From the NCBI GenBank assembly GCA_965637545.1, contig OZ281496.1:28272001-28336000 (forward strand): a DNA stretch of 64,000 bases. The letters are read 5' to 3'. Of this stretch, positions 1-64,000 are shown piece after piece. The DNA is from Phallusia mammillata (Eukaryota). A model generated the notes under the pieces. The model saw nothing but the letters and a program-made list of their open reading frames with translations. It searched no databases and was not told the origin of the DNA. A program made the position numbers and the translations under genes. The stretch's first letter is position 1. Each line of letters begins with the position of its first letter.

Positions 1-136
1 TACTGAGGTTGGTCAGAAACGCACAAAGGGCTTCATTGTGACAGGGAACCCTTGGAGTCTTAAAAGGCAGCCAATGCGTCACTAAGCCATTACGATCTTG
101 ATAGCAGTCTTGCGTGGACATTAAGCACCTAATAGT

Positions 137-2554
137 TTATCTTTCAAATGACTCAGGTTTTATTGGCTCCTGTTACAGAAAAACACCACCGCTCATAGTC
201 CTCATACCAACTCAACTCAAACAACAGCGTTAAACTTAACATTAGAAAAATCCTGCTTGTAACTGAGATTAGAAAAATATCCTGTAAGTAACAAAATCAG
301 TCAACAAATTTACATGGAATATATATGTATAGATTTCGCCTAAAAATCAAGTAGTACTAAAACATAGGCAAATTTGCAGACAAATTATTCTGTTTTACAG
401 GCAACATTTTAAGCTCTGAATGAACACACAATGTACAACATACCGTCATTCTGTCTGTCTAAAATTTAATGAAAAACCTAAAACCTCACAAACACCACAA
501 ACCTTGTATAATCAGTGTTTAGGAACCCTATCAACATACCGTTCCACTCCACTTGCTATGTAATTTAAACACTCCCTCCCTTCAGCTACCTTGCGCCATA
601 GCCAAATTCCATCACGTTGAAATTAGGCAACTTACCCTTTTAGCACGCAAAGCAGCAATTTCACACTCCCCAGTTTTAGGCGCTTTTTCAGTCTTAGGAC
701 TTTTTGGTACAAAAATTGTCTCACATAAATAAAAATGAAAATATAAAGTATTATTGCATGTTTCTCAATACAGTCTCAAAACAACGACTTTTGCCTAAAG
801 TATAACGTTCAGTTCCGGGCAATGTTATAACATTCCTCTGGTACAGACAAAAAATGCGTTCCACAAATTCTCAACAACGGGTGGGGGACCACAAGTATGC
901 AGGAAGCGCGAACTTGGCAAATACCTTCAGAGACCGCAAAAGAATCTCACGACCCACTTCACCCTTCTTTCTCCAAAAGTTGCACAAACAATTCAGCGAG
1001 CGACTCTTAACCTTCGATACGGCAAAGCTAAAGGCCGACAAACTGCGCCAAGTAGCAAAACACCCTCATCCCTGTCTTGAAAAGCGAAAAAAAACTCTCG
1101 CGTACTTCACTCTCCCGTTTGCAGTCGTTGGTGGCTGAACTGAGAACCCGTTGCTATTAAATTACTTGTAAGCAGCCAAGCGAAAAGGGCTACCCGCAGT
1201 GTCTTAACATAAACCCCTTGCGCTGCTTTTGATGAGCTAACCTAAGACAAAGCCATTCCATTCTCACCAACTGGTTTCGTGCAAAACAGGCGGTGGTATA
1301 ACTGACAAAAGGCACGGGGCAAACTTAGAAACCGCCTATGGTGATTTGTGCCAGCGGAAGCGGATGGATATTTGACATGACAGTTTTATTGGGTCCTTAA
1401 AAGGTCGACGCCGCTTGCTATTACAGGGAGTATAACAGTAGCGCATCCTTTAGCAGCATATCACGCTCCTAAACGTAGCGGGTAATTTCTATGCAACAGC
1501 AAACGGAATTGACATTCCATTTTTAGTAAAAATACCCACAGCGGATGCAATGCTACAGACGCTGTGACGTCATAATGGCATACCCCCGACGTGTCACGTT
1601 TTTGCTTAATGACAGGGATGACCGACTAATGAGTCAACGTACTTCTAAAGCTATCGTAACATTGCTCATCGCCATACAAGGGTGTTGTAGTGACAGACAG
1701 CAGTGACACTGTTTGTCAAGATAAACATGACGTTGCTAATGATCTTTGGCGCCATCGCCTGGTAACAACTAATCCCTAATTCTAAACTAACCAAACTTCA
1801 ACTACCCAACAAAGCTAACCATACTTAATGCCTATATGCTGTATAAGCAAACCTATCTTATGATTTTGTCCTGTTACTTACAAATCAAATATATATAGTG
1901 CACATTTTCAATTACTGATCCAAGTATTTAGCTATCTTTACTATCTCACTGCTGTGGTATTAAATTACACTGGATAATTACAGCTTGGGCGATTTTGTAA
2001 ACTGTGGCCACGGCTATTAACAACGTCCAAATCTTGCAATAAAGAGTTGAGCCTGTAAATGCCAACTTAGCCTTGGGCAAAATAAGCTAAGTGAATGAAA
2101 GTTATGTGCGCTGTAGTTTTGACCATGTTTGTACAGGAACCGATAGCCTGATGTTGTATCAAGTTTTATCCGATATCTAGGCCACTGGTGTCAATAACAA
2201 TAGGTTTATCAACATGACTGGACCACTGTTTATGGTAACAATATATCAGCATGTAAAATCAAATACTTTTATCAAAACAAAATCACTATATAGTTGTTAA
2301 ACACTACAAAACAACAAATATTTAGTAATCAAGTTATCATACCTCAAAAATAGATGTAGTTAATGTTTTTCAGTTTACTAAATTTAAGTCTCATTTAAAT
2401 GTGGCAATTACTATAAACATTTAAAAGTAATAAAGAAAAACAACATACCTGAAACTTTACTTGTTGCTGGGACAAAGTTCGACATTGTTTCTTGAATGAA
2501 TCTCTCAGCTTGATCCAACTCTTCCAATTCTTGATCCAGCCATGATGTGTCCAT
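137..2554 (-). CDS. Unidentified small spliced gene (incomplete model); candidate exons 2449-2554, 636-719, 137-169
   Basis: Exon MDTSWLDQELEELDQAERFIQETMSNFVPATSKVS ends at donor G|GTATGT. Exon 636-719 (TIFVPKSPKTEKAPKTGECEIAALRAKR, donor GTAAG) joins in phase to 137-169 (EPIKPESFER*). The phase between the first two exons does not close without an exon I could not find. No family recognised. Confidence 0.3.
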
Positions 2555-4846
2555 GTTTATTAGGTAAACTTCCAAATGTAGAAAGCAACAATGATCAAGG
2601 TAATAACTCACAATGTTAAAATTATATTATCACAATGGTAATGTCTGTAAGAAAAAGCCCATTATTAAATTAAAAAAATCACAGTCAAGGTTAATGAATA
2701 TCTACCAAACAAAAAACAATACTGTAACTATTAGCAGATTTACAATCATAGATTTTTCTAATACCTGCAACCTTTTGTATCACTTTAAAAAAAATATAAG
2801 GTCTGTTTTCTGCAACACGTACACACCAATTTCAAATACATCAAACTTTCATCAACTAACTAATATTAGCGGCACTCTCGGCACATGCACGTATCCGACA
2901 AAATGAAAACAAGCCAAGATCTGCGTACGACTTCCTGAATGGCGAAGCAGCTATCAAGCACGAGGATGTGACGCATCATCGCAATATGAAAAAGCATTTC
3001 CTCAACTTTCAATGAATAAAGTTTTGATCAATGTGAGTTTTGCACACGACAGCTTATGAATGGCGACTACATTAAGCACTGACGTGTGACATGTGTCTGG
3101 ACCGTCATTAGCCAATTTGTCTGGTCACAATATTTGAATAATTAATATTGTGACATGTGGTAAAGTGTTGATTAGCACAGATGCCCTGATAGCTGTTTTA
3201 ATTTTATTGGCATAATTGTAATTGCCCAAATCAATTATTTATTTCACAGATTGATCTACAATAAAAACCAACAACAGAATGTGTAGTATACCGATTTTGT
3301 TTTTATACAACTTTCACTTTAACATAGTACAGTTTTCATTTTTGACTGAGTTAGGTTAAGTAATGTAAACATCTTTACAGTATATTTGGTGATTAGCAAA
3401 ACATTGTTGTTACTTTTGCAGTACACAAAGTATACATTATGATAGGAACAATAGAAAAGTTGAAAACATTACATAACAATAACTCTAACTTGTGCATGTA
3501 TATTGGGGATATTTTCGTGACTAACAGCTTTACGCTCCAATAAATCTACTGTCATGTAACTGCAAGTTAAAAACAAACAATAAAATTTACAAACGATGCA
3601 TTCTTTGCATCTTTGTCGTCACAAAAACTACTGTTACTGCACAATCGTATCCATAGATACTAACCCGTTACTAAGCAACCGCACCACCGTATATTTCTAA
3701 CAGACAACACGTTTGATCAGTTGCGCACACACAAATAGTAAACGTCTTTTTGAAACACAACTTAAATTGTATGATAGTTATTTAACCGTACGAAAGTCAC
3801 CTACACTTCCGCTGACATCCGAGTACATGGTTTCGCAACGAAGCGGAGACGGCGATATATAAGAGAAATACTCGAGAGAAAGCAGGTGGTTTGCGCATTG
3901 GGCATGACGAATTCATTTCGACATGAACGTTTTTGATAAACAATCAAGAATTTAAGGGCATCTTTTTACTTTTGACCCATCTGTATGATTTGCTATGGAA
4001 ATATTTCAATAGCAAAACATACAGGCGGGAAAAAAAGTAGAGAGATGACAAAATGAAAACGCGAAGGAACAAAAATACATTACATAAGTCAATTTTTGTG
4101 CAATTTATGAGGTGGACTAAAATTTAAAATATTATAGCTTAAAAAAACTTTTGTACCTTCAAATAACAATATGTTAGTTGCAGCCCAAGTTTTGTGAAAA
4201 AAATATTCTACGCTTCAATGAATACAACAAAACTCCATGCCTGAAAAATACCCACAATGCCTTTTGGAAATTGCGGCTGTGAAACATGTAAGTTTTATTG
4301 ATAACTAACGCAAAAACGATAAAATACACACAATAGCAAGCCTAAGATCACCCTGTTTCGTGTTTTTATGTAAACGTATACACCCTGTAATAATTTCGAA
4401 CGGATCTATTTAATTTGTCCGAAAATAAGTTAAGGTTTAGTTTGATTAATTTTTCAATTTAGAATTACGCATGAAAGTCTGTTTTTTGTTGTTTATGAAA
4501 TTATATTGAAGCTAAAAAACAAACAGTGTAATGAAAATGGGTACTGTTAACAAATCGCACTGCAATTTGTACTTTAATTCACAGTGGATCATAGCAAAAT
4601 TGAAATTTATATCCATAATTTATACTTTTGTTTGGGATCAATGGTGCTTACTCAGTATTGATTTAGTAATGTAGCAAACTTGCCCGTTGACTACATATGG
4701 TCCAAAGTTATTTCATGTAAACCAACACTAGAAAAAATACTTGACCCTAATCAAGCAATCCTTTCTCAAAGAATCTGGTGTTTCAAAGTTGTTGTTTTTC
4801 ATTTTAATAACTGAATTAACATCATCTTTGTATTTGTAGCAGAATC

Positions 4847-6764
4847 ATGGCTGTCATACATGATATGGTGGTGGGGATGAACAAAGGCCATAAGGTCACT
4901 AAAAATCCACAGAAAGAACGCCAAAGCAGAAAGCGTGGGGTAAATTACTTAGATTTTGTTCAGTGAATAAAATACAGCAATTAAAGTTTCACAAACATTA
5001 GAATTGTGTCCAACTTTGTAGTGATGGGGCGGGTACTCGGTATCGAACGATTTCAGTGGTATCGATACTCTAACTCGGTATCGAAATATTTTGCCTCGGT
5101 TTTCGATACCAATGTGCGAGTACCAAAGGCAGATTTACACCATAAGAATACGGGCAACTTTATGCCAATATTTGCTTCGAACAGCACAAAATTGGAAAAA
5201 AGTTCTGCCAGTTTATGTATATCTTTTTCGCTATCATGTGGAGATTACATTTTTCGGCATGTGTGTGTGCATGCCTGTACCATGGCAGATAAATTAGCCA
5301 GTGATATACAACTAAGTACAACACTACACCTAAATACTCTGCATCGAAGGTATATACATGTGGTACTCGTACTCGGTACTCACTTCAAAACCTGGTATCG
5401 TCCCATCACTACAACTTTATTTGTTTAGTGAAATAACACAATACAACTAATGTTTGTGTTTGCAGCGCCTCACCAAAAAGAACAAGTTTGTTCGTGATTT
5501 GGTCCGTGAGGTGTGTGGTTTTGCTCCTTATGAAAGAAGATGCATGGAATTGTTGAGGATCGGCAAAGACAAGCGTGCCCTTAGGTTCTGCAAAAAGAGG
5601 GTGTGTATTTAGTTGTAACTGTTAGTTTTTTTTTTTGAATTTTTAAATTTGTACATATACATGTTGTAGAAACTGGTATTATACAACAATATCTAAACAT
5701 GTACAATGTGTGTTTAGTATGTTTGTACCAAATATTTAGATGTGTAATTGATTGTAGGGTCAGTCTTTTATTGGTAGGTGTTATTATATACCTATTAATA
5801 AAGTGTACCTAATCATAATAAGCATGTGTATGAAATGATTTGATTTAAAATACTTATCAAACTTGGTTATAGGGATCAGGTGTTTTTGTTGTTGTGTACA
5901 TCAGTTTATGAAAGTCAGGGAGTTGAACCGGTTGTTATATGGGTTCAGGGTCACTATTGATTGTTTTTAGGGGTTCAGTTCAGGTTTTTAAAACAATTTT
6001 CGGATTTGGGTTTTGTTCCAGTTCAGGCAAAATATCTGGTCTGGTTTGTTTACCCCTTTTAAATCAGTTTAATTCCATTTTGTTTAATTTTAATTCTGCT
6101 CTTTAACTACAGGGCCTTGTCAAACTTGAAAAGAAATTTGGCTGTGCACTTTATGAAACATTATGATTCATCACTTTTGAAACACCCCGTAGCTGTTATC
6201 TCATGTGGGCAACTCTTCAGTACATTGTTTAAGACCAATAAATTTTGTTGTGGTGATTACAAAAAGTACTTGCATTTTTACCGGTTCGGTTCAATGTCAA
6301 ACCAAATATAGGGTTCAACTCCGGTTTGGGTTTTGAGAAATCATAATTTACGGCTCTGGTTCAGTTTAGGTTTGATCAGTGATCAAACAGGTTTGCAGGT
6401 TCGGATTCAGTTCCAGTTTGACTCCCTGTTAAACATAGATTTGAAAAACCTGTTTTAGAATAGCCATCCATTCCATAATGACCATCTCTACCCATCACGA
6501 CTGAGTAGAGCTGTCTGACCACCACATGCCTATATTACCTACTTTGTTATGAAAGAAATGCGATTGTGACCCTTCATGTAAATTTTAGTACTAACCAGAC
6601 GCCCACACCCCTTTTGCTGTGACAATATAAACTTCGCTTGTCAGAAAAATTAATAAGTGTTATTTCTAATGCAGCTGGGATCCCACACCCGTGCCAAGAG
6701 AAAGCGTGAAGAGATCCAAGCCGCTATTCAAGCACAGAGGAAAGCCCAGACACAACAAAAATAA
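4847..6764 (+). CDS. RPL36: 60S ribosomal protein L36 (eL36), 105 aa; coding exons 4847-4939, 5466-5600, 6675-6764
   Basis: Spliced translation [20 protein letters not shown]...[30 protein letters not shown]...[13 protein letters not shown] matches eL36. GT-AG introns are phase 0; AATAAA at 6791. Confidence 0.97.
5019..5411. mobile_element. hAT-type MITE in an RPL36 intron
   Basis: TIR TAGTGATGGG/CCCATCACTA; 8-bp TSD CAACTTTG/CAACTTTA (7/8); subterminal GGTATCG and GTACTCG repeats. Confidence 0.85.
5916..6428. mobile_element. MITE with CAGGGAGT TIRs in an RPL36 intron
   Basis: CAGGGAGTTGAAC ... GTTTGACTCCCTG inverted ends and many subterminal GGTTC(A/G)G motifs; no clear TSD. Confidence 0.65.
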
Positions 6765-7020
6765 GCTGCTGTGTTGTTTTCTTTTGCGTGAATAAAACAC
6801 AAACAGTCCAAATCATTTGGCTGCTAACATTTATTTAAAAATGACATAGAAAAATATACATACATATGAATCAGAAAGGTTGACAACAGTGTGAACCATA
6901 AGAAAAAGAATGTAAAAAGCAACACTACATGTATACAACATTAGAACCATATGAGATTTCTGCACTTTGGGCTGTAATGCATGTGATTTCATTCATCTAG
7001 TTTGACAGGCCTTTGCACTA

Positions 7021-8085
7021 TCAATCAAACTGCAGCACTTCAGGGCCATTTGCTTCACCAGCATCACCTGTTTGTTCTATGTTGTCAGATTGAAACTGCT
7101 GGTTTTGCTTGAAAGCTGAATATAGACTAAAAAGCACATGCAAGGACTGAATTCGACTTTTGTACACTGGTATATCCAGAACACCACATATCATGTCAAC
7201 ATAAGACTGCAGGTTGCAATCAAGATTTGCTGTAGGAAGCTGTAACCTGCTTAGCATTTCTTCTATTTCTGGTGGCCATTCTTCCATCAAGCGATCGACA
7301 TCAGGCATGCTTTTCGTGTAATGAACATTGGGTGGTGGTTTCGATCGATGAAGATCATTAATGCTATCCACCCATGCATCAATTGCCTTGGGGTTCCTAT
7401 CAGCATCTTTGACGCTTCTCACTTGCATTGCACGAATACCAGAGGTCTTGGAGATATTTCTCAACTGTAAATCAAGCACAGTTGGATCTGATTGCTTTGC
7501 ACACGGCTCATCCAACACAGTGAGGCCTAGTGTCGTTGGTTGTCCATCAGGCCTTGGCACTTTAAGGAATGCATCAATATCCCCAACTGCTGGAATGTAG
7601 TCAGGGTTAAACGGCTTCAATTTGTGTTCCAGCTCTATTGTTTGAGGTGTATACCGAGTAATATATTGAAACAGTTCCTTGATCTCTTGGCTCACTGTCA
7701 AATGTTCATAGTCAGCAGGATCATAGGCACCTTCCGGGGCATCCCCATCTTCATCCTCATCTGATGAGGACTCACTGTCATCGGTATCTCCATCAGTAAA
7801 AGTTCCAGGTTGGTTCAACTGTTTTTGTTCATTATTTGGAAGTTTTCTGGGAGCTTGAGGTTGATCAAACTCACTCAAGCTTGTATCTTCTGATCCAACA
7901 TTGGGAGGTGCTTCCATGAGTGGTTCTGGGCGAGAAGCGATTTGAAGACTTTCAACAGCAGCTCCAGTAGGTGTCTTTCTTGGAGTAGGACTGTACAAGC
8001 TTGCTATTTCTTCAGGGTCATTTACATCCAAGCTTTCATCATAATGTTGATTTACAACCAATTTCGCATTTTCTGTCCCAGCCAT
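7021..8085 (-). CDS. IFT46: Intraflagellar transport protein 46 (IFT-B), 354 aa, intronless CDS
   Basis: N-terminal NQHYDESLDV, acidic tract, then YDPADYEHL..EIKELFQYITRYTPQ..LKPF.PDYIPAVGDIDAFLKVPRPDG and LDEP..KQSDPTVLDLQLR, characteristic of IFT46. Confidence 0.95.
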   Translation of the reverse strand: MAGTENAKLVVNQHYDESLDVNDPEEIASLYSPTPRKTPTGAAVESLQIASRPEPLMEAPPNVGSEDTSLSEFDQPQAPRKLPNNEQKQLNQPGTFTDGDTDDSESSSDEDEDGDAPEGAYDPADYEHLTVSQEIKELFQYITRYTPQTIELEHKLKPFNPDYIPAVGDIDAFLKVPRPDGQPTTLGLTVLDEPCAKQSDPTVLDLQLRNISKTSGIRAMQVRSVKDADRNPKAIDAWVDSINDLHRSKPPPNVHYTKSMPDVDRLMEEWPPEIEEMLSRLQLPTANLDCNLQSYVDMICGVLDIPVYKSRIQSLHVLFSLYSAFKQNQQFQSDNIEQTGDAGEANGPEVLQFD

Positions 8086-8644
8086 GAAATCAATCTACAC
8101 TTCTACAGCATTTAAACTAAGCTTATCACCAACAATGTAACTAACTAAAATACAAGTGTTTATTAGTTGTTCGGCGTGTGTAAATACAAACACATTTTTC
8201 TGGAATCCATACAACAAATCGGATTTAATAAAACACCTTATGACCGCAAATTGGCTTTGGACCAGCAAAGTTGACAACTATACATTACTTTAGAGCAAGT
8301 ACTGACCCCAAACACAACAGTAACTAAACCTGTTTATGACACATTCTTCTTTTTTATAAGGTGTGATTTACTTAACGACAAAATAGAGTTAGAAGTACAA
8401 AACAAAACAGCAGTAAGTTACGAAGTTTTAAAACTTATTAAGAAAACTGCAATTCGTCGCTTTGGAATTTATATAATCCGGAGCATTCAAGTCACCACAT
8501 AAATCTTTTGACAGAAAGGATTATTTTAGAGTTTTGTGTAGTAAATAAGTTTAAACACACAATTTTGAAACAGCCTTATTGTTTCAAGTTTTCGAATTTT
8601 TTATGTTAGTGCCACAAAACTGAAGCGAAGTTTAAAACAGTTAA

Positions 8645-8658
8645 GTTTCTATGACAAC
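8645..8658. promoter_or_regulatory. Candidate RFX X-box between divergent IFT46 and UFSP1
   Basis: GTTTCTATGACAAC fits the 14-bp X-box consensus RTHNYY-WT-RRNRAC, about 560 bp upstream of the IFT46 ATG. Confidence 0.55.
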
Positions 8659-9032
8659 ATTTGTTTTTTTCTTGAGAAGGGGAATAACCACATCCTGGAA
8701 GCTATAGAGTTCAGAAACGATACGTTGATCCCATTGTTTGTAAAAAGAAACAGTTGCTCGAAACATCCGTTTATTTGTGTTTACTTTGTACAAACATTAT
8801 AATCAACCTGTAGCCTAACCTTCACTTGTCATTCTTAAGCAGTAAAACCTATCCAGGTCTGGTGCTGCAGCTTATTATTTAAGTCATCACCATTAAAATT
8901 AATCTTTTACATTGTGTGTAATGCTTTGTTTGTAAACGACCAATAATTCTATATATCCAGTTGCAGTTAATAAAACAACAACTTATTAACTAAATTTGTA
9001 GTCCATAAGTTGTTTAATCTGACCACATCAGC

Positions 9033-9695
9033 ATGGCTAAAGATCCTGCTTATCTACTTGAAAATGTTCATGAAAAAATTGCACCTCCAAATGAGACAGC
9101 CTCCCTAAACCTTGCACAAGGGAAATATGCCTACTACCATTATTGCTGTGATTCAGTTGATGATAGAGGTTGGGGCTGTGGCTACAGAACTTTACAAACT
9201 TTATGCAGCTGGGCATATTACAGCACACCATCAAAGCAAACACCTGTGCCATCCATTCTGGACATACAAACAGCTTTGGTTGACATGCAAGATAAACCAA
9301 AGACATTTATCAATTCCAGGGACTGGATTGGTTCTCTAGAAGTGTGCTATTGTTTGGATTATTTTTATGACATCCCTTGCAAAGTCTATCACTTAACATC
9401 AACAGACAGTTTGAGTACTGTTGTTGATATGTTAAAGGACCATTTTACAAAATTTGGAAGTCCTGTGATGATGGGTGGTGATCAAGATGCTGCCTCAAAG
9501 TGTGTTCTTGGCATTGCACATGAAAAAGAGACTTCAGATGCCCAGCTTCTAATATTAGACCCACATTGTGCAAAAACTCAACCAAAAATTGAAACCATTA
9601 TCGATGAAAATTGGCTGTCATGGCGGCATATAAACAGTTTTGATAAAACATCTTTTTACAATTTCTGTTTACCACAAGCAATTGGAAAACTGTAA
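9033..9695 (+). CDS. UFSP1: Ufm1-specific protease 1-like (peptidase C78), 220 aa, intronless
   Basis: YYHY...DDRGWGCGYRTLQT (catalytic Cys), WIGSLE, PVMMGG and LILDPH (Asp-His). Short form without the UFSP2 N-terminal domain. Confidence 0.93.
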   Translation: MAKDPAYLLENVHEKIAPPNETASLNLAQGKYAYYHYCCDSVDDRGWGCGYRTLQTLCSWAYYSTPSKQTPVPSILDIQTALVDMQDKPKTFINSRDWIGSLEVCYCLDYFYDIPCKVYHLTSTDSLSTVVDMLKDHFTKFGSPVMMGGDQDAASKCVLGIAHEKETSDAQLLILDPHCAKTQPKIETIIDENWLSWRHINSFDKTSFYNFCLPQAIGKL

Positions 9696-9801
9696 AAGTT
9701 TATTTATATACATAACAAATAAAAGAGATTCAAAAACTGATAAATGTTTTGAAATGAAAAAAAGCATGTATTACATCAGCAGATGATATTGACATATGTG
9801 G

Positions 9802-10470
9802 TCATGTTACATTGTATTTTTCTGTCAGCAAATTTAATTTCTCAACATGTTTAGTGTCATCTTGTTCAAAATGAGTTTTCAGTGTTACAAAAATCTCGAC
9901 GAGCTGCTTCTGTTCTTTGGTTGACAGAAAATCAAGCAGTAGCCAAAATCGTTTGGCTTTACCCATAACATCAAGCACAGTTAAAATTTGAGAAGCATTG
10001 CTGTTTATATCACAAGACCCAATACACAGTAGAATTTCTCCCATAGGGTATTCAACAGCAAAACACTTGTTAAGTGTTTCTGCACTGATGCTAAAAAGAT
10101 ATGAGCTTTTGTCATGTTGAGTTTGGCATTGTTGTTTCCAGGTACGTTGAAAATCCTGACTGGTTTTTGGTTGTTTAATGTCTTCCAGTTTATCAGAGTT
10201 TGAATGGCCTACTTCAGATTGGCCTGTTTTATTTGTGGACAAAGCATTCCATTTTTGGTATGACATTCCACCCAGTTTATCTTCCCTATCAAGTGGTTTT
10301 AAATGCGACGCTTCCACAATATCACGAAATTCTTCATAACTTTGAACTTTTTGGTGAATAGCTCGAAACTTTGCATCATTTTCACGCTGGTATTTTTCGT
10401 CTTTAGCTACAGCAGTTGCCAGCTCTTTTTCCAGGCTTTTAAAGTCCAATGCATCGTCAAAATCTGTCAT
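9802..10470 (-). CDS. CCDC103: Dynein arm assembly factor CCDC103 (DNAAF19), intronless; likely start at 10470 (MTDFDD)
   Basis: LDFKSLEKELATAVAKDEKYQRENDAKFRAIHQKVQSYEEFRDIVEASHLKPL matches the CCDC103 N-terminal domain; RPAP3-like C-terminus (RFWLLLDFLSTKE). Confidence 0.93.
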   Translation of the reverse strand: MTDFDDALDFKSLEKELATAVAKDEKYQRENDAKFRAIHQKVQSYEEFRDIVEASHLKPLDREDKLGGMSYQKWNALSTNKTGQSEVGHSNSDKLEDIKQPKTSQDFQRTWKQQCQTQHDKSSYLFSISAETLNKCFAVEYPMGEILLCIGSCDINSNASQILTVLDVMGKAKRFWLLLDFLSTKEQKQLVEIFVTLKTHFEQDDTKHVEKLNLLTEKYNVT

Positions 10471-10686
10471 TTCTTTGTCCTTTTCAGCTATAAAATAACT
10501 AAGCGTACTTGACAACAGATTTCGATTGGAATAAGCAAGATTTCTATCCAAACCGTTAAAAAAATCCCCTTCATGTTTTGACTAATCAAGCGGAACCGTG
10601 AGCGGTAAACATAAAAATAAACAATCAAAGATCGAAAGAGTTGATTGTTCTTCGTTGCTACGATTTAGTGGAAAATATTTCAGAAT
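10471..10686. promoter_or_regulatory. Probable bidirectional promoter for CCDC103 and HAUS7
   Basis: Only 216 bp between divergent ATGs; forkhead-like GTAAACA (10605) and ATAAACAA (10617) plus a GTTGCTA RFX half-site. Confidence 0.5.
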
Positions 10687-13058
10687 ATGGAACCTCACAC
10701 ACATAGAGAAATGATTCCACACGACACGGCTGTTGAATTTTTAAATTGTTTTGAGGTTTGCTTGTTATTAAATATGTTTATTGGTAATGGACTAATGGTA
10801 ATATAAATTATAAAACTAAGTCAATGGGATTTTATTATTGTTTTGCTATGCAAACAAATGGTGACTCTAGGTTATGCTCTTTACAGCAGCTAAGGTCACT
10901 GTAGATTTATGCAAATTTGTTTTATTAATTCTAAAATAAAGCTCTTTGAGCTCCCTTTAAAGCTCCCTTACTCCTTACTGTCACTAGCATAACTTATTCA
11001 CACTTACATTGTTTGTAGATGATTGGATGTCCATACACAGCTGATATTGATCCAACATACCTTTCAGAGCTTTTGCTGCACCCCAGCCCATACAGAATGA
11101 GGCTATTAACATGGGTGTTTTCAAGGTAAATTTACATATTGTAGATAAATTTGGTTAATTGCATACAGATTAATCTCAGAGTCTGTTTTATTACATAATG
11201 ACCAAGAAACCTTAAAATGTTAAAATTCCCAAATTACAAAATGCTTATGTGTGTTTTCGTTGCTTGATTTCAGTATTGATCCAGAATTTGAGAAGCAAAT
11301 TGAAAGTTATTCTCAAAAGCATGGCAACTACTCTGCAAATCTTCAAGTTGAAGGAATGGTTCCTTTATTGACATCTCTTGCTTCTCTCTTGTTTTTGTGT
11401 TCATCAGATGATTTTGAGCTGACAAAAGTACACAAATGTTTTCATTGTTGGAATTCATTTTTTTTAATTGTTTTAATTTTTAGGGCACAGCTTCATCCCC
11501 AAAGCAGATCGTATTTTGGGAAAATCTACTAGTGATTGCAAAATCATCTGATAAAGCTTGTTCCAATATGGGTTTACCTGAGCCAAATGTTATCCATTCC
11601 ACAATGGAAAAACTACTAAAAACATGCAACGTTTCATCAGCATTTGCAGAGCCCACTGTTCTCCTACCACCAGCAATTATCAAGGAAGTGCACATGTCAC
11701 AAAAGCTGCTTCCACAATCAAAGTGTGTATATATACTTTTTTTGAATGGTTTTGTGGTGGTTGGTTGTTACGCTGAGTAGTTTGTTTAAAAAACACATTT
11801 TAGGTTTGTAACATATTGTTTGTTAGTATGGGATAGCAATATGGGTTAGAGTTGTTACAGTCTTTCACTGTGAATAATATTTGCCAATTTGGCCCATCAG
11901 ATTTTAAGAGGTCTTTGTTTAGAACCATGCGGGTCTCACCTGAAGATATATCCTCACATTTGATGGAGTTAAAGAAAGAATTTGCTGGGTACGAGGAAAA
12001 ATTGTCTCAGTTGGAATCTGAAGTCAGCATTTTGCTGTATGTTTATTCAGTGTTATTTTTGTTATCTTAAATTCAAACCTTTGTCTCCAGTTTCCAAATT
12101 CGGCCATAAAATCAGATGATCCTTCACGACTAAATAAACTTACCTGTTCTCTAAACTTGATGGTTGGTGACCTTGACCAATTGGAAACTACATTCAATGA
12201 AACATTTGACAACAACATGAGACCATTTTGTACACGCACTGCCCCAACATTTGGTCACCTTGGCCCCACAATCCAAAGCACTGACAGGCAGCTTTCAAAC
12301 TACATAAAGGTATTGTCAATACCATTATATTGAATTTTGTTTTAATAAAAGTTATTTTTGATTTTTTTTTTATGATTGTAGATGGTGGAAAATTTAAAGC
12401 AGATCAAAAAATTTCATGACAATGTTTCTACTTGCACAAAAGGTGAAAGTAAAGGTAAATTTTGGTTTAAGTTATGTTGCAATTCATGTAAAATTGAAAC
12501 CTAAATAGGAGACTTGATTTATTGCTTTGACCTTGATAATTTTGTAAACTTTGTTTGAAATTTCAGATAGAATTTTGGAGGAGGAATGCAACTTTCTTAA
12601 GAAATCTGCTGCAATAAAAAATTCCAGTTGATTTTCCCTTTGTCTTTTACGTTTTACTCAATGTTTTTGTTGTTTATCATTAAATTTTCGCTATCTTAAT
12701 GCCTCGTTTTTTATGGTTTAGGCAAGCAAAAAGGTAAATTATGTGATTATTACAAAATATTCTTGTATGGTCTTGGCACATGTTAGTGAACTTTGCCTTC
12801 ATGCATATATGGTACAACAAATATAAGTAAACGCCATTTGAATTACCTGTAGCAACTTTATCTTCAGTTTATTATTTGATTAAAATTATCTACAGCTGTT
12901 ATCACGTCGAAGGTGCAAACGCAATACAACAACGAAAAAGTGTCACATATAACGCCCCTCCCGTTCTCACTTGGTGAAAGGTAATTCAAAAAAGGCAATA
13001 AATGCAAGATAGACCTTGGCAGTTTTATTTTAGAAGAAGGTTGGCAGGTTTTACCTGA
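10687..13058 (+). CDS. HAUS7: HAUS augmin-like complex subunit 7; 3' end ambiguous (stop at 12631, or at 13058 through extra exons)
   Basis: Spliced translation ...GCPYTADIDPTYLSELLLHPSPYRMRLLTWVF..., LFLCSSDDFELTKGTASSPKQIVFWENLL and F..TFDNNMRPFCTRTAPTFGHLGPTIQ aligns by eye with the HAUS7 motifs SPSEYRLEILEW, LCAPDDQELLKG and GPIIQ. Confidence 0.85.
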
Positions 13059-13649
13059 TATAATACTGTGAAAACGATATAGAACTACACAGTAGCAGAT
13101 ATAACAGAGTTTAGAACTGTTTTGAAGAGCTTCTTTGCAAAATCAACGTTTTTACTTTGTATTTGAAATTTAAAGTAATTTATTTATTTTTTTGGCTTAA
13201 AATACTTGAAGTAAGTAACGTAGACTCTGTTTTTTATTGTCCCACAACGGCCTTTTATGAATAAAACGGTGGTAATTATAACGCAACCATGCGTGACACT
13301 GCTATTCACGAACTATGACGTAACAAAGGTTGCAATAGTCATTCATTGAACTGTGTCAGCTGATTTTTGTTTCTGTTCCGCGAGCAAGCGTTTGTTTTTG
13401 TGTTACTTTACTTTGCTGCGTGTTCTAGCTATGACTAAATGTCCGTTGCGTCAACAGATCTCGAAGTCTAAAGCGTACTCCGTTGCTGTTTTTGTGTGTA
13501 TTCGTCGTCAACACAAGATATTGCCTTTAGTTGCGTAACACCGTTAGTACTTCGTCTGTTTTGTGGGCTGGGCAAGGAAGCCATCGTTCCTGTTACCTTT
13601 CGACGTCTGACTGACGTTGCAACCAGTCGGTGAAGGCTAGCAGTCAAAT

Positions 13650-16600
13650 ATGGCAACAGAACAAGCCAGCGAGCCTTGGTCAAAGAAAATTCTCTGCCGG
13701 TATGTATTATTTGTGAAGAGCATACTTTATTTATGTCCAGTGTACTTAAGGACTATAATTTTGTTTTGGCTAAAAAGTACGATTTCGAATTATGTTAATA
13801 TTGAGTGTACTACTTTAACAATTGCTACAAAAAACTACAAAAACAGTTTAATCTGTGACTTTAATTAGGTAGTTGCAGAGATATCTTCACTAACATTTTG
13901 GTCATCAATTTCTAATGCTAAATGCTGCCTTCAGATATTACTTACATGGAATTTGCAAGTTTGGAAACAGTTGTAAATACTCACATGATAGGAAAGATCC
14001 CTTGGACATGGTTTGCAGATATTATCAAAGTGGAAAATGTGTTTATGGAGATAAATGCAGGTAAATTGTTAAATGGTGCTTTTATACCGTTATTCTTTGT
14101 TTACCAAAAATGTTGTGTATAACTCGAGTGATTTGTGCCAAAAAATATTTACTTCCTTTATTGACTGTTCAATGTTATGAGCTTTATTGTGTATTATGGT
14201 TTCAATAAATTTAATATATATACTGATTAAGGCTGTGTTTAATGTTCAAAAAGCAGCTTATATATAAATGCAAACTGCAATTCCTTTCCAGATATGATCA
14301 CATCAAAGTGGATAAACCTTTAAAGCCGGTCGAACAAACAGCAACATTAGAACAGTATGTATCATATATCTTTGTACCTGGTTTGAATTTATAGCCTTGA
14401 TTGTAATATGTGTTTAATTGCAGACCGACTATTCTGGACAGCAAGTCCAATGATGTCGACTGGGTAAATGCTGCAGAATTTGTTCCAGGAAAACAGTATT
14501 CCCCAAGAGGTACAAAGAATTAAACATATAAGTAAATGTCCAATAACAAACATAACAGCTCAAATAAGCGTAAAAAGCGGCATGCTTATTGTTCAAATCT
14601 TTTGGGTTTTGGCAAATGCTTATTCCATCATCAGTAATATATGAGGGACATGATTTCTTTTTTATTAAAATGTCTTCCTGTTACACCTTGTTATTTTGAG
14701 CTTTTCTTGTAATAGATGTTGGCACATACAGTTCTGCAGTCAAAACTGGAATTGATAAAGAAGCGTCTCCATCAACATTGTGTAGCAAATTTGATGAGTT
14801 ATGTCCATATGCCTTAAATGGTGATTGCAGGTAACTAGAGTTTCATTGTCGCATAATGTTTAATATGGACCAAACCAAACATGTTACTTGTTTCAGTAAT
14901 GGTGAAAATTGTGCCTTCTTACATGGTTTGATGTGTGACATGTGTGGTCTGAATATTCTACACCCTACTGATGTTAAACAGCAGGAAAAACATAAAGAGG
15001 TGAGTTGCAATCTCTGCCTGTACTTTTGTATGGTAGACTGTCTTACCACTTTTTAAATGTATACTCAAGTAACTTTATACCAACTCTTATAGCTATAATC
15101 AATGAACTTGACTCATATGGGAATAATTGTCATCCTTATATGTACTTTTATTGGATTTTGGATAGACTAATATCTTACCAAGAACTTTTTTAAAAGGGCT
15201 GATTAATAACCTTATTCCTATTCTTATAACTATAAGCAGTGACCTTTTAAAAGGTGAAGACGTTAGTTGTAATCAATGTTTGTACTTTTGTAGCAAAAGA
15301 CTCTCTATTTAAAAAGACTGTGGAAGTAACATTTAACCTTCCAATTACTCTAACTGTAGCCAGTGAGTTTATGAGAGCTTTGTTTATGCAGGAATGTTTT
15401 CAATATCATGAGGAAGACATGAAGGAATCATTTAAGATTGCCAAAAGCAGTGAACTAGCATGCGGAATCTGTATGGAAGTGGTAAGTAAAAAAAAATATT
15501 TGATACATTTTAAATAAGGCAAATAACAATGAAATATTGTGGAAATATAAAAGTTTGTTGCAGAAAATTCAAAAGGCTTTTGTGTTGTCTTAGGTTTGGG
15601 AAAAGGCACAGAAAAAAGACAGAAAGTTTGGTATTCTGGAAAATTGCAATCATCCATTCTGTTTAGACTGTATTCGAAAGTGGAGGAGTGCAAAGGCCTT
15701 TAATAATACAGTTGTAAAGTAAGTCAATTTCATTTCTACAGTTAAACAGAGCTAACATTAAAAATTTGAGGCAACAATTATAATTTGTGCTTATTAAATG
15801 TCAGCACATAACATCAAGATTATCTCCTATTAATCTCTTGAACATGAGTTCTGATGTTTAATAACTTTGTTGCATCATCTTAACGTGGTAATACAGAATT
15901 TATTACACCACAAAAGGAAAAAAAAGTTTCAGCGGTAATATTCTGTTATCATACATGTATTTGTGTGTATGGTTTTCAACCTATATCTGTTGACACACAA
16001 AATGACTAACATTTGTGGTATGACATTGGTTGTAAACTGTACTTAGCCGACTGGTCATGATTTATTGCACATAATAATGATCAGTATAAGTTTAACTGCT
16101 GGCTGCATTGGGCATTTATGATGTTGGCCATTTCAATAGCTCATGTATTTTGAAATGCAACAATCACAAAACATACCACTGTCAAGTTTTTGAACATTTT
16201 TGGGGCAAATTGTGTTTTAACTAATATTATCTGATCTAGTTTTAAACTAGCATTGTTTCTTCAAGGGCTTGTCCTCAGTGCAGAGTTTCTTCATCATTTG
16301 TTACACCTAGCGAAACATGGATTGAAGACCAAGAAGAGAAACAAAAACTCATTAAGGGTTATAAAGATCACCTCAGGTATGTCAAAACCCTTGCAGTGTA
16401 TATTTACCCAAATGATATACCCAGTGGGGAGATTCAGTCGGTTCCCACGAAATTTTATGAGATATGCGAACCGGTTAGCTTTACTGAATACCGTCAATGG
16501 ATTTACTGTCAATGAACCAGCGGAAAAATATTACTTTTGTGTTAGAACAGGCTGACAAAAAAATTGAATCCCACCACTGGATATACCACCCAGTCCAAGA

Positions 16601-18425
16601 TTTTGATGTATTAAAAAATTTAAAAAATTTAAAACCAATTTTAGGTGTGTTGTCTTTGTGCAGTATATATAATGTGTCTGTACATTCGTGCAGTTCACAA
16701 GTCATACAGGTCCACCTACGTGTACACAATATGTTTTAACAAGACGGAAAGGCGCCTACGATTTTGTACATCATATTAAGCGCAGCCCAATACATGTGTT
16801 CATGTTTTTCGCAGTGTAAAATCATGCAAGTATTTCGACAAGGGTAGAGGAAAATGTCCGTTCGGCGCCAACTGCTTCTATTTGCATGCTTATCCGGACG
16901 GCACGAAACAAGATCGAAGTAAGATCAAGACAAGAACTGTCACAGGCAGGGACGGCAGATCTAGGGTAAGTGGCTATGCAGCTGGTTTGCAAAGCCTTGC
17001 TTTGGATTTTTTCCGTGCATTCGTGCCGCCTGTTTTACTGTCCGTTGCGAAACGACGGAAGTTTGCTGAAGCGATTGACTGTGCTGTGAATGCGGTATTA
17101 GTTAGGCCACTGATCAGCGGATATCCCTGTAACCTTTTTAAACAAAACTTTTTGCATTTTTTGTTGTAGTTGATTGTAAGTCCTTATCAAGACATATGCT
17201 TTAAAATAGCCTGATTAGAATTATAACGGTCAGAAATTTTACTATCTAGGAAGTGTTTTATGCAAGTTTAAATTCTTCAATAGAGATGCTTGCTCTGACA
17301 AATAGTAAAACTAGCGACGACAATGCGGCCAAACTCTCAAGTGAAACTTATACTTTACGACTTATTTAACAACCTTACGATAAAAGTGCCCCTGTTTTTT
17401 ACTCTAACCTCAGGCCAAAGCACGATTGTAATTGGTCGAGTTGGAGTTTTTATGGCGACAAACGGTATTTCATTGACCTACTAAATGTCTGGTTGTAATG
17501 TGACCAGGGGCGTATCCCGATTTTTTTAAAGAACGACGCTTTAAGCAGAATGCTTTGTCCAAAGTTGTTCACATGTCCAAACCCGAAAGTACAAGACCGA
17601 AAACCGGTCCAACTTTCGACTCTGGCGGTTTCTCTACCCGTCCAATTGACAGAAAGAACATTTAATTTTATCGAAAGCTTTATATTTTCCTCATTTCGCC
17701 GCTGCTATTTAGCTTACTCAGTAAAACTGCAGCTGCAAGATAAGCGTGACTGCCACCTAATCAAAATCGAAATCAAAAACGGGAACCCATTTCTGAACAC
17801 CTTTCTGAAACGGAATCCTACTGTTAAGTTGCGCAATGTCACGAATGCAGTAAAGTTTTTTTTTTGTAACTGCAGAAGGCAATACCAAAAATGGGCAGTA
17901 GAAGGATGTACCAGGCAGTTAACAGTTGTTCTTTATACACACACACAGTGTTTTTTTTTAAGGTGTTTTGGGGGACCGTTTCAAATTTCTCCAGCGGTTT
18001 ACCAAAATGGCTATTTAAGCAAATATGGCTATTTTTGGTATTTAAATGAAACACTTGCGGTCTCTTAAAACTACTTAGCGGTCACCCAAACCAAACCTTT
18101 AAAAAAACCTGCACACACACACAATGTACATTTTCCCTCTTTTTCGTATTATTACATACTTTGCATTTTGCTTAGTTGCTTAGTTGCTAATATTCATGCT
18201 AATTTTTAGTCCATCGATCCTAACACGTTGTGGGAATTCTTCGAGGAGAGAGAAGGCCACCCCGCCGATCAGGAAACATTGCTTTCCCTGCTCCAGGAAG
18301 ACATGGATTTGTTCGATCTCATCTACTTGCTAGGTGACGATTCCTACACGTCAAGTGATGATGACAATTTCTCGGTCGATTCCATGGGAATGTTTGACTT
18401 GCACGTCTGGGCCGATTCCGATTAG
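13650..18425 (+). CDS. MKRN1: Makorin RING-finger E3 ligase (MKRN1-like), 11 coding exons
   Basis: C3H fingers ([19 protein letters not shown]; [18 protein letters not shown]; [21 protein letters not shown]), PAM2-like [10 protein letters not shown], makorin [47 protein letters not shown] and an acidic C-terminus. Confidence 0.93.
14569..14597 (+). repeat. Short dispersed intronic repeat; further copies at ~23878-23907 and ~24549-24578
   Basis: Shared CGTAAAA(A/G)GCG..CATGCTT(T)ATT.TT(C)AA; two copies also share upstream AAGGATTGTAA. Probably decayed transposon ends. Confidence 0.5.
16422..16579. mobile_element. hAT MITE family A (copy 1), Makorin intron
   Basis: TIR CAGTGG(G/T)G.GATTCA; perfect 8-bp TSD GATATACC; related inverted copy at 29052-29231. 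Confidence 0.9.
17946..18111. mobile_element. hAT MITE family B (copy 1), Makorin intron
   Basis: TIR CAG(T/G)GTTTTTT..AAGG; perfect TSD CACACACA; near-identical inverted copy at 31191-31341. Confidence 0.9.
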
Positions 18426-18550
18426 CAAGGTACGTCATCTGCACAAATATTGTGGTACTTGAAGTAGGGTGCTAAAAGCAAATAAGTGACAGTGCAGAAA
18501 TATGCTGTCTTTGGTACACAATGCACGGTTCTAAATAGTCCAAACCAAAC

Positions 18551-18644
18551 GATACAAGCCGGTATTTGAGTGTAGAACATCACAACTGACCATACTAACT
18601 GTCGAAACGTTGTGGTGTTTTACACTCAAACACTGGATTGTATC
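18551..18644 (+). other. Long inverted repeat / RNA hairpin in the Makorin 3' UTR
   Basis: 36-bp stem (18551-18586 with 18609-18644) with 3 G-U pairs and 2 mismatches; lies between the stop (18425) and AATAAA at ~18803. Confidence 0.8.
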
Positions 18645-20849
18645 TTTTAGCTCATTGGTGTCCTTGTTTTTGCGATTTTTTTGAAGGGAAACTGTTTAGT
18701 TTTAAAAAGGAACAAGAATTTCTCTGCCATTGGAGTAGACTTCCAATTTAGTTATGGTTTAACTCAAGGTTAAGGTTTTCAACATTGCCTAAATATATAC
18801 AATAAATATTTTTATGCATACCCTCTGAATACAAAGACAAGCCGCCAACGGTGTTTTACGTCATGGTACTTCACACGACCAAGTATTAAATACCATAGTT
18901 ATACATGAGACCCTAACAGAATTTTCTTGATGTTGCAGAAATTTCGCCCTGTACATATCATATTAACCCGGCGTTCGCTCTTGTTGTGTGCCTGATGTGT
19001 TTCCAACACCGCGCCTAACCCACGTGTGTACAAAGCAACCGGACCAATGAAACCCTGCGCAACAACAAAACGACCCTTTGAGGGGGCGGAAAAGCACCCA
19101 AAGTGACCCTCTTTGGCCCCAAATCAAACTGAATGAAAAGCTTAGTTGGAAACTTATGAAGCTTTCGGATGGATTTCTTTCTAACGGAATATCAGCATTG
19201 TTGGATCGGACTCTTATTAGCGTGAGCTACATTTGAAACACCGAAAAAGATGATTTTAAGCCTGTGATTTGAGTTTTTGTACATATTTACTGCCTGTATA
19301 TAGTCTCTTGACCTCCCTTAAGCTTGGTGTGCCCACTCATTTTATCTTCTACTTTTCACAGAGCAGGTTACTTCACAAGTCAGGGCACCGTCAAATATTT
19401 ATTAATTAAGTCGGTTTACCTTTAAAGTTTAAAGGAAACTGGGATACTTTTTCATTTGTGCGTTTTGTGCGAAATGTCTACAATACTTTTCTGTTCAGTA
19501 CTAGTTCTAAACAAAAATCTCCGTATATTGCACAGAACTGATTCCCAGAATATGACAAAAACAACCCCTCAAGCCATTCTCGCTATGTTTCTTATAACTT
19601 TCGCTATAACAAGCGTAACAAGGCAATCAAATTGCAATCCTATACTATTTTACTATCTTGCCTGGTGTTATCCATCTTTTTGACCTCAGTAACTCGGAAT
19701 GCCTTAACATATGCACAGGCTTGGTATTTTCTTCTGTTAAAGCCGCTTAAAGGTGACTCCAACGAATTTTTTAGTCTGACCTATTTGCAAATGAATTTTC
19801 GCCAAAAGTACGTAAAATATCTGCGACCTTTAATAATATTTATTTTCTTGTAGATTTCTTTCATTCTTAGGTCACGGTTTAAAGTTTTTTTCAATGTTTC
19901 CTTTTTAGATCAATACACAAGACTATGCACGCGGTTCTCCTTTAAACTGAAAAAGCTCGCACCCGCTAAACTTAAAAACACTGTGGCCATTACAACGTAT
20001 CGACTGCATACTAAAATACATTCAGTGCCTATATAAAGTACTTTGCAATTATTATTGGATAAAGTGCGTTGTTTTAACTTTAACTTGGTTTTCCGTGCAA
20101 TTATTGCCGACGCTAAACTAATTTCGATGTTTAATAGCAGTTCCATTTTTTTTAATTGACCAAACTCCTTTAGGCATACTGTAGTGACATTTTATACTAT
20201 TGAAAATGCCCTGGTCAAAATTGTATTGCCACGTTATATACCAATAGAATTTCATCCCTATACCCGTTACAGTTTTAAACGCGCCTAAACAATGCTGTCT
20301 TAATGGAATTTTGTAATTTGGTTGCTTTTTCATTTGACAACAACAATATTTCCCATATTGGTGGATAAAAATTAATTAAACTGTTTTTTTCCGTTGCCTT
20401 AATTTCATGTTATTTATTCTTAACCACGGCAAAATATGTTACACTACGTTCAGAGCGCAACGCCACTAGATATGTCAAGCAATAGACCCAATGCTTGTCC
20501 CTTGCATTACGTAAAAATTGTCTCATAAATGTACCATTGTGCCTGAAATTGTTACCGAAACGAAACTACAGTTTTAAAGGGTCCTTTGAGTATCACGACA
20601 AGTTCTCTGCCTACGTCTACATAAACACATGCGGCCAATCTGTATCCTATTTAAACGTTTTGTTGTAATCAGTGTTACCCTCCTTCAAACAAGAAGTCTT
20701 TTAAATCTTAGCCCAAATCATTTGCAATTGAATTCTTTAGTGCGGTTCCTCTTAACACTACATGTTCATTCACAACATACTATATATCAATGTACTGGTT
20801 TTGATTCGTCATATTCGTTGGACACTAAATGTACCCTGACTTTCCGCTA

Positions 20850-21330
20850 AGTCTGCGTTGAAATAGTCTTGAATGACGTATTGCAGTGCGCGCCACTCAC
20901 TCGGCTTAAGTTTTTTTTCACTCTGTCGTCACGTGACCCGTGCCAGTCACGCACCAGTGATTTTCGTTGCCTTAGGAAATTTTTACGATTTTACGTCAGT
21001 GCATTCTTTCAGCAACATGGCCTTTCATATATGTCTCTATATTTATCTATACGCGAGCCACCTCAATAAAAAGACAAGCCCGGTGTCGTTACGTCACTGA
21101 TGACGTCACGCGAACCCTGTGCGCCACGATTTTACTTCACCTTTGAATTTTTTGTCCACGCAACCACTTGAAAAATTCTGTGCACTAAACACTGTGAAAA
21201 CTTTATTCTCTGGTAAAAAAACCCATAAAGGCTGCAAAACATAACCTTTCTATTTTTTGTCGTTTTTTACTCACCACAACTTTAACCGACACCCCCAAAC
21301 CTTCACTGTGACGTCACAAAACCACGCGCG
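20850..21330. promoter_or_regulatory. CpG-rich promoter/enhancer-like segment with no assigned gene
   Basis: Palindromic GTCACGTGAC (20928-20937), TGACGTCA at ~21101 and ~21309, and additional ACGTCA half-sites in AT-rich surroundings. Confidence 0.35.
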
Positions 21331-21673
21331 ATTCGTTGAAACGATTTCGCTTCTTGATTTTAAAAAGTTTGGTGTTATTTCTTCGCGTTTTGGGTATGTC
21401 CGCTTTATATCGATAGTACAAAACAGTCAACGCAAAAAATGTATCTGCACACTTTTTGCCCTCGAAAAACGATGCAACTTGTCTCTTGTGTGTTTTATAA
21501 CCTGGCGCGCACTGCCTTAATTCACTCCTACGCCTTTCGACCAACTGTCTCCACATTTCAGTGTTCAAATCTGTGCTGTTTAAGTTATTGGAAAGCTGAC
21601 TTGAATTTGTAACCGTTAAAATCTCATTCTTCACAATCGGTGTGTTTTCAGGGTCTAAAATTTCCGTTTTAAT
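21314..21673 (-). CDS. Orphan exon-like ORF (IKTEILDPENTPIVKNEIL...MWRQLVERRRSELRQCAP...)
   Basis: About 120 open codons after a TAG acceptor, with two psi-K-x-E motifs; no family recognised and no linked exons established. Confidence 0.3.
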   Translation of the reverse strand: MKTEILDPENTPIVKNEILTVTNSSQLSNNLNSTDLNTEMWRQLVERRRSELRQCAPGYKTHKRQVASFFEGKKCADTFFALTVLYYRYKADIPKTRRNNTKLFKIKKRNRFNESRVVL

Positions 21674-23516
21674 CTATTCTATACCTTCGCCACCGCTATA
21701 CATATATGTATCCCTCTTATAACAACCACCCAAATATTTAAGCAATGTCGTGTACATAGAATATGTTCGGGTTTGGTGTTTGTAGGTTATGTTATTCTGT
21801 ATACATGTGCATACATACTTGTTGTCCATATCGCAATAGGGATTTTTACTAGTTAACAACCAACTAATGTAATTTATCTTGTAGTTTCTGAAGTGAAGGC
21901 TTTTCTTATCCCATTTTTTTGGAGTATCGTTTTATACGAGAGTAGAAACTCTAGTCTTTCTTTTTTGATTTTTACGATGATCCGGAGCCTTTGCGTAGCT
22001 TGGTGACGACTTTGTTGGGTGCAATGATAATGGTATGGCTCGGGATAAAATACAGCGAACCCAGGAACAAATCTATCGCTTTGATGAGTTTCGTTTTTCT
22101 GATTGAGTTAGCCAGAAATTTTCATTAATGTTCGTAGTGTTTTGGTGTAAAATATAATTTGTAGCAAGGTCTCAACAGACTGCAAAAGTTAAGATATAAC
22201 ATCAACAGTCATAAACTGGTACAAATTTATATTAAAAAGTTACTGCAGACAGAATCTGAGAATACAGGTCAATGACAACAACATGTCAGCAGAGCCTAAA
22301 CTTTGTTTCCATTTAAAAAAATCCTGGCTGTTGAATAATTGTTGATATCGTTTACGGGCAACGTGTACAAATCAAAACTATCTAAGAATACGAGGTAGGA
22401 TTTTAATGGCGCCAACTAAATACATTTCCTAAATCGTACTTTTGATCTAATTACATTTTTTAATCGTAACGCCAGGATCGATTTTGCTGGCTATAAACGT
22501 TATATACTAGTTTACAAGTTGTTGTGTACGTGATGGAATTTAACACTTCGACAGTGAACCACAAACGATTTATGCCTCACAATGAAAAAGGGTTGTGTGC
22601 GCGCCCCACCTCAAACAGACCTAGTTATTTGTATTCCAGCACACTGGCCAATAAGCGGTTGAATTTCACATGGAAGGTAAGCACAAGGCCTTGGAACGCT
22701 TGAGGTATCATGAACGCCCAAGGATGGATTCAAAACACGGTTTAACCTTTGGTAATCAAACTGCCTAAGCCGGTGTGTTTGAATTTGCCAGAGAGAGAGA
22801 GAAAGAAAGGCTGAATACTTACGCAGTCTTAACAAAAGCTGTAGATAAAACGTGTATATTATGTTCAGGGTTAAACCACACAACTCTATTAAATAGCTAA
22901 ACTAGTATTGAAATAGGCGGCAAGTGTAGAATCTGTAAAGCTTGTTACATCAGCGAAGAATAATAATCAAATAGTACAGTTTATGCTCATATAATGTAAA
23001 TAATTTGAGTATTTTACAGTGTTGTGTTTGTAGTTAATGCATTATATAATGGTTATACTGCCTGTTTTGCGTAGTTGCAGTGAGACCAATGTTTTCAAGT
23101 CATATAACTTTTAAGTGTACTTTGCGGTATACCTCAGTGCTTGCTTTAAAATGCTGTCGCTTAAAAGGCTTGGGTAGTGTCAGTAATGATTAACCAACAC
23201 TTATCTACTGATCGGGTCAGGTGAAAAGCTTGTCTACTTAACAAGGTAGTCGTCTAAAGTTTTTTTTTTTTAGAAATTTTTTTTATGTGGTTGGCGCCAA
23301 TGTTAAAGAACATTTGTTAATAAGTTACTTTCCTATGCACTGCAGTACAATTGTTATTTCATGTACTGTAGCCTACGTATTGTTGCCCATTTGTGTTTTT
23401 CAGTGTATATTCAAGCTATAGAGGGAATTGTAATTCACTCGACAAGCCGTTTTATTGCCGGCACATACACGTAGCTATAAAATCTCTATTTGTTTAGGCT
23501 GTTTCCGATATTTATA

Positions 23517-26311
23517 ATGGCTAGCACGGGTTGTCTGTCGGATTCCTATCTCTACTCCACATTCGCATTTGTGGGCAGCATCACACTTTTCGTGGCTTTG
23601 CTTAAGCTCCTAACAGCTCTGAGAAAGTTCTTCCTGCGAGAAGGTCACGATTTAGCAGAGCGTTATGGCAAAGGCACCTGGGCTCTCATTACTGCACCAA
23701 CAACGGCTACTGGAAACGGATTTGCAATTCAACTCGCAAGATTAGGATTTAATTTGGTGCTTGCTGGCAAGGATATTGAAAAACTACACAAGATACGGGA
23801 TGTTCTTATCTTGAGACACGGCATAAAGGTATAATTAAGTTACTTAAGTCCACTAAGGATTGTAACGGTTTAAAAAACGTAAAAGGCGCACATGCTTTAT
23901 TGTTAAGACGTCTCTGAAATGTTCATGTCACCATTATTTATAGCCTATATATTTGTGGGCATTTACTATTTCCGTCTATTTGGGCATAAAATTCCTCATC
24001 AAGACTTGAACAGATGCGTGTATGCCTATAGCGTTCCTGAACGACTAGATATCTTGTGACATTTGGAATCTGTAATCTGAAACGCAAATCAAAAATATAT
24101 AAAAGATATACTTAACCTCAATTAATTTTAACAATTATAGAATAACAAACTAATAAAAGATATAAGCTTAGGTGTGAGATAACCTACTGTGATAAATTGG
24201 GCAAAAATAGCACCAAATAAAGGGTGTGAGAGCACAACAGCATAGTGGCAAAACATGAATATGTTTCTGCAGGTTCGGACGATTGTGGCTGATTTTCGCA
24301 ATGCCATCGACCTCAGTTTTTACACCGACATGCTGGCACAAGTAGAGGACCTTGATATTTCGATTTTGATTCATGCTGCCGGGATGGCCGCTTTGTCCAA
24401 GAAATTTCACCAACAACGCGCTGAACTGAACAAGCAGTAAGTCCAGTTGATTGACGGTGTGTAAACATTGACGTAGCCAATTGGGGCAAAGGATTGTAAA
24501 TGTTTAACAACATAAAGAAAAAACGGGGAAAATAACAACTAAAATATACGTAAAAAGCGACATGCTTTATTATTCAAACGTATTAGCAAATGCCCATGCT
24601 ATAATCAGTGATGTGTATAATAATATATAACATGTCGTTTTTGACGCCTGTTTTGGCCATTATTTTCCTAGAAAACGTTTTTTTGGTTTTGTGATTTACA
24701 TACTTGGTATAGGTCAGTGCAGAGTTGTCGGTAGGCCCTTTATGATTTTGTCTTTACAAGCTCTAAATTTCAGTACAAACGAGGCATAATTTGAAGTCAG
24801 TCACAGTTCAAATCATTTTCATTCAAACTTAAGCCTAAATCCGAATCTGACCCAAACAGCACGACCCGACTTACAACACCCGGCCCATTTTAGGCCAATG
24901 CCCATTTTTAACATTGGACCCAATGGTTCAAGCTTAGATCTGTTTTTATATTTGCACCTTAACATATATTGTTGTATCCACAGGTGTCTGGTTACTAACA
25001 TGTTTGCGCCGGTTCTGCTGAGTCAATATTTGATTCCGCGACTTCAGCACCGGTATCACAAAAGCGCCATTATCATCGTAAGTGGCGAAAACGCCCATCA
25101 ACCGATCCCTGGCATGGCTATCGCGTCCGGCGCCAAAGCGTTTCTGCGGCACTTCGCAGGTAACTTTTTTGCATTGATTTTATTTTGAAACTGTAGTGGC
25201 TTAAACTGACATACAGTGGACATTTCTGTTAACATTTACAATGCTTACAAGCAACAACTTGTTTAACTAAACTGATGCGTATATTGCGTGTAAATTATGA
25301 ATGTCAACTTTACTTCCATAAGGACTAAGTTTATTTACCAAAAAAATGATGCTCCCAAATCCTATCTCTGAACATTTTGCACAACTATTCAGTCACAAAG
25401 CATTAGCACATGTGAAAATGTGTGTGGACGTCAGCATTCCTAAAACTAATTTATACCGGGTATGGATAAAAGGCATTTGTACTAAACAAGCAAACAAAAC
25501 TAAAACTTTAACATGCTAATGCATTATGAACAATTTTAGTCGCGGCATCAGTTGAATATGAAGATAAGATTGACGTCATGGCTGTGCAACCTCTTGGGGT
25601 CAAAAAGCGATCTCCTTTGGACACTGAGCCAGAGAGTATATTCGTAAGCCCTATATTTAACACTATTATGCCAACACTTAACGTTGGCTCATGTTATGTA
25701 AATGTTTCCTTATTAATAAAATCTTCTCGCAAGTAAAGCATAGGCGAGGATTTAAAGTCTTTAACTTATCAATATGGGAAGTTTAATTTCTTGGTTTCCA
25801 TACACAAGGTGTTATAAAAGCGTGATGTATGTGTCTTGTGAAACATTTAAATATACTATTGATTTAACGGCTGATTCGGTATGGCACCTTTAATGGTCCT
25901 GGCGTACTGTGATTTATATATGAGTGTGTCGTGGTCGCTGGCCGACACAGATGCTTCATGGCTGATCCTAGTTAAGAATTTATGTTCATACCACTGATTT
26001 AGCGCTTTTTACTTTGAAATTCCACGCTTATGGTATTTTAGGTTGTGGAATCGCAGCGATTTGCCAAAGCTTGTCTTAAGCAACTGGGGCACGAACGATC
26101 AACGAGCGGTCATTGGATCCATCAACTTCAGTCCTGGGCTTATTCAATTTTTCCTGAAGAGCTTAAGCTAATATTGTGGGTGAAGCTACTTCTGCCTCAA
26201 CATATTAAATCGTTGCAGCAAAACACGTCTGTGGACTCAACAGAAAAAGACAAAACGCCAATGCAGGGCTATTTTAAAGGAATAGCTGAACTGGTTCGGA
26301 AAATGAAATGA
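23517..26311 (+). CDS. HSD17B12/3-ketoacyl-CoA reductase-like SDR, 5 coding exons, with degenerate cofactor and catalytic motifs
   Basis: N-terminal TM, DLAERYGKGTWALIT, LARLGFNLVL, VRTIVADF, DLDISILI, FAKACLKQLG..STSGHWIH. Candidate 5' UTR exon with donor GTAAGC at ~22678 and acceptor at ~23498. Confidence 0.85.
25868..25907 (+). repeat. Fragment of the SINE tail seen at 46473-46512
   Basis: CGG(C/T)TGATTCGGTATGGC..CTT.AAT.G.CC.GCGTA shared between the two sites. Confidence 0.55.
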
Positions 26312-26793
26312 TGCAGACTCCGAGCTGTTTGCTGCTAAATCATTTTTATTGTAAACAAACGTTAAAACTGAAGAAATTACTGAATGATTTGTTGAAGTGG
26401 CTCAATGAAAAAAATGTTTGTTCTTTACAGTTTTGGCTCGATCAAAGGTTTGCTCGTAAGGCTTTTAGAGTAACAAATTTTGAGCACCACATGTTTAGGC
26501 TATGCAGCGAGTGCACTATAAGAAAGAAAAGTTTCGAAGAGAAAGAGGCCTGAGACATTTAATTGTAATACTGTTTAAAACCCCAAGTATTCAAGTCAGC
26601 TTTTTTGTTGTATAAAGTAAGTAAAAAACATTTCACCAGCCCACATTGCAAGCAACACTTAATGGCACACAAAACGATTTTTTTTAAAAAAAAGGTTGAG
26701 TAACGGGAAAGATCTTGTCTTATCTTTCAGCTTAAGTCCAACAAATTAATGTCGTTTTTTAAGTATTTTTCCTTTTCGTGTATCTTTCCAAAA

Positions 26794-29700
26794 TCAACGT
26801 TTAACTATAGGCCTATTGGCTTCATCATCAATATTATCCATTTCAATTGTGTTTTTCTGGATTCCGTTTCGCTTCGCAAACATAAGACTGATGTCTTGGA
26901 ATGTTTCGTTCTTCGTCTCCGGCAGAACAATCATGACGTAAGCCGTGGCGATGACGCAAATCACCAGGAAAAAGACGAACACATAAGAACCCATAGCTTT
27001 CTGAAATCAAAAATTATAACAATTGAGGTAAACGAAGCCATGGACTGCAGACAAATAAATGAATAAAATTTTTTCATCTTTTTTGCCCTTTTGCCGTTTT
27101 ATGACCTCGCGTGGGTTTCTTTTATTAGTTGAAAATGAATGTGCCGAAACGTCAAAATACTTTACTTATAAATATTGGCTGGTCTGTCATTTTCACAACC
27201 AATGCAATATATAAAATGGTGACTACCAAAGTTTACAAGAAAACCAACCTGCATAAAGGGGAAAACAAGAGCCAAAATGAAATTGCTTGTCCAGTTTACT
27301 CCACAACCAATGGCAGAAGCCGCTGGTCTTCCGGATTGCCTGAATAATTCCGCTGTTAAAATCCAAGGGACTGGACCTAAAAAATAGAAATATGTTTATC
27401 ATATTTGCTTGCGTGGGGTTTGGCTACCCACTAGATCGCCTTATTGACCCGTATTTGTGTCGATTTTGAGACAAAGAATAAATGTTAACACATATAATTA
27501 GGAAGCGTTTATTTTACTTAGGCAGTAGATACCACCTATAACTAAAGTGTGCGCTGACTCTATAGCAAATACGGTTTTGTTTAATTTTCTTCCTTTTACT
27601 TTATCTTATCAATCTTCATATTGTACATTGGTTACATATGTGCTTTTGTAAAACTTGTTATGCACCGGATTCGCCCGACAAAGCTTGATCCGAAATATAA
27701 ATAGTCCACACTTTCAACTTACCAGGGCCAATTGCAAAACCAACGATAAATCCGATCACACATGCAATGCTCATGTTGGACATCCAAGAAATCTGATCCT
27801 GCAGCGTCAAGGAAACCGTCATTAATGCACAAAAGACGCCAGAGATCGCATAACCGCCAGCTAAAAGAGCCTTTCTACCAGCACGATCCATAAGCAAAAC
27901 CTAAGCATAGAGTCAACATGTTAGCTGTTGACGTTTAGAGTTATGCTGTTTAAATTTGTGTAAATATGATACTACATGGATCGAATCATGTAAAACAACT
28001 ATTTTTTTTCTAACGCTCTTAGAACAGATGGGTAAAGTTTCGTAAGACGTTTTTGCATACATGTTTCTTTTCTGATATACGAATGTCTACTGAGATGACG
28101 CAATTATCAACCAAGCAAAAATTTTTAATTTGCCAGGGTCGGCAACCTTTTTTGCACTGCGGACCGGTCTTCAAAAAACTACAACTTTTTCGCAATGAAA
28201 ACGCTTAATTTAGTTTATCATCCTCGGGATACATAGGCAAATTGTTTCATAGCATTTATCCTGACAAATTATACGGCCCGCTAACGAACTTCTCGCGGAC
28301 CGTTACCGGGCCGCGAACCGGCGGTTGCCAACCACTGACTTAGGGCATTTAAGCATTCTCGTGGTATTTTTTGCTTGCTATTGCGGCTATGAACCAAAAC
28401 ACTATGTTTTTTTACCGATACAATTGTCATCAATGTGTTGACAGATCCAACCCCAACTGAAGCATAATTTCTTGTTTCCTCTGGAACACCGGCTGCCTCA
28501 AATATCGTATTCAGGTAGAAGAATATCTGAACGTTAACACAGTCAAATTATTAAAATTTACAAGCACAATTTTTTAAAAAACTTTGCCAATTTAAACATA
28601 TTGCGAGCACGCCTATAATACAACCACTGCAATTTTTCTTGTAACAAATACATGTTTTTAAAGCAATGTTTTGACTTTTCATCCCCATCAGGTAATCTCA
28701 TTACAGGGTCAACAAACATAGGAGAATATGCATGTTTATTAGAATCTATTTTATCATATTTAAATAAATAAACCTACTGCGTTTATTCCACAAAGCTGTT
28801 GTGTAATTTGCAGCACAACAATGGAAATAAGTTGCCATCTAACATAACGATCCCTTATCAGTTCCATGACTGACAGTTGTCTTGTTGCCGTTTCTGCGGC
28901 GGCTTCGGCTTTCATCTCCTGGATTTCAGCCGCAACGTTGTTGGTGCCCCGAAACCTAATTAAAGCTGCCATACAAAAAATTAATTTTAAAGTTAACAAC
29001 AAAAACTATTTGTCAGTAAGTCTATACGCCAGACTTCGTATTAAAGGTACCCAGTGGTGGGATTCTAATTTTTTGTCAACCGCTCTATCACAAAAGTCAC
29101 AATTTTTCAGTTGGTTCTGTTACAAAAAGTCCATTGACAGTAACCAGTAATGCTAACCGGTTCGCTGATCTCATAATATTTCGCGAGACGGATCTGTAGA
29201 ACCGGTGCGAATCGGCTGAATCCCACCACTGCGTGTACCCAAAGCAACGTGCTTATAACAAGTAAGTTTAGGGCCATAAACAGGTGCCTTTATCTGATTG
29301 TTCTACATGACTTGAATAAAGTCGTTTGTATTTTCGTTTAGCATAATAAAGTTACATATTTTCAACCGAAGCTTGTCTTGTACTAACCGGCTCTGGCCTT
29401 TCCCTGGTCGTTCTTGTCAATAAGCAAGCATCTTGGACTTTCAGGAATAAACGGTAAAACACAAAGTTGTGTAATGGATGGAACTGCGGTAAAAGCGAGA
29501 AGCAAAGGCCACAATTCCTCAGTTCCCATAGCTTCGTTCAAACTAAGCAACTGGGCTGTCAAAATGCCTAGAAATATAATTGTTTTTAATTTATCTCATA
29601 TGATATCTATAGGTCTTTGAATCTTTTTGGGGTAAATGTTAGGCGTAACCAATATATTAAATTTTCAAGGTAATTTGCATGTGAATTACCTTCAGTTATA

Positions 29701-32700
29701 AGTATCACCTACTACGGTAAAAAACAATAAAATGTTGCCAATTGTATTGACTGTAATTAAATATATTTTTATTTTGGTGTCAGTGCATGCTTGCTATACG
29801 GCTTACCAACAGTAATGAACAACTGACTGACAACTCCAATAGCACCACGAATCTTTTTTGGAGAAATCTCCCCGTTGTAAAGTGGCACAACACCGGTTGC
29901 CAGCCCTGTGTAAAAACAATGCTGTAAAATTTATGAAAAAAACGCTCCCCATTTAATAAAAATAAATTGAGAAATATGTGAACAATGGGCGATTGTTATC
30001 TTCAATCGGACGTTTTTGGTTAAAAACTAGCATGCTTTAATGGCGGCTTTTTTGAAATAACTATAAAATAGCATCATTTGTGTGTATTTCATGTAACAAA
30101 AGCATCGAATACGATAGGTTGGTAACGTGCTTTACCTTCCTGTGTTGCAAATAATTAAGTAAAGCGCAAAGTATGTTTTTTATACCAGTTTAAAATGGTT
30201 TTAGTTTAGGAACAGATATAAAAAGGACAGCATGTATGCTAGGTCTAGCTGTTTAAATGTTTTGCTAAAATGTTGTAATATTGCACTGCTAGGCCACCTG
30301 GAGTTTTACACTTATTTTTTTACTTTGAATGCCCGCTGCTCGTTTAATGTTACTTGCGCATACTGGTTTAGGTAGTGCTGAAAGCTGACAAAAATGACTT
30401 ACCGGCAAAAATACCTAGCAAAAATCGAGCAATTATAACCATCTCAAGGGAATTGGCGGCCTTGCTTGTGCCTTCAAGAATAGCTGCAGTGATGGAAAGT
30501 GCATTCGCTGCTAACATTGCCCCCTTTCTGCAAACAAATGATAAACCTTGGACCCATTACACTTGACAAAGTCTGGGCTAATCTGGTGTCTCACACATGT
30601 TAAATTAGCCTAGTATTGCATTTTTTGGCATTAAAATATGTTACTTGCCGTTTAGGTATAAAGTGAACAAGATCGTGCTAGTCCCAGTAGCCCTCAAAAT
30701 CATAACTATGAAAGCAAAAGCACTTGTGGCAGGATATTACTACTGCAACTAAATATTTGGCCTATATAAACTGCACAAGCAAGTATTGTCGAGTGCATCA
30801 TTCAGGTTGTGTTTTCAATGACGTTCTCTACTGCTACAACACCTTAATTTCAACAATGCGTTGCAGGCACAAAACGTTTCGGGCGTATTGTAGATTACCT
30901 GCCCAGGTACTTGATACAAACGCCTGTAAGGTAGGAACCAACCATTCCACCGACTGTGTATATGGAGACAGTAAATGACCACATGAACAGTTGCGAAGTA
31001 GTCAATTCGGAACTTTCCACTGAACTTGTCGCGTTAGCTGTGCCAGGAGTAGTTTCAATGGCATTTAAAGACGAGTTCTGCAGTAAAAAAAGTGATGTTG
31101 TTTCAGCAGGACAAATGTAAGTGTAAAAAGTTTTACGTTTAGCTGAGATGTGGGCACTTTCGGACTGTTGTTAGTGCTTATATGTGCAGCCAGGGTTTTT
31201 TAAGGTTTGGTTTGGGTGACCGCTAAGTACTTTTAAGAGACCACAAGTGTTTCATTTAAATACCAAAAAATAGCCATATTTGCTTAAATAGCCATTTTGG
31301 GAAACCGCTGGAGAAATTTCAAAACACCTTAAAAAACACTGTGTGCAGCCATAACCTGAACAGGCATATAATAGTTTTTTTCTAATTGTTACATCTTATT
31401 TGCCAGTAATTGCCGATTTCTATTGATTCCCGCTTTTCCTCACTACAACTGGTGTTGTAATCTATTGTGTTGTGTGACGTAATAATCGACTGCCAGTTTT
31501 GTGTGATAACGCAATGTGGTTTAGTTCTTTTCGTTGCTGACTTCCGTGGAGCAAGGTGCTGCGTTGGTTGTATTGACGATTATATTGATAAGTCATTTGT
31601 ATGTATGTGTTTAATGACTCCAAAATGTGTATTACTATAATGACCGCGAACTTAACTGCAATGACCTGAAATGTCGTTTCGCTTTGTAATAGTTCTACTG
31701 TACGTGTTCAAGTTGCTTAAGTTGTATTTGTTCACCCGGCGTTGTTGTACAAAACTCACGTGAAGCGTGAACTGTCGCTCTACATAGCTTGATAGGCATC
31801 GTGTGTGACGGCATATTGGCATACTGTGGTCTCATGCTGTATTGTGTATATGTACAGTGCACATACTTGTGTTGTTTTTTTGCAGGATTTTTTTAATCAT
31901 AAAACTGTAACCGTTACCTGTGGCTGTGTCGGTACACTGGTCGTTGTGTTTGACGTGTTGTTGGATTGCAATTCGACTTCGACAGACGACATACCCGTTC
32001 CGAAGAAAAACGATTGCATCAGCTGTGGATGAGAACGGCAAGGTGGTATGCTTAGCGCTATCGATGCAAAGTTGTGAACCATGTTTATTGAAAGCCTGCA
32101 TGAACGCTTTTTAAAACATTAAATGTCCTGTCAGCCTACCATAATTTGACGATGAACTCGGCAAATAAAAATCTGACCTATGCTTTGGTGCTATGCATAG
32201 TGCTTTCTTAAATAATTTGTGTAATAGCTTGCGAAGTATACTTTTGATCGTGGTCAAAAACACTATGTTGTACTTACAGGAGCTGGTGCATTCATCACTG
32301 CTATGTTGTATCCATATTGAAAACTGCTTCCAAAAACTGATATAAAAACAGCAACCACGAGAATCAAGGTCAGTTTCCCATCCTTTAAAAATCATAACTG
32401 CGTAAAACCTCAATATCTTTGGCACAGAGAGTAAAGTCAGCCATATTTCTTGGCTATTTCATATTTGCACGTATTAGTTACAGAATTAGGGTTTATGATA
32501 GGCAACTTCTGGGAAGTTGCCACAAAATGGAGGAATTTCCTTTCACAGTGTTACGCATCGTTTAGGAATGATGTTGTGCTGATAACTAGTATATGCGTAC
32601 AGCTTGTAAGCTGTTTTGAATACCCTTGCGGTGGGTCACCTTGAGATCAAGGACACAGTAGAGAGTTTTGAACCTTTTAATTCCTTTTTATGTTTGTAGT

Positions 32701-32996
32701 TACCATAGGCCACAATAACAGTAACAGAAAAATATCACAAAAAATGACAGTATGTCAGGAAACTAAAGGTTTCAAACAATAGGGTTTGAGAGGATTAAAA
32801 CGTTGTACCAGCACTTTATGCAAGCAAGTTTTCCTATGTTTCGACTTAATGCAGTTTAATCGGCTCACAAAAAGTTCACTTGTTATTTATTATAAATTTT
32901 AAGTACAAAACATTTTGTAAACTGTAACATCCCCATAGACGATTTATGGTTATGCTATATACAAGTTACCTCTTGATCTTGTTTTACACCTGTCAT
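26794..32996 (-). CDS. Facilitated hexose transporter, class II GLUT (SLC2A5/7/9/11-like), 12 coding exons
   Basis: MTGVKQDQE|DGKLTLILVVAVFISVFGSSFQYGYNIAVMNAP, YNGEISPKKIRG, PESPR, QQLCGINA, MDRAGRK, GPGPVPWILTAELF and LPETKN sugar-porter signatures. Confidence 0.93.
28134..28337. mobile_element. hAT (Charlie/MER-like) MITE family C (copy 1), GLUT intron
   Basis: CAGGGTCGGCAACC ... GGTTGCCAACCACTG; inverted homologue at 50406-50629; TSD not retained. Confidence 0.85.
29052..29231. mobile_element. hAT MITE family A (copy 2), GLUT intron
   Basis: TIR CAGTGGTGGGATTC on both ends; partial TSD AAGGTACC/CGTGTACC; homologous to 16422-16579. Confidence 0.85.
31191..31341. mobile_element. hAT MITE family B (copy 2), GLUT intron
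   Basis: Perfect TSD TGTGCAGC; reverse complement of the 17946-18111 element. Confidence 0.9.
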
Positions 32997-34216
32997 GCCG
33001 GACTGTCAACCAGTGTTGTGGCACTTAACTTAAAAGCAAAGACTTTGTTCGCTCGGCTCTGAAAACCATCCAGAACTTGTTAAACTGATGCAAGAGATAT
33101 ATAACCCACAACATCCTGTTGCTCGTGTACTATTCATTGTAAGCTCATCTCTGCCACGTGGTTTTACAGTCACTAAGTTGTTAGCCGAATTATCAAATAG
33201 TTGTAACCTTTGCTTAACCTTTTATTGTTAGCTAATTTGCATTAAGCTAAACTGTTTCTTGAACCTGTAATGCCGGTTTCCATTTTCGTCATAAGCATGC
33301 TTGCACCAAAATTTGCTATAATTACGTACTGCTACACTGTTAGCTGTTGAGGCCGTTTAATCATTAACAGAAAACTAACTTGTTTGTCGGACTCGGAATG
33401 GGGTTGCTAACAACTTCTTCCCTTTCTTATGTCCGTTATTAAAACAATCTCATTTCAACAGACCGTTGGAATGTTTTGTTTTCTGTTTTTGTTTTAAATC
33501 ATTTAGTTTTTGCAAACCGATGCAGTGTAGAGAATGAGCAGAAACCCAAACTGTTTCGCAACAATTTCGCAACAGCAAACAAGTGTTTCATTTATTGGTT
33601 TGGGGGACACCGGTGACATTGCGAAAAAAACTTGAACTTTGATACTTAGCACAAAATTTGTTAGATTTTCTTCAAAGCATGGGTATAATCAATAACCTAT
33701 GTAGCCTTGTCAAACAAACATAGGTTAAACATATCGAATACATGGATACAATAAGTTTTGGAATATAAATTTGTGTTTTTTGCACGACAAACTTTCTTGA
33801 GGTAGAAAACGACCCCAAGCACGACAGAAAAAAGTGTCCACTTTTCGCAAAACAGTAAGTCGATTTTAGACTACAAGCAAGCGATCCTTCAAGCCACATT
33901 TATTTAGTGCAATCCATTGTCGCCCAATGCACGCATGTCAGAGTACAGGGCGATTGACTCGAGTACACAATGGCGGTAAACACTAGTCGTATTACAGACG
34001 GTTTATCAGACGCTTAGTTGTTCGGCATATAATCGCACAAGCGCATACAAACAAAACAGTGAATAGAAAAGAAAGCCTAGTGAAAAGTAAATGCACCTTG
34101 AATAGTTTACGGATAAAAACTCAGTTTGGTCCACCAGGGATAAAGTTTTTTTTTTCCCAGGCGTTGGGCCGCCATCTTCATTATTTTGAGAAGTTGATTG
34201 GCCTTTGCTTCTCACT

Positions 34217-37200
34217 TTACGCTGTGCAGTTTTCCTTCTTGTTCATGCTCCCTTTAACTGGGTAGACTTTGGAGTGTCGTGGCCAAACGCAGTTTGAAAA
34301 CTTTTTCATCACTCTGTTTAAAAATCGACGTTTAACCGATAAATTTGTTTAATGGTTTACATAACTTTTATTCAGTTATTGTAACACAATATGGTGAGCA
34401 ACGGCAACGAGAGTGGTATATACAAAATATATTACACCATGCTTAGAATTTTCGCGAACAAAAGCCAAAATTCCCATTCTTAACGTACGTTTTTTCATTT
34501 TTGACTTCATACTGTTATTTTAGTGCAAATTGTGAACAACGGTAACAGCACTGCCATCATATTATACATCGGGTTTAGCATATTGGCAAAACTGAGTAGG
34601 AATTGTAGTAATTTTCATATCAAAAGTAGTAATGTACACAAGTAAATCGCTTGCCTGGTATATTCTTTTCTGAATTGTACATTCATTGCGGCGTACACGA
34701 TAGGGTTGATCATCGATGTTAACCAGCCAAGGTTTGATGCAGCCATAAAAAATTCCGGCTCAATAAAGTTGTAATTACCGACAAGATTTAATATTAAGCT
34801 GAATAAATAAGAAACACAATTAGTTTGAACACCGTTTGTCATTTTGTATGAAGCGTTTCGAAACACGATGGTTTAAATTAGGCTGTAAATATAGGGAACC
34901 TTTTCTTATGTATTTAGCATAAAGCGTTTTGAAACAAGCTGTATTTAGCGATGAGGCAAAGTTTTACCTTGGTAGCGCGCAGAAGGCAAATGTGGCGCAT
35001 ATGACAGTGCTCATGTAAAGGAGTTGGCGTTGTGCTTTGGCGTGGTGAACGGACGTCCGTCTTACAATTGTCTGCAAGTTGTACAATTATTTTAATGTTG
35101 TCTTGCTCTTTCGACAAGCCTTGTACCATTTTGTTATTATGTATTAATCGTTCAGTAATCTTAACTATGTTTTTTACTACCGTTATATACCAGTTTAAAC
35201 ATACATTGTACCTGTATCTTATTTAAAGTTTATTATTGTACACAGACATCAACAAACTCAAGACATCTCAATACAACTCCACATTGATGCCATGCAAGCA
35301 TCGCTGCAGTCATATTAAACTAGTAAGTCGGGTTATAAGATTACCTCTTTGCTTTTCACGTTTGAAATTGCGGAGTTAATTCTTTGTCTCATCCGATTCG
35401 GTGTGAGTGAATTCAGCGACGCAGAGAGTGTTCTAAAAATAATACATTAGCGCCGCTCAAAACAGCAACAGTCAAATTTGGTCACAAGCATTTCAGTACC
35501 TTTTAAGAGAACGTGGTGCGTAAGACGACGACCTTTTTAGGTTTGTGACGCTCTCTTGTGGCGGCTTCAACGTTTTTAATGTTAGGGAACGAGGGCGCTG
35601 AAGACCGATGTGCGTTTTTGAATCGTCCGTGTTACTCTTATCCTCAAGCACATGATTGTTTGATTTATTCTTTGTGCATTCAAAGTTTGAGAATGTTACA
35701 GATCTAGTTTTTATGCTGTTTGGTTGTTTTGTCGAAGTTGTGCCGACTTCTGTAGATTTTTCTTCTATTAAATCCCCAGTTGTAGCTGCTCGACATATCT
35801 TCGCATGTTTTATCGAAACAGATTGGTGCCTCAGGATAGAGGTCTTGTTTTGACTGCTGCTGTCCGTAGGCGATGCTTTTTTCAACACATCGGTACCAGT
35901 AATGTTTTCAAAACACGTTGTTGAGACTATTGGCTCCATAGCATTGGGCTGGTTGGAGTACTGTCTCCAAATCCGCCTTTGTTCAGGAGTCTGTATTGGT
36001 GTTTTATTTACTGTTGTGGGTGTGGTTGGGGAATAGCTTAGACGCAATTGGTAGCCTGGACTTCGTTCACAGGCTCGACGCCCGGGAGAGGAGATACCAG
36101 CACTCTTCGTAATCTCATTGCTTTGACTTGCGCTATCATTGCTCTCAGCTGAAAATCAGTAAGACATTTTTACACCACGGTTGCCGGTAAAAATGCGGAA
36201 ATACATGTGTATTTGCTTTGCGTGATGCTGAACAATTGCGTTGGTATAAATTATACAACACAAAAACCTGCTGAATTTTAGTGCGTAGGTTAATGTTGGG
36301 AGCCCACATATCACGTCACACAGGTTCGAATGTTACCGGAATTGTAAACAGAACGTCAAAATAACAATCTTTACTCATCGATGCAAGTTAAATTGAACCA
36401 TAGTTAATCCTTATTCGGGTACATTTATGAACCAAACTCCTGGTTTAGGTTTTAAACTTTATTTTGGACAAAACCAACGGTTACGAAGTTAAATTGCCAA
36501 AATGCCCCTTACACATGATGACGACACTGTATTTAGGTTTTGTGACAGTTTGTTCAAGTATTACATTGATTTTTTTCTACAACTGCAGTACCGAAGAGTC
36601 AAGTAATATGGCTTTCCTAAAAGTTCTTTTATAAAGCTTATTGGTTTTGGCTGATCAAAAACCTTGTACTGATCGTGACAGAAGCGATTAAACATCTCCA
36701 ATAGAGTATATTCACTTTGTGCAAATTATCTGGCAAATTTGTTCTTAAACCAACTTTTCAAATCCGTATCAATTATTTCAAGTATCAGTGCGTCTAAAAC
36801 GTCTGAAACCGTTTTGACCAGTAAGACATCCATTTTACTGTTTAACAACATGCACAAAACCTTTTGCTTCACCTTGCGATTTTCTGTTGTCAATGTTGGC
36901 ATGACTTCGCTTCACTGTGTGGAATATTAAACCGTAAAGCACCACCATTCCGAATAAGGGAACAAACTGGAACAAAACTCGCATCACGAGAGAGTAGGTG
37001 TCTGCGAATCCCGGGCTTCTGATAATACAGATTTGCATGTGTGAACAAGTACCCTAGATATGTGGTTTCAAACATAGATTTTGATCACACCCCTGGGATT
37101 CACCGTATATCGAGGGTTAGACCAAAGCTCTTAAAAATAGCTTCTACTTTTTACGTGGTACTTTCTGCAACATAAACAGAAATGCGTTCAACGAAGCTAC

Positions 37201-40200
37201 CGTACAAGGTTCAATGTGCATTGTCTAAACAAGTTGAAGCGAATGCTATTTTGGGATGTTGGGTCAGTTTCCAGAAGTGGTGCGCTACCGAAATAGCTTC
37301 ATTGCGTAAACAGTTTAATTACAGCGGCGTTTTAAGTGACAGTGACACCAAACAAGTTCAAAAATTTCTATGTCAACCGTTAATTTCTATAAGACCACAG
37401 GGAGCACATCTAATGTTGCTTGTAGAGGTTCTGAGTGTGCCCAGGGACGTCATGTGCACAGACACATAAATTTGCACAAGGATACCGTTAAGGCAAAATC
37501 GGTAGAATATACAAACAAAATGAAAAAAAATCATGAACTTAGATGGTTCCTCCAACACAAACTCTGTAACTGGCAGTAGTAAATTATTCTTAAATATTCG
37601 GAGAGCAAAACAGCCATATAAATACAGTGACAGCGGCTGTGACAGTTTTACCTCGTGAAAGCACACATCAAACCGCTCTCCCACCAGCCAAAACCGCCTG
37701 TGAAAATAAGGGGAAGCAAAGACAGGGGTGCGAAACTCCACATCAAAACAGCCGCCACTCGCCGCTTGTGTTTGGAAAAGATGATGCGGTAAGCAGTGCG
37801 TGGACGCGACACGTGCATGTACCTGTGTGAAATTAGGTTTTCGTTACCATTTGCAAACCAAAGGACAGCCACAGTCATTGGTCTAAGGCAGGGGTTCTTA
37901 ACCAGGGGTACATGTACCCCTTGGGGGTACGAAGCACCAAAGCAGGGGGTACGACATGCAGTGTGAAATTATAGGCTATTTAGGCATATTTGTCAAAAAT
38001 GCGTGACAACGTGACAAGTTACTTTGTTTTTTGTTTTTGACTGATTTAAATTGACTGATTGTTGGTGTGCTGTATATATTGTTGAACTTACAAGACTGTT
38101 TTGATGTATGCATTCAACACATTAGTTATAAATGCACTGATTTTAACTCCTATTAGTATAATTTTATTTACTTCCGTCGACCATTGTAAACAGGGGGTAC
38201 GAGAAAATTTCATGAAAGCTCAAAGGGTACAGGCGCTAAAAAGGTTAAGAAACACTGGTCTAAGGTCATTCTTTCTTTACAGTGTATGTGAAAAAAAGGT
38301 TTTCATACAGTTTAATTTTTACGTCGTTTCATCTATCTATAGATTCTATAGTCTTACTTTTAGTAACTGATTACTGCTTGCGTGTAACTGCTTGGTTAAA
38401 AGCGTGTAAAGGAAGAATCAGAAAGCACTTTTGGACCGAAACCTTACATTGGAACCGTTGAAAACTAAGAAAAGTTTGAGAGATTCGGATTTAAACAATT
38501 TATTTTCTGTTTCTCATTGCGCCATGTTGCCTATTTCCCCTTTATACGAAACATACATGTACAACATACACCACTTTCCCCAAACTCAATCATACTCATT
38601 CATTCTCACTTGGGCCTATCGTTGATGATTTATTGCTGATTGGAAATGATATGTCCAATCACTTTCGAGCATATTAAGTATCTCGCAATGACAATCATTT
38701 GACTCCCAACGACCAATCTGCATTTTGAACTGTTCAATTGATGAACTTAACCAATGAACAACAGTTCAGTTCGTGGAAATTGTGTTGGCCGAAAAGATCT
38801 TAAACAAGCTCTTTCATTGTGTACGAAGTTGCGAACTTGTTGTTTACCGAAAATGTAAGGAACGGGTTTATTGGCGTGTTTTTGTGGGTACACTTTATTG
38901 CTTTGGGGGAACATATTTTAAAACTTCACTGTTTTCAAATACTAAACGGTTAAATGTACCTATATTTCATGAATCTCTGTTTGGTCTTAGTAATATTTTT
39001 AATCAATTGCAGTCGTATATTATACAATGCAAATTTTAAACAACAGTCTGGTTACAGTTTCGGCTTTGTTTTATCCAACAGATTTAAGCATGCTATGGTT
39101 GATGCTTTTATTTTAAAGTGGTTTTCATAGTGTGCACTTCATACAAATTGTAGTAAACAAAAAATTGATAGTGTTTTTGCCGATGCAGTACTGTGTGGCA
39201 GAGTTTGCATCAAACAAACTGTTTCCTTGTCGGATGGAGTTCTCACAATCCCACCCAATGACTCACGGCTTCAGTTGTAACGCAATGACAGCCACATGGC
39301 CTTTACTTACCTATTGAATGATATGGTAAGAAGATTTACTGATGACGTGTAATGCAGTGCGTAGTAGAAGAAAGCGAACACCTCGCATGACTTGTCAGAA
39401 AACGGCCAACTGTTGGTTGAATAACCTGTTGAATTGATGCATAATTTTAATACGGCTTGATTTGGTGAAATGTTATTCATCATCTTCGTTGCAAAGATTA
39501 TAAAGGAACTTTGTAAGCAACGAGCATTAGGAAAAGATGCTTAAAACCAAAGCGCTAACAATATGCAAAATGACGTGTCATTGCATACAAAGAAGGAAAT
39601 AAATCAGAAACGGAACTGGTAAAATCCTTGGAACAAACAACTACAAAACGAAAGCACTACATGTGGTGCATTAAAGCGGTTGGCCATTAGCTACCCGAGA
39701 CCTTTCACTAAACCATTTATAAACATGCTCAAATCTAACTTTTTTGAGTCATTTAAATAAGGTGTTGCTTACCGTAGATAATAAAAGGTAGAATGAAAGC
39801 TGAGAGACCTAGATCTATCACAGCAAGACTAACGATAAGCATATTGAATGCGGTTCTCATGCGAGGATTGGTTGCATATGCGAGAATCGTCATCAGGTTT
39901 CCAATAGTTCCTGTGCAGAAGATAACAAAAAATTACACACAACCAGGGGCCCCTAATTTTTAGGTACCATCAGAATTTAATTTACTTTTAACAGCCGCAT
40001 TGTTTGAAATTTTGTATCTTAGGGATCTTTCGATTTGGAGGTACACATTTTAAAATTATTATACTTCGTTTGTTTAGGACAGAAACCACTAACCCAAAAC
40101 ACGTAAATCCCTTTGCTGATGCTAAAGTATAAAAACTTTTAGGTTTTTGTGCTGAAATAGTAGTATGAATGTGGTAAATTAACTTAAATTGGTAACTTAA

Positions 40201-40942
40201 AGGGCGTAGATGTTCACAATATTTTTGACTGGCCTTTTCGTGGGGCAAACCCTTTCTGGAAGAACTTCTTTTTTATGATGTTGTGGTCTTGTGGCAAAGA
40301 AGGTAATATTGTGGGAACAATTACTTTCAAACACCAAGCGTTTGTAACTATTTTAGCATTTTTACGTATGTGTTAACTTAATGCTTTGTTGAAACCCACC
40401 GTATATAGGCTTCCCATGTCCACATTCAATTAATGTTTGCACTGTAAGCAAGTTTGTGGTTTAAATACTAATGGTCGGTGCGGTTGCACGTTTTGCCATG
40501 AGAAAGGAGTGTTGGTTGCACGTTTTGCCAGAAAGTGTGGATTGTCAAGCGCTCTAAGTTTAGTATGTTGCCGCAACTGAGGTTTGTGTACAGTCGAACA
40601 AGACGGTATTTTACGTTTAGTTGTCGAATGATCTGTTTCAAGGTTTGGACAAAGCTGTTCGTGATCGCGTTATGTAATGTATGATGCTTTGCAGACTCAC
40701 TGATTGTGGCATCGAACAGATTGTTTAAGGCATGACTTTTTAGCCTGTTACTTCCAACAAACTGAAGTACCATTGGGTGCCTACACTAAAGCCAGTATGG
40801 CCTAGTTCTCGTCACCAGCCACACTTACTAGACCTTGTAGGTCGAAACAGTGTTAATATAACACAAGTAACTTACCGACAATGCATACTACGCTTCCAAG
40901 ACAAATTCCCAAATAGCGGAACTGCTCAACAGATGTCGTCAT
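34217..40942 (-). CDS. Rhodopsin-class GPCR, GPR84-like, 10 coding exons, very long ICL3
   Basis: FRYLGICLGSVVCIVGTIGNLMTILAYATNPRMRTAFNMLI, ISFNRY, MCAFTR and MAASNLGWLTSMINPIVYAAMNVQFRKEY closely parallel GPR84 (KLRTRFNLLI; MLAANLTWLNGCINPVLYAAMNRQFRQAY). The last intron needs a GC donor. Confidence 0.85.
37889..38257. mobile_element. hAT (Charlie-like) MITE, GPCR intron
   Basis: TIR CAGGGGTTCTTAACC/GGTTAAGAAACACTG; perfect TSD GTCTAAGG; subterminal GGGGTAC repeats. Confidence 0.92.
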
Positions 40943-43900
40943 AGCGATGTCACAAATAAATTACAGTCACATGCTACGTTGAATGCCTCAGCGGCTATGC
41001 TATATTCCAAAGGCCTTAGGTCATATACCTTTGCCCTGCAGAACTTTTGATAATAGCAACGCTGTGAATAGCATTGTAAAAGCTATGAAATTCAAGGATA
41101 ATGAAAGTGTAAACGAATGTAACGACTAGTTTGCCTTGCGTTAAACGGTCTGTGATCTGTCTTGTGACTTTCTATTACAGACTGATTTAATTTCTGAAAG
41201 TAGGAATCCTACTCCTACTGTAGGATTATCCGATTTGCATTGTCGACCCGATTTAAGACCTCTATAACGTAAGCAAATTAACGGCGACTTTGGTGGGAAG
41301 CTAGCGTGCTAATATTTGCGAAACACATTTGTGTCAAAAGTGACTCACCAGACGCCAATGTGTAAACAATGTAATTGTTTTGCAAGTAAGAAAATTGCAA
41401 GCAATTACAGGTTGGAAACAAAACTAATTACTAGTCAATCTGTTTCAGTAACATACTAACAATACTGTTTCTTCTTTTTTGAATAAGCCTGTATTTAATG
41501 CGTAAAGTAAATCTCTTTTCACATTTTCACATTTCTGTATAATTGTTTGTCTTTTTTCTTTCAAATACTAGCCAGACTTTTAAAGTTCACTGCACAAATT
41601 TACACAGAGTAGCTGTGCCACATTTTCACATGCACATGCAATTAAATGTTCATTATCATCTGGTTCCTCCTTTTGTACAACGGCAAATCGCATTCCAGAC
41701 AATACACACTTAACCGCAACTGTTCCAACGGCTTTTCAATTATGTCTTGCTGCTTTTGAAACTATTGGCCTCAACTGAAACTTGTGATTCGCTTTCTAGT
41801 CTGGGCAACAACACAGCCTTCGCATTTTAACGTCACGCGGAAGTTTTTACCAACTCTTGTGACATTAAAGTTTACGTGCTGGACTTTAAGGTCAAACTTT
41901 AAATGCCGAGTGCTTACTTTCACAAGTATTGATAGCAGACTGCCAAACAAAATTAGTCTGCTTATGTTGGCCTTAACAAGAAAACATATTTGCGAGATAC
42001 CTGTAATAAGTAAAGCTATGCACACATTAAGTGTAGCACAAATTTAGTTTCCTTGCTGCCACACGCCAAACTCTGACGTCACGCTGTGTAGGCGTGAGCC
42101 TGTGTGGTGGCAACATGGCTACGTCATAATACATCATTCTGTTTGCGCATAACCTGTGTTGTGATGCACAATTTCCAACACTATAATCTGACAATGCCTG
42201 AGTCTAAATGCTAAACGTTTGTTTGCTTTTTCACCGGTTGCGTAAGTCACGCTTTTCTCTGCATTTAGATTGACCCGCAACGAAAACTTTTTCCATACGT
42301 CTCGTCGCGCTGCCAAATCTGTGACCGCATAATGCATGACTGTGGAAACTATATTCAAAATCTTTTTTCACCATCAATTTTCCATGATCCCAGTCTTAAG
42401 CCAAATGCGCGTTAGACAATAAAATCTTACGTTCCTGGCGCTGTTTGGTACAAGCTGAATACTTGGCGATATATTTGCCCGTGACAATCTACCAACGACG
42501 GTCTTTTGCAAAGTTTAGCAATGGAAAATAGTCGGATGTTTTCAAAGAAACGGTTAACATCAACATTGTCGACTTACTGTGCTTCAACTAGTGGCCCTGT
42601 AGTAAAGTTTGCCACAACGCTGTAGATATTTGCTTTGATAGAACCTAATGCTTCCTATCCCTACTTAAAACAAAGCCTTTTCCACTATCTCATATACGCA
42701 GGCGTTTGTTGACTGCCTTGTGGCATTTTAATGTGAGCCTTTCATGATAAAAACCCACAACTATGAGTCAACGTTTGTAAAATTTTCACTACGCGAGCAC
42801 GTACGTAGAGAACATTGTCCAATTTTTGTAGCTCGTATAGTTTTGTTGATCCAGAAGGCTTTTAAGTTTTCAAATAAGCTTACATAAAAGCACGCGTTTG
42901 ACAACACTGAGACTTGCTATAAACTCCTATTGAAAAACATACCAGTAAGTCTCATTGAATGTACCTCTCTTTTTCTACCAGTAGACACTTAAGGTATAAA
43001 TCTGTGCGTATTCTAATAGCGATAATTTAGACGATTTGTATGAGTTAAGTACCTTATGCCATTTACTACAAACCCGCCAAGCCACCTCCCCACCTCGGCA
43101 CTAAGTCCATTTAGACGCCTATTATGGTTTTGACATTTTACATTACTTTTAAGTAATGGATTGTACTAAATTTAATTTTTTTATGTATAAATTCTTGCTC
43201 CCAAATTCGGTATTCCACGTAAACCTTTAAAATGTGATTCATGTAAACATAAAAGCATAAATTAAGCATTACTCACTAAACTATTGGGGAGACCAAATCG
43301 TGCGATATACCGCAAGATAGTACTCCTATAGCACTTTATAATACATAGATTACAAACTCGGCGCTGTCATTTGAAACGTGTTATTAACTATAGCTTTTAG
43401 CGGTCAACTATAACATCTTAACACATACAAACGGCATGCTTTTCTTAAACCAAGATTCCAATGTTAATATCTCCTACAGCTCTGAGGTACACAATTCACA
43501 TCCTTTCGATACTTTTTCCGCGTTTTCTACAACGTGGTTCGGGCTACTACGTCTACTGGTTGGAATATTTTTAAATTCTTGTCGAGAGTTGACAACCCAT
43601 GTACTGCGAACACGCCTCAGTAAGTTTAGCAATCTTGTCAAGCACTCGCGTGTATTGCTGGCAAATTATTTCCTTTATTGCGACGCGAAGCCCAAAACAG
43701 TTTGTTGATACTGAGCCGGGATACTGTGGAAGCACAAAGTTCATGTAGTCATATTATATAGTGATGAGTCTGCGGTCTTCAGAATTTTGTAACTTCTGTA
43801 GCGGGATTGTATTGCACACAGAACTGTTGGATACTGCAAATGTATAGGACACACCGGTTGTCGAAAGTAGCAAAATGTATTGTTTGTCATTATTATAGTT

Positions 43901-44065
43901 CTGTTGGTTGGGACAAACTGCGGTTTGGTGCAAGTGTGGCGTAAAAACTATATGTAATTATGTCGTAATAATTGTACATTTCAGGTGAAATCCACCCAAA
44001 TCGTATTAGAAGTTGTAAAAATAATTGACAATCTGTAGCTGCCTTTCTTAATTTATTTGATCAAT

Positions 44066-47000
44066 TTAGACTTGGCTTTGCACAGAACTGTAATCTTTCC
44101 CCAACGTTTCAAAGTCCGCCTTTTGTTCTTCAACAACGTCATCGGCCTCGTTGTGCACAATTGCGTCAAATGTAGTGACGTTCAAGTCCTCATCTTGTTC
44201 GAAAAGCCCGTCCAGGCCGCTGCGAACGGTCCTTGTGATCACGTGACCAGGTCTCCGCGAATCGGTTTCCTCAAATTTCCACCTAAGTGTCCCGGATGTG
44301 GCCAGGTGGAATTTTCGTGACTTTTTTCGAGTTGACTTTGCCTGAAAAAGTTTGACATTTGGTTGTGGCTTACATGAAAAACTAGGGCCAAGTTATTTTA
44401 TTTTAGCTGATGTATACCAATTGTTATAGACTGCCTTCTGCTACTAATTAGCTTTGTGAAGTGTGCACGTTGCAAGTTAGTTATGGTTGAAAAAAAAAAC
44501 TGTTTTTCGTCTATGTCTTCATTTCTAATTAGCGTTTATTGTACAACGGTTGATTATGTTTGGCTTAGGATTTTATGCACTGGGTTTTAGATTGTCTAAC
44601 ATGGCTAACATATATCCTTGCAAAGTGATGATGCTTTTTAGATTGGCTCAAGCTGTCATGGTTTAATACCCTGAATCGTTGCAGTCCTTCGCTTTACTTG
44701 CAATGAGATTTTAAGGAAAGATTTACTACAATGGCTCATATTACTTATATAAAAAAAGCTCCACGGCACATCGTATGTTGCCTGGCTTGTTGGTGGAGAG
44801 GAAGTGAATAAGACAACAAGATTAGCTTCAATTTCCTCAAGCAATTGCCAAGAAAGATACAGCGATATTTTAAGAGTGTTGGCATGCGGTCCTGTGGCCC
44901 AATGGATAAGGCGCCTGACTACGGATCAGGAGATTCCAGGTTCGAGTCCTGGCAGGATCGCATTTTTGTCAAAAATGTTCTATCTTCTCCTATCTTTGGA
45001 TCACATGTCCTATCTATGTAATCTCCTGATCCGTAGTCAGGCGCCTCTACTGGATTCTATGTAGGATTAATAGTAGGAAGATGCTTGCTTTGCTTATTAA
45101 GCATTTTGTGAATGAACTATATCTATTTTAACCCATTTGCGTCCATTTACTTTTGTGTGCAGACCTTTGAGCAAAGGACTGCAAACTTACTTCGGTGTTT
45201 TGTTGCGCAACTTCAACAAACGACGTTCTTGGTTTCCGAGTGCGTCGTCTAGTGGTTGCACTTTTCTCGACTCGTTTCAATGTCTCTTCAAGGAATTGGC
45301 CCTGCAATGTACAAACAAAACCCTTGTTTACAAACCAAAATCAGCTATTGATAATAATTCACCTTTTCATTTGTCTCAAGCTTACCCATGTGCATTTTTA
45401 TAACTGTTTCGCTTAATGATATTTTTAAGCTCCACTACGGTAGTTATACGCTACTTTATAAACCAAACCAGATAAGTTAGTCTAAATTAAACAGGTTCTC
45501 TCAAAAACTAAGTTAGTGCGCTTGTGCTACCTAGTTTAAACACTCAATATTACATTCCTAGACAATAGAAACTAGGCGTTATTTCAAAAACACACATGCA
45601 TAAATACATAAAATAAAACCTCCTTGATGATGGTTTCTGGGGGAGAAGTGATCTCCGGTTCTTCCGCAAATGCAACGTTGTCTTCGCCCTTAAAAAATCT
45701 GGTCTTGACCGCTGAAGGTTTTTTTCTGCACGTTAGAACGAATGTTACAAGGTGGTCTAGTACAGTGCGATGATTATGTTCAAACAGTCGTACTTTTTAA
45801 ATGAAGGTTTGATCCTCTTGCGGAGACTTTTTCTAACTTTGCTGTTTCTTTTACGAATGCTTGTCCGAATAACCGTTGCTGGCACTCTGAAAATAATGTC
45901 AAGGTTAACGTGTCAAGATTAAAAACATATGGGATCTGTTTTAGTTAATATAGGCTACAGAAAGCCTGTATTTAAATTCAGTTTGTTCAATCATAAATAA
46001 TGATGAACTTAAAAACTTGAATACATTTCGTTGTCATCGGTGTCCCTCATGTCTGTTCCTGCGTTCTCCGGTTTACCATATTCCCTCTTCTCCACCACGT
46101 AGTCCATGTCCGTGTTGCTAAGCAACTGGTCGAATATGGCCGCAGCTGTGTCGTGCTGAAGTTTTAGTCCACTGTGATTTGAGAGAAAAGTATATGGATG
46201 TATTGTGTGCTTTGTTCAATATAGACAGCTCCCAAATACTGTTTTTTAAGCTTATTCCTATAATTATCCGCTACCGGTTTATAGTCTACATTTTCCTGGC
46301 AACGGTGCTTGTGATTTGACTTTCGAAAGATTCTCCACTGAGCCTGTGTAGGTCAGTTGTTAAAGCTCGAGTCCCGGACAGACTCCTGTCGTGGGTTCGA
46401 ATCCCACGGCAGGCTAGACTTTTCTAGCCCTACGCCTTGACATATGGTTGTGATTTGTGAATGCTTAGTGACCGGTTGATTCGGTATGGCGACTTCAATT
46501 GGCCCAGCGTAGTGCTCTACAGTTCCCTTAGATTGTATTGAATTAATTTATGTGCCCAATCTCTGAAGGTCCTCTCAATGAACGTATAGTAGAATTTAAC
46601 AACTTATTTAAGAAAAACGCAGACTTTATTTCCCAATGCTTACAGATTGATCCAAATGTACATTTTAACGATATTTTTTTATTTTCAAAACTATACCTCG
46701 GATTTCTTTTCGTTGTGCTTTGTGTTGAATTCTTCTTTGCTGAGAGTACCGTCAAAGTTACGGACGAACCGGATCGCATAATGAGACCTATTGCTTCTGT
46801 ATGGCTTACGCCTGTAAACAGTTTAACAAAACTTAAGATATTAAAACACACTACGTTTACAGTACAAAGATTCAAAAAAAGGGCATTGTGACAAAACATG
46901 TACCTTTTGCGGATTCCCCGTTAATCTCCTCAATCCTGTCTCCAGCACTGAGGCCAGCGTCCTCGGCGGCGCTGTTTGTTTGCACAAACTCAACATACAG

Positions 47001-50000
47001 ACCCGTGTTGTCTTCTTGTATGCAGAACCCATATGACCCTAGCTTTTTGGTAATCTGCCAGCAGAAAAAGGGGAATCATAATTTCAAAACGTTTCACACG
47101 ACATTCAGACTACTTACGTGGCAAGTCTTTGACGCCGCCGTTTCTTGACGAATTTCTATTGGTTTTACGCTGATGACGTTTAAGGTAACTACGTCACCGC
47201 TGTTTCTCACGTGATCAACCGCTGCTTCGTGGTTGTCACTTTCAACATTGTTGTCATTTACCTACAAAATTGGGTAAATTATCTTTTAGTGATTTTCCAG
47301 TAATATCTACAAGCTATTTTTAATTCTACTAGCTATAACTTTGGGTGTGGTCTGTATTTCTAATCAGAGTTTTTTTTACCTCATATCGAAAATATTGAAA
47401 TAGTTATATACAGGATTTAAGTTTTGCATCAGTTTTTATTTCGTAAGCTGAACTTATGGTCATTACAAAGAGTCTCCAAGCTCCTAACATCTTTAACCAG
47501 CGCAAATTCCAAACATAAACCTATACATAAATTACTTCTGAACAACAACATATAAAATCCTTTGACACTTGGAAGTCTAGGAGACGCAATGTGGCTGAAA
47601 AGGCAGTTACCAACCTTGGATCTCCACTCTATATGTTTAAATTAGCCACGAGTGTTAGCGACGATTGCTTTAATTTCCTTACACTTACTTTAATCAGTCG
47701 ATCACCAACTTTCAAACCAGCGACATCAGCAGTTGAACCAATAGTCACATCTTCTATGTAATGCCCGTTACCGTCAAACCACAAGTAGAAACCGAACGAT
47801 CCGTTTTCCTTCTGAATCGTTACGTCATGCGGAAGCTTTGCGTCTAAAACACACCAAAGTGTTTTTAACTATTGACTTGTTTGTTGTCTTTGTTTGGGTT
47901 TTCTAGGCAAGTCATTGTATCCTATTTTAAAATTATTTTTTAACATCACTTGTTTTGACACTATCAAGTACCCACAGTTTGGCATGTAATTATTACTCAT
48001 AAGACGTGTAACATATTCATGTCTCGAAGTTTTGGCAAGAAGTACGTGAGCTTAGCTTCGACCCACCTTCTTGGTATTCCACAACCATTATCACTGTGCT
48101 CAATCCGTTTGCGTTGATTCTCACTGTGACTTGCTCATGATCGTCTCGTTCCACATTCACACCGTTCACCTAGAAATAAACGTCCCAGTAAAAATTTAAT
48201 TAATCTTTTACTGAGCAACGTTTTACAAAATACTTTAAGCCGCAAACATGCTCAAAATCATTCGACAAATAGTCGGTTCAAGAATAGAGGGGCGTCTTTT
48301 CGACGTATTTTACTCGATTAGAGTTTTTAATCACCTAAGTGTGGCATGGACACATGTAGAAACTAAGTGTAGAAACAATCATCCTATTGTCTCATTGCGT
48401 TTAACTTACCTCGATAATTCTGTCACCGTCTCGAACCCCAGCTACGTCAGCGGGTCCTCCCTTTTCAACCCAATGTACCACGTGACCAATGCTCGTCCCG
48501 CGACCTTCCATAAATGAATTGGAATACGCGAGATGAAAGCCATAACTATCATCCCTCCGAGATTTGCGTACAGTTACTTCCTGTCGAACTGTTTTTGTCG
48601 TGCTGCTCTTCTGCTGTTGAGTGCCTAAAACAAGAACGTTGTTTCATTTCGACGAGGTCTCTTATAATTAGGATGTAATTTTTCCTGACTTTGTCAGAGC
48701 ACAGTTCACTGAAATAAGGCACTGGGGTAAAATGTGATGTTGATGTTCGGAATATTCTTTACCATTGCTTCTCATCCAAATTTATTAAAATGTCACATGT
48801 TTTACAAAATAATGGCAATACTTTTTCCACATTTCAACACATTACTCATTTGGGATAAGGCAAAAAGGAAAAGGCCCAGCACGAAAGGCAACTTTTATTC
48901 AATATCATACCAACGAGTCATATTGTATTCCTACCTGCTATTTCTGTTGATTTGTTTTTCAAATTCTTCGAGTTAAGATCAACAGCATTTTTCTTGCAGT
49001 GGACGTAGGTCTTGGCGTCGACAGCCATCAATGTTACAACATTAGTACAAGCCTTGATTCTGTAGAACACGTCTTCGTGTGTGTCATCTTCTATGTTTAC
49101 ACCATTAATTTCCACCAGTCGATCTCCTGGCCGCAGTCCTTTGAGTTCAGATTTGTTAGTTGTAATAATGCTTTAAGTTATTTTGTTTAAATAGAATTAG
49201 CACTGGTGTTATGGTTCCAAAATTTTAGTTGCACGGTTTCATAATTAAAGTTGTTGTGTTAAGTAGAAAAAAGTAAAATGACAGTTTGACTGCGTTTTTT
49301 AATAAAAATATAGTAAAAGAAATAGTTCAAAAACTTCACTTGTTATTTAATCCAATATGAGTATTTCAAAAACTACCTTTGTTCTGTTTGGCCAGGTGGC
49401 AAAGACACCCATAGAAAGTGCTAGACAAAAGGTTCTTATCTTAAGATGTATCTTAGACTGCTGGTTCATACTGTATCTGAAAGTTGTAAGTAATGATTGC
49501 CGATTCGACAAAGTCTTACCAGCTTTATCTGCCGGACTGTCGATTGTAACATCTTGTACGAAGTGTCCATCTTCGTCGTACCACAAGTAAAACCCGTATC
49601 CACCCTTTTCACGTGTGATACGGAACAGGCAATCCCTTCCCCTCACAGAAAACGAGTCCGACCTCTCGTCAATTACAGTGAAGTGGATCAGGTCACCGCT
49701 TTCTCGTATCAGGGAAACCACCTGTAAATGTCGCAAATACGATTTGCTGTGAACTCGTCATCTGCAATTTGTTGAATACAACTCTGCAAACCAATGTTCA
49801 ATAAAGAACGTTAAGCACCTAGTGTGTATTAAAAAAATGCAGTTATTCGGCCCCTTTGTTGCAATTTAACAACTTTCAGGGCCGTATCCATGTTGCAACG
49901 AAAGAATGAACTTTTCCAAGTTTACCTCGTCGTGGCCCATATCCTCAACTTCTACGCTATTGATTGACAAAATCCTATCGCCATTGCGTAAACCAGCTCT

Positions 50001-53000
50001 GTCTGCTGCTCCACACTCCACCACTCTGGAAAATATAGTTGTTTTTTCAACTCGCAAAATATGCCAGTCACATCATGTAAATGCGAAAGGACAATGCAAT
50101 CAGCGTCAACTTCAGGTTTTATGTCAAGTAACTCTGCTTTTCGCGAATCTAGAGTATTTGTTTCCGTTTTATTCTGGCTTCTTCCTTAAGTGATCTCTAC
50201 TTACCTTCGTATAATTTGGCCATTCCGGTCTCTGTCAATAGCAAGGAAGAATCCATGTTCCTCGTCATTGCTTTTGCGCAAAATGCACTTTCGAATTTGT
50301 TCCGTTGTATCGGTGTTTGGGGTTTCACCTTGCACAAGTTATAAGTTTTTGAAAATTTAAAAACGCTTGTGCAGTAAAAAATCTAAAACAATGATTGGCC
50401 TAAATCAGTGGTCGGCAACCGCCCGGTACCGGTCCGCGAGAAGTTCGTTACCAGGCCGTATAATTTTTCAGGTTAAATGCTTCAAAACATTTTGCCCATG
50501 TATCCCGGGGATGATAAACTAATTTAAGCGTTTTTATTGCTAAATATTTGTAGGTTTTTGAAGACCGGTCCGCGACAAAATTTCACTTTCAAAAACGGTC
50601 CGCAGTGCAAAAAACGTTGCCGACCCCTGGCCTAAATAATAGGCTATTTTTATGCTTAAGTTTTGAATTGTTATAAGCATTCGAAAGGTGGTTACCGTTG
50701 TTGTTTAGGCAAAGTACAATCTGATTAGATTTTTTCAAACTCAATTGATTTACAAACCTTTGAGGCTTGTTTCCCCTTTGATAGTAACGTAGTCTTGAGT
50801 TTCAACCATTGTTACCGATTCGTCCAGTTTTAGTTCAGGTGTTTGGTAGTTTTCGGTATCAGTCTGTTTTTGCTCTTTGGGAACGAATACAGGCTCCTCC
50901 GGAATCGAAATAGCGTCGAAATCTATGTCGGTCATACCCTGTGTGTGCATAACTTGTTAATAGATGTGTCTCATAACTTAAGACACCTGAATGTATAAAG
51001 CCCCACTGATTTTATCTTTTGTGTGAAAAAAATAATAATTCTGGTCTTGTCCGTGTTTCAATCTGAAACGTACTCACCGCGGTTTATAAAGTTTGCAATA
51101 TGTTCGATCTGTATTCTATTGTTTACGTGGATAGAGTACAGTACATATTTTGTTGTGGTTTTGCCCTTTTTAGAGTCAAAGAGTCAAATAACTTGTACGC
51201 GACGTTTAATGGGATTAGATATTTACATGAACCAAGATGGTAAAATTTTCTAGCCTGCCTTTGAATTTGGAACAAGTCTTTATAGTGGGAATACGCTATT
51301 AAAAGTTTGCCATTGGGTAATGATTTGTTTTCAATAAACGGGTAAATCACTTACCGTGGTCTTGAACTCTACTATTTGTTTGTAATGTTTCTTTGACTTT
51401 TTGTCGATGACAAGCAGCACGACCTCGCTCTCGCACTCCCTCAAGCGTTGTAATACCTCTTCTGGAGTTTGTCGGTCGACGTTGACGTTGTTGATTTGCA
51501 CAACACGGTCGCCGATCTGTCAATCAAACAGGTCAACTTTTTAACTTTCATAACATTAAAACGTTAAAAAAGGTTGTTTTACATCTTTGATAGAACTTTA
51601 TTTACACATTTTGCTCAACAGTCCCCTTAGTACAGTGGTTCTTAACCGGGGTTCGATCGAACCCCAGGGGTTCGGCAACGCCGGATCAGGGGTTCGACGA
51701 AGGTCTTTTTGAAGTGCAATACAAATACTCGTTTTTGACTTTAGGGTCTATAGTCGGTAAAAATGGCAATTTGTATTTGCCAGATATCAGAACACTGGAG
51801 GGTTAAACTTAGGCAGGGCTGTTTTAAACATCTCGAAATAGTTTTTGTGGTACTAAAAAGAGTATTACCAGCATAATAACCATATGTATCAGACTTTTTG
51901 TACGCCTATTGTGTGCCAACAATGCGAACAAAACAGGTTCCACAAGCATCACAATATAGATTATGACATCATAAACACTTAAGACTGATCTCCTCGTTGT
52001 GCAGCTCAATCTGTGTACCGAGCTAGAAATTAATCTGGGCTTTTTGGACGCTATTAGATGGTAAATACATAAAATAAGTATTTTAAAACAAAAATAAGCA
52101 GGTAAATGGCGGCCGTTGGTGAAATAAGAATCTGCGATGCGGCCGTCCTAGCAAAATGGTTGTGCACCCATGCACTAAGGTTTTAATTTCTTTTTTGACG
52201 TAACAAAGAGCATTGTTTTGGCAGCAAAAACTTATTTCTTCATCTTTTTCATGTTAGTGTACAGATGCTAAATACAATGCTTCATTTTGTTAAAAACAAA
52301 AAATTGCCGGAATTAAAGCAATAATGAAACAAGCTGCTTGTATTATTATGTCAGAATTTAACAAAATGACAAACAGTAACTGTTGCCACTACGTTTGAAC
52401 AAAAACTAATTATGACCCACCAAGGAAAATGGGGCAAAAACCTAGGATGTAACTTTGGGGTTCGACCAAAGGCTGAAGAATATCGTAGGGGTTCGGCCGT
52501 TATAAAAAGGTTAAGAACCACTGCCTTAGTATGTTTAGATCTCGCAAAGTGATCGTCTTAAATAATTCTCTACTTGATTTGTAAATGCGCTTTCAAAGCA
52601 AGGAGCAAGGAAAAATACGAAACAAATACGTCGACCGTCTGGTGGTTAAAACACAACATACATGAAGGCCAACTCGATCAGCAGGTCCTTGTGGATCAAC
52701 TTCTTCAACGTAGTGTCCGTCTTTGCTGGAATCGTACTTCACACAAAATCCAAACATTTCATTCTCTTTGAAAATCCTACATAGCCTCGGCTTGTTCCTG
52801 CAAGAAATAATTGTTTGCATAAGGTTGAAAGTATGCGTAAAATGTAACTCCCACGCGTTAATTGGACTTTGATTTTTTATGTGCATTGTATAATAAATTT
52901 GCCGTTTGATTTATTAAAGAACACATACGAGGCCGGTCACAGACTTTTCTAAAAGCAGAATCAAACAAAAGTGGCAAATAATTAATTGCTGCTTGAGTCA

Positions 53001-56000
53001 ATGTCATAAAAAAACTTAAACATTACTCTACGTAGATATTTGCATCAAGCTTTGACAAACAACTACAAACCCCGCACATTTTTCAAACAGTAACCTTTTG
53101 TATCTGTTGTCGTAGTCCTCGTCGACGACAATAAGGTCAGCAGTATTTTCGTGCTCGCAAATCGCCTTAATTAGTTGCTGATGAGCTTCATATTCAACGT
53201 TCTGACCGTTCACTTCCACGATCCGGTCTCCAATACGCAAACCTGCCCTATCTGCTGCTCCTCCACAATCCACCCACCGTATTACCTTGAAATAAGTTGA
53301 CGAGTATTAGTTCATTGAATCAACTAACATTTTTTAGGTCGTGGGTTGAACCCCGCCGCAGGTTGTCGTGTTTTGTCTTTCCCTTGAGCAATGTGATTTT
53401 GTACAAAGCGCACAACCAAATGCAAAGAAACATCTTGTCTTATTGTATACGCTGTAAAAACTCATGACATGTATTGGTTAGTTGTTTAATTTTACCAATT
53501 AATCTTCGCAAAAGGTACTTGTTTGTCAAATTGGAAATTATCTTATACCTGACCAATGCGGTTGTTGTCTATCACAACATATAATCCAAACTCTTCTTTG
53601 CTTCGCTTAACCAATCGGCAATATCGCGGTTTTTCGTCCCTTCGACTTTTCCGTTTCGCTGAAATAACAAATTTACGTTTATACCTCCCATGAAAAGATT
53701 AAAATCGATGGCAAGCACTCACGTTGCGGAGTAGTTGGCTGTGAACCAAGGTGACCATTGAAGTAATCTTCTGCTAGTGATGCTGTCGTTGTTACACTCT
53801 TTTTCCTGAATCGGAAAATATTATATTTAGTAATGTGTTGTAAAATGTAAACTGATGTAAACATTTTGAACCAACATCTTGTCAACACCCACATAATTGA
53901 TAAATCGCGATCAGTTTTTGTTGAACAGCGGTTGATTTGTTTGTAGAAAACTGTCGGACCATTGCGGCAAATAAACACTACTTGACACATTAAGCATACA
54001 AGGTTTACGTTGTAAGTAAATCCCCTCTGCAAAGAATATTGTATTACTCCCATTATCTAACGCTACTTGGACTTTTTGTATCCAGAATCTTTGACATAAA
54101 ACAACTAACTGGTCAAACTTTTGTTTAGATGTACCTGAAGTATCCGTCGGTTTTCGGATCAACAACAAGAAAATGGACGACGTCGCCACTCATGCGTATC
54201 CTCCTCACCACGTCACGTGAGTTTTCTCTTTCGATGTTGACCCCGTTGACTTCAACAATGCGGTCACCGATTTTTAAACCTATCCAACAAACACGTTTTT
54301 TAGAACGAGTTTCTCAAAAGTTTTCTCAAAACTCAAAAGTGAACTCAATTTGATAGCAAGACAAAAATTATGCATACCTTTGCATGCTTCAATTTAATTT
54401 AAAATTCAATTTTTTAGCACATTGCAGAGGCGATCATTTGAGGCAAAAAAGTTAAATTAAAGAATTGGCTGCGTTTAGAATGCAAGACTGAGCTAAAACG
54501 CGCCTAGTCGTTTAAAATGTAAGACAGCAAAACAGGCACCGAGTCGTTTATTTTGCTTGTTGATTCATAAATCAATCCTATACTTTTAGCCTAAAATGCT
54601 TTTTTGTGAAACCTTTTACATAAACTTTAACCAACCTGCTTTTGCACCCGATCCGTCTGGTGTAAGGTCTTCAATGAATTCTCCCTTTCTATCTTCCAAG
54701 TATAGCAAGTTGAAACCGAAACCAGTTTCAGATTTGTCGATCGTACAAAGTCGCGGTTTGTAGTCTGACTTTCCATCAGTCACGCCTACAAGAGAACAGC
54801 AAACCAAAAAACATTATCGTATACTTTTTGATCAAAGCCAATCCCTGTTAACCCTAATAAGCAAAAAATAGTCGGTACTGCTTTGATATTTAAAGTGAGG
54901 TGCCGGCATCCTGTAATCAGTTTACCAAGTTACCATAGAAGCATATCCAAAATGATGTGCTACATTGCAATGTTTAATGTACATCTCTTCCAATGAAACC
55001 ATTAAATAAGTTCATACTATTTTCGAGTACTTACCTTCGACGTTGCGTAGATTGATGTCGACCTTGTTCTCCTTATACAAGTCGCTTGTAACTCGATCAA
55101 CAACCAGTACTCGCATCTCACTACCCGCAAACTCGAATTTGTACTCGACATCTTCGCGTTTAGCATTTTGGGTCGTGGTTCCGTTTAACTGTGAGCAAAA
55201 TGAGATGAAATTGGAAAAAAAATACGCTGCAACTGCAATAAAAGAGTAGAAAACTAAACAAAATTTATGTGCACCTAATGTGTTGTTAAGGGCCAAGAGA
55301 CCTAGAAAAAATGTGGGTTTGATTCGTTGAAAATTTACATTGGCTTGTACATCCTTACATACAAAATCGTTTTTTCTAAGTTTAGGTCTTTATTTCTTGA
55401 CCCACCAACATTCTTTTAAAGTAGGCGATGTTTTGAGCCTGTTTGTTAAAAGTATTTATTAAACTATGTCATCGCTTGCTGCCCCATTCATCACCCGACA
55501 AGATTGTCTCAACCGTTTTAATCATAAACCTGCCTCTATAACATGGGATCCTTCCTTCAAACCAGCAAACTCAGCCGTCGATCCTGGATCCACGTGACCG
55601 ATGACGTATTGGTTTCTGACGTCATCGAACGTCACCGTAAATCCAAACTGATCATTTGTGTGTTTCCGAAGCACACGGTAGAGTTTGGGCAGAGGCAGCT
55701 CTGCAAGCAAATTGTTTATGTCCAAGAGTCCAAAATATGTTAACTTATGTGTTTTTTACATACCTCGCATCAATGGAAGTTGTCTTTTCAAGCTTGCAAT
55801 GCGTTTTAACGTCGGAGCATCTTTAGAACTGAAATTGAACACAATTTTATCAAACACAAAAAATACATTATTTCGCCATGTCGTCATATCAGATGGCTGC
55901 GTTGCCTTTATGTAAGTGCAACTCATGTCAACTTGTGCGTCGCTGAACTACGAAACAACACTAAATGCACTGTATAATAATTTCTACTTACTCGATCAGC

Positions 56001-58956
56001 CCCGAACTTTCATCATCTTCATCGTCATCATAGTGAAACTTCCTTCTCGTGACTAAAATCAAAACATTAATTTTTTTACGAGTTTATCAACAACACAACC
56101 AAATTACGAGCAGTTCTTATTCATAATGGACAAAAACTTTTGATACAAATGGAAAAAAATAAAGAAAACAACTAAAAAGGCAAAACAAATCAAAGTCGTC
56201 CCTACACATGTGTTTAGGCGAGTTTACAAAAACAAATGAAATCTATACGATTTTATGATTACGAGAAGAAAGTTTAAATTCACTTTGTATCAAACGTATC
56301 CCAAATATTTTTCGTATCAGTCGGCAAAAAAAAAATCTTTCTAATACAATTGTACTATCCTTCACTACATTCACCTACATTGGTATATCATGTATAGAAG
56401 TCCAGAAACAAAACCTCCACATTCCAGTATAAACAGCACAGAGGCACAAAACCAAAGAGGCCAGGCTTGAATGAACCAATGGACTTGACTTTTGATTTTC
56501 ATCAAACAACCCTAAAACGTATTGAACAGTTTTGTTATCCTTTTAAAACTCCATTAAATATTCCGAAGGTCGGTTAAATTGACTCTATTGTTTTCAAGTT
56601 GTTTGGCAACACGCAATTAATACGTATGTTGAAAACCCCGAAGAAAAAGCAATAAATTAAAGTAAATGAAGCGAAAAAAAGTACAAGAAAATGACCATAA
56701 AAATCTCTTTTTTAATTTTTTTTAAAAGTCGGACAATTAAAATCAACCAACCCTATTTTTATCAAATGAACCAAAATAAATTCTTTCTTGATTCACTAAA
56801 CGAATTCTTTTGCACAAAAAACATTTACCAACCTCTGAATATACGGGTTTTGTTACTAGAATTTGCTTCAGAACTGTTTCACCAGAACACGATGCTGGTA
56901 AAGTTGTAATGTTGGAAAATCGGTGGCGAAAGTCGTTTGGTTTTGTGAGACCGCAACACTGAAGCTGAAATACAAAACAACATAATTGTAACGCCTTTAA
57001 ACACTTCGATTTGATTGTAGAAAACACTTATATTAGGTTTAGTGCAGATCATGCTTCTGTTTATTTTTACCATGTAGTATTATTGCTTCCAATAACATTA
57101 GAACTTGACAATGATTTGACAGAGATTATCTCATTACTTCGTGCCTTGGGGCCATAGTTTTTACTTTATGCGTAATATACACGTAGCCCATAGACTTTGA
57201 TGTTTTGGATTAACCTGACGTACAGAATTTCAAGTAATATTTATAGAAAAACTCACACCAAAAGTAAAGCAGTGCGTAAGACACTTTGATGGTGGCAAAA
57301 ATGCTAATTTGACTTGTATTTTAAACTCATTTTGTTGTTAACTAACAACATGTGTTTTACTTACAGCCATTTGGAAGTGGTCCACTGCCTTTTGGTCGCT
57401 TTCTGACACTGGATAACCGATAAAAATGTCCGTGTACCATTTCTGGGACTGGTCTTCGATCTATTGTCATGCAACCCAAAATAATAGGTAAGCATAGGCC
57501 ATGAGACTATACACTTAAGTGTATTAAACAATTGCCCACATCCTTTATTTTATTACGTAAAATGCAACAATGTTTAAATGGTAATAATAAAGTAGACCAG
57601 TGGTTCTCAACCTTTGCCTGCACTCCGAACCCATATGATTATTTTTTGCTAAAAAACAAACCAATTAAATGTTTGATATGTAAGGGGGCTTTAGTCAAAC
57701 TTCCGAAGTAGCTAGGTTAAACCACACTGGTTTACTCGGGCCTAGTTAAGAACCACTACATGTTTTTGTATAGATGGGCTAGGGATCCCGGTAGTTTCTA
57801 ATCACAAAATGACCAACCGTTTTCTTTTGATGCATGAGAACCACGATGCCGATAATCTGGGCGACAGCCATAAAAAAGTGAGCCAGGAGCGACTGAAATG
57901 TTAAAAAACAAACTGGTTAATGTCACAAAAATCAAATCATAAATATGGTGCACATTTTGCTCTTGGTTAAGAACAGATGTAATTTGCAATCAAATTGACA
58001 ATCTTTAAATGAACTTTTTCTATTTATCATTTTCCCTGTGCTTGCCTTCAGAGAACTTCGAACATTTCCACTGACATTACTCACCAGGGCAAGAAGAATG
58101 TCACTTTTGGTATTTGCTCCACAAGTTCCAATGAAGGAAATCACAAGAAGGATTATTCCAACAGCGAGCAGTGAGTACAAAGCTGTAAAAGAAACTTTTG
58201 TCGTCTTTAAAGTGGCCTATTTTTACCTTGTTACGTAGTGGTAACCTTAAAAAGATAGGTTGAGTAAATTCTGACCTATATACACTTCATCCTGCATACT
58301 TGCCGATATGCGAATTATAGATTTAATGTAAATGTCTTAGTTGGTGGATAGTGTGAGTTAAATAATTTCTGTGGATTCTGGCTTTCGAAGATTGCCTTAC
58401 CTGTGGTCATTGGTGGAAATGTGTTGTAGTACATGGTGCTTGCGTGGTCGATAAACAGGAGCCAAACCGCCACACTCAGTACTGCACAACCAGCAAACTA
58501 CCAAAACATACGATACATATTATTAAACACTTAATTTTTTGCTGACAGTCAGACATTTTACACCGAAATATCGATACTGATATGTATATCAACTCAAAAA
58601 TATCTGTTGCAATGACAAATTGTACTCAAAATTACACACATCCTTTTATGGAAGCTTATTTGACGGTCTCATAAATATATTTTCACCAATAACTGAACTA
58701 GACAGTAATTCCGTACAGAAAAGGATTAACATAACTTGCTCTATTTTGCTAACTTGTAAACATTTATGCAAGATAAAAACGTACCCATAGCAGTATGTTG
58801 AATATCAGCACCAGTGATCTTAGTACCTTCCCAGTTAGTTTGCTGCTTGCACATGGTCTTCCTCTGAAACGAATTATCTCAAGTTTAAATACTGATCTAC
58901 AGCTTTGAATTATGTTGCTCTGTGTTGTACCTGACTGGACCTAGAACGTTCTTCAT
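44066..58956 (-). CDS. Putative tetraspanin-(PDZ)x9 fusion protein, ~35 coding exons, ~1,500 aa
   Basis: Phase-consistent exon chain from ATG 58956 through four TMs and CCG, two linker exons (55992-56052, 55764-55828) and nine PDZ domains to TAA at 44066. Exon choice around 45600-46150 is tentative. Confidence 0.65.
44888..44960 (+). tRNA. tRNA-Arg (ACG), intronic and antisense to the tetraspanin-PDZ gene
   Basis: GGTCCTG acceptor stem, D-loop AATGGATA, anticodon arm CCTGA-CTACGGA-TCAGG, T arm CCAGG-TTCGAGT-CCTGG; 73 nt. Confidence 0.97.
44963..44967 (+). terminator. Pol III oligo-T terminator of tRNA-Arg
   Basis: TTTTT starting 3 nt after the tRNA 3' end. Confidence 0.8.
45020..45046 (-). 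repeat. Exact 27-nt inverted copy of the tRNA-Arg anticodon-arm region
   Basis: AATCTCCTGATCCGTAGTCAGGCGCCT is the reverse complement of 44909-44935. Confidence 0.95.
46342..46535 (+). mobile_element. tRNA-derived SINE
   Basis: Cloverleaf-like head with GAGTC/GACTC and GTGGG-TTCGAAT-CCCAC stems, degenerate D arm and no U33; followed by a non-tRNA tail that recurs at 25868 and an AT-rich end. Confidence 0.75.
46695..55700 (-). CDS. Array of nine NHERF/PDZK1-like PDZ domains
   Basis: Nine repeats of (R/K)xxx(F/Y/H)G(F/L)...A..AG(L/V)..GD(R)(I/L/V)..(V/I/L)N. Binding loops in order: DQFGF, TGFGF, EEFGL, EMFGF, EEHGF, GGYGF, DSYGF, GSFGF, GSYGF. Confidence 0.93.
50406..50629. mobile_element. 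hAT MITE family C (copy 2)
   Basis: TIR CAGTGGTCGGCAAC/GTTGCCGACCCCTG; perfect TSD GCCTAAAT. Confidence 0.92.
51633..52523. mobile_element. Non-autonomous hAT (Charlie-like) element, 891 bp
   Basis: Perfect 14-bp TIR CAGTGGTTCTTAAC; perfect TSD CCTTAGTA; subterminal GGGGTTCG repeats. Confidence 0.93.
53337..53392 (+). repeat. Degenerate tRNA-SINE fragment
   Basis: B-box-like GGTCGTGGGTTGAACCCC followed by TGTCTTTCCCTTGAGCAA, resembling the CCTTG(A/G)GCAAG motif of many tRNA-SINEs. Confidence 0.4.
56379..58956 (-). CDS. Tetraspanin module (8 exons; 4-Cys EC2)
   Basis: TM1 RSLVLIFNILLWFAGCAVL, TM2 LLAVGIILLVISFIGTCGA, TM3 ..VAQIIGIVV, EC2 DHFQMALQCCG..PASC..EGCLMKI, TM4 VLFILECGGFVSGLLY. All exon lengths and phases checked. 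Confidence 0.93.
57598..57758. mobile_element. Degenerate hAT MITE in a tetraspanin intron
   Basis: CAGTGGTTCTCAAC ... GTTAAGAACCACTA; no TSD. Confidence 0.6.
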
Positions 58957-60837
58957 TTGGTTGATTGTTTGATTTGAGTCTTGAAATGTCAAATTAGAGT
59001 CATTGTTGTCATTCTACCTGCTTGGTTGTATGTCTTTTGTTTAAACACGTTTGAATACCCGTTAACCGTTAATTTAATTTAGGACTAAACATATGTGTCT
59101 TGGTTTTTCTTTTCATTATTAACCCTGCAACAGAGTACACGTATATAAAGAAAGCTACCGGGCAAAGAGTAGAAAAATTACATTCTATCATTTAAACAAT
59201 TTACCAACACCTTCTACAATGGTCTGTAATGTAATCAACCAAGCCAAAAGATTAAAGACTTTTTGTATTCCAACAGCACAAAGTATTGTGGTTGAGTTTG
59301 GCGTTGTTGACATTTAAAACTCAGCTCTTGTTTCGCAAATTGGTTAATGACTACCGTACTTTACCACTGTAGAACTTTTAACCTTTGTTCTACTAAATTC
59401 TTACTGGTTTGCATTTGAGTTATCTTTTCACTGACATTTTGAACTTGCTCTCTGAACTTTTGAACTTTTACTGAGAATAATTTCTGGTGATTTCTAAAGT
59501 CTTGTTAAAAGTTTACATGTGTCACCACAAGCTTGCAACTAACAAGGTAGTTCTGAGAGAAAAGGAGATATCCGAACTGCTTGATTACTATTCTCGAGTA
59601 CTTGTTGGGGTTTTGCGTTGTGCGAGCGCACAGCTTTCTGAAATATGTCTAATGCCTCAGGGCTTCCATGACAAACCAGTCTTTTTTGCAAACAACAAAC
59701 GCCAGTTATAACCGCGTGTTGCCATTACGACGTCATGGAGCACAACGTTTAGTGCATTCAAACTGGGCGTTGTTTGGGCGTGGGCACTTTTAAATACCTT
59801 CGTTTGGGAAACGATTTTACATTCCTATTCCACATTCAAACTGTTATAACTGCGATTAATGGTTTGGTTGCTTGTTGAATTGTACCATGTTTGTTGAAAT
59901 TGAGATCATCTTCATTTGTTACCGTTGTAAAGAGTTGTTGTGTTGGTTGGTAAGGTTTATCTTTATTTTATACTGAGCAATGTGCACAAACAATTCTAAA
60001 ATCTATCTACTGACCTTAAAAGTCTGCCGTATTGAGGTATTGCTAGGTGTGACTCATTCGTGGATTCAAAGTTGTTGGACGAGAATTTGTGTCTCGGGCT
60101 CAAAATAAAAACGTCGGAACATTGGTAAAACGCTGAACAAAGATTTGGCTTGTGTTTATATAAACTGTTGCTGCCATAAAAAATTTGCCCGAAAAGCTCT
60201 ATAAGGTCGATGCTTTGTGTTTGTTTGTTACAAGATCCGCAATATCTTCCAGCACTTCTTAATATTCAGAACCCATCGTTGTCTGGTTTCCACAAAGTTT
60301 TTTCTTGTACACAAAGCCAATCAACTGTTGGTTTTCAGGAGTAGCGTGTTTGACTGGCCCGTTCAATTTGTGAATAGAAAAGGTAGGTTGACCTGTCGCT
60401 CAAATTATGTCACGAGTATCAGAGGCACGCGCTCATGTTGATACGAACTAAAGTGGCCGAGTCAAGTGGATAACGATGCGCGATTTAATGGTGTGAGAGG
60501 CACCAGGTTATCATTAAATTAAAATCGATTGCAACGTGATGCCTTTTATTTCACACGATTTATCAAAAGAAGCTTATGTTGAGAGAAACTCAGTGTTAAA
60601 AACTGCTTGGCATATTGTTCGGGTGGACAGATTGTGATTGAATCGTTCAGACTCACCTGACTTAGTTTGTTATAAAAGTTTTGCCTTGTTCTGTTTTATA
60701 ACTTTTGTTAGAACAGTGTCTGTGGTAACAGAAAGGCAATGAGGAGTAGCCTAGTTGCTACCATCTTGGATGTCCAATAAGCTTTTTCAAGAATACGTTT
60801 TCTGACTCTTTGGCGAATTTGCAACAAACGAATTTCA

Positions 60838-63800
60838 ATGGCTCTCTTTTATAACTCAACTACCGATGCAAAAAGTTCTATCCCACACTCAGCAAGTGTG
60901 AATCCGCATTCTTGCGTTGGACGCACCAAGGAGCCGGCGTACTTGAAAAGATTCAAAGATAGCACGAACAATGTACTGCAGTCCAGGAACATGCCCGGAC
61001 AAGACCAAGACTCTAAATCGCTACTCAATAGCGTTGCAGCGAGTGTGGCAGTGAGACGTAACGCTATGGAACTAAAGTTTTTGGAATCAGCTCTTACTGC
61101 GTTGCGTTTGAAGGAGAAGAAAGCTTTACGAAACTTGGAAAACGAGATGAGGAAGTACAGAATGGATCTTGACCGGATTCAGGTGCGCAGTGTCACGTCA
61201 AAAATTGCGCAAAACATCGATCGTCTGGTGCCTCCAGTGGTCAGTGATGAAGTGCTACTGAGGCGTGTTGGAAAGAATCGGAAACTGCGGGTTTCTATTC
61301 AACAACCAGGAGAAGGCTTAAAAGACAGTGCACTAAGGTGGGCATGTGGTCTTTATATAACTATCGCTGAACGTATTTCAATCGGTTAGCTAAATGACTT
61401 CTTGTTTCAGAGTTGATAGTTGCTATTTTATGCTATACGGCAGTGTTTTTAAATTAGGATTTAATTGAACAAACCAGTTTGAGTGCTTTTACAGAAATTT
61501 AGTTGTTACTAAACGAAACAAAAACGCCCGAAAAACAAAGGGATTTTAATGTTAGGAAGCGTTGAAAACACTGGTTTATAGTTACAAGTTACGGTAAAAA
61601 AACGCTATGTGCTGTTTGATTACTCTAACAATATAATTTCTTTCAAGGGGACCCAAGTTTCCATTAAAACCAACCACAGAATCTAAAGAAACTGTCGGCA
61701 AGCAATCGATAAAGCGGGGTGACTTACAGAATGGAAAAACGGCGGGAAAAGGTGAGGCGGTGTATGAAAAATATGTCGCTCCAACAATTGTTATTTTATT
61801 TGTATGGTTATTATGGTAGAACCCGCGGAATCGGCTCGTGAACCAGAAAATGTTGAAGCAAAGAATGAAGAAAATGACAACACAGAGAAAGATAAAGACA
61901 TTATTTTGAAAGGTGACCTTTTGTTCAATTTTATGATTTTGCTATTAAACGTTTTCTCGTTATTTATTTATTTGATTTTTTAAATGCAAAACTACTCAGG
62001 GAGAGTTTTTTTTAAAGAAATAAATGAAGAGTTTGATTTTCATTAGGCAACAATCAAGCTTTGTTCGTAATCACTGATTCTAAACGGCTACACGTGTCAC
62101 TTTGTCACGTGGCATACTCCACCAATAGGGTTCACCAAACTAGAGATAGAATTTGGCAAATGACAGCGGGCGACCGTGGCCCTCAACTTGCCCTTGAACG
62201 TCCTTCAAGTCCGACTTGCAGTCTAGCCAAATCCCGCAAGCTGTTTTCTGGTGTAAAACAAAAGGCAGATGTCCCTGCTCTTTACTAATTCGACTTCATT
62301 ATGTGCGATAAAACTGAAATATGTGCGTTGTTAAGGGGTTACACAGGCCTATTGATGCCCTTGAATTAAAATGTGGTTTACTGTTGACGCATCAAAAAGT
62401 GCAGGTGTCTGGCAAAATGCCGTATAAATCGATTATCAATATGTACGACAATATTAAACTATGCAGTGCTCACGTACAGCAACACTACAATAACAAGTTG
62501 GCAGCTATAATTATTCATTAAGCTATGTTCTTTGGCGTAAAATTCATTACATTTGTAATAATATATTTGTGTTATTATCGTGGTCTTTGAGTCTCTATTA
62601 GGAACATAAATAGGCGGTCTACTTGGGTTTTACTGTGTCAAATTTAACACATTGTTTTCTTATTAGACAAAGAACCGAAACCGGACATGACTTCAACAGA
62701 CGCAGTCGTTACCGCTTCGAAGCCTGCTCCCCGATTAACATCGAGTCTTCATCGTAATATGCAGGGTACAGATGACGTGACGCTCACAGACAGCATTGCG
62801 CGAACTTGTGGCGAATACTTCAGTCTATTAAAGATCATTAACGACCACCACCAAACGGGCACAAGTAGTGCTACTGCCCGGCCACCAATGGGCGTCGTTG
62901 AACATGAGCGCAGTTTAGCTGTTATCCAGCCCTCGAGGTCTCAGACGCCACGCACAGTCCGTCTCCGGGAAGCTGGCACTCAGATCGAAAAGCGTTACGT
63001 CACACCTCGTAATGACGTCACAGTGGAAAGAGAAATGTGGCCCAGCTGGTGGACACCGAACAGCAAACCGGTGCAGACTGAAAATATTGACCGTCCAAGA
63101 CCGATTACACAGAGTTATCCACCTGTTCGACAACGCCGCACTGCATATGCTGAAAACGACGATGCAGTTTCTGATCACTATGAGCAGTGCGCTACACCAA
63201 GACAACATATTCAAAGCAAAAAAGCTGTACGTAAAGTCAGTAGGACGAAAACGAAGCAAAATCATTCTCCAGGTTTGCTTAGCTTGTAATTTTTATTTCG
63301 TTTATTAAAATTCCGCGCCGCCATTTTTTAGCGTCACTACTTTTTGTCAATAATAGTAACAACAAAAAGTTTAACAGTTATCATTGAAAATAAGCTTTGT
63401 ACGATGCTTTGAAACCATACTTACTTTGTACAGATAAATCTAGTTGCTGTCCTTGCGCAAAGCCCAAGCCCAAGACAAAACCACGGCTTGTCAGACCGCC
63501 TTCCAGCTCCGAGTCTGAAACTTCTGATTCTGTCCAGTACCAGGCACCGGATCGTCATCAGAAACGCAATGGTGTATTTCTTACTCAGAGCTCAGACGAG
63601 TTCTCGTCGACATCAGGTGTTGCGCAAGAACCGACCCGCTTGAAGCACCGCGATCGCCGCGCAGACGTGCGATCTGTTACGAGGAGGATCGAATCAAGAC
63701 GAGCTAAACCTCGTAGAACTGACATACCTGCCTCTCCTGTACACAGAAGCACAGGGCATATGTATCCACAGTGCTCACATATGCACGAATGCTTGGCCCA

Positions 63801-64000
63801 AAGGAATAACTGTACAGCACCCTCACAGTCTTCATTCCATAATGTAAACATCAAAGCGCAGTTTCAATGTAACGCTAACCCATGCCATGGTTTAGCTCGT
63901 CCTGGCCCAATGACACCGTTAACCATGAGCCGCGCAAACGAGCACAGGCCCCAAAACGCATTTCGCCAAGCTACGCCCCTTGCTACTCCTGTTGAGTCCA
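60838..64000 (+). CDS. Uncharacterised protein with an N-terminal coiled coil (CCDC190-like by eye) and a long low-complexity region; runs off the window
   Basis: Five phase-consistent exons (~60838-61339, 61648-61751, 61819-61912, 62667-63271, 63434-end); RRNAMELKFLESALTALRLKEKKALRNLENEMRKYRMDL heptads. Family call is weak. Confidence 0.65.
61441..61573. mobile_element. Possible MITE
   Basis: CAGTGTTTT/AAAACACTG inverted ends; no TSD. Confidence 0.45.

What the first reader, a model, noticed from the sequence alone, without database searches (positions are those of the whole stretch)
44066..58956. Tetraspanin spliced in frame to nine PDZ domains: a membrane organiser carrying its own scaffold
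Seen: after TM4 (exon 56379-56511, ending CAA T|GTAGGT), a phase-1 junction to exon 55992-56052 gives F-TRRKFHYDDDEDDESSGLID. Exon 55764-55828 continues SKDAPTLKRIASLKRQLPLMRE directly into PDZ1. There is no stop in 46 linker codons and no AATAAA/ATTAAA in the 326-nt intervening intron. Established: tetraspanins normally have very short cytoplasmic tails and recruit PDZ scaffolds in trans (e.g. CD63-syntenin), and NHERF1/2 have 2 PDZs while PDZK1/NHERF4 have 4. I know of no described tetraspanin with a covalently attached multi-PDZ array. Inference: a self-anchored scaffold that clusters transporters or receptors in tetraspanin microdomains. Alternative: two genes, a tetraspanin ending YQCR* (TGA at 56371-56373) and a PDZ protein starting at MRELPLPK (ATG at 55770).
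Basis: partly seen in the sequence, partly recalled or inferred. Interest (0 to 1): 0.9.

Follow-up and report, generated by a model that had tools for sequence, protein, structure and literature searches.

The report
Tetraspanin fused to nine PDZ domains
This tunicate-type gene encodes one ~1,525-residue protein joining a four-pass tetraspanin to nine NHERF/PDZK1-type scaffold domains; the fusion also exists in Oikopleura and marine plankton DNA, but I found no paper describing it.

Summary
Spliced RNA contigs from three studies carry every predicted junction. These include TM4 exon to linker exon 9 (56379->56052), exon 9 to 10 (55992->55828) and exon 10 to PDZ1 (55764->55700). In two runs a single ~5.1-kb contig runs from the 5' UTR (59125) through the tetraspanin into the PDZ array. 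No contig covers the intron that holds the alternative stop.

My gene model has 35 coding exons, a 4,578-nt CDS, 1,525 aa and 172 kDa. It has four TM helices, a CCG/PxSC/GC loop, a ~45-aa acidic linker, nine PDZ domains and a disordered tail. Exons below 53549 are inferred, but the summed length matches the 5,164-nt contig and places its end 25 nt after an AATAAA.

The architecture is conserved. Oikopleura dioica proteins (E4YSN9/CBY38478, OKI2018 g14144) and unnamed marine contigs, including Tara metagenome scaffolds, align collinearly across both halves. In several of these, TM4, linker and PDZ1-3 lie in one uninterrupted ORF.

The nearest solved relatives are CD9/CD53/CD81 and NHERF1-3 PDZ domains. 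No paper on such a fusion was found. The proposed function, a membrane-anchored PDZK1-like scaffold, is inferred only.

The scan had noted this only on this same stretch, not on other DNA.

The parts
58931..59125 (-). Exon 1: 5' UTR plus start codon (ATG 58956-58954, first 8.7 codons)
   Evidence: RNA contigs of X1, X2 and X17 start at 59125, 59098 and 59082 and splice 58931->58863. Sequence read.
56379..58863 (-). Tetraspanin coding exons 2-8: 58863-58785, 58497-58401, 58182-58085, 57892-57818, 57460-57365, 56964-56833, 56511-56379
   Evidence: All joints are present in RNA contigs with GT..AG ends. The translation gives four TM helices and the CCG, PxSC and GC cysteines. Exons give partial PF00335 hits at the correct profile positions.
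56379..56511 (-). Exon 8: end of EC2 plus TM4, ending in phase 1 (CAA T|GT)
   Evidence: The hydrophobic peak at residues 222-240 maps to 56451-56395.
56053..56378 (-). Intron 8 (326 nt); if retained the protein would end YQCR* (TGA 56373-56371)
   Evidence: Skipped in contigs of X1, X2 and X17, with zero depth in bin 56061-56257 in all four runs. It has no AATAAA or ATTAAA.
55992..56052 (-). Exon 9: juxtamembrane basic residues plus acidic cluster of the linker
   Evidence: Joints 56379->56052 and 55992->55828 are in the RNA contigs. The basic-then-acidic pattern is conserved in all fused homologues.
55764..55828 (-). Exon 10: second linker exon, running into the first residues of PDZ1
   Evidence: Joints 55992->55828 and 55764->55700 are in the RNA contigs.
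55087..55668 (-). PDZ1 (exons 55700-55534, with a GC donor, and 55188-55035)
   Evidence: Repeat search gives 90 bits. PF00595 hits the first half. Joints are in the RNA contigs.
54143..54756 (-). PDZ2 (exons 54785-54636 and 54279-54135)
   Evidence: PF00595, 29.5 bits on the second half.
53109..53629 (-). PDZ3 (exons 53658-53549 and 53285-53095); exon 53805-53723 is the preceding linker
   Evidence: Joints down to 53549 and the first letters of exon 53285 are seen in RNA. PF17820 scores 44.4 bits and PF00595 36.2 bits. The best solved match is NHERF1 PDZ1 at 5e-13. The donor at 53095 was chosen over 53071 on homology.
51394..52790 (-). PDZ4 (exons 52797-52662 and 51516-51355)
   Evidence: Inferred splice sites, repeat search, PF00595/PF17820.
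50758..50938 (-). Inter-PDZ linker exon (60 aa, acidic, no Pfam family)
   Evidence: weak match in relative L005.
49656..50293 (-). PDZ5 (exons 50328-50205, 50025-49926 and the start of 49721-49520)
   Evidence: Exon limits match HSP limits in relative L008.
49008..49622 (-). PDZ6 (rest of exon 49721-49520 and exon 49138-48935)
   Evidence: This exon was the query that found the homologues.
48065..48574 (-). PDZ7 (exons 48624-48410 and 48169-48067)
47163..47832 (-). PDZ8 (exons 47843-47689 and 47261-47118)
46732..47129 (-). PDZ9 (exons 47054-46904 and 46811-46697)
   Evidence: (PF00595, 38.6 bits).
44066..46171 (-). C-terminal tail exons, basic then acidic, with no Pfam family: 46171-46077, 45878-45794, 45725-45596, 45301-45191, 44368-44066 (stop). 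The three middle exons are the least certain.
   Evidence: Exons 46171-46077, 45725-45596 and 44368-44066 have conserved counterparts in L008, L009, L010 and L005. The chain was chosen by frame, splice scores and the contig-length check. No Pfam hit on the last exon.
43649..44065 (-). Inferred 3' UTR, with AATAAA at 43679-43674
   Evidence: 5' UTR 169 + CDS 4578 + 417 = 5164, the length of the X1 contig. That places the contig end at 43649, 25 nt past the AATAAA.

Best explanation
This is a single gene on the minus strand. It has 35 coding exons, with the ATG at 58956 and the stop ending at 44066.

Its main mRNA encodes one ~1,525-aa (172 kDa) protein with these parts, in order:
- a CD9/CD81-like tetraspanin with four cysteines in its large loop
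- a ~45-residue disordered cytoplasmic linker, basic next to the membrane and then an acidic cluster
- nine NHERF/PDZK1-type PDZ domains
- a ~240-residue low-complexity tail

The tetraspanin C-terminus faces the cytoplasm, so the whole PDZ array hangs under the membrane.

Inferred mechanism: the tetraspanin module places the protein in tetraspanin-enriched membrane domains. The nine PDZ domains then capture C-terminal S/T-x-hydrophobic tails of transporters, channels or receptors. By my by-eye alignment, six of the nine carry the class-I histidine at the start of helix B. This would do in cis what vertebrate tetraspanins do in trans through their short tails, as in CD81 with EBP50/NHERF1 and CD63 with syntenin.

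Shown here: the transcript structure across the fusion point, the domain content, and conservation of the fusion. Inferred: translation into one stable protein, the ligands, the subcellular site and the biological role.
For: RNA evidence:
- One spliced contig in X1 (5,164 nt, depth 30.7) and one in X2 (5,100 nt, depth 152.9) run from 59125 through all tetraspanin exons, the three fusion joints and on into the PDZ exons.
- X17 has the same joints on two contigs that overlap by k-1 at the TM4/exon 9 joint.
- Introns have zero depth.

Reading frame and domains:
- The frame stays open across the joints.
- There are nine PDZ repeats of 84-125 bits. Four hydrophobic helices occur, all in the first 245 residues.
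- Pfam PDZ hits above cut-off were obtained on single exons.

Conservation:
- The model aligns in one HSP with O. dioica P0080/P0081 (33-35% identity, about 1,270-1,340 columns). It also aligns in one HSP with P0014 (48% identity, residues 17-735) across tetraspanin, linker and PDZ domains.
- P0014 scores 112.6 bits on PF00335 and also carries PDZ domains.
- P0084, P0087 and the O. dioica proteins carry PF00335 plus PF00595.
- The metagenome contig L009 reads model residues 20-642 as one uninterrupted ORF. The Tara metagenome scaffolds L003 and L004 carry a single 608-aa ORF with Tetraspanin plus two PDZ domains.
- The linker pattern is conserved.

Structure:
- An AlphaFold model of homologue P0014:1-400 has four long helices, a linker with pLDDT below 35, and a folded PDZ1.
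- Its best PDB fold matches are CD9, CD53 and CD81 for the N-terminal part, and NHERF1-3 PDZ domains at target TM-scores of about 0.7-0.9.
- Sequence matches are CD9 at 4e-18 and NHERF1 at 5e-13 for the window's own exon.

Length check:
- 169 + 4578 + 417 = 5164 nt, ending 25 nt after an AATAAA.

Literature:
- The CD81 C-terminal tail binds EBP50 and Sap97 PDZ domains (PMC2610370).
Against: - The RNA evidence is assembled contigs (k = 31), not single molecules. Exons 9 and 10 are 61 and 65 nt, so no single word spans two joints, and contigs drop rare isoforms.
- The runs' kind is only guessed as RNA, although intron skipping shows cDNA.
- Exons below 53549 are inferred from splice signals, homology and a length check, not from reads.
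- There is no protein-level evidence. Cleavage in the linker, or minor tetraspanin-only or PDZ-only isoforms, cannot be excluded.
- The only Ciona entry found (H2XRV4, 463 aa) is a fragment starting at PDZ2. It neither shows nor refutes the fusion there.
- The Pfam tetraspanin profile could not be run on the window's spliced protein as a whole. Single exons score below the cut-off.
- Ligands and function are untested.
Confidence: 0.85

Rival explanations
1. Two adjacent genes: a tetraspanin ending YQCR* and a PDZ protein starting at the ATG at 55770. On this reading the joined RNA is an occasional read-through (conjoined) transcript without its own function.
For: An in-frame stop lies 4 codons into intron 8, and an ATG lies in exon 10. 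Contigs cannot prove that single molecules carry all joints.
Against: No contig covers intron 8, and there is no canonical poly(A) signal there. The joined form is the only form assembled in three studies, at depths of 24-153. Homologues in O. dioica and in marine contigs keep both halves in one collinear protein. In L009, L003 and L001, TM4, linker and PDZ1 lie in one ORF with no intron or stop between them. The linker sequence pattern is conserved.
Confidence: 0.04
2. The fusion is the main product, but the locus also makes separate products. These could be a tetraspanin-only form by intron-8 retention, or a PDZ-only form from an internal start or spliced-leader trans-splicing at exon 9, 10 or 11. 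This is not exclusive of the best explanation.
For: Tunicates use spliced-leader trans-splicing (established knowledge). Contigs drop rare variants (tool note). L001 ends its ORF after PDZ4, at the position of the window's exon 19/20 boundary, and runs on into non-coding sequence. This could be a retained intron or a short isoform in that relative.
Against: No loose ends other than the expected neighbouring exon were reported at 56052, 55828 or 55700. Intron depth is zero in four runs.
Confidence: 0.2
3. The joined contig is a de Bruijn assembly chimera of two transcripts that share short words.
For: The contigs come from k = 31 assembly.
Against: The joints fall exactly on GT..AG sites and keep the frame. 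The same joints occur in runs of three studies. Independent assemblies of other species give the same protein order.
Confidence: 0.01

Closest known systems
CD9 / CD81 / CD53-type tetraspanins (PF00335)
   Same: Four TM helices. A large extracellular loop with CCG, PxSC and GC cysteines, four in all. Best solved sequence and fold matches of the homologue P0014 are CD9, TSPAN7, CD53 and CD81. P0014 is 48% identical to the window's protein.
   Different: Ordinary tetraspanins are 200-350 aa with a cytoplasmic C-tail of a few to ~20 residues. Here TM4 is followed by ~1,280 residues.
PDZK1 / NHERF3 and the NHERF family
   Same: The PDZ domains are closest to NHERF1-3 PDZ domains in sequence and fold. 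Fish NHERF3 (P0021/XP_018605656) aligns collinearly with PDZ1-4 at 30% identity over 476 columns.
   Different: There are nine PDZ domains rather than 2 or 4. No ERM-binding EBP50_C domain was detected in the last exon or in the homologues. The protein is anchored in the membrane by its own tetraspanin, whereas NHERFs are soluble adaptors recruited by ligand tails and ERM proteins.
Trans complexes of tetraspanins with PDZ adaptors (CD81-EBP50/Sap97; CD63-syntenin-1)
   Same: The same two partner types: a tetraspanin C-terminus and a PDZ scaffold. CD81 tail peptides bind EBP50 and Sap97 PDZ domains, and the proteins co-precipitate (PMC2610370). CD63-syntenin is from my own knowledge (Latysheva et al. 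2006).
   Different: Those are non-covalent, regulated contacts through a short C-terminal motif. Here the link is a peptide bond, so the stoichiometry is fixed at 1:9.
Oikopleura dioica predicted proteins E4YSN9 (CBY38478.1), E4YUG7 (CBY39106.1) and OKI2018_I69 g14144
   Same: Same order of tetraspanin, acidic linker, PDZ array and short conserved C-terminal motif. They are collinear with the window's protein at 33-35% identity.
   Different: They are shorter (1,166-1,216 aa) and end soon after the conserved motif that follows PDZ9. They are annotated only as 'PDZ domain-containing protein' or 'unnamed protein product'. Two of the models are truncated at the N-terminus.

Membership tests
Tetraspanin (PF00335) | Four transmembrane helices with both termini cytoplasmic | tested here: met
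   Four hydrophobic peaks at residues 26-44, 68-86, 102-120 and 222-240, and none later in the first 1,324 residues. The AlphaFold model of homologue P0014 has four long helices. Topology itself is inferred, not tested.
Tetraspanin (PF00335) | Large extracellular loop with a CCG motif and further conserved cysteines (PxSC, GC) | tested here: met
   CCG, PASC and EGC are present in exons 7-8. These cysteine columns are invariant in alignments A1 and A2 of the homologues.
Tetraspanin (PF00335) | Profile match above Pfam's curated cut-off (32.1 bits) | tested here: inconclusive
   The spliced protein has no reference, so only single exons were scanned. They scored 20.6 and 16.6 bits at the correct profile positions. 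The collinear homologue P0014, 48% identical, scores 112.6 bits.
Tetraspanin (PF00335) | Short cytoplasmic C-terminal tail (typical of the family, not strictly defining) | tested here: not met
   About 1,280 residues follow TM4.
PDZ domain (PF00595 / PF17820) | ~85-residue domain with a GLGF-type carboxylate-binding loop, and a profile match above cut-off | tested here: met
   Nine repeats of 84-125 bits. Single exons score above the cut-off: 36.2, 38.6 and 29.5 bits against 23.2. x-[FY]-G-[FL] loops are visible in all nine.
NHERF1/2 (EBP50 family) | Two PDZ domains plus a C-terminal ERM-binding domain (EBP50_C) | tested here: not met
   There are nine PDZ domains. No Pfam family hits the last exon, and EBP50_C is absent from the Pfam lists of the homologues. 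The middle tail exons were not scanned.
PDZK1/NHERF3-NHERF4 | Four tandem NHERF-type PDZ domains in a soluble adaptor; orthology by tree | tested here: inconclusive
   PDZ1-4 align collinearly with fish NHERF3, and PDZK1 domains are among the best fold matches. No phylogeny was made. The protein has five more PDZ domains and a membrane anchor.

The most novel reading that the evidence does not exclude
This would be an ancient covalent tetraspanin-PDZK1 scaffold, present across tunicates from ascidian to appendicularian. It would be a membrane-microdomain organiser carrying nine docking sites for transporter and receptor tails. It would also act as a natural 'Rosetta stone' fusion, predicting a direct functional partnership between CD9/CD81-type tetraspanins and NHERF/PDZK1 scaffolds in vertebrate epithelia.
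Probability: 0.45. Interest if true: 0.75.

Novelty: new variant of a known kind. Interest (0 to 1): 0.62.

Why it matters
Tetraspanins are thought to organise membranes through lateral contacts and very short tails that recruit adaptors in trans. A conserved natural protein that welds a tetraspanin to nine NHERF-type PDZ domains shows that this coupling can be hard-wired.

It gives a testable prediction, by gene-fusion logic, that CD9/CD81-type tetraspanins and PDZK1/NHERF scaffolds work together in other animals. It also offers a tractable object in tunicate embryos for asking what a tetraspanin microdomain assembles.

It is also a caution for annotation. The existing database entries call it only 'PDZ domain-containing protein', and two of them lose part of the tetraspanin.

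Tried and rejected
- A home-made exon-chaining gene finder over-predicted or skipped exons. It recovered only 8-14 of the 15 RNA-confirmed exons, so I dropped it. I used anchor-guided junction choice plus homology instead.
- The donor at 53071 scored best by my matrix. I rejected it for 53095 because relatives lack the extra 8 residues.
- I rejected a GC donor at 46063 for the GT donor at 46077.
- The search for homologous proteins with an alignment of fused proteins and with P0080 returned only O. dioica. Its word filter and 8,000-candidate limit mean this says little about other phyla.
- Literature searches for a tetraspanin-PDZ fusion found nothing relevant.
- A search for the sample accessions of the unnamed homologues also found nothing, so their organisms stay unknown.
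- The Pfam tetraspanin profile could not be run on the window's whole spliced protein, because spliced sequences have no reference.
- I considered an operon with trans-splicing. I did not adopt it as the main reading, because the cis-splice removes the stop codon and the single-ORF homologues argue against two cistrons.
Full report
**Observation**

The gene lies on the minus strand.
- The TM4 exon 56511-56379 ends CAA T|GTAGGT. If the intron were retained, the frame would give YQCR and a TGA at 56373-56371.
- Exon 56052-55992 follows TTTTAG and ends at a consensus GA|GTAAGT donor.
- Exon 55828-55764 follows TTTCAG.
- Exon 55700-55534 opens PDZ1.
- Joined in phase, the frame stays open from TM4 through a basic and then strongly acidic linker into PDZ1.
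- The 326-nt intron has no AATAAA or ATTAAA.

**RNA evidence**

Twenty-one public runs of the same coded organism hold words from 54000-59000. About a fifth of the words are held in the RNA-type runs, as expected if only exons are present. I laid four runs from four studies on 53500-59400.
- In X1 and X2 a single contig (5,164 nt at depth 30.7, and 5,100 nt at depth 152.9) starts in a 5' UTR exon at 59125 or 59098.
- It then passes through all eight tetraspanin exons and makes the three joints in question (56379->56052, 55992->55828, 55764->55700).
- It continues through the PDZ exons beyond 53546.
- All joints have GT..AG ends on the minus strand, apart from one GC..AG intron after 55534.
- X17 shows the same joints on two contigs. 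Their ends overlap by 30 nt at the TM4/exon 9 joint, next to a synonymous A>G variant at 56413.
- Every intron bin has zero depth, including 56061-56257. So there is no DNA carry-over and no assembled intron-retaining or intron-terminated form.
- Limits: these are k = 31 contigs, not molecules, and rare isoforms are dropped.

**Gene model**

Exons down to 53549 come directly from the joints. Below that I placed junctions between peptide anchors by frame and splice scores. I then corrected them with relatives.
- L008 has HSP limits that coincide with my exon limits.
- The donor at 53095 is preferred over 53071 because homologues lack the extra eight residues.
- The tail exons 46171-46077, 45725-45596 and 44368-44066 have conserved counterparts in L008, L009, L010 and L005.

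The result is 35 coding exons, a 4,578-nt CDS, 1,525 aa and 172 kDa. As an independent check, 169 nt of 5' UTR plus 4,578 plus 417 equals the 5,164-nt X1 contig. That places the contig's end at 43649, 25 nt after the AATAAA at 43679-43674. The three middle tail exons remain the least certain.

**Domain content**

- Four hydrophobic helices lie in the first 245 residues, and none lies later.
- The large loop has CCG, PASC and EGC, four cysteines in all, as in the CD9/CD81/CD53 group.
- Single exons hit PF00335 at the expected profile positions, but below the cut-off.
- An iterated search seeded with one repeat finds nine PDZ domains of 84-125 bits.
- Several half-domain exons pass Pfam's PDZ cut-off on their own.
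- The window's exon 53285-53073 matches NHERF1 PDZ1 best among solved structures, at 5e-13.
- By eye, six of the nine domains have the histidine at the start of helix B that marks class-I (S/T-x-hydrophobic) binding. This is my reading of the sequence, not a test.
- The linker exon 50938-50758 and the last exon match no Pfam family.

**Conservation of the fusion**

A search of 1.8 billion representatives with exon 49721-49521 returned P0001 and P0014 among its hits.
- P0001 is O. dioica CBY38478.1 / E4YSN9, 1,181 aa.
- P0014 is 731 aa, from a 3.2-kb ENA contig.

Pfam finds Tetraspanin plus PDZ in both: 112.6 bits for P0014, and a truncated 27.1 bits for P0001.

Further relatives carry PF00335 plus PF00595.
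- P0080 and P0081 are other O. dioica lineages.
- P0084 comes from Logan contigs.
- P0087 comes from Logan contigs and Tara Oceans metagenome scaffolds.

My model aligns in one HSP with P0080 and P0081 (33-35% identity, about 1,270-1,340 columns). It also aligns in one HSP with P0014 (48%, residues 17-735), across both halves.

Several genomic contigs read the fusion as a single ORF.
- In metagenome contig L009, model residues 20-642 (TM1 to PDZ3) are a single uninterrupted ORF, followed by further PDZ ORFs.
- The Tara scaffolds L003 and L004 carry a single 608-aa ORF with Tetraspanin plus two PDZ domains.
- L001 is likewise uninterrupted for 731 aa.

In those organisms there is not even an intron at the fusion point.

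The linker keeps a pattern in all of them. One or two basic residues come right after TM4, then an acidic run, then a hydrophobic pair, then the E-L-P-x-P-K/E-L-F start of PDZ1. Among the 101 proteins fetched by then, only these relatives have the tetraspanin part. The Priapulus ten-PDZ protein and fish NHERF3 do not.

**Structure**

An AlphaFold model of P0014:1-400 was built from only nine sequences and has a mean pLDDT of 62.
- It shows four long helices (pLDDT 70-85) and a poorly resolved large loop.
- Residues 245-291 have pLDDT below 35, which I read as a disordered linker.
- PDZ1 is well folded.
- Foldseek ranks CD9 first and CD53 next, with CD81 further down, for the N-terminal part. 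NHERF1, NHERF2 and PDZK1 PDZ domains match PDZ1 at target TM-scores of about 0.7-0.9.

**Whose genome**

The organism is coded.
- An earlier AI note of this scan (s1-358904) names the genome as the ascidian Phallusia mammillata, and another (s1-351732) mentions a tunicate spliced-leader word. I did not test either.
- The nearest named homologues are tunicate, which is consistent. They are O. dioica and a Ciona intestinalis fragment (H2XRV4, 463 aa) that covers only PDZ2-5.
- If the ascidian label is right, the fusion spans the ascidian-appendicularian split and is old within tunicates.
- Whether it exists outside tunicates was not settled. My two remaining word-indexed searches found only O. 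dioica, and they are insensitive.

**How it most likely works**

Shown:
- one spliced mRNA
- an open frame across the fusion
- a tetraspanin, a linker and nine PDZ domains
- conservation of that order

Inferred:
- The tetraspanin C-terminus is cytoplasmic, so the PDZ array sits under the membrane on a flexible ~45-residue tether.
- The tetraspanin would target the protein to tetraspanin-enriched domains.
- The PDZ domains would bind C-terminal tails of transporters, channels or receptors, as PDZK1 and NHERF1 do.
- The acidic cluster with serines, followed by a hydrophobic pair, resembles acidic-cluster and dileucine sorting signals. That is speculation.
- The model's C-terminus ends S-Q-V, a possible class-I ligand that could fold back on a PDZ domain. 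This too is untested.

In mammals the same two partner types meet in trans. CD81 tail peptides bind EBP50/NHERF1 and Sap97 PDZ domains, and the proteins co-precipitate (PMC2610370).

**Rivals**

- The two-gene or read-through reading is contradicted by the single-ORF homologues and by the absence of any intron-8 contig.
- Extra minor isoforms (tetraspanin-only or PDZ-only) cannot be excluded with contigs.
- An assembly chimera is very unlikely, given exact GT..AG joints in three studies and the same protein order in other species.

**Novelty and verdict**

Both domain families are well known, and the fused proteins are already in public databases as uncharacterised predictions. Full-text searches of about 8.4 million papers and preprints found no description of a tetraspanin-PDZ fusion.

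I rate it a new variant of a known kind. The finding is real, conserved and of moderate to good interest, with its function still open.

Noticed in passing
window 35293-58170 (+): exons about 35293-35322, 54129-54216, 57367-57487, 58052-58170: Run X9 (study P3) lacks the sense mRNA but holds a 734-nt contig (depth 7.1) of a plus-strand spliced transcript. Its exons have canonical AG|..|GT sites on the plus strand and each lies antisense over a coding exon of the fusion gene (exons 14, 6 and 4). All three frames have stops, so it looks like a spliced antisense non-coding RNA.
   Followed up: partly
window 44888-44961 (+) and 46341-46416 (+): A tRNA-Arg(ACG) lies inside an intron of the tail region (Rfam 61.4 bits; ARAGORN). 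A tRNA-Ser(GGA)-like element is called by ARAGORN only, is below Rfam's threshold, and may be a tRNA-derived repeat. Both are antisense to the gene.
   Followed up: partly
window 56036-56050 and 56261-56275: A 15-nt inverted repeat, 93% complementary, pairs the first bases of linker exon 9 with intron 8, as another first-stage note (s1-382251) says. In this AT-rich 470-nt stretch several similar pairs occur, so it may be chance.
   Followed up: partly
window 55533 (minus-strand donor after exon 55700-55534): This is the one GC..AG intron among the RNA-confirmed introns of this gene.
   Followed up: no
window 7021-8085 (-), 9033-9695 (+), 9802-10551 (-): Three long uninterrupted ORFs are packed within 3.5 kb. 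They are IFT46 (PF12317, 338 bits), a UFM1-specific peptidase C78 (201 bits), and a Dynein_attach_N + RPAP3_C protein that looks CCDC103-like. All appear intronless, and two are ciliary genes.
   Followed up: partly
L001:2400-2430 (relative, ENA ERZ17083101): In this relative the 731-aa ORF stops right after PDZ4. That is the position of the window's exon 19/20 boundary, and the contig runs on into non-coding sequence. It could be a retained intron or a short tetraspanin + 4-PDZ isoform.
   Followed up: no
L005:2374-2416 (relative, Logan SRR23998775): The fused ORF is split into 619-aa and 1,067-aa ORFs by a ~80-nt insert inside PDZ4 that looks like a tiny intron. Together they give about 1,680 aa with a long K/E-rich tail.
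   Followed up: no
window 56413: An A>G variant on the plus strand occurs in run X17 only. It is synonymous (Gly234, GGT>GGC).
   Followed up: yes
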